In this document: positions 1 through 64,000 of the stretch, in pieces
Layout: the number at the start of each line of letters is the position of its first letter
Position numbering within the stretch: the first letter of the stretch is position 1
Origin: Schmidtea polychroa
Lineage: Eukaryota
DNA length: 64,000 nt
Assembly: GCA_044892525.1 (NCBI GenBank)
Contig: CM097885.1
Location: 8,372,001-8,436,000 of the forward strand
Direction: 5' to 3'
Made by a program: the position numbers and the translations under genes
The notes under the pieces: generated by a model
What the model was told of the DNA's origin: nothing
Seen by the model: only the letters and a program-made list of their open reading frames with translations
Database searches by the model: none

Positions 1-658
1 CAATTTTTCCAAGAAATTTCCATATTCCAGTTCGATTTTGTTGATTGAAATTGGAAATACGATAACAGGATTTATTAATCGATATCATTTGATCAATAAA
101 TCTTGGAATCAATTTAAACAATAAATCAATATTCAAATCAGTTTCCAATTGAGATGCAAATTCATATATTGTAGAATTTATTGATTTTTTAGACAGCTCA
201 ATTACTGGCATCAAATCGATTTTATTTTGAGAATCAATTAAAGAATTGTTTGTCAATTCTTCAAAATAATAAATCGAACGATTTGTCATTTCATAGACAT
301 TGGTTTTTTCCAGAAAAATAGGGAAAATTGTCACGGTTCGTGACACCAAGCCAATGATTATGATGCTTACTAAGAAGTATGTAAATCGCCGATTGAATTT
401 GGAAGTTTCAAATTTTAAAGACTTTCTGAATCGGACGCATCGTTTGTGGAATCTCGATTTAAAATACTTGTTGATAAAGGAGTGGATCAGAATTATCGTA
501 ATAATTAGAAAGGTTGTCAAAATAATCGTGATCAGGATAGCGATGGCTAAGTAGAATTTATTTGATGATGTCAAATCCAAATATGAGTTCAAATAATTTG
601 ATATCACTGTCCTATTATACAGGCAACTGTAACACGATTGTCTTACGTAATCCGACAT
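1..658 (-). CDS. Partial membrane protein gene (two TM segments then a glycosylated luminal region; possibly prominin-like), runs off the window start
   Basis: Manual translation of the minus strand is stop-free from ~723 to 1, with ATG at 658: MSDYVRQSCYSC...FYLAIAILITIILTTFLIITIILIHSFI...FTYFLVSIIIIGLVSRTVTIFPIFL...NRS/NNS/NST/NKS/NRT sequons. It is missing from the ORF track because no stop lies inside the window. Family assignment is a guess. Confidence 0.5.
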   Translation of the reverse strand, partial: MSDYVRQSCYSCLYNRTVISNYLNSYLDLTSSNKFYLAIAILITIILTTFLIITIILIHSFINKYFKSRFHKRCVRFRKSLKFETSKFNRRFTYFLVSIIIIGLVSRTVTIFPIFLEKTNVYEMTNRSIYYFEELTNNSLIDSQNKIDLMPVIELSKKSINSTIYEFASQLETDLNIDLLFKLIPRFIDQMISINKSCYRISNFNQQNRTGIWKFLGKI

Positions 659-821
659 GAATAATAAGATTCCTCCGTTTCGAGTAGGCTGAAAATTATC
701 CATAACTGATCGTAATAGGCTGTTCATTGTGATTGACGTGATGAAACTAATGAAATATTTTATGAATAATGATAACTCTTCATTTTATCTCATGTTTCAA
801 TTACTCAATCAATATTGATTA

Positions 822-867
<46 letters not shown>

Positions 868-899
868 GTGATGATTTCTTGGTAGCAGCGTTTATTATT

Positions 900-1300
900 T
901 AAAACAATAAAATGATAATTTATTTAATGTATTTAATGAAAAAATTTTCGGCTATAAGATAGTCCTTGTCAATCTCCTGGAATTTAGCAATCTTCTTCCC
1001 GAAAATATATTTCTGTCTTTCTTTTATTTCTCTTTTCTTAATATTTATTTTATTTTTAATTTTAATTTTCAAAAAAAATTTTAAATATTTTTAATAAAAA
1101 AATTCATAAAAAGAAAGTATATGTTATATTTAGAACCAATGAGAATTAAGAAAAAGGAAATAAAAGAAAGATGGAAATGTATTTTCGGGAAAAAGATTGC
1201 TAAATTCCAAGAGATTGACAAGGACTATCGTATAGTCGAAAATTTTTTCATTAAATACATTATTTGCGGCAAAAGGCTTAAATTATCACTTTATTGTATT
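900..1300. repeat. Imperfect inverted repeat (~120-140 bp arms, ~100 bp AT spacer); fold-back/MITE remnant
   Basis: gatagtccttgtcaatctcctggaatttagcaatc (~958-992) is the near reverse complement of gattgctaaattccaagagattgacaaggactatc (~1195-1229); the match extends over ~923-1040 vs ~1144-1262. Confidence 0.7.
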
Positions 1301-1479
1301 ATTATTATTATTATTATAAGAATTTTTTTTTCCAATTTCCCCACTGATTATTTTTTCCATTGAATTTATTATTATTATTATTAAAATAATTAGTAAAATA
1401 TATGAATAAACTTTGCAGCAAATTTCAAGTTTATTCAAAATAAAAACTTTTAGAATTTTGGTATTTTACTGCATCATCA

Positions 1480-2480
1480 TTCGAAATGGAGTTAAACCAG
1501 ATCCAGTAAATGTCGATAAAGCAAAAATATTTCCTGAACTAAAAACATTTAAACACATCAAAGGCTTTTAAGACTTAGCAGGATATTACAGGAAGTGCGG
1601 ACATGTTGTCGAGAATAGATCAGTATGGGGAGGATGAAAATGTAAAAGAAGGAAGACTCGGAGGAACGATCTTTATGTTGACTAGAGAAACGGAGAGACT
1701 CACCAATTTAATTTAAGTAGAATAAGTTTTTCCATACCACCCCAAACGGACAAGTGGATGAAAGGACTCAGAGGGACGTTTGCAAATATAAAAGCATCGC
1801 ACGTCAAATCAGGACAAACCAACTCGGATATAAACATCCCATCCTGTTTATTCGTGTATCAAAATGCGGTGCACAAAAGAACCGGTCAAAACCATTCCAT
1901 TCGGCAAATTGAAATGCCAGTTGATTTGTTAATTTTTCCAAATGCAAACAAGAATTATCTCATGGAAAGAAAGAATGCAGAAGGCATTGACTAAAACCGG
2001 CCTCGGCATTAAATTTAGTAAATAGGCATCTAAAGATGACCACGACCATAAGGCAAAAGAACATGACATGTCGTATGGAATTAAATAATATTAGAAAGTC
2101 AAAAAGGAATTATCTCCTAAGCTGATGAGAATTTTTAAAGACCCATTTGAGGTGTTACGAACTACGGATTTCAAATTAAAATTACACTTGGTAGTCAACC
2201 GAAAAGCTGAACCAATTATAGTGCACACTAACCAATTTAATAAGTGTGTAGCCACAGAAAAGGGAGAAAGAAATTCTAAAAATCTCAAAAATACCATGGA
2301 AAATAAAGGCACAGAAGATTACACTCACAGGTACCCATTGCGATCTGACGGAGTGCAAAAATTATTATCATTTTTAGTTCTCGTAAGCTGTATCATGCTG
2401 TCTGCACACACAGCAGCACTTGCTATATTCCAACAAATTGCGATGCAAATATATTATGTCCACTTTGCTCATACGCATTA
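1480..2480 (+). pseudogene. Degenerate Gypsy-type pol fragments (RT connection, integrase YHPQTD, GPF-type motif)
   Basis: Broken frames give LAGYYRK (~1575-1595), YHPQTD (~1735-1752) and KKELSPKLMRIFKDPFEVL (~2101-2157); many stops and frameshifts. Confidence 0.65.
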
Positions 2481-3412
2481 GAGATTTCGAATATTCACAA
2501 AATGTGAAAATAAAACAGGATCTAGTCTGACATTTTGCGCAGAAGACTCTTTTTCTTTCTCATTAAACTGAGTTACGATCGAAAAGCCAATCACGATTAT
2601 GCATTACACGTAGTATTCCAAAACTATTTTTTAAGATGTTGGATCACTTACTACATTTCTCACTAGGTATTAAGGACGACACAATATCTCAGTCGAATAA
2701 TAAGTTCTTATAAAGGAAACGATGTAATTTTTCAAAGGTCCGGAAAAAGGAAGTCGAAGTTAAAATAAATCTTTAATTTAGAGAAAGAGCCGTTAAAATA
2801 TATCAGATACCTAGTTAGTCTTAATAATCTATTATAGTCAAGACAACTGGTTTATTGAAAAGTTGTATCAAGTGTTTGAAAAAAGAATACCACTGAAAAA
2901 GTAGATAATAAGAACAACGAAAATCGATGGCCGCCAGAATAAGATGATTTATATCCGGTCATTTGAGAACATCTGAAGAAATGACCGAATAAAGCTCAAA
3001 TGATGTTAGCACAAACTGAAAACCAACTCTGCGAAATATAAATTGTAGACATTAACGGATTGAACTAGCACAGACTTGAAATGTTTTCCCACTCGTAACT
3101 TACAATTCGTAAAAATTTTTAAATTATTCTTTTTTTGTAAAATTTATATATCATAAAACAATTATTCTAAAATTTATTAAAATATAATTATTTATATTAA
3201 TTTATAAATTTCATTTAAATAACACATAAATTCAATTAAAAGTTAATTTTAAAAAAGAATAATTAAAAACTTTACTTTAAAATTAACTTTCAAAGTTATT
3301 TCGTGTTTATGAATTAAATGTTTCATTTTTCATTTAATTTCAATAAATCTTAACTTTGTTTAAATAATATATATAATTTTCACTTTTTAGATAACCTTTA
3401 AATTTTATTACT

Positions 3413-5376
3413 ATGGAATGCAAATCTTGCAGAAGTAAAAATGTCGTCGAAAATGATAATAACGCAGAAATTGTTTGTGAAGATTGTGGGTGGTTTTGTG
3501 AAATCGATGATTTTAAAGGTGAGACTGAATTTCATGAAACAGCAAATGGTAGTAAAGTTCCCGTTGGATGCTTAATTATGACTGGATTTTCTGCTGCAAA
3601 ACAAATTTCAGTAAATAAAGGTTAATTTGAATGAAATTTATATTAAATTAAATTAACTCATAGCAAAGGATAAAATTAATGTGTTATGTAATAAATTGTT
3701 TCTTGAGCCATATGTCGCTGCATTTGCTTTAGAGATATATAAATCAGCTTTTATCAGGGGTATGACTAAAGGACGTCTTTCTATAATCGTAGCTGGAGCT
3801 TGTCTGTATTTGGCGTCACGTTTAAAACGTCAATCAATTATGTTGTTAGATATAAGTGATAAGATTAACGTAAATGTTTACGAACTCGGTAAAACATATA
3901 TTGTGATCAAAGAAAGTTTCGGTCAGAAAGTGCAAGACATTGATCCTTGCTTGTTTATTGATCGATTTGCAGCTAAAATGGAATTAGATGATAAAACTGC
4001 ACTAGTATCAATGACAGCGTTAAAATTACTGCAACGAATGAAAAAAGATTGGATCAGCACAGGTCGGCGCCCGTCTTCAGTTACGGCAGCTGCACTATTA
4101 ATATCTGCAAGAATTCACGGATTCGATAGAAATTACGAAGATGTTTCTAAAATTGGTAAAGATTAATATTCACAGAAAACCTCATATTTGTAATTTCCAG
4201 CTGGTGTAAGCGAAATAACCTGCCGAAAACGATTAGAAGAATGGTCGAAAACTCCTACAGCTAATTTAACGCTCTCAGAATTTCACACTATTGACTTTGA
4301 AGAGGAATTTGATCCGCCTGCTTTCACAGCTCAAAATGTCAAAGCTAAAATTTCAGTTCCAGAAATGAGCGAAAAGCAAATATCACGAATCAAAGAAGAT
4401 ATTATGGAAATGAAGCACAGAATGGAAGAGACCAATCAAATTGATAACAAAGAAAAGTGGGTTTTTTGGCAAAATGATCAATATATATTCATAGTGCAAT
4501 AAATTATAATTCCATAGAAATTTATCAGAATTGATATCATCAGTTGAGGATGGAGAAATTCCACTTGAATTCTTGCTGGGTAACATTGACAGCCATTCCG
4601 ACAATGAGGATTCGGATATTGAAGAGGAGAAAATTGGCAGGAGAAATCTGATAAAGGAATGTATCAATTCGAAAGCAGTACGAGATTTATTCACAAATGC
4701 CTCGAAATCAGAAGCCTGTCTAGGGAATCCCGTGAATAAATTAGACGAGTTGCCATTGCAGTTGCCATTGGTGTTACCAATAAGCGATTCCGAGGAATTG
4801 GTACCGTTTGATCACAACGCTGAACTGGACATGACAGACATTGATGATAATGAGTTGATATCAGTAAGCATTTTGATTGGTGGCTATTTACCAATAATAT
4901 CTATCTACCACCAATCAGACCTACATTTTGAGCCATGAGGAATCCGTTAAAAAGTTGCGATGGTTTTATAAAACGAACAAAGATTATTATCGGAAGAAAA
5001 AGGCAACCGAAGCTAAGAAAGCAGAGAAATTGAAAAGAATCCAAAACAGCACAAAGAAGGTTTGTTGGGAATTGTATCGAGTGATGCGGTGAATTATTGA
5101 TTATTGTTTTACCGGTTCTAGCCGAGAATGAAACGCCAGAAACGCGGGGCTGAATGGATGGTGAATCCAGATGAGGTGATCCGAGATATCAAACTGAGCT
5201 TGCAATCCACAGACACCAAAATCATGAAATTATCCCCCAACAAAGAGACAGATGCTCAAAGCCCACCGAATTCCCCAATGAAATACGAGCGAGGTTATCC
5301 ACTGAGTGACAATGACGCAACCAGTTACGATGTGGAGGCTACGGAAATGAATGATAACTACGATGAAGATGACTAG
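3413..5376 (+). CDS. BRF1: Transcription factor IIIB 90 kDa subunit BRF1; join(3413-3620,3664-4155,4201-4456,4518-4863,4919-5059,5122-5376)
   Basis: N-terminal Zn ribbon (CxxC...CEDCG), two cyclin folds (TKGR...AGACLYLASR; RMKKDWISTGRRPS), RKRLEEWSKTPT...DFEEEFDPPAF, and C-terminal TBP-binding block DIDDNELISTYILSHEE...WFYKTNKDY. Five GT-AG introns of 43-62 bp keep the frame throughout. Confidence 0.93.
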
Positions 5377-5419
5377 TAGCAGCGATCCTATTGATGAAGC
5401 ATCCTATAATCCATTATTT

Positions 5420-6640
5420 TTCTGATCTTTGTATTTATTTGGAATATATTTGACTTATTTGATTGGATGAATGCTATTTATGGAATTTATTTGATTGGAT
5501 GAATGATATTAGGAATATACTTGTATTATTCTATTATCATTGGTTCATTGGATGATATTTGGAATATATACGTATACTGTTATTCTTACTTGATTGAATG
5601 ATATATCGAGATTCTAGGAATATACCCGTTATACTCTGTTATTCTTGTTTGATTGGATGATATTTTCAAATATATACATAATATACGCTTTTATTCTTGT
5701 TTGATTGGATGAATGCTAGTTATGGAATTTATTTGATTGGATGAATGATATTTGGAATATACGCGTAATATATTATGTTATCCTTGCTTAATTGGATGAA
5801 TGCTATTAGGAATATACTCAGTGCTCGAAGTGAGGCGGGATAGCCGGGATATTATCCCGGCATTGATTATGTAGGCGGAATTGCATCCCGGCACTTCATT
5901 TCATATAATCTATAGGTTTATCCCGGTACTTATTTCATTTTATAGGCACACAAATACTGCAATTAAGGTCACACATAGTACATCCATATATGTATGTATA
6001 TATATTCTTTATTCTCTATTCTCTATTCAATTAAGAATTTCCCAAGCAGCAGTAATGGATAGGTAGGTATATTCTCTTATTTATTTTAGTTAAACCAGCA
6101 AGTTGTTTGTTGAGTTATTTATACTGCGACCCGCTCTATATATAATGTGTCTATATATAAAATTTGTTGCACACCCCCCAAAGTTTTGCAACACACCCAA
6201 CTGAAAATTTCTGCATAAAAGCCTGGAATCCCGGGTGCCACAGCATGCCTATCCCGGCACATATTTTGTTCCACTTCGAGCACTGAATATACTTGTATTA
6301 TTCTATTATCATTGGTTCATTGGATGATATTTGGAATATATACGTATACTGTTATTCTTACTTGATTGAATGATATATCGAGATTCTAGGAATATACCTG
6401 TTATTCTTGTTTGATTGATGATGTTTGGAAATTGATTGGATGATATTTTCAAATATATACATAATATACGCTTTTATTCTTGCTTGATTGGATGAATGAT
6501 ATTAGGAATATTCATTTGTTATATTGAATGATGTCGAGATATTTGAGATATACTCTTATCCTTGATTGAATGTTATATTGAGATATTTGGAATACACTCT
6601 GTTATCCATCCTTGATTGAATGATATATGGAATAAACATG
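5420..6640 (+). repeat. Degenerate minisatellite (unit core ttgattggatgaatgatatt(t)ggaatata) downstream of BRF1
   Basis: Many imperfect copies; the block at ~5510-5710 recurs at ~6286-6500. Confidence 0.7.
5819..6285. mobile_element. Non-autonomous hAT element (MITE), 467 bp
   Basis: 14-bp perfect TIR cagtgctcgaagtg/cacttcgagcactg; 8-bp TSD AATATACT (5811-5818, 6286-6293); subterminal atcccgg repeats. Confidence 0.9.
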
Positions 6641-7399
6641 AATTTTTTTTGTACGTTATTTAATCGATAATTTATCTATTTTACTTGCAAAAAATATTTA
6701 TGTTTTCTAATTTCTATTGTATATTTAAACTTGCTTGATTATTTGAAAGAATATCAACCATATTTATATATTAAGTCTAATTTGTTTTGATGTATTACTT
6801 AAGATTATCCTAAACGGATCGGGTTTTAGTTAAAGAACTATTTTAATAAGCAAATCTATTTATTTTACAAAAATATGTTTTTGCTAAGTTGATCTAATAT
6901 ATGAAGAACACCAGTGAATTCAATCTTCAAATTGTTTATGAATGATTAATAAAATTCTATTTAAACTATATGTCACGGGCACGTACATTAAGTGGTTAAT
7001 CAAGTTAACTTGGATTTATCATTTCAGTAGTTTTGTGGGGTTATTAGTCTATAAGGTCGTTTGATTCGTCCCTTTTATAAATCAATAATTAAAACAAAAT
7101 AAATTCATTTTTGAATATACAACTCGTTTTAGGATTTGAAATTTTAAGAATTATATTCAAAGTTCCTTTCTTTCATTGATCTCTCCTTGGTTTGATTCTA
7201 AATTCAATTTGAATAATTCTTTAATTTTGTTTCTCTTCGACAGTTAAATCCATCTTTAAATTTAGTAAATTCAGTAAAAGTCTTGAAACCAACAATATAT
7301 ATATATATATATATTTGATCAAAAGGATTTATAAAATAATAAGTTTTTAATTTTTTTTACAAAAACCGCCACTCCAATTATTAAAACAACAAGATATCT

Positions 7400-8167
7400 A
7401 ACTCTCCCCTTCTTAAGACTTTTTCCACTTCTTCAGCCACTCGATTCTTCTTTATTCGTTCCTTCTTGTGAATGTAGTTCGACTCGATGAGGTGGTAGAA
7501 ATCTGACGATTTTATATGGGCCATCGTATTGCATACCATCCTTGTGCCTGTTCTTGGGCTCTTTACATACGAGTAACTCCCCCCCCCCCCCCCCCACCTC
7601 GAAACCACGAGTGCACCTCTTTGTCTTATCCATAGCTCTCATAGTGTCTGCGGCTTTACTCGAGTTAAATCTCGCGTCTTCGATTCTTTCGCTTCTTGAT
7701 ATCTCTGCTTGTTTCAGGTTAGAGTGTAGGTTGACACTCCGTCCATAAATTATCTCAAATGGTGATAAACCTGTAGCACTTTGTCGACTGCTATTTATAG
7801 TGAACTCCATTCTGGGTAGAAGTTCGTGCCAGTTTCTCTCTTCACATCCACCTGTCAATGTTGCTGTAATAAGATCTCTTATCGTTCGTATGGCTCTTTC
7901 GGCTAAACCATTTGATTGGTGCTGGTAAGGTGAGCTGAATTCCTGTTTGATTCCAAGTTCCTGTAGCTTCTGTCTTAGGAAATTCCCTTTGAAATTTCGG
8001 CCTCTATCTGTTAAAATGCTCTTCGGTTTTCCAAATCGATAGATCCAACTATTAAGTATTGTTTTGAAAATTGTCACTGCGTCTTGCTTTGTGATAGCAG
8101 TAAAAGAAATCAGTTTGCTAAAACGGCCCACCATTACTACCATATATATTTCATGGCGTATAACAAT
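7400..8167 (-). pseudogene. Gypsy/Ty3 integrase core and GPY region, interrupted at its N-terminal end by the Polinton-type insertion; polypurine tract at ~7402-7413
   Basis: RFGKPKSILTDRGRNF, SPYQHQSNGLAER, TGLSPFEIIYG, frameshifted YDGPYKI; aagaaggggagag follows. The first 15 aa of the track ORF (MIWRGPGLGSPHPTT) come from the inserted terminus. Confidence 0.88.
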
Positions 8168-8244
8168 AGTAGTAGGATGTGGGCTCCCCAGACCAGGTCC
8201 CCTCCAGATCACATATACCCCCCCCCCGGGAAAAAATTTTATTT

Positions 8245-9120
8245 TTTTTTTAGAACGATGCCTAATATTTTTAGAACTATTACGTAATCAATGCCTAATA
8301 TTTTTAGAACGATGCCTAATATTTTTAGAACTATTACGTAATCAATGCCTAATATTTTTAGAACGATGCCTAATATTTTTAGAACTATTATGTAATTTTT
8401 TTTTAAATTAATTGGTCCAGCGGTGACCTACTTTTTTTCTTCCCAAAAGTAATGTTCCCGCCAACAAATTTTATTGAACGATACCTCATCTTAAAGCTCA
8501 GTCCAAGACCTTTCGAATGAGCTATAGGTATCTTATATATCTTTAATAGTTTTAATGTTATTAACAATTGATGACCACCATCTTTTCAACGTTAAATTAT
8601 TATTATTTTTCAAAATATTATTAAGTGATCCAGCGGGGACCTACTTTTTTTCATCCCAAAAATTATTGTTCCCGCCAACATATTATATTGATCGATAGCT
8701 TATTTTAAAGCTCTGTGCAAGAACTTTCTAATGAGATATAGATTTTTATCATACGATGACTCATCACATTTTTAGAACAAAGACAATGACTCATCACATT
8801 TTTAGAATGATGTCTAATATTTTAGAATGATGCCAAATATTTTTAGATTGATTACGTCATAATTTTAGAACGATGCCACATATTTTTAGAACGATGCCTA
8901 ATATTTTTAGAATGATTACGTCATATTTTTAGAACGATGCCTAATATTTTTAGAACTATTACGTAATCGATGTCTAATATTTTTAGAACGATGCCAAATA
9001 TTTTTAGAACGATGCCTAATATTTTTAGAATGATTACGTCATACTTTTAGAACGATGCCTAATATTTTTAGAATGATTACGTCATACTTTTAGAACGATG
9101 CCTAATATTTTTAGAACTAA
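8245..9120 (+). repeat. Subterminal 21-22 bp tandem arrays (tttttagaacgatgcctaata / tttttagaacgattacgtcata)
   Basis: Also at ~11130-12150 and ~13775-14795, and inverted at ~30250-31325 and ~40150-40965. These generate the spurious FLERCLI ORFs. Confidence 0.9.
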
Positions 9121-9338
9121 TAATTTTGTTTTAATTATCGATTATATAATAATTTAATTTTGTTTAAATCGTTGATTATATAATTTGTTTAAATCATTGA
9201 TTATATAATTTTTTGTTTTAATTATCGAATACGTAATAATATAATTTGTTTAAATCGTTGATTACATATTATTATTTTTTAATTTTCAATATTTTCTTTT
9301 AAAATATTAACGCCCATGTGGAAGATGTTATTTTCAAA

Positions 9339-9339
<1 letters not shown>

Positions 9340-9380
<41 letters not shown>

Positions 9381-9785
9381 TGCAATTATTCATAAAACTT
9401 AATTTCTACATCAATTTCATGATTTTCAACATTTTCATCATTTGCATTTTTTAATAATTATCAATATTTTCATAATTTTCTACATTTTCAATATTTTCAC
9501 GATTTTCAACATTTTCATGATTATTTCAGGAACTTTTACATCAAATATTGTTCAAAGTATTATTTTCAAAGAATTATTTTCAAAGTTTTAATCAATATTA
9601 TTATTATTATTAATATTATTATTATGATTATTATTATATATACTCCTAGTCTATCCGACAAGATATTCTGTCCCCCTAAGGGTAATGGTCACAAAGGTAC
9701 TACTCACATTCAACAAGTCACAAGGGTACTGCTCACACTCAATATGTCGTAAATTATTATTATTATTATTTCAAATACAAGTTCA

Positions 9786-9864
<79 letters not shown>

Positions 9865-10226
9865 TATTATTACGCGCACGGGGAATATTATTATCATATA
9901 TACTCTTAATCTATCCGACAAAATATTCTATCCCTCTATGGGTATTGCTCATATGGGTAATGGTCAAAGGTGTACTACTCACATTCAACATGTTTCAAAG
10001 GGTATAATATAATTATTATTAAATTCTGACCAACTTAAATCAATGAAGGGGTAGAACAAAAATATATTAAGTTGCGGTATTTTAAATTTAAAAATATTTT
10101 AAAAACTTATTTTGACACTAAAGTTTACTTAATTAACAAAGACATAATTATTGCACATGCTTTGCATAAATATTATTATTTTTTAAATTTTCAATATTTT
10201 CTTTTAAAGTATTAACACGCGCGGGA

Positions 10227-10274
<48 letters not shown>

Positions 10275-10385
10275 GTTAACGAAAAATCTAAAATATGGTT
10301 TACACACACAACCCATTAAACTTTATTATTATTAACGCAAATATTAGTGAAAAACCTAAAATATTTTTTACACGACCCATTAAAC

Positions 10386-10430
<45 letters not shown>

Positions 10431-10607
10431 GCAAATATTAGTCAAAAACATAAAATATTTTTACACACACACAACCCATTAACCATTATTATTATTATTG
10501 CAAATATTAGTCAAAAACATAAAAACACTCATTAACCATTATTATTATCAATATTAGTGAAAACCTAAAATATATATTTTTTTCCACACACACACAACCC
10601 ATTAAAC

Positions 10608-10640
<33 letters not shown>

Positions 10641-10751
10641 GTTAACGAAAAATCTAAAATATGGTTTACACACACAACCCATTAAACTTTATTATTATTA
10701 ACGCAAATATTAGTGAAAAACCTAAAATATTTTTTACACGACCCATTAAAC

Positions 10752-10787
<36 letters not shown>

Positions 10788-11000
10788 GCAAATATTAGTC
10801 AAAAACATAAAATATTTTTACACACACACAACCCATTAACCATTATTATTATTGCAAATATTAGTCAAAAACATAAAAACACTCATTAACCATTATTATT
10901 ATCAATATTCGTGAAAACCTCAAATATTTTTTTCCACACACACACAACCCATTAAACTTTATTATTATTATTATTATAATTATTATTATTATTAGTGAAA
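9340..11000 (+). repeat. (ATT)n microsatellites interleaved with acacacaacccattaa-containing minisatellite units
   Basis: Visible directly; mirrored as (AAT)n at ~29220-30170 and ~38215-39930, with tract lengths differing between arms. Confidence 0.9.
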
Positions 11001-11042
11001 AAACCTTAAATAATTTTTACATACTAAGTTATGGGGTAGAGT

Positions 11043-12405
11043 AGTAGTAGGATGTGTCCCCGCCAGATCAGGTCCCCTCCAGATCACATATACCCCCTCC
11101 CCCCCCCCCCGGGAAAAAATTTTATTTTTTTTTAGAACGATGCCTAATATTTTTAGAACTATTACGTAATCAATGCCTAATATTTTTAGAACGATGCCTA
11201 ATATTTTTAGAACTATTACGTAATTTTTTTTAAATTAAGTGATCCAGCGGGGACCTACTTTTTTTCTTCCCAAAAGTAATGTTCCCGCCAACAAATTTTA
11301 TTAACCGATACCTCATCTTAAAGCTCAGTCCAAGACCTTTCGAATGAGCTATAAGTATCTTATATATCTTTAATAGTTTTAATGTTATTAACAATTGATG
11401 ACCACCATCTTTTCAACGTTAAATTATTATTATTTTTCAAAATATTATTAAGTGATCCAGCGGGGACCTACTTTTTTTCATCCCAAAAATTATTGTTCCC
11501 GCCAACATATTATATTGATCGATAGCTTATTTTAAAGCTCTGTGCAAGAACTTTCTAATGAGATATAGATTTTTATCATACGATGACTCATCACATTTTT
11601 AGAACGATTACGTCATACTTTTAGAACGATGCCTAATATTTTTAGAACGATGCCTCTTATTTTTAGAACGATTACGTCATACTTTTAGAATGGTGCCTAA
11701 TATTTTTAGAACGATGCCTTTTAATTTTAGAACGATGCCAAATATTTTTAGAATGGTGCCTAATATTTTTAGAACGATGCCTTTTAATTTTAGAACGATG
11801 CCAAATATTTTTAGAATGGTGCCTAATATTTTTAGAACGATTACGTCATACTTTTAGAACGATGTCTAATGTTTTTAGAACGATGCCTAATATTTTTAGA
11901 ACTATTACGTAATCGATGTCTAATATTTTTAGAACGATGCCAAATATTTTTAGAACGATGCCAAATATTTTTAGAACGATGCCTAATATTTTTAGAACGA
12001 TTACGTCATACTTTTAGAACGATGTCTAATATTTTTAGAACGATGCCTAATATTTTTAGAACGATGCCTAATATTTTTAGAACGATTACGTCATATTTTT
12101 AGAACGATGTCTAATATTTTTAGAACGATGCCAAATATTTTTAGAACTAATAATTTTTGTTTTAATTATCGAATACGTAATAATATAATTTTGTTTAAAT
12201 CGTTGATTACATATTATTATTTTCTAAGTTTTATTATTATTATTATTATTATAATTATATATACTCCGAGTTTATCCGGCAAGATATTCTTTCCCCTATG
12301 GGTACTGCTCACAAATGTACTACTCACATTCAACAAGTCACAAGGGTACTGCTCACACTCAATATGTCGTAAATTATTATTATTATTATTTCAAATACAA
12401 GTTCA

Positions 12406-12496
<91 letters not shown>

Positions 12497-12858
12497 TATT
12501 ATTACGCGCACGGGGAATATTATTATCATATATACTCTTAATCTATCCGACAAAATATTCTATCCCTCTATGGGTATTGCTCATATGGGTAATGGTCAAA
12601 GGTGTACTACTCACATTCAACATGTTTCAAAGGGTATAATATAATTATTATTAAATTCTGACCAACTTAAATCAATGAAGGGGTAGAACAAAAATATATT
12701 AAGTTGCGGTATTTTAAATTTAAAAATATTTTAAAAACTTATTTTGACACTAAAGTTTACTTAATTAACAAAGACATAATTATTGCACATGCTTTGCATA
12801 AATATTATTATTTTTTAAATTTTCAATATTTTCTTTTAAAGTATTAACACGCGCGGGA

Positions 12859-12909
<51 letters not shown>

Positions 12910-13020
12910 GTTAACGAAAAATCTAAAATATGGTTTACACACACAACCCATTAAACTTTATTATTATTAACGCAAATATTAGTGAAAAACCTAAAATATT
13001 TTTTACACGACCCATTAAAC

Positions 13021-13065
<45 letters not shown>

Positions 13066-13242
13066 GCAAATATTAGTCAAAAACATAAAATATTTTTACA
13101 CACACACAACCCATTAACCATTATTATTATTATTGCAAATATTAGTCAAAAACATAAAAACACTCATTAACCATTATTATTATCAATATTAGTGAAAACC
13201 TAAAATATATATTTTTTTCCACACACACACAACCCATTAAAC

Positions 13243-13278
<36 letters not shown>

Positions 13279-13389
13279 GTTAACGAAAAATCTAAAATAT
13301 GGTTTACACACACAACCCATTAAACTTTATTATTATTAACGCAAATATTAGTGAAAAACCTAAAATATTTTTTACACGACCCATTAAAC

Positions 13390-13428
<39 letters not shown>

Positions 13429-13683
13429 GCAAATATTAGTCAAAAACATAAAATATTTTTACACACACACAACCCATTAACCATTATTATTATTGCAAAT
13501 ATTAGTCAAAAACATAAAAACACTCATTAACCATTATTATTATCAATATTCGTGAAAACCTCAAATATTTTTTTCCACACACACACAACCCATTAAACTT
13601 TATTATTATTATTATTATAATTATTATTATTATTAGTGAAAAAACCTTAAATAATTTTTACATACTAAGTTATGGGGTAGAGT
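11043..13683 (+). repeat. ~2.64-kb tandem duplication spanning the A/B insertion junction
   Basis: 11043-~12950 is near-identical to 13684-~15640, and ~12300-13683 is near-identical to ~9690-11042. The TSD plus terminus junction therefore appears twice, 2641 bp apart. Confidence 0.85.
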
Positions 13684-15050
13684 AGTAGTAGGATGTGTCC
13701 CCGCCAGATCAGGTCCCCTCCAGATCACATATACCCCCTCCCCCCCCCCCCCCCCGGGAAAAAATTTTATTTTTTTTTAGAACGATGCCTAATATTTTTA
13801 GAACTATTACGTAATCAATGCCTAATATTTTTAGAACGATGCCTAATATTTTTAGAACTATTACGTAATTTTTTTTAAATTAAGTGATCCAGCGGGGACC
13901 TACTTTTTTTCTTCCCAAAAGTAATGTTCCCGCCAACAAATTTTATTAACCGATACCTCATCTTAAAGCTCAGTCCAAGACCTTTCGAATGAGCTATAAG
14001 TATCTTATATATCTTTAATAGTTTTAATGTTATTAACAATTGATGACCACCATCTTTTCAACGTTAAATTATTATTATTTTTCAAAATATTATTAAGTGA
14101 TCCAGCGGGGACCTACTTTTTTTCATCCCAAAAATTATTGTTCCCGCCAACATATTATATTGATCGATAGCTTATTTTAAAGCTCTGTGCAAGAACTTTC
14201 TAATGAGATATAGATTTTTATCATACGATGACTCATCACATTTTTAGAACGATTACGTCATACTTTTAGAACGATGCCTAATATTTTTAGAACGATGCCT
14301 CTTATTTTTAGAACGATTACGTCATACTTTTAGAATGGTGCCTAATATTTTTAGAACGATGCCTTTTAATTTTAGAACGATGCCAAATATTTTTAGAATG
14401 GTGCCTAATATTTTTAGAACGATGCCTTTTAATTTTAGAACGATGCCAAATATTTTTAGAATGGTGCCTAATATTTTTAGAACGATTACGTCATACTTTT
14501 AGAACGATGTCTAATGTTTTTAGAACGATGCCTAATATTTTTAGAACTATTACGTAATCGATGTCTAATATTTTTAGAACGATGCCAAATATTTTTAGAA
14601 CGATGCCAAATATTTTTAGAACGATGCCTAATATTTTTAGAACGATTACGTCATACTTTTAGAACGATGTCTAATATTTTTAGAACGATGCCTAATATTT
14701 TTAGAACGATGCCTAATATTTTTAGAACGATTACGTCATATTTTTAGAACGATGTCTAATATTTTTAGAACGATGCCAAATATTTTTAGAACTAATAATT
14801 TTTGTTTTAATTATCGAATACGTAATAATATAATTTTGTTTAAATCGTTGATTACATATTATTATTTTCTAAGTTTTATTATTATTATTATTATTATAAT
14901 TATATATACTCCGAGTTTATCCGGCAAGATATTCTTTCCCCTATGGGTACTGCTCACAAATGTACTACTCACATTCAACAAGTCACAAGGGTACTGCTCA
15001 CACTCAATATGTCGTAAATTATTATTATTATTATTTCAAATACAAGTTCA

Positions 15051-15141
<91 letters not shown>

Positions 15142-15503
15142 TATTATTACGCGCACGGGGAATATTATTATCATATATACTCTTAATCTATCCGACAAAA
15201 TATTCTATCCCTCTATGGGTATTGCTCATATGGGTAATGGTCAAAGGTGTACTACTCACATTCAACATGTCTCAAAGGGTATAATATAATTATTATTAAA
15301 TTCTGACCAACTTAAATCAATGAAGGGGTAGAACAAAAATATATTAAGTTGCGGTATTTTAAATTTAAAAATATTTTAAAAACTTATTTTGACACTAAAG
15401 TTTACTTAATTAACAAAGAGATAATTATTGCACATGCTTTGCATAAATATTATTATTTTTTAAATTTTCAATATTTTCTTTTAAAGTATTAACACGCGCG
15501 GGA

Positions 15504-15605
<102 letters not shown>

Positions 15606-16149
15606 GTTAATGAAAAATCTAAAATATGGTTTACACACACAACCCCTCAACCATTATTATTATTATCAGTATTAAAAACCTAAAATATTTTCTACACACA
15701 CACAACCCATTAACCATTATTATTATCATTATTAGTGAAAACCTAAAATATTTTTTACACACACACACACACAACCCATTAACCATTATTATTATCAATA
15801 TTAAAAACCTAAAATATTTTTACACACACACACACAACCCATTAAACTTTATTATTATTATTATTAAAATAATTTTTACACACTAGGTTATGGGGTAGAG
15901 AATTATTATATGTTTGCAGTATTCTGTATTTGCCTTTACATGAAATTTTCAATAAGGAGCGATAATTTTACACATACATTCTATATACACATACCTTGTT
16001 TAACATGGGTGTATATACTCCTAGTCTATCCGACAAGATATTCTGTCCCCCTATGGGTATTGCTAGCAAGGGTACTACTCACACTCAACAAGGGTTTTCG
16101 ATCTTAAAGCATATTATGGTTTATTAAGGTTAGTAAATAAAACTTATCA

Positions 16150-16645
16150 CACACACTATTTAAACGATAAAAATCAAGACAAGAGAGGACAAGGCAAAGT
16201 GTATGCATTTAGTATTGCCAGGCCTAATGAGCAGTGACCAAATATCTGTGCCTGAAAGACACGGTGGATATTTGTTCGCGTCCACAAGGGTCGTCTGTGC
16301 CTCCCCCAAGTGGGGTCAGAAGAACCTGGGCATTATAGCTTTCCGTACGGAACATTACGCCTAGCATGGGTAGTCAACTACCAGCACATTCGAAACGTAT
16401 AATTTCAAAATACATGCGTCATTGGCACTATAACCAAATTAATTAATGTTTTCACTAACACAAATATATATTTACAGAGGCCTCCCACTAGTTGGATTAC
16501 AACCGCCCACCACGACGATCAGCTTGTAAATATATATTAATTAAGGGATAAAGAGGACCCACCCAACCCTATTATATTTAATTTACAAATTTTTCTCGCT
16601 CTTCTGCTGGTATTCTATCTCAAAATTATCATCTCCATCGGGCCA
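16150..16645. other. Conserved GC-rich, hairpin-dense non-coding island (candidate structured RNA or ssDNA signal); copies at ~28445-28940 (inverted), ~31645-32140 and ~37440-37940 (inverted)
   Basis: Hairpins caaatatc...gatatttg, cccc-aagt-gggg, ttccgtacggaa, ggtag-tcaa-ctacc, and a 14-bp stem aatatatatttaca...tgtaaatatatatt. Essentially identical in A and B although the flanks differ. Confidence 0.5.
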
Positions 16646-17553
16646 TTTGGAATACATCTTGCGAATTGGACATATTTCTTAGTTTCTGATGTGGTGTCAA
16701 CTATCATTGCTAAAATTTATATTGATTTAAAAGCAATTAACTTACATTATCTAACATTTTATCGTCACAGGCTTGATAAATTAGGCAACTGTTATTTGTG
16801 GTATACTTTTTCAATGTCATTTCCCACCATAAAACACAGATACCTAAATATAATATATATATTTTAAAGAATTAATTCATGTCTTACATTAATAATAATA
16901 TTCTTCAGGTAGTACTTTACAATATCTAATTGATAAAACATCGGTTTTTTCCCATTTTTCTTGACATTCGTTGAAAGTTTACATAATTTAAGTCTGATAA
17001 TTCATGTTGAAGGACACCCACAATCAGCTAATTCATTTAAGAAATCCCGAACATAGCAATGTTTCACCATTTTGTCTGGTTCATTTTCTTCTATAATTCA
17101 TGTTTTAATAAGAAATCTCTAAATCCAGAACATAAGTCATTTAGTGTTTCACCATTTTGTTCATCTTCTTCATAATTATATAATTCATTTTCTTCATTAC
17201 TAAGTAAAATAATTAAAATATTTTAGTAAATTCTTTATTTACTTACTTTATGGATACTAAAACGAAAGAAATAACGTTATATCAGAATTATATTTAAATA
17301 ATTTAAATTTAGTTATTTAAACATATTTAAACACTTTAGTTATTTAAGCATATTTAAACATTAATATTATTATATAGTATAATTTTATATAATTTTATAT
17401 AATATTATAATATTATAATATTATGTATTGTAAATTTAATATATCCTTCATTTAATTTTTTTAATTCAAATATTTATAATGAAGATTCTTTGAATTAAAA
17501 AATATTCTGTTAGTATTTCCAGGCAGAAAACAACGAATTCAATAATTAAAATC

Positions 17554-20500
17554 TTAATTTTCATGTTGTTAGGGTTGTGGCCAGAAGTTAATCGCCATCT
17601 AATCGTTTGTTCTCAATTTCGCTCATTTTTGTTCAAAACATTCAGGTGAGTTGTTATCTGGAAAGTTTCTTTGAGCTCAGTTTTGTTAAAACACTCACGG
17701 TATTTTTGAGGGACGTGACACTGGAAATAAATTACCAATGGGTGGTCATCCATACATGTTGTTGGTTTGAACTGTTGATTTATTTTAGAAATATGTATAT
17801 TAAAAACATTTAAGGTATCATTCAGTAAAATAATATAGTATTTTTGAGTATTTTTAGTTAATTTATAAATAACAGTATTTTGATATATCAATAAAGACCA
17901 TATACTCCTAGTTTATCCGACAAAATATTCTGTCCCCCTATGGGTATTGCTAGCAAGGGTACTGGTCACACTCAACATGTCGCAATATTAATCATTTAGA
18001 AATTCTTTGGTAATTTAGTGAGATGATCGTGAATATTTTAAATGTAACTTTACACTTATGTCGAGCGACTAATTTATTGGTTAACTTTGTAGTCATTTAA
18101 AGCAAAAATTAATTTATTCATCTAATGTTCGTTACAATAGATAATAATATGAGAAAAACATGGTCATTATTCATTGATAATTTTAAATTCTTTATCATTT
18201 GGAGTAAATTTGTTTGAGGCAAAAATAATTAAAGGAGTCATAATAGAAATATGGTTATCATTTATCCAATTAAGGAGCCTATTATTTAGAAATATATATT
18301 ATAAAGTAACAATTATTTTCTAATTTAATTAGATGATCATTAGACGTAATATATCTTTGCGAGAAATTTAAGATGTTTGAGTAACCAAAACATGGACATT
18401 TTGTGCGATAAATTTATGAATATTGCTTAATTTTGTTATTTTTAGTCATTTAAAATAATATTTAGCAAAGGTAATTTAGCAAAATATCATTTATCCACCC
18501 GATAACAATATTCCTTCAATAGATTAACTGATATTCAACCTATTTAATTTCTGGAAATATAATTAAAATCATAAATTTCCTTCATGAAAGTTAAATTTTC
18601 TTTAGTTGTCGATGTCTAACTCTTTTAAGTCAATATTTTTGTTACCGTTATCTTCATAATGAATGTCCGTCTTTAAAATGTTAAATAAAATAATTTAAAG
18701 CAATAACCTTTGATATCAATTATCTCTAAATATTTCAAATATTGCATTGTCAAAACCAAGTAAATTAGTCATTACCCATTAATAAAACCGTGGATAATTA
18801 ATAAAAACTGGTTCTGAAACATAAATTACTGTGCAATAACATTCATCACAACCTCTAAAACGATATAATTTCACAGGAACTATTCATAGCTGACTATTTC
18901 CCTTGAAAATTTGATATTTTACCAATAAGAATATATAAATATTCAAAACATTAACCGATCCCTCACCAAATATCTTTACCCCTTAAAACACCTTAAATCG
19001 TATATATTACCATCTTAACCTTCACTAAATCCAACCGAATATAATTTCATCCACTTGTGCCCTTTAATAAATCTTAAAATCTATAGAAAATTCTTCAAAA
19101 TATAAATTTTATTTAATTGTCACAGACATTCTTCCATTGAAATAATTTAGTAGCTAAATTCAAAGAGTCCACTAAAAGATCAAAATTCATTAAAATAAAT
19201 ATTTAACCACATGTGTCATCAAATACCTAACTAGAGATGATAATATCTCATTGATTGATCATAATTATAACCATTATAACATGATATATCTTTCAAACTA
19301 AATTTAGGTATATTTTACAATAATTTTCAAGTAGATTTTAAATATATCATCATCGTGAAAAAATTAGATTGTTTCAACTTTAGATTTTCAATATTTTAAA
19401 GTTCATCAATGTGTAAATATTCTTAGAAAAATATATGAAAAAATTATTTAGTCAAATTATCATTACAAAGTCATCATCATCATCAAAATTAATAAAATAT
19501 AGCAAATTATCAAGAAATTAATTAAATTTATCTTAGAATTAACACTAAACCTTAAATATTCTTTCAATTAACATGAAATTCACAAAAAAATATTAGTAAA
19601 ATCCCGCTAACTCTAAAAATTACCAACGAATTTAATGCTAAATAATAACCAAAAATTTGCCTAAATAAAACACACCAGTACCTTTACGACCAGTACCCTT
19701 ACGAGCAGTATCAATTGTGAACAGTACCCATAGAGGGAGAAAATATCTTGTCGGATAAACTCAGAGTATATATAATAAAACGAATTAACAATAACTCCAT
19801 CAAATTGAATCAGTCAAATTAACACAAATTTTGATAAAAAATCTTATTCTAAAATGGTAAGAAGCGTAAAGTCGTTAATTTTCATGTTGTTAGGGTTGTG
19901 GCCAGAAGTTAATCGCCATCTAATCGTTTGTTCTCAATTTCGCTCATTTTTGTTCAAAACATTCAGGTGAGTTGTTATCTGGAAAGTTTCTTTGAGCTCA
20001 GTTTTGTTAAAACACTCACGGTATTGATCCAGATAACATGGTCATTATTCATTGATAATTTTAAATTCTTTATCATTTGGAGTAAATTTGTTTGAGGCAA
20101 AAATAATTAAAGGAGTCATAATAGAAATATGGTTATCATTTAACCAAATAAGGTGCTTATTAGTTAAAAATATAAAGTAACAATTCTTTTCTAATTTAAT
20201 TAGATGATCATTAGACGTAATATATCTTTGCGAGAAATTTAAGATGTTTGAGTAACCAAAACATTGATATTTTGGGTCATCAATTTATGAATAGTGCTTA
20301 ATTTTCTCATTTTTAGTGATTTAAAATAATATTTAGCAAAGGTAATTTGGCAAAATATCACTTATCCATCCGATAATAATATTCCTTCAATAGATTAACT
20401 GATATTCAACCGATTTAATTTCTAATTAAAATCATAAAATTCCTTCAATAAAGATCAATTTTCTTTAGCCGTTGTCGATTTCCAACTTTTAAGTCAATAT

Positions 20501-21760
20501 TTCTCAAGTTTTGTCACTGATGTCCCCACAATGAATAAAATAACTTCTTAAGTAAATAATTTAAAGCAATAACCTTTGATATCAATCCCAATTAATTCTA
20601 AAGATTTCAAATATTTCATTGTGAAAACCAAGTAAATTGATCATTAACCCTAAACGACTTAATAAAACAGTGGATAATTAATAAAAAACTGGTTCTAAAA
20701 CATAAATTTAAATTACTGTGCAATAACATTCATCACAACCTAATAAACCTCTAAAACGATATAATTTCACAGGAACTATTATTAATTCATAGCTAAATAC
20801 TGACTATTTCCCTTTAAAATTTACCAATAAGAACATTGTCGATTTAAATAGAGATTTTAAACATTTCCACCAAATATTTCTATCATTTTAAACACCCCCT
20901 TAAAAATCATATATTACCATCTTAACCAACCGACTTTAATATATCAGACCTTTAATATATCAATTCTCTTAAAATCCATAGAAAATTCTTCAAAATATGA
21001 ATTTTATTTAATTGTTACAGACATCCTTCCATTGAAATAATTTAGTATCTAAATTCATGTAGTAAGAGCCCACTAAAAGATCAAAATTCACTAAAATCAA
21101 TATTTTCTACAAATATTTCACCACATTTACCATCAAATACCTAACTAGAGATGAAATATATTGATTGATCATAATTCTTCATCGATTCAGCTAATTATAT
21201 AGCAATTATAACGTGATATATCTTTCAAAATCACAAATTTCAGTATATTTTACAATAATTTTTACAAAAATTAAATAATAATCACTTGATTATTGTAAAA
21301 ACTCTAATTATTAACCTAACTGTCATTAAAAATATTATTATTTAAAAGTAAATTTAAAAACAAGTCAATAAAATATAGCAAATTAACAAGAAATTAATTA
21401 AATTTGTCTTAGAATTAACACTAAAACGTTAAATTTCAAAATATTCTTTCAATTATTCACAAAAAGGTTAGTAATAATGTTAGTAAAATCCCGCTAACTC
21501 TAAAAATTACCAATGAAATTAATGCTAAATAATAACCAAAAATTTGCCTAAATAAAACACACCAGTACCTTTACGACCAGTACCCTTACAACCAGTACCC
21601 TTACGAGCAGTACCCATAGAGGGAGAAAATATCTTGTCGGATAAACTCAGAGTATATATAATAAAACGAATTAACAATAACTCCATCAAATTGAATCAGT
21701 CAAATTAACACAAATTTTGATAAAAAATCTTATTCTAAAATGGTAAGAAGCGTAAAGTCG
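17554..21760 (+). repeat. Diverged internal direct duplication within the arm of B (17554-19873 vs 19874-21760), mirrored at ~22610-26815
   Basis: Both units start ttaattttcatgttgttagggttgtggcc and end aaaatggtaagaagcgtaaagtcg. The second lacks ~450 bp and differs by many indels. Confidence 0.85.
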
Positions 21761-24700
21761 AAAGATAATTTTAATAACACCGAGATAAATTAACAATATT
21801 ATTCTCAGGTGGTAAGAATCTTCATTAAAGTGAAGAAATTATAAGAACTACCAAATGCTATAAAATATTTAAACGAAATTAGTTTTGTTGTTTTATGACT
21901 TTCGGTTATATTTGAGTAAGTTTTCGATTGTCCCTTTTAACTTTCAGTGCTCATTTTCATTCAAAAGAGTAATGTATCTTAAATTATCTTTTGGAATATT
22001 TGTTTTTGAAATAATTAGTGTAAAATAGTAAATTTAATAATAAATTGTTAATATTAAAGGACTTAAAGAATAATTTAAAATATGAATTTATCATAATTAC
22101 TCTGTCAAATACAATTCACGGTTTCTTATGTAATAAAATAATCATTTGGGGATTAAATACTTTATTAAATAAAAGTTTATCGCATTATTAAAATATTTTA
22201 ATTCGTTAGTAGCTCATATAATAGAAATAATTTTATATATCCTCATCACTTATAGCCGCCGATTCTCGATTTCCCAATAATTATTATCATTTATATTCTC
22301 CCGGCAAATATTTCTTTTAAAATTGTATTAAATATTTTTTATTAAAGTGATCATTTTTATGAATTTTTATGAATTTTATGAAATAATTTTAAATAAATAC
22401 AATTAATATATATCCATGCCACTTCTCAGTATATTTTCATTAACCTTCCATAATCCAATAATGAATTATTCTAACACTTATTTTACCCCTTTGAAGTTTA
22501 TTATTAATTTATCACAGAATAATAAATAATTTCCTAACTTTAATGAAGATTCTTACCACCTGAGAATAATATTGTTAATTTATCTCGGTGTTATTAAAAT
22601 TATCTTTCGACTTTACGCTTCTTAACATTTTAGAATAAGATTTTTTATCAAAATTTGTGTTAATTTGACTGATTCAATTTGATGGAGTTATTGTTAATTC
22701 GTTTTATTATATATACTCTGAGTTTATCCGACAAGATATTTTCTCCCTCTATGGGTACTGCTCGTAAGGGTACTGGTTGTAAGGGTACTGGTCGTAAAGG
22801 TACTGGTGTGTTTTATTTAGGCAAATTTTTGGTTATTATTTAGCATTAAATTCATTGGTAATTTTTAGAGTTAGCGGGATTTTACTAACATTATTACTAA
22901 CCTTTTTGTGAATAATTGAAAGAATATTTTGAAATTTAACGTTTTAGTGTTAATTCTAAGACAAATTTAATTAATTTCTTGTTAATTTGCTATATTTTAT
23001 TGACTTGTTTTTAAATTTACTTTTAAATAATAATATTTTTAATGACAGTTAGGTTAATAATTAGAGTTTTTACAATAATCAAGTGATTATTATTTAATTT
23101 TTGTAAAAATTATTGTAAAATATACTGAAATTTGTGATTTTGAAAGATATATCACGTTATAATTGCTATATAATTAGCTGAATCGATGAAGAATTATGAT
23201 CAATCAATATATTTCATCTCTAGTTAGGTATTTGATGGTAAATGTGGTGAAATATTTATAGAAAATATTGATTTTAGTGAATTTTGATCTTTTAGTGGGC
23301 TCTTACTACATGAATTTAGATACTAAATTATTTCAATGGAAGGATGTCTGTAACAATTAAATAAAATTCATATTTTGAAGAATTTTCTATGGATTTTAAG
23401 AGAATTGATATATTAAAGGTCTGATATATTAAAGTCTGTTGGTTAAGATGGTAATATATGATTTTTAAGGGGGTGTTTAAAATGATAGAAATATTTGGTG
23501 GAAATGTTTAAAATCTCTATTTAAATCGACAATGTTCTTATTGGTAAATTTTAAAGGGAAATAGTCAGTATTTAGCTATGAATTAATAATAGTTCCTGTG
23601 AAATTATATCGTTTTAGAGGTTTATTAGGTTGTGATGAATGTTATTGCACAGTAATTTAAATTTATGTTTTAGAACCAGTTTTTTATTAATTATCCACTG
23701 TTTTATTAAGTCGTTTAGGGTTAATGATCAATTTACTTGGTTTTCACAATGAAATATTTGAAATCTTTAGAATTAATTGGGATTGATATCAAAGGTTATT
23801 GCTTTAAATTATTTACTTAAGAAGTTATTTTATTCATTGTGGGGACATCAGTGACAAAACTTGAGAAATATTGACTTAAAAGTTGGAAATCGACAACGGC
23901 TAAAGAAAATTGATCTTTATTGAAGGAATTTTATGATTTTAATTAGAAATTAAATCGGTTGAATATCAGTTAATCTATTGAAGGAATATTATTATCGGAT
24001 GGATAAGTGATATTTTGCCAAATTACCTTTGCTAAATATTATTTTAAATCACTAAAAATGAGAAAATTAAGCACTATTCATAAATTGATGACCCAAAATA
24101 TCAATGTTTTGGTTACTCAAACATCTTAAATTTCTCGCAAAGATATATTACGTCTAATGATCATCTAATTAAATTAGAAAAGAATTGTTACTTTATATTT
24201 TTAACTAATAAGCACCTTATTTGGTTAAATGATAACCATATTTCTATTATGACTCCTTTAATTATTTTTGCCTCAAACAAATTTACTCCAAATGATAAAG
24301 AATTTAAAATTATCAATGAATAATGACCATGTTATCTGGATCAATACCGTGAGTGTTTTAACAAAACTGAGCTCAAAGAAACTTTCCAGATAACAACTCA
24401 CCTGAATGTTTTGAACAAAAATGAGCGAAATTGAGAACAAACGATTAGATGGCGATTAACTTCTGGCCACAACCCTAACAACATGAAAATTAACGACTTT
24501 ACGCTTCTTACCATTTTAGAATAAGATTTTTTATCAAAATTTGTGTTAATTTGACTGATTCAATTTGATGGAGTTATTGTTAATTCGTTTTATTATATAT
24601 ACTCTGAGTTTATCCGACAAGATATTTTCTCCCTCTATGGGTACTGTTCACAATTGGTACTGCTCGTAAGGGTACTGGTCGTAAAGGTACTGGTGTGTTT

Positions 24701-26957
24701 TATTTAGGCAAATTTTTGGTTATTATTTAGCATTAAATTCGTTGGTAATTTTTAGAGTTAGCGGGATTTTACTAATATTTTTTTGTGAATTTCATGTTAA
24801 TTGAAAGAATATTTAAGGTTTAGTGTTAATTCTAAGATAAATTTAATTAATTTCTTGATAATTTGCTATATTTTATTAATTTTGATGATGATGATGACTT
24901 TGTAATGATAATTTGACTAAATAATTTTTTCATATATTTTTCTAAGAATATTTACACATTGATGAACTTTAAAATATTGAAAATCTAAAGTTGAAACAAT
25001 CTAATTTTTTCACGATGATGATATATTTAAAATCTACTTGAAAATTATTGTAAAATATACCTAAATTTAGTTTGAAAGATATATCATGTTATAATGGTTA
25101 TAATTATGATCAATCAATGAGATATTATCATCTCTAGTTAGGTATTTGATGACACATGTGGTTAAATATTTATTTTAATGAATTTTGATCTTTTAGTGGA
25201 CTCTTTGAATTTAGCTACTAAATTATTTCAATGGAAGAATGTCTGTGACAATTAAATAAAATTTATATTTTGAAGAATTTTCTATAGATTTTAAGATTTA
25301 TTAAAGGGCACAAGTGGATGAAATTATATTCGGTTGGATTTAGTGAAGGTTAAGATGGTAATATATACGATTTAAGGTGTTTTAAGGGGTAAAGATATTT
25401 GGTGAGGGATCGGTTAATGTTTTGAATATTTATATATTCTTATTGGTAAAATATCAAATTTTCAAGGGAAATAGTCAGCTATGAATAGTTCCTGTGAAAT
25501 TATATCGTTTTAGAGGTTGTGATGAATGTTATTGCACAGTAATTTATGTTTCAGAACCAGTTTTTATTAATTATCCACGGTTTTATTAATGGGTAATGAC
25601 TAATTTACTTGGTTTTGACAATGCAATATTTGAAATATTTAGAGATAATTGATATCAAAGGTTATTGCTTTAAATTATTTTATTTAACATTTTAAAGACG
25701 GACATTCATTATGAAGATAACGGTAACAAAAATATTGACTTAAAAGAGTTAGACATCGACAACTAAAGAAAATTTAACTTTCATGAAGGAAATTTATGAT
25801 TTTAATTATATTTCCAGAAATTAAATAGGTTGAATATCAGTTAATCTATTGAAGGAATATTGTTATCGGGTGGATAAATGATATTTTGCTAAATTACCTT
25901 TGCTAAATATTATTTTAAATGACTAAAAATAACAAAATTAAGCAATATTCATAAATTTATCGCACAAAATGTCCATGTTTTGGTTACTCAAACATCTTAA
26001 ATTTCTCGCAAAGATATATTACGTCTAATGATCATCTAATTAAATTAGAAAATAATTGTTACTTTATAATATATATTTCTAAATAATAGGCTCCTTAATT
26101 GGATAAATGATAACCATATTTCTATTATGACTCCTTTAATTATTTTTGCCTCAAACAAATTTACTCCAAATGATAAAGAATTTAAAATTATCAATGAATA
26201 ATGACCATGTTTTTCTCATATTATTATCTATTGTAACGAACATTAGATGAATAAATTAATTTTTGCTTTAAATGACTACAAAGTTAACCAATAAATTAGT
26301 CGCTCGACATAAGTGTAAAGTTACATTTAAAATATTCACAAATTTCTGATTATCTTACCTAAGAATTTCTAAATGATTAATATTGCGTCTTGTTGAGTGT
26401 GACCAGTACCCTTGCTAGCAATACCCATAGGGGGACAGAATATTTTGTCGGATAAACTAGGAGTATATGGTCTTTATTGATATATCAAAATACTGTTATT
26501 TATAAATTAACTAAAAATACTCAAAAATACTATATTATTTTACTGAATGATACCTTAAATGTTTTTAATATACATATTTCTAAAATAAATCAACAGTTCA
26601 AACCAACAACATGTATGGATGACCACCCATTGGTAATTTATTTCCAGTGTCACGTCCCTCAAAAATACCGTGAGTGTTTTAACAAAACTGAGCTCAAAGA
26701 AACTTTCCAGATAACAACTCACCTGAATGTTTTGAACAAAAATGAGCGAAATTGAGAACAAACGATTAGATGGCGATTAACTTCTGGCCACAACCCTAAC
26801 AACATGAAAATTAAGATTTTAATTATTGAATTCGTTGTTTTCTGCCTGGAAATACTAACAGAATATTTTTTAATTCAAAGAATCTTCATTATAAATATTT
26901 GAATTAAAAAAATTAAATGAAGGATATATTAAATTTACAATACATAATATTATAATA

Positions 26958-27668
26958 CAAGGGTGGGCACGCATGGGTTCAATAAGAGCCATTTTCCGAA
27001 AATTTATTTTTTCCAGAGCCACCATAGTAAAGTACATATTTTTTTTTATTTCATTAATTTGATTAAAGAGACTTAAACGCTATTAAAAAAAACAAAATAA
27101 TTATTTCAAACATTAAGTAACAAACATAAAAATCCATTAATAAAAAGTAATAAAATTTCTTGAATTAACGAAGACTTTTGGTCAAATCTTTGAAATTTGG
27201 TGTATACTTTGTTAAAGCTGTTCGCAGCAATTCTGTAAGATGCTGATTGGTCAACTGTGAATGATATTTCGACTTTACGAACTTCATTGTGGAGTACAAA
27301 GATTCACAACAATATGTTGTACCAAAAATTGAAATTAAACGGCAAGCAGCTTGTTTTAAGTTTGGATATTTTGCCTCTGGTACGAGTTTCCAAAATTCAA
27401 CTATAGAAGTAGATTTATGGTGCATTTGCAAAGCCTGGTCATCTTTCATATCTAATAACTCCAATTCCCCAACCGCTTTTTTAACAAGTATTACTTCAGA
27501 AATTGGAAATCCATCTTCAATAATATCACAAATAAATGGGTTCACAAAAAATGCAAATGTAGATTTATAAAATCGAATTCGATTATCAAGAATTCAATTA
27601 TCAATGAGCCGCAGTTTACTCAACGAAGAGCCGCATGCGGCTCTAAGAGCCGCATTTGCCCACCGTTG
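26958..27668 (-). mobile_element. Internally deleted hAT (Buster/SPIN/Charlie-like) element, 711 bp, present only in the right arm of B
   Basis: TIR caagggtgggca/tgcccaccgttg (1 mismatch); 8-bp TSD TTATAATA (26950-26957, 27669-27676; nnnTAnnn type). Absent at the mirror site (~17400-17425). Confidence 0.9.
27165..27545 (-). pseudogene. hAT transposase C-terminal dimerisation domain fragment
   Basis: EFWKLVPEAKYPNLKQAACRLISIFGTTYCCESLYSTMKFVKSKYHSQLT matches the hAT dimerisation pattern (FW...YP.L...A..L.S...TTY.CE..FS). Confidence 0.88.
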
Positions 27669-29485
27669 TTATAATATTATAATATTATATAAAATTATAT
27701 AAAATTATACTATATAATAATATTAATGTTTAAATATGCTTAAATAACTAAAGTGTTTAAATATGTTTAAATAACTAAATTTAAATTATTTAAATATAAT
27801 TCTGATATAACGTTATTTCTTTCGTTTTAGTATCCATAAAGTAAGTAAATAAAGAATTTACTAAAATATTTTAATTATTTTACTTAGTAATGAAGAAAAT
27901 GAATTATATAATTATGAAGAAGATGAACAAAATGGTGAAACACTAAATGACTTATGTTCTGGATTTAGAGATTTCTTATTAAAACATGAATTATAGAAGA
28001 AAATGAACCAGACAAAATGGTGAAACATTGCTATGTTCGGGATTTCTTAAATGAATTAGCTGATTGTGGGTGTCCTTCAACATGAATTATCAGACTTAAA
28101 TTATGTAAACTTTCAACGAATGTCAAGAAAAATGGGAAAAAACCGATGTTTTATCAATTAGATATTGTAAAGTACTACCTGAAGAATATTATTATTAATG
28201 TAAGACATGAATTAATTCTTTAAAATATATATATTATATTTAGGTATCTGTGTTTTATGGTGGGAAATGACATTGAAAAAGTATACCACAAATAACAGTT
28301 GCCTAATTTATCAAGCCTGTGACGATAAAATGTTAGATAATGTAAGTTAATTGCTTTTAAATCAATATAAATTTTAGCAATGATAGTTGACACCACATCA
28401 GAAACTAAGAAATATGTCCAATTCGCAAGATGTATTCCAAATGGCCCGATAGAGATGATAATTTTGAGATAGAATACCAGCAGAAGAGCGAGAAAAATTT
28501 GTAAATTAAATATAATAGGGTTGGGTGGGTCCTCTTTATCCCTTAATTAATATATATTTACAAGCTGATCGTCGTGGTGGGCGGTTGTAATCCAACTAGT
28601 GGGAGGCCTCTGTAAATATATATTTGTGTTAGTGAAAACATTAATTAATTTGGTTATAGTGCCAATGACGCATGTATTTTGAAATTATACGTTTCGAATG
28701 TGCTGGTAGTTGACTACCCATGCTAGGCGTAATGTTCCGTACGGAAAGCTATAATGCCCAGGTTCTTCTGACCCCACTTGGGGGAGGCACAGACGACCCT
28801 TGTGGACGCGAACAAATATCCACCGTGTCTTTCAGGCACAGATATTTGGTCACTGCTCATTAGGCCTGGCAATACTAAATGCATACACTTTGCCTTGTCC
28901 TCTCTTGTCTTGATTTTTATCGTTTAAATAGTGTGTGTGATAAGTTTTATTTACTAACCTTAATAAACCATAATATGCTTTAAGATCGAAAACCCTTGTT
29001 GAGTGTGAGTATTACCCTTGCTAGCAATACCCATAGGGGGACAGAATATCTTGTCGGATAGACTAGGAGTATATACACCCATGTTAAACAAGGTATGTGT
29101 ATATAGAATGTATGTGTAAAATTATCGCTCCTTATTGAAAATTTCATGTAAAGGCAAATACAGAATACTGCAAACATATAATAATTCTCTACCCCATAAC
29201 CTAGTGTGTAAAAATTATTTTAATAATAATAATAATAAAGTTTAATGGGTTGTGTGTGTGTGTGTAAAAATATTTTAGGTTTTTAATATTGATAATAATA
29301 ATGGTTAATGGGTTGTGTGTGTGTGTGTGTGTAAAAAATATTTTAGGTTTTCACTAATAATGATAATAATAATGGTTAATGGGTTGTGTGTGTGTGTAGA
29401 AAATATTTTAGGTTTTTAATACTGATAATAATAATAATGGTTGAGGGGTTGTGTGTGTAAACCATATTTTAGATTTTTCATTAAC

Positions 29486-29551
<66 letters not shown>

Positions 29552-29913
29552 TCCCGCGCGTGTTAATACTTTAAAAGAAAATATTGAAAATTTAAAAAAT
29601 AATAATATTTATGCAAAGCATGTGCAATAATTATCTCTTTGTTAATTAAGTAAACTTTAGTGTCAAAATAAGTTTTTAAAATATTTTTAAATTTAAAATA
29701 CCGCAACTTAATATATTTTTGTTCTACCCCTTCATTGATTTAAGTTGGTCAGAATTTAATAATAATTATATTATACCCTTTGAGACATGTTAAATGTGAG
29801 TAGTACACCTTTGACCATTACCCATATGAGCAATACCCATAAAGGGATAGAATATTTTGTCGGATAGATTAAGAGTATATATGATAATAATATTCCCCGT
29901 GCGCGTAATAATA

Positions 29914-29992
<79 letters not shown>

Positions 29993-32900
29993 TGAACTTG
30001 TATTTGAAATAATAATAATAATAATTTACGACATATTGAGTGTGAGCAGTACCCTTGTGACTTGTTGAATGTGAGTAGTACATTTGTGAGCAGTACCCAT
30101 AGGGGAAAGAATATCTTGCCGGATAAACTCGGAGTATATATAATTATAATAATAATAATAATAATAAAACTTAGAAAATAATAATATGTAATCAACGATT
30201 TAAACAAAATTATATTATTACGTATTCGATAATTAAAACAAAAATTATTAGTTCTAAAAATATTTGGCATCGTTCTAAAAATATTAGACATCGTTCTAAA
30301 AATATGACGTAATCGTTCTAAAAATATTAGGCATCGTTCTAAAAATATTAGGCATCGTTCTAAAAATATTAGACATCGATTACGTAATAGTTCTAAAAAT
30401 ATTAGGCATCGTTCTAAAAATATTAGACATCGTTCTAAAAGTATGACGTAATCGTTCTAAAAATATTAGGCATCGTTCTAAAAATATTTGGCATCGTTCT
30501 AAAAATATTTGGCATCGTTCTAAAAATATTAGACATCGATTACGTAATAGTTCTAAAAATATTAGGCATCGTTCTAAAAATATTAGACATCGTTCTAAAA
30601 GTATGACGTAATCGTTCTTAAAATATTAGGCACCATTCTAAAAATATTTGGCATCGTTCTAAAATTAAAAGGCATCGTTCTAAAAATATTAGGCACCATT
30701 CTAAAAATATTTGGCATCGTTCTAAAATTAAAAGGCATCGTTCTAAAAATATTAGGCACCATTCTAAAAGTATGACGTAATCGTTCTAAAAATAAGAGGC
30801 ATCGTTCTAAAAATATTAGGCATCGTTCTAAAAGTATGACGTAATCGTTCTAAAAATGTGATGAGTCATCGTATGATAAAAATCTATATCTCATTAGAAA
30901 GTTCTTGCACAGAGCTTTAAAATAAGCTATCGATCAATATAATATGTTGGCGGGAACAATAATTTTTGGGATGAAAAAAAGTAGGTCCCCGCTGGATCAC
31001 TTAATAATATTTTGAAAAATAATAATAATTTAACGTTGAAAAGATGGTGGTCATCAATTGTTAATAACATTAAAACTATTAAAGATATATAAGATACCTA
31101 TAGCTCATTCGAAAGGTCTTGGACTGAGCTTTAAGATGAGGTATCGGTTAATAAAGTTTGTTGGCGGGAACATTACTTTTGGGAATAAAAAAAGTAGGTC
31201 CCCGCTGGATCACTTAATTTAAAAAAAATTACGTAATAGTTCTAAAAATATTAGGCATCGTTCTTAAAATATTAGGCATTGATTACGTAATAGTTCTAAA
31301 AATATTAGGCATCGTTCTAAAAAAAATAAAATTTTTTCCCGGGGGGGGGAGGGGGTATATGTGATCTGGAGGGGACCTGATCTGGCGGGGACACATCCTA
31401 CTACTTAGAGTATTATTATGTTTGCAGTATTCTGTGTTTGCCTTTACAGGAAGTTGTCAATAAGGAGCGATAATTTTACACACACATTCTATATACACAT
31501 ACCTTGTTTAACATGGGTGTATATACTCCTAGTCTATCCGACAAAATATTCTGTCCCCCTATGGGTATTGCTCACAAAGGTACTACTCACACTCAACATA
31601 TCGCAAGGGTATATTAATTATGGTTAGTAAATAAAACCTATCACACACACTATTTAAACGATAAAAATCAAGACAAGAGAGGACAAGGCAAAGTGTATGC
31701 ATTTAGTATTGCCAGGCCTAATGAGCAGTGACCAAATATCTGTGCCTGAAAGACACGGTGGATATTTGTTCGCGTCCACAAGGGTCGTCTGTGCCTCCCC
31801 CAAGTGGGGTCAGAAGAACCTGGGCATTATAGCTTTCCGTACGGAACATTACGCCTAGCATGGGTAGTCAACTACCAGCACATTCGAAACGTATAATTTC
31901 AAAATACATGCGTCATTGGCACTATAACCAAATTAATTAATGTTTTCACTAACACAAATATATATTTACAGAGGCCTCCCACTAGTTGGATTACAACCGC
32001 CCACCACGACGATCAGCTTGTAAATATATATTAATTAAGGGATAAAGAGGACCCACCCAACCCTATTATATTTAATTTACAAATTTTTCTCGCTCTTCTG
32101 CTGGTATTCTATCTCAAAATTATCATCTCCATCGGGCCATTTGATAGTGATTTCATGGAATACATCTTGCAAATTGGACGTATTTCTTAGTTTCTGATGC
32201 GGTGTCAACTATCATTGCTAAAATTTATATTGATTTAAAAGCAATTAACTTACATTATCTAGCATTTTATCGTCACAGGATTGATAAATTAGGCAACTGT
32301 TATTTGTGGTATACTTTTTCAATGTCATTTCCCACCATAAAACACAGATACCTAAATATAATATATATATTTTAAAGAATTAATTCATGTCTTACATTAA
32401 TAATAATATTCTTCAGGTAGTACTTTACAATATCTAATTGCTAAAACATCGGTTTTTCCCATTTTTCTTGACAATCGTTGAAAGTTTACATAATTTAAGT
32501 CTGATAATTCATGTTGAAGGACACCCACAATCAGCTAATTCATTTAAGAAATCCGGAACTATAACTCCTTTAGTGTTTCACCATTTTGTCTGGTTCATTT
32601 TCTTCTATAATTCATGTTTTAATAAGAAATTTCTAAATCCAGAACATAAGTCATTTAGTGTTTCACCATTTTGTCTGGTTCATCTTCTTCATAATCATAT
32701 AATTCATTTTCTTCATTACTAAGTAAAATAATTAAAATATTGTAGTAAATTCTTTATTTACTTACTTTATGGATACTAAAACGAAAGAAATAAAGTTATA
32801 TCAAAAGTATATTTAAATAAATTAAATTTAAATAATTTAATTTAGTTATTTAAATATATTTAAACACTTTAGTTATTTAAGCATATTTAAACATTAATAT

Positions 32901-35900
32901 AACATTAATATAAACATTAATATATAGTATAATTTTATATAATTTTATATAATATTATAATATTATAATATTATGTATTGTAAATTTAATATATCCTTAA
33001 TTTAATTTTTTAAATTCAAAAATTTATAATGAAGATTCTTTGAATTAAAAAATATTCTGTTAGTATTTCCAGGCAGAAAACAACGAATTCAATAATTAAA
33101 ATCTTAATTTTCATGTTGTTAGGGTTGTGGCCAGAAGTTAATCGCCATCTAATCGTTTGTTCTCAATTTCGCTCATTTTTGTTCAAAACATTCAGGTGAG
33201 TTGTTATCTGGAAAGTTTCTTTGAGCTCAGTTTTGTTAAAACACTCACGGTATTTTTGAGGGACGTGACACTGGAAATAAATTACCAATGGGTGGTCATC
33301 CATACATGTTGTTGGTTTGAACTGTTGATTTATTTTAGAAATATGTATATTAAAAACATTTAAGGTATCATTCAGTAAAATAATATAGTATTTTTGAGTA
33401 TTTTTAGTTAATTTATAAATAACAGTATTTTGATATATCAATAAAGACCATATACTCCTAGTTTATCCGACAAAATATTCTGTCCCCCTATGGGTATTGC
33501 TAGCAAGGGTACTGGTCACACTCAACAAGACGCAATATTAATCATTTAGAAATTCTTAGGTAAGATAATCAGAAATTTGTGAATATTTTAAATGTAACTT
33601 TACACTTATGTCGAGCGACTAATTTATTGGTTAACTTTTTAGACATTTAAAGCAAAAGGTAATTTATTCATCTAATGTTCGTTACAATAGATAATAATGA
33701 GAAAAACATGGTCATTATTCATTGATAATTTTAAATTCTTTATCATTTGGAGTAAATTTGTTTGAGGCAAAAAATAATTAAAGGAGTCATAATAGAAATA
33801 TGGTTATCATTTAACCAAATAAGGTACTTATTAGTTAAAAATATATATTATAAAGTAACAATTATTTTCTAATTTAATTAGATGATCATTAGACGTAATA
33901 TATCTTTGCGAGAAATTTAAGATGTTTGAGTAACCAAAACATTGATATTTTGGATCATCAATTTATGAATAGTGCTTAATTTTCTCATTTTTAGTGATTT
34001 AAAATAATATTTAGCAAAGGTAATTTGGCAAAATATCACTTATCCATCCGATAACAATATTCCTTCAATAGATTAACTGATATTCAACCGATTTAATTTC
34101 TAATTAAAATCATAAAATTCCTTCAATAAAGATCAATTTTCTTTAGCCGTTGTCGATTTCCAACTTTTAAGTCAATATTTCTCAAGTTTTGTCACTGATG
34201 TCCCCACAATGAATAAAATAACTTCTTAAGTAAAATAATTTAAAGCAATAACCTTTGATATCAATCCCAATTAATTCTAAAGATTTCAAATATTTCATTG
34301 TGAAAACCAAGTAAATTGATCATTAACCCTAAACGACTTAATAAAACAGTGGATAATTAATATAAAACTGGTTCTAAAACATAAATCTAAATTACTGTGC
34401 AATAACATTCATCACAACCTAATAAACCTCTAAAACGATATAAGTTCACTGGAATTATTATTAATTCATAGCTAAATACTGACTATTTCCCTTTAAAATT
34501 TTACCAATAAGAACATTGTCGATTTAAATAGAGATTTCAAACATTTCCACCTTAACCGATCCCTCACCAAATATTTCTATCATTTTAAACACCTTAAAAA
34601 TCGTATATTACCATCTTAACCAACCGACTTTAATATATCAGACCTTTAATATATCAATTCTCTTAAAATCCATAGAAAATTCTTCAAAATATGAATTTTA
34701 TTTATTTGTTACAGACATCAGTCCATTGAAATAATTTAGTATCTAAATTCATGTAGTAAGAGCGCATTAAAAAAATCAAAATTCACTAAAATCAATATTT
34801 TCTACAAATATTGATTTTAGTGAATTTTGATTTTTTTAATGGGCTCTTACTACATGAATTTAGAAACTAAATTATTTCAATGGACTGATGTCTGTAACAA
34901 ATAAATAAAATTCATATTTTGAAGAATTTTCTATGGATTTTAAGAGAATTGATATATTAAAGGTCTGATATATTAAAGTCGGTTGGTTAAGATGGTAATA
35001 TACGATTTTTAAGGTGTTTAAAATGATAGAAATATTTGGTGAGGGATCGGTTAAGGTGGAAATGTTTGAAATCTCTATTTAAATCGACAATGTTCTTATT
35101 GGTAAAATTTTAAAGGGAAATAGTCAGTATTTAGCTATGAATTAATAATAATTCCAGTGAACTTATATCGTTTTAGAGGTTTATTAGGTTGTGATGAATG
35201 TTATTGCACAGTAATTTAGATTTATGTTTTAGAACCAGTTTTATATTAATTATCCACTGTTTTATTAAGTCGTTTAGGGTTAATGATCAATTTACTTGGT
35301 TTTCACAATGAAATATTTGAAATCTTTAGAATTAATTGGGATTGATATCAAAGGTTATTGCTTTAAATTATTTTACTTAAGAAGTTATTTTATTCATTGT
35401 GGGGACATCAGTGACAAAACTTGAGAAATATTGACTTAAAAGTTGGAAATCGACAACGGCTAAAGAAAATTGATCTTTATTGAAGGAATTTTATGATTTT
35501 AATTAGAAATTAAATCGGTTGAATATCAGTTAATCTATTGAAGGAATATTGTTATCGGATGGATAAGTGATATTTTGCCAAATTACCTTTGCTAAATATT
35601 ATTTTAAATCACTAAAAATGAGAAAATTAAGCACTATTCATAAATTGATGATCCAAAATATCAATGTTTTGGTTACTCAAACATCTTAAATTTCTCGCAA
35701 AGATATATTACGTCTAATGATCATCTAATTAAATTAGAAAATAATTGTTACTTTATAATATATATTTTTAACTAATAAGTACCTTATTTGGTTAAATGAT
35801 AACCATATTTCTATTATGACTCCTTTAATTATTTTTTGCCTCAAACAAATTTACTCCAAATGATAAAGAATTTAAAATTATCAATGAATAATGACCATGT

Positions 35901-38421
35901 TTTTCTCATTATTATCTATTGTAACGAACATTAGATGAATAAATTACCTTTTGCTTTAAATGTCTAAAAAGTTAACCAATAAATTAGTCGCTCGACATAA
36001 GTGTAAAGTTACATTTAAAATATTCACAAATTTCTGATTATCTTACCTAAGAATTTCTAAATGATTAATATTGCGTCTTGTTGAGTGTGACCAGTACCCT
36101 TGCTAGCAATACCCATAGGGGGACAGAATATTTTGTCGGATAAACTAGGAGTATATGGTCTTTATTGATATATCAAAATACTGTTATTTATAAATTAACT
36201 AAAAATACTCAAAAATACTATATTATTTTACTGAATGATACCTTAAATGTTTTTAATATACATATTTCTAAAATAAATCAACAGTTCAAACCAACAACAT
36301 GTATGTATGACTACCCATTGTTAATTTATTTCCAGTGACACGTCCCTCAAAAATACCGTGAGTGTTTTAACAAAACTGAGCTCAAAGAAACTTTCCAGAT
36401 AACAACTCACCTGAATGTTTTGAACAAAAATGAGCGAAATTGAGAACAAACGATTAGATGGCGATTAACTTCTGGCCACAACCCTAACAACATGAAAATT
36501 AAGATTTTAATTATTGAATTCGTTGTTTTCTGCCTGGAAATACTAACAGAATATTTTTTAATTCAAAGAATCTTCATTATAAATATTTGAATTTAAAAAA
36601 TTAAATTAAGGATATATTAAATTTACAATACATAATATTATAATATTATAATATTATATAAAATTATATAAAATTATACTATATATTAATGTTTATATTA
36701 ATGTTTATATTAATGTTTAAATATGTTTAAATAACTAAATTAAATTATTTAAATTTAATTTATTTAAATATACTTTTGATATAACTTTATTTCTTTCGTT
36801 TTAGTATCCATAAAGTAAGTAAATAAAGAATTTACTACAATATTTTAATTATTTTACTTAGTAATGAAGAAAATGAATTATATGATTATGAAGAAGATGA
36901 ACCAGACAAAATGGTGAAACACTAAATGACTTATGTTCTGGATTTAGAAATTTCTTATTAAAACATGAATTATAGAAGAAAATGAACCAGACAAAATGGT
37001 GAAACACTAAAGGAGTTATAGTTCCGGATTTCTTAAATGAATTAGCTGATTGTGGGTGTCCTTCAACATGAATTATCAGACTTAAATTATGTAAACTTTC
37101 AACGATTGTCAAGAAAAATGGGAAAAACCGATGTTTTAGCAATTAGATATTGTAAAGTACTACCTGAAGAATATTATTATTAATGTAAGACATGAATTAA
37201 TTCTTTAAAATATATATATTATATTTAGGTATCTGTGTTTTATGGTGGGAAATGACATTGAAAAAGTATACCACAAATAACAGTTGCCTAATTTATCAAT
37301 CCTGTGACGATAAAATGCTAGATAATGTAAGTTAATTGCTTTTAAATCAATATAAATTTTAGCAATGATAGTTGACACCGCATCAGAAACTAAGAAATAC
37401 GTCCAATTTGCAAGATGTATTCCATGAAATCACTATCAAATGGCCCGATAGAGATGATAATTTTGAGATAGAATACCAGCAGAAGAGCGAGAAAAATTTG
37501 TAAATTAAATATAATAGGGTTGGGTGGGTCCTCTTTATCCCTTAATTAATATATATTTACAAGCTGATCGTCGTGGTGGGCGGTTGTAATCCAACTAGTG
37601 GGAGGCCTCTGTAAATATATATTTGTGTTAGTGAAAACATTAATTAATTTGGTTATAGTGCCAATGACGCATGTATTTTGAAATTATACGTTTCGAATGT
37701 GCTGGTAGTTGACTACCCATGCTAGGCGTAATGTTCCGTACGGAAAGCTATAATGCCCAGGTTCTTCTGACCCCACTTGGGGGAGGCACAGACGACCCTT
37801 GTGGACGCGAACAAATATCCACCGTGTCTTTCAGGCACAGATATTTGGTCACTGCTCATTAGGCCTGGCAATACTAAATGCATACACTTTGCCTTGTCCT
37901 CTCTTGTCTTGATTTTTATCGTTTAAATAGTGTGTGTGATAGGTTTTATTTACTAACCATAATTAATATACCCTTGCGATATGTTGAGTGTGAGTAGTAC
38001 CTTTGTGAGCAATACCCATAGGGGGACAGAATATTTTGTCGGATAGACTAGGAGTATATACACCCATGTTAAACAAGGTATGTGTATATAGAATGTGTGT
38101 GTAAAATTATCGCTCCTTATTGACAACTTCCTGTAAAGGCAAACACAGAATACTGCAAACATAATAATACTCTACCCCATAACTTAGTATGTAAAAATTA
38201 TTTAAGGTTTTTTCACTAATAATAATAATAATTATAATAATAATAATAATAAAGTTTAATGGGTTGTGTGTGTGTGGAAAAAAATATTTGAGGTTTTCAC
38301 GAATATTGATAATAATAATGGTTAATGAGTGTTTTTATGTTTTTGACTAATATTTGCAATAATAATAATGGTTAATGGGTTGTGTGTGTAAAAATATTTT
38401 ATGTTTTTGACTAATATTTGC

Positions 38422-38460
<39 letters not shown>

Positions 38461-38571
38461 GTTTAATGGGTCGTGTAAAAAATATTTTAGGTTTTTCACT
38501 AATATTTGCGTTAATAATAATAAAGTTTAATGGGTTGTGTGTGTAAACCATATTTTAGATTTTTCGTTAAC

Positions 38572-38604
<33 letters not shown>

Positions 38605-38781
38605 GTTTAATGGGTTGTGTGTGTGTGGAAAAAAATATATATTTTAGGTTTTCACTAATATTCATAATAATAATGGTTAATGAGTGTTTTTATGTTTTTG
38701 ACTAATATTTGTAATAATAATAATAATGGTTAATGGGTTGTGTGTGTGTAAAAATATTTTATGTTTTTGACTAATATTTGC

Positions 38782-38832
<51 letters not shown>

Positions 38833-38943
38833 GTTTAATGGGTCGTGTAAAAAATATTTTAGGTTTTTCACTAATATTTGCGTTAATAATAATAAAGTTT
38901 AATGGGTTGTGTGTGTAAACCATATTTTAGATTTTTCGTTAAC

Positions 38944-39036
<93 letters not shown>

Positions 39037-39398
39037 TCCCGCGCGTGTTAATACTTTAAAAGAAAATATTGAAAATTTAAAAAATAATAATATTTATGCA
39101 AAGCATGTGCAATAATTATGTCTTTGTTAATTAAGTAAACTTTAGTGTCAAAATAAGTTTTTAAAATATTTTTAAATTTAAAATACCGCAACTTAATATA
39201 TTTTTGTTCTACCCCTTCATTGATTTAAGTTGGTCAGAATTTAATAATAATTATATTATACCCTTTGAAACATGTTGAATGTGAGTAGTACACCTTTGAC
39301 CATTACCCATATGAGCAATACCCATAGAGGGATAGAATATTTTGTCGGATAGATTAAGAGCATATATGATAATAATATTCCCCGTGCGCGTAATAATA

Positions 39399-39462
<64 letters not shown>

Positions 39463-39867
39463 TGAACTTGTATTTGAAATAATAATAATAATAATTTACG
39501 ACATATTGAGTGTGAGCAGTACCCTTGTGACTTGTTGAATGTGAGTAGTACCTTTGTGACCATTACCCTTAGGGGGACAGAATATCTTGTCGGATAGACT
39601 AGGAGTATATATAATAATAATCATAATAATAATATTAATAATAATAATAATATTGATTAAAACTTTGAAAATAATTCTTTGAAAATAATACTTTGAACAA
39701 TATTTGATGTAAAAGTTCCTGAAATAATCATGAAAATGTTGAAAATCGTGAAAATATTGAAAATGTAGAAAATTATGAAAATATTGATAATTATTAAAAA
39801 ATGCAAATGATGAAAATGTTGAAAATCATGAAATTGATGTAGAAATTAAGTTTTATGAATAATTGCA

Positions 39868-39930
<63 letters not shown>

Positions 39931-41058
39931 TTTGAAAATAACATCTTCCACATGGGCGTTAATATTTTAAAAGAAAATATTGAAAATTAAAAAATAATAA
40001 TATGTAATCAACGATGTAAACAAATTATATTATTACGTATTCGATAATTAAAACAAAAAATTATATAATCAATGATTTAAACAAATTATATAATCAACGA
40101 TTTAAACAAAATTAAATTATTATATAATCGATAATTAAAACAAAATTATTAGTTCTAAAAATATTAGGCATCGTTCTAAAAGTATGACGTAATCATTCTA
40201 AAAATATTAGGCGTCGTTCTAAAAGTATGACGTAATCATTCTAAAAGTATTAGGCATCGTTCTAAAAATATTTGGCATCGTTCTAAAAATATTAGACATC
40301 GATTACGTAATAGTTCTAAAAATATTAGGCATCGTTCTAAAAATATGACGTAATCATTCTAAAAATATTAGGCATCGTTCTAAAAATATGTGGCATCGTT
40401 CTAAAATTATGACGTAATCAATCTAAAAATATTTGGCATCATTCTAAAATATTAGACATCATTCTAAAAATGTGATGAGTCATTGTCTTTGTTCTAAAAA
40501 TGTGATGAGTCATCGTATGATAAAAATCTATATCTCATTAGAAAGTTCTTGCACAGAGCTTTAAAATAAGCTATCGATCAATATAATATGTTGGCGGGAA
40601 CAATAATTTTTGGGATGAAAAAAAGTAGGTCCCCGCTGGATCACTTAATAATATTTTGAAAAATAATAATAATTTAACGTTGAAAAGATGGTGGTCATCA
40701 ATTGTTAATAACATTAAAACTATTAAAGATATATAAGATACCTATAGCTCATTCGAAAGGTCTTGGACTGAGCTTTAAGATGAGGTATCGTTCAATAAAA
40801 TTTGTTGGCGGGAACATTACTTTTGGGAAGAAAAAAAGTAGGTCACCGCTGGACCAATTAATTTAAAAAAAATTACGTAATAGTTCTAAAAATATTAGGC
40901 ATCGTTCTAAAAATATTAGGCATTGATTACGTAATAGTTCTAAAAATATTAGGCATCGTTCTAAAAAAAAAAAATAAAATTTTTTCCCGGGGGGGGAGGG
41001 GGTATATGTGATCTGGAGGGGACCTGGTCTGGGGAGCCCACATCCTACTACTAACAAT

Positions 41059-42430
41059 CCATAACAATCTGTTCTAGAAATTCAGAGCTCTCAGGAAGCT
41101 CTTATTGCATTCTTCAGTCCAATTTATATCTCTATCGCATCCAGATGTTGCAGCGTATAATGGTTCGGCGATTTTGGCATAGTCTTTAATGAATCTTCCA
41201 TAGTAGTTCGTTAATCCGAGAAACGATCTCAATTGTTTTGAACATTTTGGTATTTCTGCTTTCTCGATCTCTTCCACTTTCTTCCTGTTTGTCTAGATAC
41301 CCTTCTCGTTAACTGTGTGTCCAAGGAAACACTCTGTCTTATCTTCTGTCTTATCTGGATTTATCTTCAGTCCTACCATTTGAATTCTTTTGAATATTTC
41401 CCTTAATAGCTCATCGTGGTCTTTTTGACTTTTACCCTATACCAAGATGTCATCTAGATAAACTACTACTCCCTTGAATAGCATTACTTCTAGCACTGTG
41501 TGCATCAGTCTCTGGAATGTCACAGGGGCTGTTGCTAAGCTATTGGTAGTCTATTGAAGCAAAATTGTCCTTCTCTTGTACTGAATGCAGTCATTCCTTG
41601 AATTTCTGGAGCCAACTCCACTTGATAATACGCCTGACCTAAATCGATTGACGAAAATATTTTTGCATTCGCGAGACAGTCTAGTAAGAATTTGGTGTTA
41701 GGCATCGGAAATGACTCTTTTTCTGTCCACTATAATCTACACACATCCTGATAGATCCATCTTTCTTCCCTACTATCACTAACGGGGCATTCCAAGGACT
41801 CTTGCGACATCGAATAACATTTGCTTTCATTAACACTTTTATCAGTTCTTCAATCCTTTTCTCCATGTGCATTGGTTGACGTCGAGGATGTTGCATTATT
41901 GGGCCTCCTGTTATCCGCATCTCATGTCGAACTAAGTTTGTAAATCCCAGATCGAATTTCGATGCCATAAAAATTCCGCCGTATTCCCTGATCATTCCTT
42001 CAATATCTTTACTATTCTCACCTGCCATCTCCACTAGTGCTTTATTTATTCTTTCTTCGTCAGTGTAAATTTTGTTTATCAATGACGTTTCTATATTATT
42101 GATTTTCACTAACTTTACTCCAAAATCTTTCATTGTATCAATGCCCCCTATGAATTCAGGTTTGATCTCTTTTACCACTACTACTGTGATTATTTTGGTC
42201 TTCTGATTCCATGTGGCCGGTATAGTCATGTATCCCATTGCTTCTTCACCTCCAGTTGAAAAAACTCCGCATAATAAAATCATACTACGTTGAAGTTCTG
42301 GTTTGCCTATTTTCTCCCACAAATTCTTGCTCATGACTGTTACTGATGCTCCAGAATTCCATAACATCTCTGTTTCGGCATTATTCAACATTATTTTACT
42401 CCAATTTCTTCCATCTTTCGTCTGGTACAT
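41059..42430 (-). pseudogene. pol: Gypsy/Ty3 pol remnant: protease, reverse transcriptase and start of the integrase core; RNase H and integrase Zn finger deleted
   Basis: MLWNSGAS (protease D(S/T)GA with D->N), SPWNAPLVIVGKKDGSIRMCVDY, VYLDDILV (~41440-41463), LRSFLGLTNYYGRFI, then EFLEQIVMD directly before the TSD. Frameshifts are present. Confidence 0.9.
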
Positions 42431-42495
42431 CTCTTCTTCTGTCTCGTCTCTTCGTCGTTCATTTCTTATTTCACAATTTATTGTCTTGACTCCAC

Positions 42496-43554
42496 CTACG
42501 AAATGAAACCCATGGAGTTGCTGATGTTTTTTCCGTCTTCTCTCAATATAGTATATTTCTCATAGACATTGTATCGATTTTCCATATTGCTGTGATCCAT
42601 TCTGAAATCCTGGCTGTTCTCGGTGTAATTTCTTGTTTCAGATTTTGAATCTTCTTCTTCTATGCACGCTTTTCTTTGATATCGGTGTGGAACATCTTTC
42701 CGTAACGAAAAACAATCTCGGAACTCGTGACCTTCCTTGCCACATATCAGGCATTTATTTCCCATTGGACACTCATACCTTCTGTGTCCCTTTTCGCCAC
42801 AGCAAAAACAATCACCTACCGTTAATTTTGGGACCGATGCTTGTGGTAGTCCTCTACTTTCGTTGTACAGCCTCCTTGCTATATTCTTCATGGATATTGT
42901 TGGCAGCTTCCTTTCTAAGCTATTTGGGATTCTCGCATTTCTTAAGAATTGTTCTCTTGGAGATTGTTCTCGACGACCATGGTTATTTCCTTCGTATTGT
43001 ATTGGTCCGCGTATAGGATGTTCATCTCTTCTTGATCTGTGGTGACTAAATGGGTCTTCTGATAGTCTTCTTTGTGGTGATGTAGGCATGGGATTTTGGG
43101 TATTCTTTTGAATTCTCATCTGCCCTCCCTCAGTCACGCTAGCGTATGTTATTTGACCGATTGCTTTAATAAATTCCATTTTATTGTTTCCATTTTTGTT
43201 ACTTTCAAATATTTTCGCCAATGATCTCGTTTCTTCAATTTTTGTTTCTGGTTTCGTCAATAGTATCTCCCTCAGTCTCGCATCGCGTGCTTTATTTGCG
43301 ATGAGGTCTTGAACAATATCTTCTTCTGATCGTCCTGAATTTACAACTTTAGCTAAAGCTTTCCTTAGTCGTATCTCAAAAGTTGCAAACCTTTCATCAT
43401 CTTCCTGTTCCATAGCTACCAATTCTCTGATTTTATCAGTTATTGATTTTGTAATTGTGAACGTATGTAAGAACCACGCTTTGGCTTTCGCATCTGTTGT
43501 TTCTGTTTCTCTGACGTTTCCCCACACTGTCTTTGCTTCTGCCACTAATAACAC
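42496..43554 (-). CDS. gag: Gypsy-type Gag with two CCHC zinc knuckles
   Basis: MEQEDDERFATFEIRL (major-homology-like), CFCCGEKGHRRYEC, CLICGKEGHEFRDC; lies directly upstream of the protease. Confidence 0.85.
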   Translation of the reverse strand: MLLVAEAKTVWGNVRETETTDAKAKAWFLHTFTITKSITDKIRELVAMEQEDDERFATFEIRLRKALAKVVNSGRSEEDIVQDLIANKARDARLREILLTKPETKIEETRSLAKIFESNKNGNNKMEFIKAIGQITYASVTEGGQMRIQKNTQNPMPTSPQRRLSEDPFSHHRSRRDEHPIRGPIQYEGNNHGRREQSPREQFLRNARIPNSLERKLPTISMKNIARRLYNESRGLPQASVPKLTVGDCFCCGEKGHRRYECPMGNKCLICGKEGHEFRDCFSLRKDVPHRYQRKACIEEEDSKSETRNYTENSQDFRMDHSNMENRYNVYEKYTILREDGKNISNSMGFIS

Positions 43555-43684
43555 ATCGAAAGTGCTAGTCGATCGCTGTCCATTTGTCAGCAGCCATTTT
43601 TCTATATAGTAGTATGTAGTAAGGACTCCAGCGCACTTTCAAGGTCATGGAATATCAAGATCAAATATAGACCAATCGAATCAT

Positions 43685-44262
43685 TTATTTTTTAAATTAA
43701 CATTTTATTTAATTACTTCTTTTTTAATTTTTCTTTTTAATTTTATTAATTAATTATTTTATGATGTTATATTTTAATTACTTACTTTATTTAATTTTTA
43801 ATTTATTACATTTAATTAATTTATTAGTTTATTAATATTTTATTTTAATTACTTACGCTTTATTATTATTTATTTTTATTTTTATTTTTTTTATTTTATT
43901 TTTTTTATTTTTTTATTTTTTTAATTAATTTATTTATATTTTAATTTAAATTTTATTTAATTACTTCTATTTATTTATTTTTTTTTCTTTTTAATTTTAT
44001 TAATTAATTATTTTATGATGTTATATTGCAATTACTTACTTTAGTTAATTTTTAATTTATTACATTTAATTAATTTATTAGTTTATTAATATTTTATTTT
44101 AATTACTTACGCTTTATTATTATTTTTTTTTATTTTTTTTTTAATTAATTAATTTATTTTTTAATTAAAATTTTATTTAATTACTTCTATTTATTTATTT
44201 ATTTTTTTTTCTTTAATTTTCTTAATTAATTATTTTATTATGTTTTTATTTTAGTATTATTT

Positions 44263-44307
<45 letters not shown>

Positions 44308-44320
44308 TTTTTTTTAATTT
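43685..44320. repeat. Extremely AT-rich tract of ~3 imperfect ~230-250-bp units
   Basis: ttaattaattattttatgatgttatatt...ttacttacttta recurs at ~43745, ~44000 and (degenerate) ~44222. Confidence 0.7.
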
Positions 44321-44620
44321 TACATTTACATTATATTCTAACAAGAGGTAAATTATAACAATAATATTTCAGTTTGAATAAAATTTTAATTAGAAATTAT
44401 TTAATTTATTATAAAATAAAACGCTGAGTTAATTTTGGATAAACCGGATATTAATTTTTCGGAAAAAATAAATAAAATAAACACAAAAATAATATTTCTT
44501 ACTTGAAACTAATTATCTAAATTAATTGGACAAATGAATAATTAAATGATAAAACACATTTTAATTAACTAAGTCAAATAATTCACAATATATATTTTAT
44601 TATTCACATAAATTTAATTG

Positions 44621-47511
44621 TTAAAGTGCTTGTTTCGATTTGCATTCATTTGTAGACGGAGCAGTTGCAATATGCATTTGACGAATCTTATAGTGACCGT
44701 AGGCATAGCTTTCATTAGAATTGAACCAATATCTTTTATCATCCAAACATTGGAGAGCTCGTTTTTCTGTAATGAAAGTATACAACTGATGATTAACACT
44801 TCCTATTCTCTTTTGTTGGATGCTCACTGTTCCACCATCAGTATACACTTTTTTATAAGCTTCATGGGTGATATTAGAATTTGTAAGACTTATTCCTTTG
44901 GCTTTTAGAGTGTTTTTATCGCCTTGGAGTGAGTAGCATTTGGGTCGAAGAAACACCCATTCTTTATATTGATTTCCTTTATTCTCATCCTTAACTTTCC
45001 CGATTACCGAACAAATTTTATCTGAGAACAACGGATCAGTCACTGGATAATTTGAAGTATCTAGGAGCCCATCTTCAATCATTTTTGGATATAGTTGTAA
45101 GCGTAAATCAACATTTTTACACTCTAAAAAGAAGGAATCTGTGTCACCGGCTACGATATTAATTTGACAATTGAATTCTTCTCTATAACTCTGTAGTTCT
45201 TTATATTGAAACTGGTACATGCGAAGTTTGGATAAATCAAGTACGGTTTGTCCAATATACATTGGTCTATCTAAACACAGAATTTCCATATTGAGTATAA
45301 CAGCAATGAGATCATCCGCAATCTTAATGCTACGAGGAAACATAGGATGACTACAATAAGTTATCAATCTTTTGCTTTTGTTGCATAATCTCAAATTTAT
45401 ACGTTTCTTCAAGTTTTCCACAGTTTTACCGTATAAACTGTTGTTCTTTAACTTATAATAATCTCGCTGAAACGAATCCGTACTAGCTGCTCTCATTTTG
45501 GTATTGTAATCAATATAGCCTTTGAAAATAGCTACTTGCTTGAATTCTACAGCACGATTAACTTTTGTGACTTTTGCGCCGTAACTCAACCACTCTGTCA
45601 AAATTCTACCATTAACTACATAGTTTTTCTTAGGCTCATGAGTTAACAACAGCTTTTCAACTTTACTACCAGGCGGATAACAAAGCTCAGGAGCTATAGG
45701 TAAATCATCTAGATTATCTTGTATACTATCAGGAATGACGATGTCAACCTCTAGAACATATCCACGATCTCCATCAAACTCATCCCCATTTGTACATCTT
45801 TCAACAATACCATTCATTTCAGTCTGATCATTTATCCATCTAAATTCACCAACAGGAAGTTTTTGCGACAGCGCCCATCCATATAAATTATTAACATCTA
45901 GGTATGACATTTGTGTTGATTCATCAGCTTCAACATGATGTTTGTTGATAAATGTCATTCCACCACGAATACCAGTTTCAAATAAACGGTAAAGCTCTGG
46001 ATCTTGAATAAGTTCTACCGGTTCAGGTAACTGTTTAATAGCTGATGCCCAACTTAATCCGGGTATGGAAACAAACGATAGAGCCTCAAGTCCATCTTCG
46101 TCAAATGTTTTTTCTCTGAAAGCTTCAAAAACATCGGCCAACAGAAAAACATCCAGCTTGAGATATATTAGCATGTAATCTAGCAGTGTCTCACAGTTGT
46201 ATTGTCGCCAGATTCGATTTGCATGTATATAATCTTCTTCACTAACTCCCTCCCAAATCGGTGGTAATTCTGTTATTGACTGTAAAACATCCATTGATGT
46301 AGCCATATCATAAGGAAAAATGGTTTTACAAGTCATCATCTGTGATTCGAAAACATCTGAGGTCAGTGGAAGACATGGTAAATTTTTTGATAAATTTGCC
46401 AAGCTGCTATTTAAAAATTGTAAAGAATCAATGAATCTAATTCTTCTGCCTTTCGATGTCGCTGTAAGTGTGAGAAACTTTTCTGTTGATTGAGGAATAA
46501 CATTTAAATTCCAATCGGGGAATTTTCCAATTGCATATTTTAATATATGATGAATGTCATATCCACGAAGATTATGAAATACAACAGGTAAAGACGGATT
46601 GATTCTTCTAGCCAAGTTGCAATCTTGACACGCTGCTCCGAGATATTGACCAGTAAAATGATCATGATCTCGAACAGGTATATTGATAATCTTTTTACAA
46701 AGGTAGCAATGAGTTTGATTCGTAAATTCTTCCTGCTGTTCCCAAGTGAGTTCCATCATTTCCTTTGATCCATTAATTTTATACCACGGATAAACTATGT
46801 CTGTAGCTATATCATCCAATGCTTGTATGAACTGAATGATACAGTTTTTCCCAACAAATGTTTCATTTCGGATCGGACAACCTTGATGAAGAAGCACAAA
46901 TTCAGATGCAATCGGCTCATGTTTTTGGAAGTGTTTGTCATCTAGAGGTAATATCGATTCAAAGTCCGCGTAGACAACAAACTGCTGTTTTATAGTTTTA
47001 CTCCAGTCTTTAAATTCGATATATTTATTCTCTGGCATTGAGTATAGAGTCGTCCGCTCCACATTCTTCCTACAAAGACCTATATGTCTTTCAAAAGCAG
47101 GACGTTTTTGAAACCCATGAAGACATGTATGACACCAATGTGATTGGATTCTGACTCCTTCTACTCTATCTATGTAATTGAGCAGTCGATCGAGATTAGT
47201 TACAGCCAAAAAATGATAATTTAATTCTAAAATTTAGTTAATATTTTTAATGATTAAAGGAAATATTACCTTCTTCAATCAATAAGAGATATATCTGAGA
47301 TCCCGTCGAAGTACTTCTATATACCAAGTCAACGAACGGATTCTTGAAAATATCATTAGTTTTTTGTTTAATTGGATCTTTATTATATTTGAGAACATTG
47401 ATCGCTAGATTTGGATTCATTGCTTCGAATTGGCAAATGTTAACCAACTTCATCGGAAACCATTCAAATTTCCATTTTAAGTCTTAAAAACAAAATTCAA
47501 TGATATATGAC

Positions 47512-47566
<55 letters not shown>

Positions 47567-47815
47567 CCACTTAAGTTATATTTTGTTGTTCTTTCTCTAT
47601 CCCGACGTATGTCATCATAACGCAATACGGCCAATATGCTATATAAAAAGCAGAATTGATCATTATTTTGAACATTAACTAAAGCCTGGCAGTTTTTCAG
47701 GTAATTTGGCGTTTTAATGTAACTTGAACCTAAGTAAATATCTTGATTTATATATAATAATGTAAATAAACTTACCAGATACATGTATTATGTCTGATAA
47801 TTTAGTTAAAATCAT
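44621..47815 (-). CDS. polB: Protein-primed family B DNA polymerase (Polinton/Maverick type, with endonuclease VII-like insert), intron-containing; complement(join(44621-47226,47270-47482,47568-47729,47776-~47815)); 5' end uncertain or truncated
   Basis: Exo I VYADFES, CYLC...VRDHDHFTGQYLGAACQDCNL, Exo II FHNLRGYD, Exo III YLKLDV, IRGG, motif A YLDVNNLYGWAL, motif B KLKNNSLYGKT, motif C GDTDS, RPKCY, KAKGI. Upstream exons give GSSYIKTP...VNVQNNDQFCFLYSILA and FPMKL...FEAMNP.LAINV. Three phase-1 GT-AG introns restore one frame. Confidence 0.9.
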
Positions 47816-47862
47816 AGTAACTTCTAATATATAACTTCTAATATAAATCACTGTGAAGTTTT

Positions 47863-48141
47863 ATGTATCTTATTAATTTAATGTTGAAGTTAATGGAAAA
47901 TATGCGCAAGGATCGCGAGCAGGCTCATCAAAAAATGGAGCAACTTTGGGCCAGAGTAGTCAAATTCAAGAGGCGGTGCCTAGAGTTGGAGAACCCCGAA
48001 GAGATGAACAAGCGATTGAAGTTGATTGAACAGCTTCAATTGCAGAACGCGCAGGACAGAACTGAAATTCACGCCCTGAAAATCCAGTTTCGGGCATTAG
48101 TGAACCAGCTGATTCAAAAGGCCATCGAAGGACATGACTGA
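47863..48141 (+). CDS. Short coiled-coil ORF in a GC-richer patch, probably a retroelement fragment
   Basis: 92-aa ORF rich in E/Q/K/L heptads. Downstream 48300-49450 has faint decayed integrase-like words (HLEFIGPI ~49280). Confidence 0.3.
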   Translation: MYLINLMLKLMENMRKDREQAHQKMEQLWARVVKFKRRCLELENPEEMNKRLKLIEQLQLQNAQDRTEIHALKIQFRALVNQLIQKAIEGHD

Positions 48142-50011
48142 ACATATCCGGCTGTTGCCAACGGAGCTGGCCGAGATTTATCCCCGGCCCAGCCGCATAA
48201 GCCAGGACGAAGGCGCCAAGGACGAGATGGTCGGGAGCGGATGAAAAGACTCCACTTAGCTTGGAAAGCCCAGCAGAATGTGCCCGATCAAGTCAGGTAG
48301 ATCAATGAATTTTTGTAGATATTCTTTTATCGTAAAAATATAATTGTCGTGCAAATGTTAAATACAATGAGCGTATGTGTATATGATTATAGTTGCTTGA
48401 CGAATGAGGTAAATGAATCATGACATTTAGGAACATAATCTAAGAGGGGACCAGTGTAAATAGGATATAGGCCTTCTAACGGCAGTCTGTGAACCCAAAC
48501 GAGTGGCCGATGATTACAGTACGATTACAGTACGGACCTTTTTGATATAGTACCAACATTGATCATCCAATGGGTATCAAGCGGTGAAGTAAGCTTTTGT
48601 ATTCTGGGTTACCCTGGAGACAGCACGAAGAGGTAAAATGTTTGCTTACCTGTAACCCATCAAAATATAGAATATGAAAATGGCAAAATTCATCATGGCC
48701 GCCGAAAACTAGTTAAAGTTAAGTAAAATATAAAAATTACCGTAAAAATTAAAAGAAATGAGTATTATATTAAAACAATATAAGACTTTTATCATATTAA
48801 AAGCTATTAAATATTCTAGAAAATGACCAACGACAAAACTAATTCAACATTTAAACCACACTACTTTTTAAGTTATATGACACTAAGAGCTGTTTCCCTA
48901 ATCTCCAATGGCTATGGTTAGTGAACATCTAACATACTATCGACCTAATATTCTGACAAATTACAATGAGAAATTAGATCGTTACAAGAAATTTAGAATC
49001 TAGAAACCGTGTAAATCAAGCGAATAGTACCAACTAAAGTCAGATCATTATGCAAGAAATAAATGGCAAATTTTGGAAGCTGACATTGAACGACATCATT
49101 ATCATAAAATTTTTAAACTCATAAACAAGGAAATAAAGGTGAACTCTGTATAAAGTTTTCAAAGCATAGTATAAGATCAAGTAATGAGAGAACTTTCCAG
49201 AAACTGACCATCATAAATTCACTGGTTACCATTTCCGCCGAACGAGATAAATAATAATTATCATGCCTTAGATTTATGCATCTCGAATTTATTGGACCTA
49301 TACATTTAGAACCTTAATAACAAATCCACAAATAAAACAGTTACCTTGATTATGTAATTTCTTATTTTAAAAAATGGCATCCAGACGAACCATGTTTTAT
49401 CTCATTTAACCTGTACATACCGTGTAAAGTATTGCCAACTATGGGAAACTTTTTAATATACTACTGTGCGACTGGGGATCCTCTTCTTCTTCTTTTCTAT
49501 ACTCATTCCTTCTCCAAACCATCCTCCCTTTCAATAATTGTTATTTGTTAAATTTATGTTAATTAAAATGTCAAAATATGGGTAGAAAAATAAAAATGGT
49601 AAACGACGTGACGGACGGGCTAGGGCCCCGTGAAAATATCTCGGGGGTCCGGGCCCAGGGAATTCTATCCCTCTCCTCTTGACGCCAACAGGATAAAATA
49701 TTTTTTGAAATTATTGAAATTTTTCTTTTGTTGTAAAATTTATATACTATAAACACTAGCTATTATTTTAAAATTTATGAAAATATAAATATTTATGTTG
49801 CATTATAAATTTCATCTTTATAACACAAAGATGAAAGAAGAAAATTAATTTTTTAAAAAACAATTTTTTTACCATCTAAATTAACCCAACTTTGAAAGTC
49901 ATTTTTTTTATGAATTCAACTTTTTATTTTTCATTTAATCTTAATAAAAATTAGATTTGTTTAAATAATATATTTTTTTCAATTTTTAGATAATCTTTAA
50001 ATTTTATTACT

Positions 50012-51058
50012 ATGGAATGCAAATCTTGCAGGAGTAAAAATGTCGTCGAAAATGATAATAACGCAGAAATTGTTTGTGAAGATTGTGGATGGTTTTGTGA
50101 AATTGATAATTTTAAAGGCGACACTGAATTTCATGAAACATCTGTTGGTAATAAAGTTCCCATTGGATGCTTAATTATGAATGGGTTCCCTAATGCAAAA
50201 AAATTTACAATAAATAAAGGTTAATTTGAATGAAATTTATATTAAATTGAATAAACTCATAGCAAAGGACAAAATTAATGTGTTATGTAATAAATTGTTT
50301 CTTGAGCCATATGTCGCTGCATTTGCTTTAGAGATATATAAATCAGCTTTTATGAGGGGTCTGACCAAAGGGCGTCCGGCTTTAATCGTAGCTGGAGCTT
50401 GTCTGTATTTGGCGTCACGTTTAAAACGTCAATCAATTATGTTGTTAGATATAAGTGATAAGATTAACGTAAATGTTTACGAACTCGGTAAAACATATAT
50501 TGTGATCAAAGAAAGTTTCGGTCAGAAAGTGCAAGACATTGATCCTTGCTTGTTTATTGATCGATTTTCAGCTAAAATGGAATTAGATGATAAAACTGCA
50601 CTAGTATCAATGACAGCGTTAAAATTACTGCAACGAATGAAAAAAGATTGGATCAGCACAGGTCGGCGCCCGTCTTCAGTTACGGCAGCTGCACTATTAA
50701 TATCTGCAAGAATTCACGGATTCGATAGAAATTACGAAGATGTTTCTAAAATTGGTAAAGATTAATATTCACAGAAAGCCTCATTTTTGTAATTTCCAGC
50801 TGGTGTAAGCGAAATAACCTGCCGAAAACGATTAGAAGAATGGTCGAAAACTCCTACAGCTAATTTAACGCTCTCAGAATTTCACACTATTGACTTTGAA
50901 GAGGAATTTGATCCGCCTGCTTTCACAGCTCAAAATGTCAAAGCTAAAATTTCAGTTCCAGAAATGAGCGAAAAACAAATATCACGAATCAAAGAAGATA
51001 TTATGGAAATGAAGAATAGAATTGAAGAGACCAATCAAAACGATAATATCAAAGAAGA
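50012..51058 (+). CDS. BRF1: Second BRF1 copy, exons 1-3 only within the window; join(50012-50219,50263-50754,50800-51058)
   Basis: Same exon structure and near-identical sequence to 3413-4456, plus a homologous ~300-bp upstream region. After the intron 3 donor (gtgggt, 51059) no exon 4-6 match is visible. Confidence 0.88.
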
Positions 51059-52501
51059 GTGGGTTTTGATTAATTATTATAATTTAATTACGTAAGATGA
51101 TGAAATATGTATAATTTATATTTTTTCTTTTTTATATAATCTACTTACAATTTATCATCAGCAAATTTGAATAATTTATACATTATTACCTGAAATTTAT
51201 TTTTTATATTACTAATCTACTTTTATCAAATTAAGAAAACTTGAAATTATTTTTATAATCTATATTAGCAATAACATATATGAAGTCTACTTATAAATTA
51301 GTCAGTAATCGTTATCGGACCTTGTATGAAGTTAAACATTTTTCATTGATTTTTCTGTCTTGATAATCGAATTGAAATGTCAGTAGATAAAAATATTTTA
51401 ACTCTAGTCCAATAGGATTACGCAATTACATTTAAAATACACGATTACATCACAAATTAATTTTTTTATATTAATTTTTGATACTGAATCAAATGCTCTA
51501 TATTACGTAATCATAAATTTGGAATTTATTTTTAGGCCACCATTTTTTGAATTTTCAAATAATTTTAAAGAACTTGTAGACGTGTGGACTCCAGCTCAAC
51601 AGGAATCCTAGAATCTCACAATTTTTTTAAATTTAGTTTTAATAAGTGATTACATAATATTTTATTTTAATCAACAATTACATAATAACTTAATTTTTGT
51701 TTTAATCATCGAGTACGATGAATTCATAATAATTTAATTTTCGTTTAAATTATATATTATGCAATAATTTAGGTTTTGTTCTAATCGTCAATTACATAAT
51801 ATTATTTTTTATTAAAATATACGATTACGTCATTATTTTTTTCCAATAACTTCAAAGACTCTATTACTTGAAATTAAATCGATATGTACAGTATTCTTTA
51901 ACAATATTAAAATTACACAACATTACATAATATCACACAATATTACATAATATTATTTTCATTAAAATCTACGATTACGTCATTAATTTTACCCAATAAT
52001 TTCAAAGACTCTATTGTTTTAATGTATTATTTTATTTTTTAATCGTCAATTGGTTAATATTTTATTTTTCTTGCCCCTTATTTTTGCCATCCTGTGAATG
52101 CTGCTGTGTGAGTTGTACTACTGAAAATGACAATAATATTTATTGATGAAATTAATAATTAATTATTCATTTTCTCGACAACTACAACTCAGATCGATCT
52201 GAAAATTTAAATATATACTGAATCAGATTCCGTTGAAAAAAAATATCGAAAAAAATTGACCAAAATCGAAAATTGAACCGGTAAAATTGAACCGGCCTAA
52301 AAAATTGAAGTGGTTTATGGCGCGTTTAAAAAGTCTCCAAAAAGACTCAATTGCTTGATATTAAATCATATTTAATGAGTCTATGATATAAACAAAATTT
52401 TTTGAAATTTCATTTTTGAATTTACACATCATTTTGAAATATTTCCACTCAAACAATATATGGATAGAATTTAATTCTCTACAAAATGACATCATTATTT
52501 A

Positions 52502-53372
52502 TGTTGGGGTTCAATAAAAGAGATACAAAATTGAGGTGAAAATCAATGAAAACATCAAATTCATAATAATAAATGTAAAATACAAAGATATTAATTAAAA
52601 TAATCAAAAAAACAAAATTGAATAATTTCGGGGGAAACTGGTATGGGCGGATGCCAAATTATGAGACGAGTTCAGATATAATAAAATCAAATCAATGGGG
52701 GGGTCCCTAGAAAGAATAAATCACAAAAAACAAAAATTAATTAACTAATTGGAAGCCCGAGCTAATGGGAAACCCGAGCTAATGGAGAACCCGAGCTAAT
52801 GGGAAACCCGAGCTAATGGAGAACCCGAGCTAATGGGAAACCCGAGATAATGGAAAGCCCTAGCGTCATGGTAGAGCCTAAATGGTAGATCAAAGGGGAA
52901 ATTAGATCGGTCGACGAAAATTAAATTAGGACAATGAGAGAAAGAGATAGGAGGAAGCCCGGGAAATTTGATACGAAGGGCTTGATGAATTAAAATCAAT
53001 TGACGGGTCAAGTATAAAAGGAACCAGCAAAGAAACATAATTGCCAGTGGTCGAAGAAAAGAAAATAGAAGTTTGACGAGAGCGAAAAAGGAAATATTAA
53101 AGTTAGTAGAAATTAAAACATTTAGAAATCGAAGGTACCCGAAAGGGACATCTCCCGTTGAAAGATCTACCCCTGCGTGAGATTTGTTGGCAAATTGAAA
53201 AGTGCAGACAAAACCTGATTGTATCAAGTGTGAGTAAACTAATACAAGTGTAAAAGTGTAACTGCATCAGTGTCAATAAAGAATTTGTGTTGGGTTATTT
53301 ATTTATTTATTTATTTGGAAAAGAACACAAAGGAGTCAGACCGTAGTACCGACTTGCATTAAAAACCCAACA
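52502..53372 (+). repeat. 5' LTR (871 bp) with an internal 17-bp tandem array (gagctaatgggaaaccc), a TATA-like gtataaaag and aataaa
   Basis: Direct repeat of 59781-60644 with scattered substitutions and indels. Confidence 0.93.
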
Positions 53373-53376
53373 TATT

Positions 53377-53394
53377 TGGTGAGCCCGACGTGAT
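53377..53394 (+). promoter_or_regulatory. Primer-binding site, tRNA-Trp type
   Basis: TGGTGAGCCCGACGTGAT 4 nt after the LTR; one mismatch to the avian retroviral tRNA-Trp PBS TGGTGACCCCGACGTGAT. Confidence 0.85.
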
Positions 53395-53710
53395 CAAAAG
53401 TCGGTGAAGATTTGTTGAAATTGTGAAAGTATTTGACTATAATATCGAATAATACAGACGTGATCTGAAGTCGGTGAAAATTTGTTGAAATTGTGAAAGT
53501 ATTTGACTATAATATCGAATAATACAGACGTGATCTGAAGTCGGTGAAAATTTGTTGAAATTGTGAAAGTATTTGACTATAATATCGAACAATACAGAAG
53601 TGATCCAAAATCGGTAAAAATTCGTTTAAAGTGTGAAAATATTTGATTGAAATATCGAATAATACTGACGTGATAAAAAGTTGATAAAAATTTGTTGAGA
53701 TTGGGAAAGT
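53387..53710 (+). repeat. 70-bp tandem repeat (~4.5 copies) in the 5' leader
   Basis: gacgtgat...gtcggtgaaaatttgttgaaattgtgaaagtatttgactataatatcgaataataca starts at 53387, 53457, 53527, 53597 and 53667. Confidence 0.85.
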
Positions 53711-53963
53711 ATTGTAAATTGATAAAAGGTAAAAATACATATATTAAAGTGAAAAATTTGATTTAAGAGTGGTGAATATTTTTGGAAAATTATTAAATTG
53801 GTGACTAGTGAAAATAATAATTGTGGATATTGATTATTGAAAAGTCAAAATTAAAACGAAAGGTAAATTTTGTAATTGTAATACTTTAAATTTTAGACGA
53901 GTAAAACCTGTGTTAACCAGATCATTTTATAAATTGAGAAGCCAAAAACTAGTAGAGAATATA

Positions 53964-55871
53964 ATGAGTACCCAAAGACAAGTTAATAATACAAATAATA
54001 ATGATGAAACACCCGTGTCCACAGTTTCTGTGGGGAATGCCAGGGAAGGCAGTGACTATGCGAGTTGTCAAAAACTACCTGTAGATCAGTATGGGGGAGA
54101 TCCGTTGGAATTTGTCGACTTCATGGCAGATTATTATATGTATGCGACAGCCTATGGATGGAGCCAATCGATAATGGTTCAAAGATTACCGCTATACCTG
54201 AAAGGAGCAGCCAGAGAAGCATGGCAACAAATTGATAAAAGATTAATAGCAAATGACTGGACAAAGTTGAAAGACGCACTTGCAGCTAAATTAATCGGAG
54301 GAGATATAAAAAGGATGATGCGGCAGAAATTCTATAACCGTGTACAAAAGTCAGAGGAATCCGTAAGCGAGTTTGCTTATCATTTAACAACCCTTGCAGA
54401 GAAAGCATTCGAAGTGAAACCAGAACAGGCTGAGATGGCAAAGCAAGTAAAAGAGTTGCTACAGGATCAATTTTTGTCCGGAGTAAAGAAAGAAATTAAA
54501 AAGGCTTTGTGTTATGTTGATTTTAATGACTTTGATGAATTGATTAAAAAGGCAATGAAAATTGAGTTGAATTTAAAAAGTACGCAGTCGAAATCAGAGT
54601 CGTTTGCAGTCATATCTGGCGAAAGGGAAAGATCAATAACTCCATCTAAAAACAATCGGTTTCAACAAACAAGTAGTCCATCACCAAAATTTAGATCAAA
54701 ATTTCAGTCGAACAAATCAACAGATATTCAAATTGATGGAAAAGAAGGTCCTATCCAATGTAGTCATTGTCAAAGGATTGGACACTATGTTGACCAATGT
54801 TGGTTTAAAAATAGAGTACAGAGAAGCCCAATTCCAATTCAGTGTGATAATTGCCAAAGAATGGGTCATGACAGCAATCAGTGCTGGTCTAGAAATAATG
54901 TACAACGGAGTCCAAGGCAAATGTGGCCAGATTGGTTAAAAGGAAATGGTGGGAAAAGTTTCACCAAAATGAATATCAATGATCAGCGGAATAATGAGAA
55001 TTTACAGTGCTATAATTGCGGAAGGAAAGGACACATGTCACGGAATTGTTTTGCCAGATCAAGATCAACGTCAACATCACCATCACCGCAGAGAGATAAA
55101 GTAAATTTACAAGGACAAATTCAGTGCCACTCATGCAGAGGTTATGGACACATGGCCAGATCATGTCCAAGGAATACGGATAAATTTCAAAGGCCGATAT
55201 TAAAGAAGTCGATTAGGTTTCAAAGTGACAAACCGCAGACAGATAATGTGGCTTTTGTTCAGCCAGATAATTTTAATGAAAGAATTGAAAGCGAAGTGAG
55301 AGAAATGGGTCGACGTTTAGATCTATTGATGTCAAAGTTTGAATCAGACGAGGACTATAATAATCATATGATGTATGAGGCACCGGAAGAATTGAAAAAG
55401 AAAGTTATAAAAGATGACTTAGAAAATGAAAAAGCAACAATGATTATGACAAGAATTGAAAAATTAATTGGAAATAATGAAATAGAGTCGGCCAAAATAA
55501 TTAAATCGTTGAAGGAATTAAGTCAAATATCCTTGAGCATAAGAAAGACAAAAAGTGCAATTAGCTTGTGTGTTAACTATTATAACATGAATCCAAAGTA
55601 TAAAGACGAAATTAAGGAATTAATGAAAATGTTTGGAAAGATGTTAAGGGGAAATAAAGGGTTAGATTTCATTTTTGTAGAAGTAGTAGATGAGATTGAT
55701 AAAAGTATAATCTGTTGTCGTTGTGAGGCAAATGATAGCGTGAATGATTTAAAAATTAAATTAAAAGAGAAACGGGAAGGAGGCATGATAGAATTGAGAT
55801 TTAATGATAGACCGTTAGAAAATGATGAATTCTTGGTAGATTGTGGATTTATACCCGGAAGTAGAAATTAA
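53964..55871 (+). CDS. gag: Gag with four CCHC zinc knuckles and a C-terminal ubiquitin-like domain
   Basis: YGGDPLEFVDF...LPLYLKGAAREAW, RVQKSEESVSEFA; knuckles CSHCQRIGHYVDQC, CDNCQRMGHDSNQC, CYNCGRKGHMSRNC, CHSCRGYGHMARSC; IFVEVV...CEANDSVNDLKIKL...LRFNDRPLENDEFLVDCG follows the ubiquitin pattern. Confidence 0.88.
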   Translation: MSTQRQVNNTNNNDETPVSTVSVGNAREGSDYASCQKLPVDQYGGDPLEFVDFMADYYMYATAYGWSQSIMVQRLPLYLKGAAREAWQQIDKRLIANDWTKLKDALAAKLIGGDIKRMMRQKFYNRVQKSEESVSEFAYHLTTLAEKAFEVKPEQAEMAKQVKELLQDQFLSGVKKEIKKALCYVDFNDFDELIKKAMKIELNLKSTQSKSESFAVISGERERSITPSKNNRFQQTSSPSPKFRSKFQSNKSTDIQIDGKEGPIQCSHCQRIGHYVDQCWFKNRVQRSPIPIQCDNCQRMGHDSNQCWSRNNVQRSPRQMWPDWLKGNGGKSFTKMNINDQRNNENLQCYNCGRKGHMSRNCFARSRSTSTSPSPQRDKVNLQGQIQCHSCRGYGHMARSCPRNTDKFQRPILKKSIRFQSDKPQTDNVAFVQPDNFNERIESEVREMGRRLDLLMSKFESDEDYNNHMMYEAPEELKKKVIKDDLENEKATMIMTRIEKLIGNNEIESAKIIKSLKELSQISLSIRKTKSAISLCVNYYNMNPKYKDEIKELMKMFGKMLRGNKGLDFIFVEVVDEIDKSIICCRCEANDSVNDLKIKLKEKREGGMIELRFNDRPLENDEFLVDCGFIPGSRN

Positions 55872-55877
55872 TTAAAA

Positions 55878-56912
55878 ATGGTAAGTGTAGTGAGTGGCGA
55901 TGAAATGAGCATGAGTAGTAGTGAGGAAATAGTAAAAAGTTCAAATGATATACTAGAGAAATTGAATGACGCGCTATATATTGGAGATGAAGACGAAATC
56001 AATGAGAAATTACAAATGATTGACAAATTAGAATTTGAAGAAAACGATAAAATAGAAATTGCAAATGCAATACGACCATATTTATATGTAAAAACCAGAT
56101 ATGCTAAAATGTTAAGAGATTTATTACAGAGATTGGGCAAGGAGCTCAGGAAGGCAAGAGTTGAATTAAAGCCATTTTTGATAGCATTAGAGTATGAGGG
56201 ATATGGAAAAACGGAATATATAGACGAGCATTGGTGTACAAAGGTTCGAAAATTACGGAAGAGAGCAGCTGAAACGATGGGGAAAGATGGAATTATTATA
56301 GTAATGTACAAAGGTGAAGAACTTGATGATGATGAATATTTATATGATTGCGGATGTATTCCACAAGAGCTGGGTGAAAATGGATGTTTGATCCGAGATG
56401 GACGAGCGGGATATTTAGTGAACCATATAGTTGTAGTAAAGGGAATAAGTTTAGAAATCAAGATTAAGTCCAGCGAGTCTGACACAGAAGCACAAGGTGA
56501 AGAAGTAAATGGAAATCAAGAAATTGAGGAAATCGTTAGTGGTGATGATCAGAAGGAGCTGGATAAAAAAGATCAGTCTACAGAAACAGTACAAGGAGAG
56601 CCACTTGCACCAGAAAGTGAAACAAATGGTGAAAGCAAAAAGAAGAAAGTTAGAACTTTATATGAAATAAAGAAATATTTAGTGAGGTTAGAACAAGATG
56701 TAGACGAAACTAAGGACGTTTTGAAACGTCTCGTTAAAGCAGTATATCCGATGTTCGAAATAGAGATAGAAGTAGAGGATGAACTAAAAGGAGTAGTTAA
56801 AGAAATGAAAAATAGACTGCCTGAAGTAGTACAGAAATTTGGCGAAGAGGATACATTTTGCGAGAGATCAGTAATTGAAAATTTAACAAAAATGGAATTA
56901 ACAAGGATGTGA
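55878..56912 (+). CDS. In-frame continuation of gag: helical region, second ubiquitin-like domain, acidic linker and N-terminal helices of a Bcl-2-like domain
   Basis: Same frame as gag, separated by one TAA. VMYKGEELDDDEYLYDCG parallels LRFNDRPLENDEFLVDCG. Confidence 0.6.
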   Translation: MVSVVSGDEMSMSSSEEIVKSSNDILEKLNDALYIGDEDEINEKLQMIDKLEFEENDKIEIANAIRPYLYVKTRYAKMLRDLLQRLGKELRKARVELKPFLIALEYEGYGKTEYIDEHWCTKVRKLRKRAAETMGKDGIIIVMYKGEELDDDEYLYDCGCIPQELGENGCLIRDGRAGYLVNHIVVVKGISLEIKIKSSESDTEAQGEEVNGNQEIEEIVSGDDQKELDKKDQSTETVQGEPLAPESETNGESKKKKVRTLYEIKKYLVRLEQDVDETKDVLKRLVKAVYPMFEIEIEVEDELKGVVKEMKNRLPEVVQKFGEEDTFCERSVIENLTKMELTRM

Positions 56913-58987
56913 TGATAACAGCTTTAACTTATATTGTTTTAGAAATTGGAACGTATGCGTTCGCGAAATCAGATAAATTAGATAACTTGATAGACATTGC
57001 TGCCAGACTAGTAAACGAATACCTAATGAACTGGGCAAAGGAAAATGGTGGTTGGAGAACACTGTGTTCGTCTCTAACAGAAAAGAAAAACGAGAATCAA
57101 GAGAGGAAACCACCTCAAAAACAAGTCAATGAGAGAGTTCGACCAGAACTGAGAAAAACTATTATATTTCCGTGGGCAATCTTTATGATGATTACATTTT
57201 GTGCAATAATTACGCAGACATCATCATTAGTTGCATATGATTGCTCCCAAACTGAAATGGGAAAAATTTATTCAGTAGTTGATATGTCGGAATGCCCAGG
57301 TGCGTATCCTAGTAAACTGAAAATAGAAAATGATATAAAATATTACGTGTATCAAGAGTCTGATTTACGAAGAACTCAAGTAAGAGAGTGTATTGTCAAA
57401 CATACAACATTTGTGTTCTATTGTGGTAAATGGAGTCATACGTCACTTATAAAAATGCATGCGGTACCTAGGCCAGTTGAGGTACCCCCAGAAAACTGTC
57501 TAACAGCATTTCAAACCGGAGAATTAAAGATAAGTCCGGAAATTCGTTTAAAGGCAAAATTGAATCATAGGATACGAGAAACAATAATTGTAAAAGGAGT
57601 TATGAAAGCAAATGGCGATTGTGAAGGTGAACCATACAAAATAAATGGTAAAATTGTTCAGCACACAGTTGTGCTGGAAGAATATCTAACAGAGTTAAGA
57701 GAGTTCGAAGGAGCTTTCGACGATGATACGGGAAAGCTACAAACACATCCATTCTGTAATATGAAACAAACAAATTGTCAAACGGGGGAATCGATTCTTG
57801 TCTATAATGTCGAAACCAATAAGTGTAATTTAGCACACTTAAAAACTATGAATTTTAAAGAGCTAGTGGGAGAACAGTTTAGAGATAAACCTGATAGTTT
57901 TAATACGAAATATAGACCAAATGATACTATTAAGTCAACTCCAATATGGACAAAACAAATGGGAACAGTTTTAATGTCTACATTACCAGAAGATGGCATG
58001 CGATTTGTAAAAAAGGAAATCACCAACAAATGTGGTCGAATGGTGTATGTAACAAATTATAAAGGCGTTTATATGTCTAGAAATGTTGTGGAAGAGGCAA
58101 AAATTAAAATTCACAATGATATTTGACTTACTCATTATTTTAATAATAAAATTGATTATTTGTTTCATTTTAGTCAAAACGTCATGGAAAATTTATATAG
58201 AGAAATGATTCTAAACGATTGCAAGCTAAACAAAGAGATTCTTCGAAATCGAATGGCGATGGCAATTACAAATCCAAATTTAGTAGCACCTATGCTAATA
58301 TCAGAAAGTGGCGTGTTTGCGAGAATTTTTGGAGAAGCGTTATACAGTTACAAATGCAAAGAAGTCTCAGTGAAAATTACTAAATATGAAAAATGCACAA
58401 ACGAACTACCAGTAAGCCTCGGTGGAAAGATACGATTTATGGAACCGATAACTAGAATTTTGCTTGATGAACAAACTAAACCAAAGATTTTACAATGTAA
58501 TAGATTATTAGCACCCTTATACCGATTAGCAACAGATTCGTGGATAGCTTTACCAGACTATCGTAGAGTCAAGACTCCAGACAAATTAGAATCAACAAAT
58601 CTAGAATACCTGATAAATTTCACATCATTAAACAAAATGGCACAAAAGGGGTTGTACCCAAGCGAGGATATTGAAGAAGCTCAAAGAAATTTGTTGTTTC
58701 CATCCAAGAAAGAACGAGTAATTTCAGAAATGATTGACACGATATTACCGAATGGGGAAGGAAAAGTAAATTACGAGTATTTGCTAACACCTGATCATTT
58801 CAAACGAGCTACATACAAAACGATGGAAAAGATTTGGGGCAAGTTCATGTTTTTGGGACAAGCTTGTGCAGGCTTAATCGGAATTTACGTAATCGTGATA
58901 ACAGCAAAGGTGATAGTACATCGAATATATGCAATATCTGGATGGTCATGGAAATTGATTATTGGCTGTCGTATTAAAATAAAATGA
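56879..58987 (+). CDS. env: Bcl-2-like BH1/BH2 region, hydrophobic TM/signal segment and chuvirus-like envelope glycoprotein (one internal TGA at 58124-58126)
   Basis: FNKNGINKDVMITALTY (BH1-like), LMNWAKENGGWRTL (BH2), IIFPWAIFMMITFCAII (hydrophobic), LVAYDC...ECP...ECIVKHTTFVFYCGKWSH, GEALYSYKC..V.V....CTNELPV...FMEPITRIL, C-terminal TM. The 56909 and 58160 ORFs share a frame. Confidence 0.78.
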
Positions 58988-59767
58988 CTTTAATCGCCTA
59001 ATTTAAACAAATTTAATTGTCTGAGGGATTAGTACTTTCTTGAATTGAATTGAATTTTTTGAGTTGGATTGGTTGTGATGTTATCAAGTGCATGACTTCT
59101 AAAGTTTTCTGCTGCGGGAAATTTAATTGAATTAATGGGTAATTCGAGCCTCATCCCATCTGGGCATTTAACTGAACTAATTAAAACTGAACACTTAGAC
59201 AAATAGAGAAATTTTAATAAATACAAGAATGTTTTAATCAACAAAAATGAAATTTAATTCAACATTTTTAATTGTTGGGAAATATTTATTTTAAGATAAT
59301 TGCAAATATTTTTATAATTAATTATGAAAATTTATCAAATTTTACATTAATATTTTTTTGTCTTGTAAATAATCCCATTAAAAGTTTCTAAGCAAATTTT
59401 TATTTTAATGTTTTATTTACATTTTACTGGAGGAAAAGTGAAAACCGTTGGTAATTAAATATTAAACACATATCAAATAATTTCAAATTGGTGAACGGTT
59501 ACGAAGATATCTATATTTAAATATAATATTTAAATAATTGATAAATTAAAAAAAATTTGATTATTTCATCTTTTATTGTAAAATTTAAAACAAAAATTAT
59601 ATTTTAGCATTTAAAAATTTTAAATTAATTTTTATGATTCAAAGATCTTATCAACAACGCTTCTCAACTATAAGAACATTATTATTATTGTTATTGTTAT
59701 TAGTATTATTACTATTGTTGTTGTTTGAACTATAAGAAATGTACAGATTCGAGGACGAATCTAAATT

Positions 59768-59778
59768 AAAGGGGGAGA
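59768..59778 (+). promoter_or_regulatory. Polypurine tract
   Basis: aaagggggaga, 2 nt before the 3' LTR. Confidence 0.85.
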
Positions 59779-59780
59779 TA

Positions 59781-60644
59781 TGTTGGGGTTCAATAAAAGA
59801 GATACAAAGTTGAGGTGAAAATCAATGAAAACATCAAATTCATAATAATAAATGTAAAATACAAAGATATTAATTAAAATAATCAAAGAAACAAAATTGA
59901 ATAATTTCGGGGGAAACTGGTATGGGCGGATGCCAAATTATGAGACGAGTTCAGATATAATAAAATAAAATCAATGGGGGGTCCCTAGAAAGAATAAATC
60001 ACAAAAACCAAAAATTAATTAAAAATTAATTAACTAATGGGAAGCCCGAGCTAATGGGAAACCCGAGCTAATGGGGAACCCGAGCTAATGGGAAACCCGA
60101 GATAATGGGAAGCCCGAGATAATGGAAAGCCCTAGCGTCATGGGAGAGCCTAAATGGTAGATCAAAGGGGAAATTAGATCGGTCGACGAAAATTAAATTA
60201 GGACAATGAGAGAAAGAGATAGGAGGAAGCCCGGGAAATTTGATACGAAGGGCTTGATGAATTAAAATCAATTGACGGGTTAAGTATAAAAGGAACCAGC
60301 AAAGAAACATAATTGCCAGTGGTCGAAGAAAAGAAAATAGAAGTTTGACGAGAGCGAAAAAGGAAATATTAAAGTTAGTAGAAATTAAACCATTTAAAAA
60401 TCGAAGGTACCAGAAAGGGACATCTCCCGTTGGAAGATCTACCCCTGCGTGAGATTTGTTGGCAAATTGAAAAGTGCAGACAAAACCTGATTGTATCAAG
60501 TGTGAATAAACTAATACAAGTGTAAAAGTGTAACTGCATCAGTGTCAATAAAGATTTTGTGTTGGGTTATTTATTTATTTATTTATTTGGAAAAGAACAC
60601 AAAGGAGTCAGACCGTAGTACCGACTTGCATTAAAAACCCAACA
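59781..60644 (+). repeat. 3' LTR (864 bp)
   Basis: TG...CA, direct repeat of 52502-53372. Confidence 0.93.
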
Positions 60645-61004
60645 TTTATTTCAAATTCACATAACACCTTAAACAACGTCTTTTTCATCCTACCTTTACA
60701 TACATACATATTTCCGACATTTTAAAATACAAATTATTCATATATACTTAAGAAAGCCTATTCTGCTATTAAAAGACATTAAAAACTAAACAGCTATCAA
60801 CTCTCCAATCTCCAATCTCATCTATTTTATATGAAATATTTACTAATCAGCTTTCCCAAGCTTTATATTCAATTTCTTCAAATGCATCATGAAAACGGGA
60901 ATTTCGATTGTTGATGAATATATTTCCATAGCAACTTAGATTCTTATTGATTTTTCCCCAATACTTTATTCACTGCAACAACAGCTTCTTTTGTTATATG
61001 AGCT

Positions 61005-61755
61005 ATGAAACTTGAATATTGGGACTTGATCAATTTGACTGCATTTGAGAATTTATATGGAATTTCATCTACCAAGAAATATATCTTATGGTTATGATAT
61101 ATTTGTACTGGTTTCACATCTTTCTTGGCAGGCTTCGTCTCAGTTTTCTTAATTGGACTTGTTTCTTTCAATAAATTAGAAAATGTTTTCTCCCCAAAAA
61201 CGTTCTTGGATTGTACTTAAACAAATAATGGCTATTATCTCATCTTATCTCTTTTTTATAATTGTGTATAACCGATCAAATTAATGCATTTGTATTGCAA
61301 TCAACATGCATATGTGTATCATTGACCTTTGTGTGACCTTTATATGTGAGTCATACATATTTGTATATCTATTGCAAATGTATTGCAAATTAGTTGTTTA
61401 AAATATTTCAACTATGATTATTTAATTGTATAATAAATTCTCATCTGTATCTATCATCGGCAATAACATATCTTCATTATCTAGATCCATTATCGGTAAC
61501 ATTCCTTCATCATGATCATCAATCATAACCATACTAGCCCTCTATATAATTCCCATACGCGTGACTTTGATCCCCCCATTACTTGAATATTGCTACTTGA
61601 TCAATTTGACTGCATTTGAGAAATAATATAGAATTTCATCTACCAAGAAAAATATATCTTATAGTTATGATAAATTTGTACTGGCTTCACATCTTTCTTG
61701 ATTTGAACCGGTTTCGTTTCAATTATTTTCATAATTGGGCTTGTTTCTTTCAATA
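61005..61755. repeat. Diverged ~165-bp direct repeat (61005-61172 vs 61580-61755)
   Basis: acttgaatattg..acttgatcaatttgactgcatttgagaa...gtttctttcaata is shared. Confidence 0.7.
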
Positions 61756-61922
61756 CAGATGTATTGCAAATTAGTTTTTTCAGATATTCCAACTATAATT
61801 ATCCAAATATAGTTCTTGTCTATCAACACAACCTTTACACCAGTATGGACATACTGATAGTTTGTTACTGTTGTCGATAGTGGGAAACTCTTTGTAATAA
61901 GATCGATAATTCAGTATTAAAA

Positions 61923-63315
61923 TGCAACATTTATTTATGACATCTGTTGATTGGCCTTTTTCGGTTTCTTCAACTTCTTCAACTTAAATGATTTTGTTAG
62001 ACATGTTTGAATTGAATTTTGGAAAGTAAAATTAAAGTGTAAATGATAAACATATATTTTAGTTACTTATTATAATATTTAAATATCTTATAAATAATAA
62101 TATTTTTTGTATGATAATTATGATAATGTGACCCGCACATAGACCTTTAACCTCTTTTTTTAGTCCTTCATTCTTATCGATAAACATCAATTATCTTTTG
62201 AAGGGTTTGTACGTTTTATTTCAGGCCATGTGAATTTCGGGTAAGGGCCTTTGTTCTTTTGATTTCTCTATGGTTTTGTACTATGTTGGCTTTTTTTGCT
62301 TATTTACCTCCTATTTATCGAATCCGTTGGCGAGTTTTACTTTTTCAATGTTTACTACAACCTTTTTATTCGCGTAAAATTATGAGTGTTGTAGTCTCTG
62401 GCGCATGTCGAGGTTTCATGTATTTAATGTATTTAGTTTGGTGGAATTGAAGGAGGGATTTGTGTCGGTAGGATATGGTTCCGGGCTGCGTCTATAGTTT
62501 CAAATGGGATATCATTAGTATTAGTAAGGAATTCGACGAGGAAACATATCCCAGTTTTGAAAGGTAGTCCAACTGGGGAGTTGGTGCATGTTACTTGTAT
62601 GTTTAAAAATGAATTTTTGGGAAAATGAGCGCAATAGGTCTCTCTCGAATTATGTGCAAACCAACAAGAAACAATGTTTTTCCTATCAATTATAGTGAAG
62701 ATGATATTTTATCATTTGGAGTATGGTAATGGGCGGACTAGGTCGACGTGAGGTATATCTAATCGATTTTCGGTGGGAAAACGGACAATTGGAGGTTTGC
62801 TATGTCGTACGATTTTGTTCTTTTAACATTCTGCACATTCTTTGACACTTTATATCCTTACGCATGAATGGTCAAGCATAATGCGTATGAATCATATCGT
62901 AAATATTGTTAATGTCTGTATGATTAAGATCATGAATTGACTCGAATGCTTTTTTTCTGAGTTGTAGAGGTAGAATAGGATGAGGAGAATCAAGAATAAT
63001 TGAAAAACAGCTTTCCTGGGACCAGAAGGTCTTCCTTTCTGACACCATTGTAATAAGATATAATTTAGTGTTGAAATGCAACATTTATTTATGACATCTG
63101 TTGATTGGCCTTGATTGATGTGTTTGGTTTCTTCAACAATTTTAACTTCAATAATTTTTTTGAACATGTTTGAATTGAATTTCGAATTTCGGTAAATTAA
63201 AGTAAAACTAAAGTGTATATATTTTAATTACTTATTATAATATTTAATTTATAATTTTTAAATATTTTATATATAATAATAAATTTTGTATGATAATTAT
63301 GATATTATGACCAGC
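61923..63315 (-). mobile_element. Small, heavily deleted Gypsy-type LTR remnant (diverged ~215-240-bp direct repeats flanking a decayed integrase)
   Basis: Repeats 61923-62139 and 63077-63315. Internal minus-strand remnants ILPLQLRKKAFESIHDLNH...W/*PFMRKD (H2C2 region) and TIIDR; purine tract near 62150-62161. Confidence 0.6.
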
Positions 63316-64000
63316 AAACTCTTCGTATAACGTCCTCAAATGATCTATTAAGACCACGAACATAGAATCAACATCCGAATATTTTGAAAGTAATAATCTC
63401 GAGTGCCCAATAGATTAAATACTTTAAAATATTCCGATATAGTTCACCCATTTTTCAAATCAAAATCTAAAAAATAAAATTTTTAAAAACAATCAAAATA
63501 TACTGAAAGATAAATTTGGCATTCTCTATTACTAAATAAATGATTAAAATGTTCTTGTATATATACTTAATTTGATATACACCATCAAATATATGGATGA
63601 TGAAATTATATTGTAATTTTAGTTTAGGAAAAAGTTTAAAAATTCCATTTCATCAATTACTGATTTAATATCTTTAATAATTTTGTAAACAAATAAATGA
63701 AAATCTTATAACTGACGGGTCGCTTCGGCCGTATATCAGGCAAGTCTGTAATGAAAAGATAAAAACCAAATTATTTATACAAATGACATTTATACTGCTA
63801 TTTATAATACTAGTATTTATTAAATATTTCCTATAATTGATAGATAGATTATGTATTAGATTATAGATTATGTTCTTTAAATATTTTTAAATTAATAATA
63901 AAAAAATATTATATAATTTAATGCATATTTCTCATTTTGAAGTCAAACAATGGAAGTAGGTCCAACATTAACACTATTGTCTTATTTATTACTCGTTACT

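Follow-up and report, generated by a model that had tools for sequence, protein, structure and literature searches.

A 7SL-like Alu domain in non-autonomous Maverick derivatives: a candidate satellite RNA gene and putative SRP9/14 decoy

In the arms of two large non-coding palindromes, an island of 496 nt stands out by its base composition and its uniformity. What does it contain, what keeps it uniform, and what could it do for elements that lack genes of their own? An earlier note had described an invariant, hairpin-rich stretch without an open reading frame and had proposed a structured RNA, for example a VA-RNA-like RNA or a ribozyme, or a cis element needed to parasitise a helper. Here, the window means the whole 64,000-nt stretch of DNA that was analysed; it has a GC content of 29% and comes from an assembly of 781 Mb.

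Palindromic Maverick derivatives and their GC-rich island

Self-comparison of the window revealed two large palindromes, elements A and B. Both carry 5'-(AGT)2 ... (ACT)2-3' on their inverted repeats and are bordered by 6-bp target-site duplications, the marks by which Mavericks are recognised in PMC8097293. Element A holds no PolB or integrase gene of its own, only short or low-complexity ORFs. Because PolB and integrase genes sit in a related helper family, A and B are classified as non-autonomous, gene-less Maverick (Polinton) derivatives. The elements, the island copies and one further motif are arranged as follows.

8168..41052, no strand: element B, ends AGTAGTAGG..CCTACTACT, target duplication AACAAT, insertion site between Gypsy-type ORFs; the span counts nested element A and one tandem duplication
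13684..31405, no strand: element A, palindromic non-coding Maverick derivative inside B, ends AGTAGTAGG..CCTACTACT, target duplication TAGAGT
16012..16090, plus strand: ~80-bp motif, repeated elsewhere in the arm and found at the inner end of helper TIRs
16150..16645, Alu sense on the minus strand: island in the left arm of A, reference copy
28442..28937, plus strand: island copy in the right arm of A, Alu sense on plus, G1 at 28564
31644..32139, minus strand: island copy in the left arm of B, Alu sense on minus
37441..37936, plus strand: island copy in the right arm of B, Alu sense on plus

Further copies of the ~80-bp motif lie at 9637, 12258, 14903, 17900, 19772 and 21658; a TATA-like sequence precedes the motif, which is deep in sequencing runs of both organism labels. 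Mavericks have repeatedly inserted into the arms of palindromic elements, in the window (11043-31405) and at 6.87 and 13.99 Mb of contig C1 (L086-L088, L094-L096). Elsewhere in the window, at 53964-58987 (plus strand), a gag ORF precedes two ORFs that match PF24664, a fusion glycoprotein family of Monjiviricetes; we read the set as an env-bearing LTR retroelement. A TFIIB-repeat fragment occurs in two copies of 92% identity (3762-4166 and 50352-50765; PF00382 tested on the first) that flank the region.

The island had been described as GC-rich and present in all four arms of A and B, and both points are borne out: its GC content is 0.41 against 0.26 for the arm, of which it is the richest 496-nt stretch, and copies occur at the four coordinates listed. 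The reported 14-bp stem also exists, 16463-16476 pairing with 16525-16538 around 48 enclosed nucleotides. None of 200 shuffles reached even 11 bp, but two further stems of at least 12 bp are found in the 8.5-kb arm. Likewise, the GTGTCT-TTC-AGGCAC hairpin lies at 28826-28840, pairs fully, by way of G-U, on the terminus-facing strand only, and is followed by a pyrimidine tract and T5. The compact hairpins as a class are nothing special, the minus strand having 12 against 11.9 in shuffles and the plus strand 5 against 8.0, and the whole island folds no better than shuffled sequence (z +0.33 and -0.47). The description as free of ORFs holds insofar as there is no real gene, although short frames exist, one of 53 codons and one of 47; a 1-nt indel at 16307 disrupts both in 5 of 53 copies. 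A peptide-coding reading was rejected on account of this frameshift and of the shared alleles, 6 of 13 of which fall at third positions of the 53-codon frame; it is also countered by variants from sequencing run X6 that, read by eye, bring a stop or shift into that frame. ARAGORN predicted no genes in the window, a bacterial promoter scan, which is not relevant here, was at chance, and the island had no match in phage records, viral contigs or metagenome contigs.

The stem loop and its likeness to 7SL RNA

An Rfam scan of the window gave no match at gathering score. Below that score, it returned Metazoa_SRP (RF00017) on the minus strand with 29.6 bits and E=1.4e-5, the alignment being confident over the 5' Alu domain only. 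Read on the minus strand, the loop previously given as 46 nt is a 7SL/SRP RNA 5' Alu domain, and it is this content of the stem loop that the earlier reading overlooked. Along the minus strand, the island is composed of the following parts.

16525..16538, minus strand: 14-bp stem, 5' arm, upstream of Alu G1; perfect 14-bp inverted repeat with 16463..16476
16479..16523, minus strand: 7SL/SRP RNA 5' Alu domain (nt 1-45) with helices 2, 3 and 4, triad G4/U23/G24, loops GGU and ACU
16463..16476, minus strand: 14-bp stem, 3' arm, directly after the Alu domain
16334..16462, minus strand: middle part, conserved (pi 0.022; indels 0.16 per 100 nt per copy), with a T4 run at 16410-16407 and small hairpins not above chance
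16216..16333, minus strand: module 2, conserved GC-rich multi-stem region with the GUGUCU-UUC-AGGCAC hairpin at 16262-16248; pi 0.022
16169..16215, minus strand: pyrimidine tract with T5 at 16173-16169, candidate 3' end; less conserved, pi 0.043

The Alu domain begins exactly at nt 1 of the host 7SL RNA, with which the element is identical at 32 of 39 positions; over nt 1-45 there are 10 differences. Despite these changes, 13 of 13 pairs in helices 2-4 are kept, with three double changes, all in helix 3 (P=5.5e-5 for random placement). A pair table of 16 rows (15 distinct) agrees, the three double changes all stemming from the host row; they rest on this single comparison of element and host and could predate the capture, having arisen in the 7SL of a former host. 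Position 36 is G in young copies and C in the host and in three old copies (L171, L173 and L174); by crystal numbering, G36 would cost one loop-loop pair. G4, U23, G24 and the U-turn are invariant in the Alu alignment, and the element loops GGU and ACU can pair as in the host. In PMC12265939, G4/U23/G24 constitute the SRP9/14 triad and the BC200 loops GGC/GCU pair with each other, to which GGU/ACU is comparable.

Overall, the island has in common with SRP RNA nt 1-45, helices 2-4, the G4.U23 wobble, the UGUAA U-turn and the pairable loops. It differs in lacking the S domain, in having helix 5 replaced by a stem of upstream and downstream sequence, and in its location inside the arm of a DNA transposon. 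As a full SRP RNA gene (RF00017, at least 70 bits with S domain) the element does not qualify, its score standing against ~240 bits for host genes. The remainder of the island outside the Alu domain has no detectable 7SL similarity. A candidate S-domain remnant (15 of 18 matching host 7SL) was not significant against shuffles (p=0.09), and CAGG..AGCAG on the plus strand, similar to the motif of SRP helix 8, was discarded, as it lies on the strand opposite to the Alu domain and is lost in the X6 variant.

The host 7SL genes, ~240 bits each, are arrayed in tandem as roughly 300 units of 593 bp (L032-L055; G000:C2:31.93-31.99 Mb and further on). A pattern excluding the element form had 315 matches, and array units account for 99 of 100 among the matches listed. 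Interspersed in the array are 254-bp units in which only the first 55 nt, the Alu domain, are left, fused to spacer; such units cut after ~55 nt are a possible source of the element's Alu piece. A lone ~130-nt 5' fragment of host 7SL lies outside array and element (L175; G000:C2:44.43 Mb). A search of the host assembly for the SRP14 family gave no match, a blank that does not mean absence.

In SRP RNA, sequence past nt 45 pairs with the 3' end of the RNA as helix 5, according to PMC4238359. The 5' stem arm of the island would take the place of the 3' strand of helix 5, as in a circular permutation. Stem and loop alone (80 nt) fold better than shuffles, with z -2.6 on the minus and -3.1 on the plus strand. 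The predicted pair probability of helix 2 is 0.39-0.50 with the upstream arm and at most 0.01 for an RNA beginning at G1, and an A>G change at 16533 (older lineage, 5 of 15 rows) leaves a G-U pair on the minus strand only; for these two reasons, the Alu domain is presumably used inside a longer RNA. Descent of the 3' stem arm from host helix 5 was considered and is not significant (p=0.74).

Conservation across copies and the link to helper elements

The 22-nt Alu motif has 2,118 matches in the assembly, host genes included, and subtracting the host-gene matches leaves ~1,800 element copies; the module-2 motif has 1,238 exact matches. Copies were sampled in order along contig C1. Each of the 68 aligns to the flank of an element on one side or both, and nothing thus points to a solo SINE. 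For the statistics, 53 copies were used, leaving out 3 picked for divergence, 9 local duplications and 3 near-duplicates.

Among these 53 copies, pi was lowest in the Alu domain (0.010), followed by the stem (0.015) and by the middle part and module 2 (0.022); the flanks at 15900-16149 and 16646-17450 had values of 0.033-0.065. Indels numbered 0-0.16 per 100 nt per copy in the core, with none in the Alu domain, versus 1.0-2.2 in the flanks. Diversity in the core is 2-3 times lower and indels are 5-10 times fewer. Shared alleles occupy 25 of 300 core sites versus 150 of 959 flank sites (p=0.001; conservation p-values are optimistic because the copies are related), and singletons are equally frequent (60/300 and 188/959). 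Selecting loci instead by a flank motif at a distance of 1 kb gave a concordant result, with pi 0.024 against 0.038-0.063 in the 17 of 30 loci that were retained; three of the 30 have no island within reach. The depletion of shared alleles and indels supports the proposal of a selected non-coding function on the strand that points toward the terminus. One locally duplicated cluster carries G14A together with a 17-nt deletion in module 2.

The term invariant applies to A and B themselves. No event-free run in the arm exceeds that between A-left and B-right over the island (16144-16636, ~492 nt), the second in length having 256 nt, and none of 491 island sites distinguishes A from B; genome-wide, however, copies differ by 1.9% in the island (3.8% in the flanks). 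None of 298 pairs with flank divergence like that of A and B has one island difference or fewer (median 7), which makes the A/B identity exceptional. Perfect A/B identity is recent exchange on top of family-wide constraint, and the apparent invariance as a whole is about two-fold constraint plus recent exchange. Homogenisation can mimic constraint, since the island is demonstrably exchanged between neighbours. Exchange as the sole explanation, with conservation equal to that of the flanks, is only half right, because part of the invariance is indeed recent exchange but the island is more conserved than its flanks.

The conservation extends beyond the Alu domain. Covariation, which the earlier note had named as a check, was not found within the family. 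Module 2 has no Rfam match, double changes affect 0 of its 24 predicted pairs, and shared alleles of the family do not avoid paired positions (12 broken, 11.3 expected). In run X6, which bears the organism B label, summed contig depth is ~63,000 at 16282-16295 versus ~315 over 16366-16490; its loose ends have the same module-2 core with changed neighbours, and a different hairpin in place of the window's TTCCGTACGGAA. These short contigs of one run suggest that a related family in another species keeps the module-2 core. The X6 variant of module 2 was not found in the host assembly, where a second pattern gave only 3 damaged family copies. Module 2 probably belongs to the same RNA as the Alu domain.

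Contigs of runs X4, X5 and X7 on 16421-16533 match Alu domain plus stem only, at low depth, with 17 differences and 5 gap letters; they possibly represent a diverged family, not located in the host assembly. Single contigs of X1 and X2 (one sample, its RNA nature being a guess) span 16157-16719 and 16196-16719, and are not counted as expression since contigs give neither strand nor ends. A second block at 17451-17600 is equally conserved in substitutions (pi 0.019) and has no RNA feature. The stretch 17451-17720 includes a 14-bp stem (17457-17502) and a minus-strand hydrophobic frame of 32 codons, has no Rfam match and recurs as a 159-bp copy at 19867-20025.

The helper family is represented by a capsid-like gene with at least 98 near-identical copies. 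Among its Atlas neighbours is a double-jelly-roll cluster (0.98, though recognition is below threshold), and it is 21% identical to a Pfam DJR protein (E=0.017). We compared 10 hand-picked loci of this gene, three of them chosen for nearness to islands. Seven are helper Mavericks of ~16 kb with short related TIRs, A32 ATPase, integrase and PolB; in these seven copies, five of which were covered end to end, no island markers were found, the best low-stringency match having E=0.20. The other three are hybrids without PolB in the stretch examined, each with one long arm bearing the island, the Alu sense being the gene sense. Within this small chosen set, absent from the seven helpers and present in the three PolB-less hybrids, the island accompanies reliance on a helper, and the suspected link to parasitising the helper is supported.

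In the hybrids (L211-L216, L092-L093), an ATPase, an integrase, a 355-aa ORF and the capsid-like gene are present and the long non-coding arm replaces PolB. Many capsid-gene matches lie 3-4 kb from an island match. The window itself contains a protein-primed PolB of 805 aa (44621-47038, minus strand; PF03175), which, being only 57% identical to the helper PolB, comes from a different Maverick family.

Proposed role, alternatives and significance

We put at roughly even the chance that the island is a conserved Maverick module around a captured 7SL Alu domain whose RNA would bind host SRP9/14 as a decoy. Transcription of the minus strand toward the element end would start upstream of 16538, allowing the stem to form, and perhaps end at T5 (16173). 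The Alu domain would fold on the new 14-bp stem that replaces SRP helix 5, and could then bind host SRP9/14. SRP9/14 would be drawn off 40S subunits and stress granules while helper proteins keep being made, a role that would resemble that of adenoviral VA RNA with a different target. In PMC4176187, Alu RNA rivals 40S for SRP9/14 and affects stress granules, which is why a decoy could keep helper proteins being made. According to PMC11760393, a 5' domain of 46 nt is able to associate with SRP9/14, and an embedded Alu is functional inside a Pol II transcript. More tentative, and somewhat short of an even chance, is the fuller proposal of a candidate satellite-Maverick RNA gene, in which a circularly permuted Alu domain and a second motif would act as an SRP9/14 decoy that exploits the helper in about a thousand elements.

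Alternatively, the island could work as DNA, as a cis element (promoter, site for a Pol III factor or another protein, packaging or replication signal) for PolB-less derivatives, the Alu fold being baggage. Conservation without covariation in the family would fit, as would several strand-symmetric palindromes (TTCCGTACGGAA, the 14-bp AT stem), the second conserved block without RNA signature and the restriction of the island to PolB-less forms among those examined. Yet one strand is favoured by the features that depend on G-U, the helper manages replication and integration in the absence of the island, and the changes of the Alu domain relative to host 7SL are structural double changes. We regard a purely DNA-level role as unlikely.

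Quite unlikely is a passive relic, that is, a 7SL fragment captured once and made uniform by recent expansion and gene conversion. The host array does contain truncated Alu-only units, the A/B identity is recent exchange, folding is at chance level and damaged copies exist. However, the depletion concerns shared alleles and indels and not singletons, and the flank-selected sample agrees. In addition, the old copies L130 and L163 have retained a core identity of 95-96% at ~75% in the flanks, and the module-2 core recurs under the other organism label with changed neighbours.

It is improbable that the Alu domain is expressed as a stand-alone, scAlu- or BC1-like Pol III RNA of ~115 nt from G1 (16523) to T4 at 16410. 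Although the domain starts exactly at host nt 1 and T4 follows 113 nt downstream (old copies have T4 plus T5 there), the upstream sequence has no similarity to that of host 7SL, folding predicts no helix 2 once the upstream arm is missing, and conservation spans module 2 and the upstream arm. Judged by eye against the consensus, the Pol III A and B boxes are weak, the B box in particular not being good. That module 2 is a self-cleaving ribozyme releasing the Alu RNA is highly improbable: the region is compact, GC-rich and multi-stemmed and its core is conserved across two organism labels, but no Rfam ribozyme matches at E up to 10, and hammerhead, HDV-like and twister cores do not fit by eye. 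The VA-RNA-like or ribozyme identity proposed earlier finds no support from Rfam models, whether at gathering score or with E allowed to reach 10. The island is neither a VA RNA nor a ribozyme of a known kind, and it is not a SINE or a complete SRP gene either.

Neither the Alu domain nor its reuse by SINEs is new. As described in PMC11760393, PMC13023118 and PMC12265939, 7SL-derived SINEs and RNAs (Alu, B1, Urop, scAlu, BC200) resemble the element as selfish sequences that retain the SRP9/14-binding domain of 7SL. In contrast to them, the element spreads inside a Maverick, with solo copies in 0 of 68 cases, and has neither a poly(A) tail nor a 3' Alu part after central deletion. The solo copies, own target duplications and A-rich tail expected of a 7SL-derived SINE were not found, 68 of 68 copies aligning to flank; such SINEs, which spread by retroposition in a few vertebrate lineages, are given in PMC13023118 only for supraprimates, hagfish and a shrew mole. 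The artificial permuted SRP construct mentioned in PMC4238359 likewise has the Alu domain joined rigidly to a helix-5 equivalent, and Thermoproteus has a natural permuted SRP RNA gene according to PMC4731332. Unlike circularly permuted SRP RNAs, the element has a closing helix of new AT-rich sequence instead of a 7SL strand, and no S domain.

With Mavericks/Polintons, the window elements share the (AGT)2 ends, the 6-bp duplications and a related helper with PolB, integrase, A32 ATPase and capsid-like gene, but they are long non-coding palindromes. A Maverick with a 7SL piece was not found in a search of mainly open-access literature; TE libraries or Repbase may already contain the family. Adenovirus VA RNA and a BC200 copy reported for a human poxvirus are parallels from DNA viruses of a structured non-coding RNA aimed at host translation; in contrast to VA RNA, the island has no Rfam VA match.

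If the proposed role is true, capturing SRP9/14 would pay off without reverse transcription, in a DNA transposon or virus satellite. The island would be the first candidate non-coding RNA for Mavericks, and a natural counterpart to the permuted Alu domain known so far as an artificial construct of crystallographers. Because a single genome combines ~1,800 near-identical copies with a young helper family, both expression and binding lend themselves to direct tests.

Follow-up and report, generated by a model that had tools for sequence, protein, structure and literature searches.

At the centre of element A, a palindrome within which a second element is nested, two arms of 6.2 kb meet across a loop of five nucleotides, which raises the question of whether this junction records the birth of a giant palindrome or a later change to a copy that was already palindromic. 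The first-pass annotation had favoured the former, proposing that a nascent 3' end folded back on a pre-existing 7-bp mini-hairpin and primed the copying of the whole arm. The window analysed here, a stretch of 64,000 nt from Schmidtea polychroa (assembly GCA_044892525.1, contig CM097885.1), was compared with other copies of the same family across the 781 Mb genome.

Organization of the nested elements

Self-alignment, together with the positions of the termini, delimited element A (8168-41052, contig positions 8380168-8413052; target duplication AACAAT) and element B, a member of the same family inserted in the left arm of A (Table 1); the sequence AGTAGTAGG opens each of them. When B is disregarded, A measures 12.5 kb, comprising the two 6.2-kb arms and the 5-nt loop, and its arms pair perfectly over 36 bp and without gaps over 1,900 bp, with 7 mismatches. 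Element B had been described as a non-rearranged homologue in which unrelated sequence follows the mini-hairpin. It was instead shown to be palindromic itself, with inner arms of 4,432 nt and a spacer of 683 nt, and the mini-hairpin is followed by 725 nt of further arm, mirrored on the right.

The A/B junction is tandemly duplicated over 2.64 kb (11043-13683), likely because the left arms of A and B underwent unequal exchange. A 1.9-kb internal duplication of B, the units of which are 79% identical, is mirrored in both arms (18157-21760 and 22608-26211), which points to arm-to-arm copying. The right arm of B alone harbours a 710-bp insertion (26958-27668) with a fragment of a hAT dimerisation domain (PF05699).

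Element A interrupts a retrotransposon-like pol sequence, with an rve frame on one side and a polymerase-like frame, recognized by eye, on the other. No ORF of at least 100 aa was found between 31412 and 38174 of A, and elsewhere in A just short, repeat-derived frames were present, as judged by ORF length rather than by a Pfam scan. Metazoan SRP RNA (Rfam) was matched weakly in both arms of A (31919-32017 and 37563-37661; 29.6 bits, E 8e-5), at a level below the gathering score. The nested elements are flanked by two copies, 92% identical, of a gene fragment with a TFIIB repeat (PF00382; 3113-4465 and 49708-51067), presumably Brf1-like. At 53841-58987, a retrotransposon-like gag and zinc-knuckle ORF is followed by ORFs for a Monjiviricetes-type fusion glycoprotein (PF24664), these ORFs being bracketed by 870-bp direct repeats (52500-53373 and 59779-60645).

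Table 1. Features of elements A and B, with positions in the window
Feature	Position	Strand	Remarks
A left arm, outer part	8168..11042	+	Begins with the AGTAGTAGG terminus; AACAAT duplication at 8162-8167
A left arm, inner part, past the B insertion	31412..34800	+	
A right arm	34806..41052	-	AACAAT duplication at 41053-41058
Element B, same family, within A left arm	11043..31405	.	TAGAGT duplication at 11037-11042 and 31406-31411
Spacer, standard in the family	21843..22525	+	683 nt in B, ~694 nt in most copies; missing from A
A centre junction	7-bp stem 34794-34800 / 34806-34812, loop 34801-34805	.	Single copy in the genome
Uncut 7-bp mini inverted repeat, B left arm	21099..21117	+	1,366 exact uncut sites in the genome
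Mirror copy of the mini repeat, B right arm	23251..23269	-	Its AAATATT (23263-23269) repeats 21111-21117 in direct orientation

A high-copy family of gene-less palindromes

The family of A is gene-less, is present in high copy and has ends of Polinton type, with AGTAGT termini and a 6-bp target duplication. The standard copy, a ~14-kb palindrome consisting of an arm, a ~694-nt spacer and a second arm, was found more often than any other form in a set of 28 paired copies, which were drawn from the first 100 of the 1,366 uncut sites plus four close relatives of A. The spacer is present in high copy, with 2,552 candidates, of which 40 were scored and found to be full-length (40/40). In total, 1,491 terminal motifs were identified in the genome, with many terminus pairs located 13.6-14.7 kb apart. 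Within the window, AGTAGTAG, a short tandem terminal repeat, was present at all five family termini, and a perfect 6-bp target duplication was found in 9 of 12 other terminus pairs. The mini inverted repeat is located ~730 nt outward of the spacer in both arms.

Among the closest relatives of A, which match it at 99-100% across the 413 nt compared, are palindromes with two arms and longer centres. The two arms of one copy were shown to resemble each other much more than copies resemble one another, and near-identical arms were also observed in spacer-bearing copies such as L004, with 2 substitutions in 4,642 nt. A literature search retrieved no description of this palindromic family, although Repbase and paper supplements, which were outside its scope, may describe the family.

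Polymerase-coding palindromes in the same genome

A pPolB gene in the window (44624-47233; PF03175) represents a second family, whose terminus (AGTAGTATGTAG) lies at ~43607. Among 52 scored pPolB copies, 28 make up 14 divergent inverted pairs, and each of the 12 centres fetched was palindromic, 11 of them with distinct loops of 192-2,652 nt. A 6-bp duplication was present in both elements for which two ends were located. In this family (L081-L120), which also has AGTAGT termini, each arm carries PolB and an ORF of ~250 aa, the latter returning no Pfam match; the window copy (43607-47830) shows one arm. A segment of 110-135 nt is common to the pPolB palindromes and the family of A at 76-79%. 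Sequence resembling the terminal region of the A family at 79-86% is present in the centres of two PolB palindromes (L085:5197-5386 and L094:4997-5351).

To look for a linear autonomous parent, we inspected 10 kb on the inner side of 20 apparently solo PolB copies, and found a second inverted arm in 14 and none in six. Sixteen ORFs neighbouring solo PolB copies matched host or retrotransposon families or nothing; matches to a Polinton ATPase, protease or capsid family were absent.

The junction at the centre of element A

The assembled sequence reads aatcAATATTT-TCTAC-AAATATTgatt at 34790-34816, confirming the tight hairpin tip AATATTT-TCTAC-AAATATT (34794-34812) that had been reported for A. 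The pre-existing mini inverted repeat claimed for B was likewise recovered, uncut and with a perfect 7-bp stem: aatcAATATTT (21099-21105 for the stem) is followed by tctac, AAATATT (21111-21117) and tcaccac.

Microhomology of at least 7 nt was observed in 0.19% of 200,000 random arm-to-arm junctions (p about 0.002), and the 7-nt match in A is thus beyond chance, indicating that the join was homology-guided. The mini-hairpin is weak (-2.2 kcal/mol with DNA parameters) and of a common type in the 26% GC arm, representing one of 54 stems of at least 7 bp with loops of at most 10 nt within 4,689 nt, most of which derive from a single (AT)n run. Matches to Rfam miRNA families at the hairpin tip did not reach the gathering score and are accounted for by the hairpin alone. 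The junction has one copy in the genome, versus 1,366 exact uncut sites. It is real in the assembly, homology-guided and of an ordinary kind, and had been over-read as the origin of the palindrome.

Element A as a shortened copy of the standard palindrome

Compared with a natural copy (L025), A exhibits a single deletion of 2,159 nt with 7-nt microhomology, one AAATATT having been retained. In B, the corresponding AAATATT copies (21111-21117 and 23263-23269) lie in direct orientation across the centre, and joining them reproduces the centre of A letter for letter. When the parent is palindromic, this mini inverted repeat doubles as a direct repeat across the centre, and microhomology deletion and fold-back therefore yield the same junction. 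Since the standard copy is already palindromic and A is a derivative lacking 2,159 nt, the giant palindrome predates the junction of A. The proposed fold-back origin is accordingly retained in part: a join guided by a 7-nt repeat stands, with self-priming still compatible with it, whereas its reading as the birth of the giant palindrome fails on the palindromic state of the standard copy.

We consider A to be an already palindromic, gene-less copy from which 2,159 nt of the centre probably disappeared in a single jump, guided by homology, from one 7-nt AAATATT repeat to another, and assign a probability of about 0.57 to this reading. How the deletion proceeded, including arm pairing, the polymerase involved and the timing, is inferred as follows. 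The inner arms may pair as a stem, either in a cruciform or in the single-stranded racket proposed for Polintons, and this pairing would set the symmetric 7-nt repeats side by side. A polymerase could then slip across the stem, or, after a central break, resected ends could be joined through the 7-nt match; the outer arms would each be passed down from the parent copy. The outcome would represent a one-off end point of centre erosion rather than the birth of a palindrome. Some bias to symmetry is needed for the deletion, as, of the 2,117 deletions of at most 5 kb that are possible with at least 7 nt of homology, just 28 (1.3%) leave a loop of at most 10 nt.

Fold-back during replication of a palindromic copy

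A tentative alternative, to which we give distinctly less weight, is that the whole right arm was remade, before a single integration, in the course of extrachromosomal, protein-primed replication of a palindromic copy, once a nascent 3' end had snapped back on the 7-bp hairpin or paired with the displaced arm, which has the same sequence. Junction lengths and letters are equal under both routes, and therefore the junction of A alone cannot separate deletion from fold-back. The coincidence of 7-nt homology with a 5-nt loop is what fold-back would produce, but the hairpin is weak and common, and the junction is single-copy. Element A bears a direct 6-bp target duplication, indicating that copying did not extend into the flank; any fold-back would consequently have had to predate integration and to have taken place off the chromosome.

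Snap-back defective viral genomes are comparable products of template switching. A doubtful, still less probable extension of the fold-back scenario is that A derives from a Polinton-type replicon as a snap-back defective genome: gene-less and polymerase-coding palindromes would re-copy their arms in protein-primed replication, and a switch at the 7-bp hairpin would have remade the 6-kb arm before integration. The presence of pPolB-coding palindromes in the same genome is consistent with fold-back, as is the template switching by Phi29 polymerase that, according to the part of PMC4974454 used here, gives subgenomic molecules.

The arms of A differ by 14 substitutions plus indels. Seven private substitutions were located on the right arm and one on the left, which is the direction predicted by fold-back, but this skew is not significant (p=0.07) and other copies are likewise right-leaning (78/130). 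Six of the eight inner-arm differences are family polymorphisms, and a cluster at 33268-33300 matches B, likely reflecting local gene conversion; gene-conversion-like patches are general in the family. The far greater likeness of arms within than between copies suggests regular arm-to-arm copying, which is also in keeping with fold-back. The two mechanisms were not distinguished by this arm-allele analysis.

Centres of other family members

Innermost gaps in 58 two-armed copies, a sample with 20 loci chosen for short spacing and hence non-random, ranged from 234 nt to more than 3,600 nt, and centre deletions were frequent. Five independent events have breaks inside the asymmetric spacer and represent unambiguous deletions (L001/L024, L012, L013/L027, L023 and L066), with 0-2 nt of microhomology or a templated insert. 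The other resolved arm-to-arm joins spanning the centre exhibited 0-6 nt of microhomology, the 7 nt of A being the longest, and many arm-to-arm joins have one break at most ~50 nt from the arm-spacer boundary. These junction counts omit seven rows and several more that scored poorly or lay in tandem repeats, and 6 of the 20 short-spaced loci gave no junction against the references. Templated insertions were observed at the centre junctions of L036, L055, L077 and L027, which we take to resemble polymerase-theta end joining. In L019/L020, a 9-nt direct repeat marks a deletion within an arm, indicating that long microhomology need not mean fold-back.

Tight hairpins (loop of at most 60 nt, stem of at least 40 bp) were searched for in 128 loci and the window, and A and four others were identified (L036, L077, L106 and L116), the latter with loops of 1-57 nt. 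Comparison with uncut copies (one comparator in the case of L036) revealed no prior hairpin in any of these four, the junctions of which displayed 0-1 nt of homology or templated inserts. The general association of family centres with short inverted repeats that had been predicted thus largely failed (0/4 other tight hairpins), and the formation of tight centres without prior hairpins argues against fold-back in A. Similarly, a search of gaps of 12-42 nt recovered zero copies with the (AT)n run of the arm at their centre, a further point against fold-back, to be read with the shortness of this run in most copies.

The exceptions are two junctions in the spacer that represent true strand switches with long loops, one in L026, with 6 nt and an imperfect inverted repeat, and one in L048/L049, with 9 nt, the latter being a single event in duplicated flanks. 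Such junctions, with 6-9 nt of homology, speak for fold-back, as the 7 nt of A is closer to these, but their loops are about 290-345 nt. L026 and L048 are better fold-back candidates than A. In both, part of the spacer was copied inverted, extending the palindrome inward (L026:4514-4865 and L048:6024-6233). L078 is not counted among these strand switches.

Artefact and palindrome birth as explanations

An artefact of library preparation or assembly, whether an amplification or sequencing polymerase jumping over the inner stem-loop or a consensus dictated by chimeric fold-back reads, is improbable. It would account for a junction seen once in 781 Mb and for two private substitutions of A within 60 nt of the hairpin tip, but the direct 6-bp target duplication, the 20-kb insertion in one arm only and the 14 substitutions plus indels between the arms indicate that the palindrome as a whole is no read chimera, and many other copies assemble with their centres intact. 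As independent sequence, contigs (rather than raw reads) of six public runs from two studies, out of 16 runs, were compared with the junction. Among the matches listed, none crosses 34812-34813, which, as contigs drop rare variants, does not imply absence of the junction, and most contig loose ends behind 34812 carry the uncut form. Contig depth past 34813 in three runs likely stems from arm contigs fitting the mirror position.

That fold-back converted a linear, non-palindromic precursor into a giant palindrome at this junction is nearly refuted, for although the junction has the form of textbook palindrome formation at short inverted repeats, the precursor type is palindromic (arm-spacer-arm), the closest relatives of A include two-armed palindromes with longer centres, B is a palindrome with no hairpin at its centre, and 1,366 uncut sites stand against one cut site.

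Implications

Where the family is palindromic to begin with, the scar of a fold-back cannot be told by sequence from a direct-repeat deletion, and such a scar can neither date nor explain the palindrome. The junction of A itself is a routine microhomology event. Its setting is of greater interest, consisting of hundreds of ~14-kb palindromes with Polinton-type ends and of two-armed, polymerase-coding relatives. The high likeness of arms within copies, together with the polymerase-coding palindromes, makes the racket/panhandle model of Polinton replication testable, and the centres of the A family also make the erosion of giant palindromes in animal genomes testable.

Comparison with known systems

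In the 'nearly precise excision' of Tn10 and the centre-break deletion of long palindromes, the centre is lost between short symmetric sites and a shorter palindrome is left, asymmetric deletions being frequent. Unlike Tn10, the A family is eukaryotic and has 6-kb arms, and most of its deletions begin near the arm-spacer boundary with 0-3 nt of microhomology or templated inserts.

In palindromes, inverted repeats end up in direct orientation, which drives secondary deletions, as set out in the sections of PMC4689423 drawn on here. Element A resembles the secondary deletions and short-inverted-repeat systems covered there (ODIRA and fold-back priming) in having a 7-bp interrupted inverted repeat at its junction and in that inverted repeats become direct and are deleted between; the background density of short inverted repeats is also similar, at one per ~240 bp in yeast. 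It differs in that its transposon substrate was already palindromic and in its loop of 5 nt, compared with 17 bp for the smallest stable one in those sections.

For the Polinton and phi29 comparison, parts of PMC6431247 and PMC4974454 provided background. A protein-primed, strand-displacing polymerase that switches template, such as that of phi29 (PMC4974454, in the part used), would give products of this kind, A being known as an integrated sequence.

Polinton/Maverick elements, as characterized in parts of bioRxiv 2023.08.22.554363 and PMC4196379, have target duplications of 5-8 (typically 6) bp, a short tandem terminal repeat, terminal inverted repeats of 100-1,500 bp, and genes for pPolB, integrase, protease, ATPase and capsids. 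Both the 6-bp target duplication and the short tandem terminal repeat (AGT) are found in the A family, and protein-primed PolB is encoded by a second family whose ends are similar. In contrast, A is gene-less and its 6.2-kb arms exceed 100-1,500 bp, while its PolB-coding relatives carry PolB twice, once per arm, with no integrase, ATPase, protease or capsid family in the ORFs scanned. On account of its terminal-repeat length and gene content, A is called a putative gene-less Polinton-type element rather than an autonomous Polinton. Its similar ends and the 110-135 nt segment shared at 76-79% with the pPolB-coding palindromes are indirect indications, from sequence, that the A family may be mobilised in trans by Polinton proteins.

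Follow-up and report, generated by a model that had tools for sequence, protein, structure and literature searches.

A palindromic, polymerase-only Polinton derivative with an intron-split gene in Schmidtea polychroa

Analysis of a 64-kb stretch of the Schmidtea polychroa genome (the window; GCA_044892525.1, contig CM097885.1) revealed that the polymerase gene it carries belongs to a real, young and multicopy variant of the Polintons, which lacks the gene set of an autonomous element and has real introns in its core gene. We refer to this palindromic, polymerase-only Polinton derivative as family A. The window gene is likely the 5′-truncated arm of one such element, which would have been copied by snap-back and inserted by an integrase acting in trans. 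A first-pass annotation had offered two readings of the gene, a domesticated Polinton polymerase (pPolB) or an intron-bearing Polinton lineage, and the second is supported by the behavior of the introns, the other copies and the relatives described below.

The window copy and the abundance of its family

Removal of the three phase-1 GT-AG segments (46, 85 and 43 bp; Table 1) leaves exons of 40, 162, 213 and 2606 nt, in total 3021 nt, with a sole, terminal stop codon, and the last exon matched Pfam PF03175 at E 4e-31 in a profile search. The positions, ends and phase of these segments, and the single frame produced by splicing them, were all reproduced from the first-pass annotation, and its stop-free last exon of ~868 codons proved to be 867 codons plus the stop. 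The catalytic motifs it had seen are likewise retained, as six exonuclease and polymerase motifs are kept in 28–30 of 30 family-A copies. The introns had also been likened in size to those of the host BRF1 gene; this holds for the lengths of 43–46 bp, as two BRF1 introns are 45 bp long, but not for the 85-bp intron, which results from an (AT)n expansion.

Table 1. Features of the family-A copy and of a related element in the window.
Feature	Position	Strand	Observations
Surviving part of family-A arm; promoter side, center and second arm absent	43608..47830	-	Homology to 29 other copies spans ~43608 to 47830
Terminus AGTAGTATGTAGTAAGGACTCC, inserted in Gypsy gag gene	43608..43629	+	129 forward and 125 reverse exact matches genome-wide; control 0
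AT-rich subterminal repeat region in the terminus-to-stop-codon interval	43677..44326		Length varies by copy
Last exon, 867 codons and stop: predicted-vOTU invariant His, then exonuclease and polymerase domains	44621..47226	-	
Intron 3, phase 1, 43 bp	47227..47269	-	42–43 bp in 28/28 measurable copies; site common to L216, L220 and P0005
213-nt exon	47270..47482	-	213 nt in 27/28 copies
Intron 2, phase 1, 85 bp via (AT)n expansion	47483..47567	-	43–101 bp across copies; family A only
162-nt exon with predicted-vOTU invariant Cys	47568..47729	-	162 nt in 25/27 copies
Intron 1, phase 1, 46 bp, in linker behind terminal-protein-like domain	47730..47775	-	Site common to L216 and L220
Remnant of 444-nt exon; the Met codon at 47815 is internal	47776..47830	-	
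14-bp tandem duplication at truncation point	47818..47845		
Nested gene-less palindrome, a separate related element with AGTAGTAGGATGTG ends	8168..41052		One element, flanked by target duplication AACAAT

Where no element ends had been visible on first pass, a Polinton end (AGTAGT) lies at 43608. The terminus there, AGTAGTATGTAGTAAGG, is common to all 25 loci with a match to the probe (30 were searched), and the flanks of these loci are unrelated. The insertion target was a Gypsy gag/protease fragment (window 41094–43607), whose continuation past the element is absent from the window. On the opposite side, homology to other copies ends at 47830, at the 14-bp tandem duplication. Because the reading frame extends upstream past the equivalent of this position in other family-A copies, the window copy is 5′-truncated, and the ATG at 47815, which had been taken as the start of the gene, is internal. 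The absence of an integrase or capsid gene adjacent to the window copy was borne out.

Searches of the 781-Mb genome (four large contigs) revealed at least 52 copies of the family-A polymerase at 97–100% identity (52 were scored among 18,482 first-look candidates). Thirty-nine of the 52 scored copies are stop-free, and 28 form 14 head-to-head pairs. The 22-mer at the family-A end has 254 exact matches in the genome, and two mutually exclusive sub-patterns of the end have 230 and 66 matches; in all, the genome holds about 150 family-A elements or more. Those that we opened are part of these ~150, lie mostly on contig C1 and were drawn from the first 100 ends of each pattern. A perfect 6-bp target duplication flanks 27 of the 29 paired-end elements among them, ~5 of the 27 duplications sitting in AT microsatellites, and 6-bp duplications were also found at 4 of 4 end pairs from the terminus-probe loci. 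As in Polintons, the terminal inverted repeats open with a short tandem repeat, (AGT)n. Domestication of a single host gene is excluded by homologues that are this numerous, carry ends and are flanked by target duplications. At one place (L177, L306 and L307; G000:C1:178.67–178.70 Mb), a tandem array was observed in which several family-A polymerase copies lie within one end pair.

Palindromic structure, selection and gene content

Full-size family-A elements are palindromes of 10–14 kb, near-perfect from end to center, with two head-to-head polymerase genes. In six elements of 10–13.3 kb, the inverted arms occupy 79–100% of the length. The smaller paired-end elements are deletion derivatives, some of them gene-less; 16 of 21 retain an inverted arm of >300 bp, and five are without one. 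Family A likely arose once, by what would have been copy-back starting at the end of a full Polinton where the polymerase lies, as one asymmetric center of 320–375 bp is common to the full-size elements L038, L039, L042 and L043; it also occurs inside L031, L035 and L040. The center and promoter region of L039 (3450–3823) was observed to have TGACGTCA palindromes, which are presumably CRE-like, and TTACGTTGCGGTATTTTAAAA repeats.

The two arms of one element differ at 0–6 positions per 2601 nt (four pairs), and different elements differ at a median of 47 (325 pairs). Private changes (4–9) are shared by both arms in three of four arm pairs, and in one pair the same two stop codons are present in both arms. 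Such sharing could alternatively stem from gene conversion after insertion. Over 26 elements pN/pS was 0.22, and the shared variants comprised 59 synonymous and 33 non-synonymous changes, which shows that the polymerase protein was under purifying selection during the spread of the family.

The palindromes might also have moved passively, with the polymerase hitch-hiking, helpers carrying out replication and integration, and chromosomal gene conversion keeping the arms alike. The element with the same two stops in both arms would fit such passive movement, as would gene-less derivatives with family-A ends (L129, L137, L141, L145 and L168) and the wide spread of ~750 elements of another end type. 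However, the low pN/pS, the synonymous excess in shared variants and the near-universal retention of the catalytic motifs all argue against it, and we consider it quite improbable.

The elements of the other end type terminate in AGTAGTAGGATGTG, for which there are 739 and 752 genome matches, and include the gene-less palindrome nested in the window. All six that were sampled have target duplications; four are gene-less, and two contain a decayed polymerase ~55% identical to that of family A. The tie between the window gene and these palindromes proposed on first pass stands in part. Both kinds have the same architecture, AGTAGT ends and 6-bp duplications, and a 136-bp block is 76–79% identical between the gene-less palindrome and the promoter side of family A. 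Family-A elements do not, however, carry AGTAGTAGGATGTG ends, for which the first-pass annotation had proposed to check full-length relatives. The 3.6-kb spacing that had been taken as a hint of a link is uninformative, because both kinds of element are abundant. The gene-less palindromes and family A are thus of related design and belong to different families; it is possible that the family-A polymerase acts on the gene-less palindromes in trans. Within the gene-less palindrome, a block at window 10020–10152 is related to the family-A center and promoter region.

We screened 80 and then 20 stretches, including the middles of eight of the largest paired-end elements, by tblastn with the integrase, ATPase, protease, capsid and TBP-like proteins of three complete Polintons. 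In these 100 stretches, no integrase, ATPase, protease or capsid gene belonging to family A was found. The family-A elements screened therefore lack both the element-encoded retroviral-like integrase and the packaging ATPase, protease and major and minor capsid genes of an autonomous Polinton. The core-gene matches between family-A ends lie in nested elements from other families: one is a mirror element, and four are complete and have polymerases of their own. Four flanking matches are decayed remnants. L188, L172, L169 and L045 were rejected as parent Polintons, as they are decayed remnants of other families; L188, the best of these, has no copy at >80% identity. A complete family-A parent was not found in these 100 stretches, though one may have been missed.

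Two families of complete Polintons are candidate helpers. The first, with AGTAGTG ends, has at least 150 integrase copies that are 97–100% alike (148 of 150 are stop-free over the matched part) and a polymerase 26% identical to that of family A. In the second, the polymerase is 55% identical and uninterrupted at the three intron sites. Only the first 6–7 bases of the ends are shared between family A and these candidates. Polymerase-only palindromes also occur in the clade of this second family, a sister clade, where the enzyme of L109/L110 and L111/L112 groups with that of the complete Polinton L115; the complete and polymerase-only forms of this clade show the route from complete element to palindrome. 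In L109 (7243–8135) and L110 (1–784), which represent a palindrome with an intronless polymerase of that clade, the inner arm and center are 81–95% identical to family A, a mosaic which suggests that polymerase genes have been exchanged between palindromes.

These observations also bear on whether the family-A palindromes arose as defective forms of a complete family-A element, a Polinton or an infecting polintovirus, that still exists, unsampled or unassembled, and supplies the cognate integrase. The sister clade offers a precedent, as complete elements (L115/L116) and polymerase-only palindromes (L109–L112) have nearly the same enzyme there. Integrases usually favor their own ends, and the ends surveyed were the first 100 per pattern. 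Against these points, core genes in the 100 stretches occur only in nested elements of other families or in decayed remnants, the best of which has no close copy. We regard a by-product origin of this kind as rather unlikely, and favor palindromes that are copied by their own polymerase and integrated in trans.

Several nested elements were seen in this screen. The mirror element (L161–L163; G000:C1:259300492–259320765) belongs to the AGTAGTG family and has capsid, integrase and ATPase genes in both arms, with no polymerase match. It is nested in a family-A element and is the complement of a polymerase-only palindrome. Family-A elements also contain nested complete Polintons (L292/L293, L294–L296, L300/L301 and L302/L303) that come from two other families and each have a polymerase of their own; this nesting may be by chance or by preference.

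Introns of the polymerase gene

The three phase-1 segments behave as real introns when family-A sequences are compared. Among 30 copies, intron 1 was 46–104 bp long in 27 and found in all three frames (48 bp in 19 of the 27; this common form is in frame and stop-free), intron 2 was 43–101 bp long in 27, again in all three frames (43–58 bp in 22 of the 27), and intron 3 was 42 or 43 bp long in 28, the other two copies not being measurable. GT..AG ends were present in 27/27, 25/27 and 28/28 copies of introns 1, 2 and 3, respectively. The 162- and 213-nt exons that they flank were fixed in length, while the introns varied. Uninterrupted homologues lack exactly 16 residues of L023 at intron 1 and 15 at intron 2, and at intron 3 the frame changes. 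Among 113–131 arm matches, in which overlapping loci were counted repeatedly, none was seen to have lost an intron exactly; three "short" rows were considered as exact losses of intron 2 and rejected, as L305 retains a 15-bp remnant of that intron. Family A thus departs from the usual state of Polintons, in which core genes are intronless.

Upstream, 73 arm matches revealed two further length-variable segments, set between exons whose lengths (229 and 50 nt) do not vary. A third upstream segment is required to preserve the frame, and the first exon is homologous to P0002 (E 8.5e-9). Together these findings suggest that the family-A polymerase gene probably has six phase-1 introns, so that the three annotated initially are correct for the window copy but fall short for the gene of other copies. 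The upstream candidate introns were observed at L023:77–543; all are phase 1, and one apparently splits the start codon. Two tiny leader exons at L216:180–290 are peculiar to that locus.

Evidence on splice junctions came from contigs of runs presumed to be RNA, which were aligned to L023:60–3000 only (introns at 988–1035, 1198–1242 and 1456–1498); an alignment to the window copy itself gave nothing. In run X1, a contig starts at 1497 and has 13 loose letters that come from the end of the exon before intron 3, the intron having been skipped exactly. Run X4, which has another organism label, contains a joint from 1455 to 1504 with five other letters, equivalent to the exact removal of intron 3; its contig is 87% identical and may be an intronless DNA relative. 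Run X5 had no exact intron joint among the 15 joints listed. In X1, X2 and X4, some contigs run unspliced through intron 1 or through candidate introns upstream of it. These runs provide partial support for splicing: of the junctions that the first-pass annotation had proposed to check, that of intron 3 was apparently spliced in contigs of two runs, but no exact joint for introns 1 or 2 was among the rows listed.

The intron sites were also compared across relatives. Of 125 homologous proteins, 76 read through all three sites uninterrupted, 39 do not reach any of them, and nine are open at the sites that they cover; the remaining one, P0005, carries 15 extra residues at site 3. Matches were found at 69 metagenome and viral loci, 54 of which are open at all three sites. 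L216 (56% identical) and L220 have phase-1 GT-AG introns of 43–48 bp exactly at sites 1 and 3 and none at site 2, and L226 and L228 start with an acceptor-like end at site 3. A single clade for the four intron-bearing rows was rejected (4 changes, p-AU 1.4e-5) in a quick tree of 19 hand-chosen rows, the group having been named before that tree but after earlier ones. L216 is sister to the intronless L217–L219, one of which is a complete Polinton. In sequence, the introns of family A and L216 show no significant likeness (234 and 878 of 2000 shuffles). An old presence of introns 1 and 3 in this polymerase clade, followed by repeated losses elsewhere, is probable; it is a simpler account than three gains in parallel at both of these sites, although unrooted trees cannot separate gain from loss. 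Intron 2 was probably gained in family A.

It might be argued that the gene is a domesticated host gene, or that the palindromes are assembly artefacts and the intron-like segments neutral pseudogene insertions, based on the host-sized introns, the single end of the window copy taken by itself and the unspliced contigs. This is hardly credible in view of the hundreds of ends, the two-sided target duplications, the common asymmetric center and small arm differences, the identical intron sites in distant relatives, and the exact skips of intron 3 in runs presumed to be RNA.

The polymerase protein, a proposed mechanism and known systems

The family-A polymerase is 48–56% identical to the polymerases of the complete Polintons L113, L115 and L219. 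Cys156 and His259 are invariant in 64 aligned rows; the Cys is encoded in the 162-nt exon and the His three residues after intron 3. A structure model of the homologue L209 (pLDDT 93.8) would place intron site 1 in the linker behind an alpha/beta domain. In Foldseek searches, this domain had weak matches to Y-family polymerases (E of at least 0.014, ~115 columns), and the model had no OTU match among the rows listed; no match of any kind reached E 0.001. A resemblance of the terminal-protein domain to Y-family polymerases, and the order terminal protein, vOTU, exonuclease, polymerase, are described in PMC11161782. A PDB sequence search with the polymerase alignment gave 0 matches. When viral contigs were scanned with a single protein there was no match, and an alignment-based scan of them yielded seven loci with 26–33% identity or a short match. 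Many close homologues (L209–L230) were found alone on metagenome contigs of 2–5 kb; palindromic architecture may be hidden in such data, since short-read assembly would collapse the arms to one.

Beyond what was observed directly (copy number, ends, target duplications, the palindrome, missing genes, selection and intron behavior), we infer the following mechanism. Host Pol II would transcribe from the center outward, and the spliceosome would excise about six phase-1 introns. Splicing would be needed to bring the polymerase into one protein with the terminal-protein-like domain and with both the Cys and the His of the predicted vOTU protease. The enzyme would then prime at the AGTAGT ends, displacing one strand, which is self-complementary over nearly its whole length and could snap back, re-forming the duplex end. 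Copying of this strand through the loop would keep the arms alike. A retroviral-like integrase provided in trans, likely by complete Polintons of the same genome, would produce the 6-bp duplications.

With Polinton/Maverick elements (Eupolintoviridae/adintovirus-like), family A shares a pPolB with exonuclease and polymerase domains, probably preceded by a terminal-protein-like domain and a predicted vOTU (order as in PMC11161782), and the inverted ends with a short terminal repeat, the 6-bp duplication and the size of 10–14 kb by which Polintons are defined in PMC4196379 and 10.1101/2023.08.22.554363. It differs in having no integrase, ATPase, protease or capsid genes, in its inverted arms, which are 5–6.5 kb long and hold the gene whereas those described for Polintons are 100–1500 bp, and in the spliceosomal introns of its core polymerase gene. 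As far as the sources describe them, intact vertebrate Mavericks have no introns (PMC8097293), and nematode Maverick core genes are called intronless (10.1101/2022.07.12.499685). Spliceosomal introns are present in other Polinton-like elements, namely introner-bearing dinoflagellate eupolintoviruses (PMC12166617) and nematode Maverick cargo (10.1101/2022.07.12.499685), and are described there as young introner insertions or as part of host-derived cargo. In contrast, those of family A are short, all phase 1 and dissimilar in sequence, lie in the core polymerase and share positions across lineages that are ~55% identical. Copy-back or snap-back defective viral genomes, as described in PMC6140465, would share with family A a template-switch origin, long inverted arms from duplicated ends and helper dependence; they are RNA-viral, usually non-coding and transient, whereas family A is integrated in the germ line and coding. 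Neither polymerase-only palindromic Polintons nor conserved introns in Polinton polymerases were found in the mostly open-access papers searched, which did not extend to Repbase; a consensus of family A might be listed in the supplements of planarian genome papers.

Among protein-primed linear plasmids, Neurospora kalilo reportedly has a hairpin/inverted-repeat deletion derivative, and yeast pGKL1 has derivatives of this kind. Like family A, these are protein-primed linear replicons cut down to an inverted duplication of one end, as hairpin or duplex. They reside in organelles or the cytoplasm and do not integrate with target duplications, whereas family A is nuclear, is integrated at 150 or more places, and has an intron-split and selected polymerase.

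In PMC4196379, Polinton replication through a racket-like single-stranded intermediate is argued from sequence alone. A young, high-copy, perfect fold-back that encodes only a polymerase would be a natural product of such a mechanism and would make Polinton copying directly testable; the snap-back model predicts fast-renaturing, protein-capped extrachromosomal DNA and an integrase in trans. Polintons are reported to be de-repressed in a planarian in which the nuclear PIWI has been silenced (PMC8532177). With introns in its gene, the core polymerase depends on the host spliceosome for expression, which explains why surveys based on ORFs cut such genes short or overlook them. As the introns occur patchily but at identical sites, they also allow loss to be tested against parallel gain in a lineage of DNA virus-like elements. 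We can also put forward, tentatively, a wider reading in which polymerase-only palindromes make up a class of their own: nuclear replicons that copy themselves, parasitize integrases and have outlived their parent Polinton. Together with mirror capsid-integrase-ATPase elements and gene-less palindromes of this genome, they would amount to a Polinton system that is in effect multipartite. The ancient introns of the polymerase clade would have been lost repeatedly and precisely, so that an RNA intermediate would have had a part in how a DNA virus-like element evolved.

During these studies, we noted further features in the window. The host BRF1/TFIIB-type gene lies at 3113–5400, and a 92% identical partial duplicate of it is present at 49708–51067, 46 kb away. 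A Gypsy-like element at 52500–60645, in which no pol was seen, has two 870-bp LTRs, a gag gene and a fusion glycoprotein of mononegavirus type (PF24664), and resembles Burro elements as far as these are described in PMC6431247.
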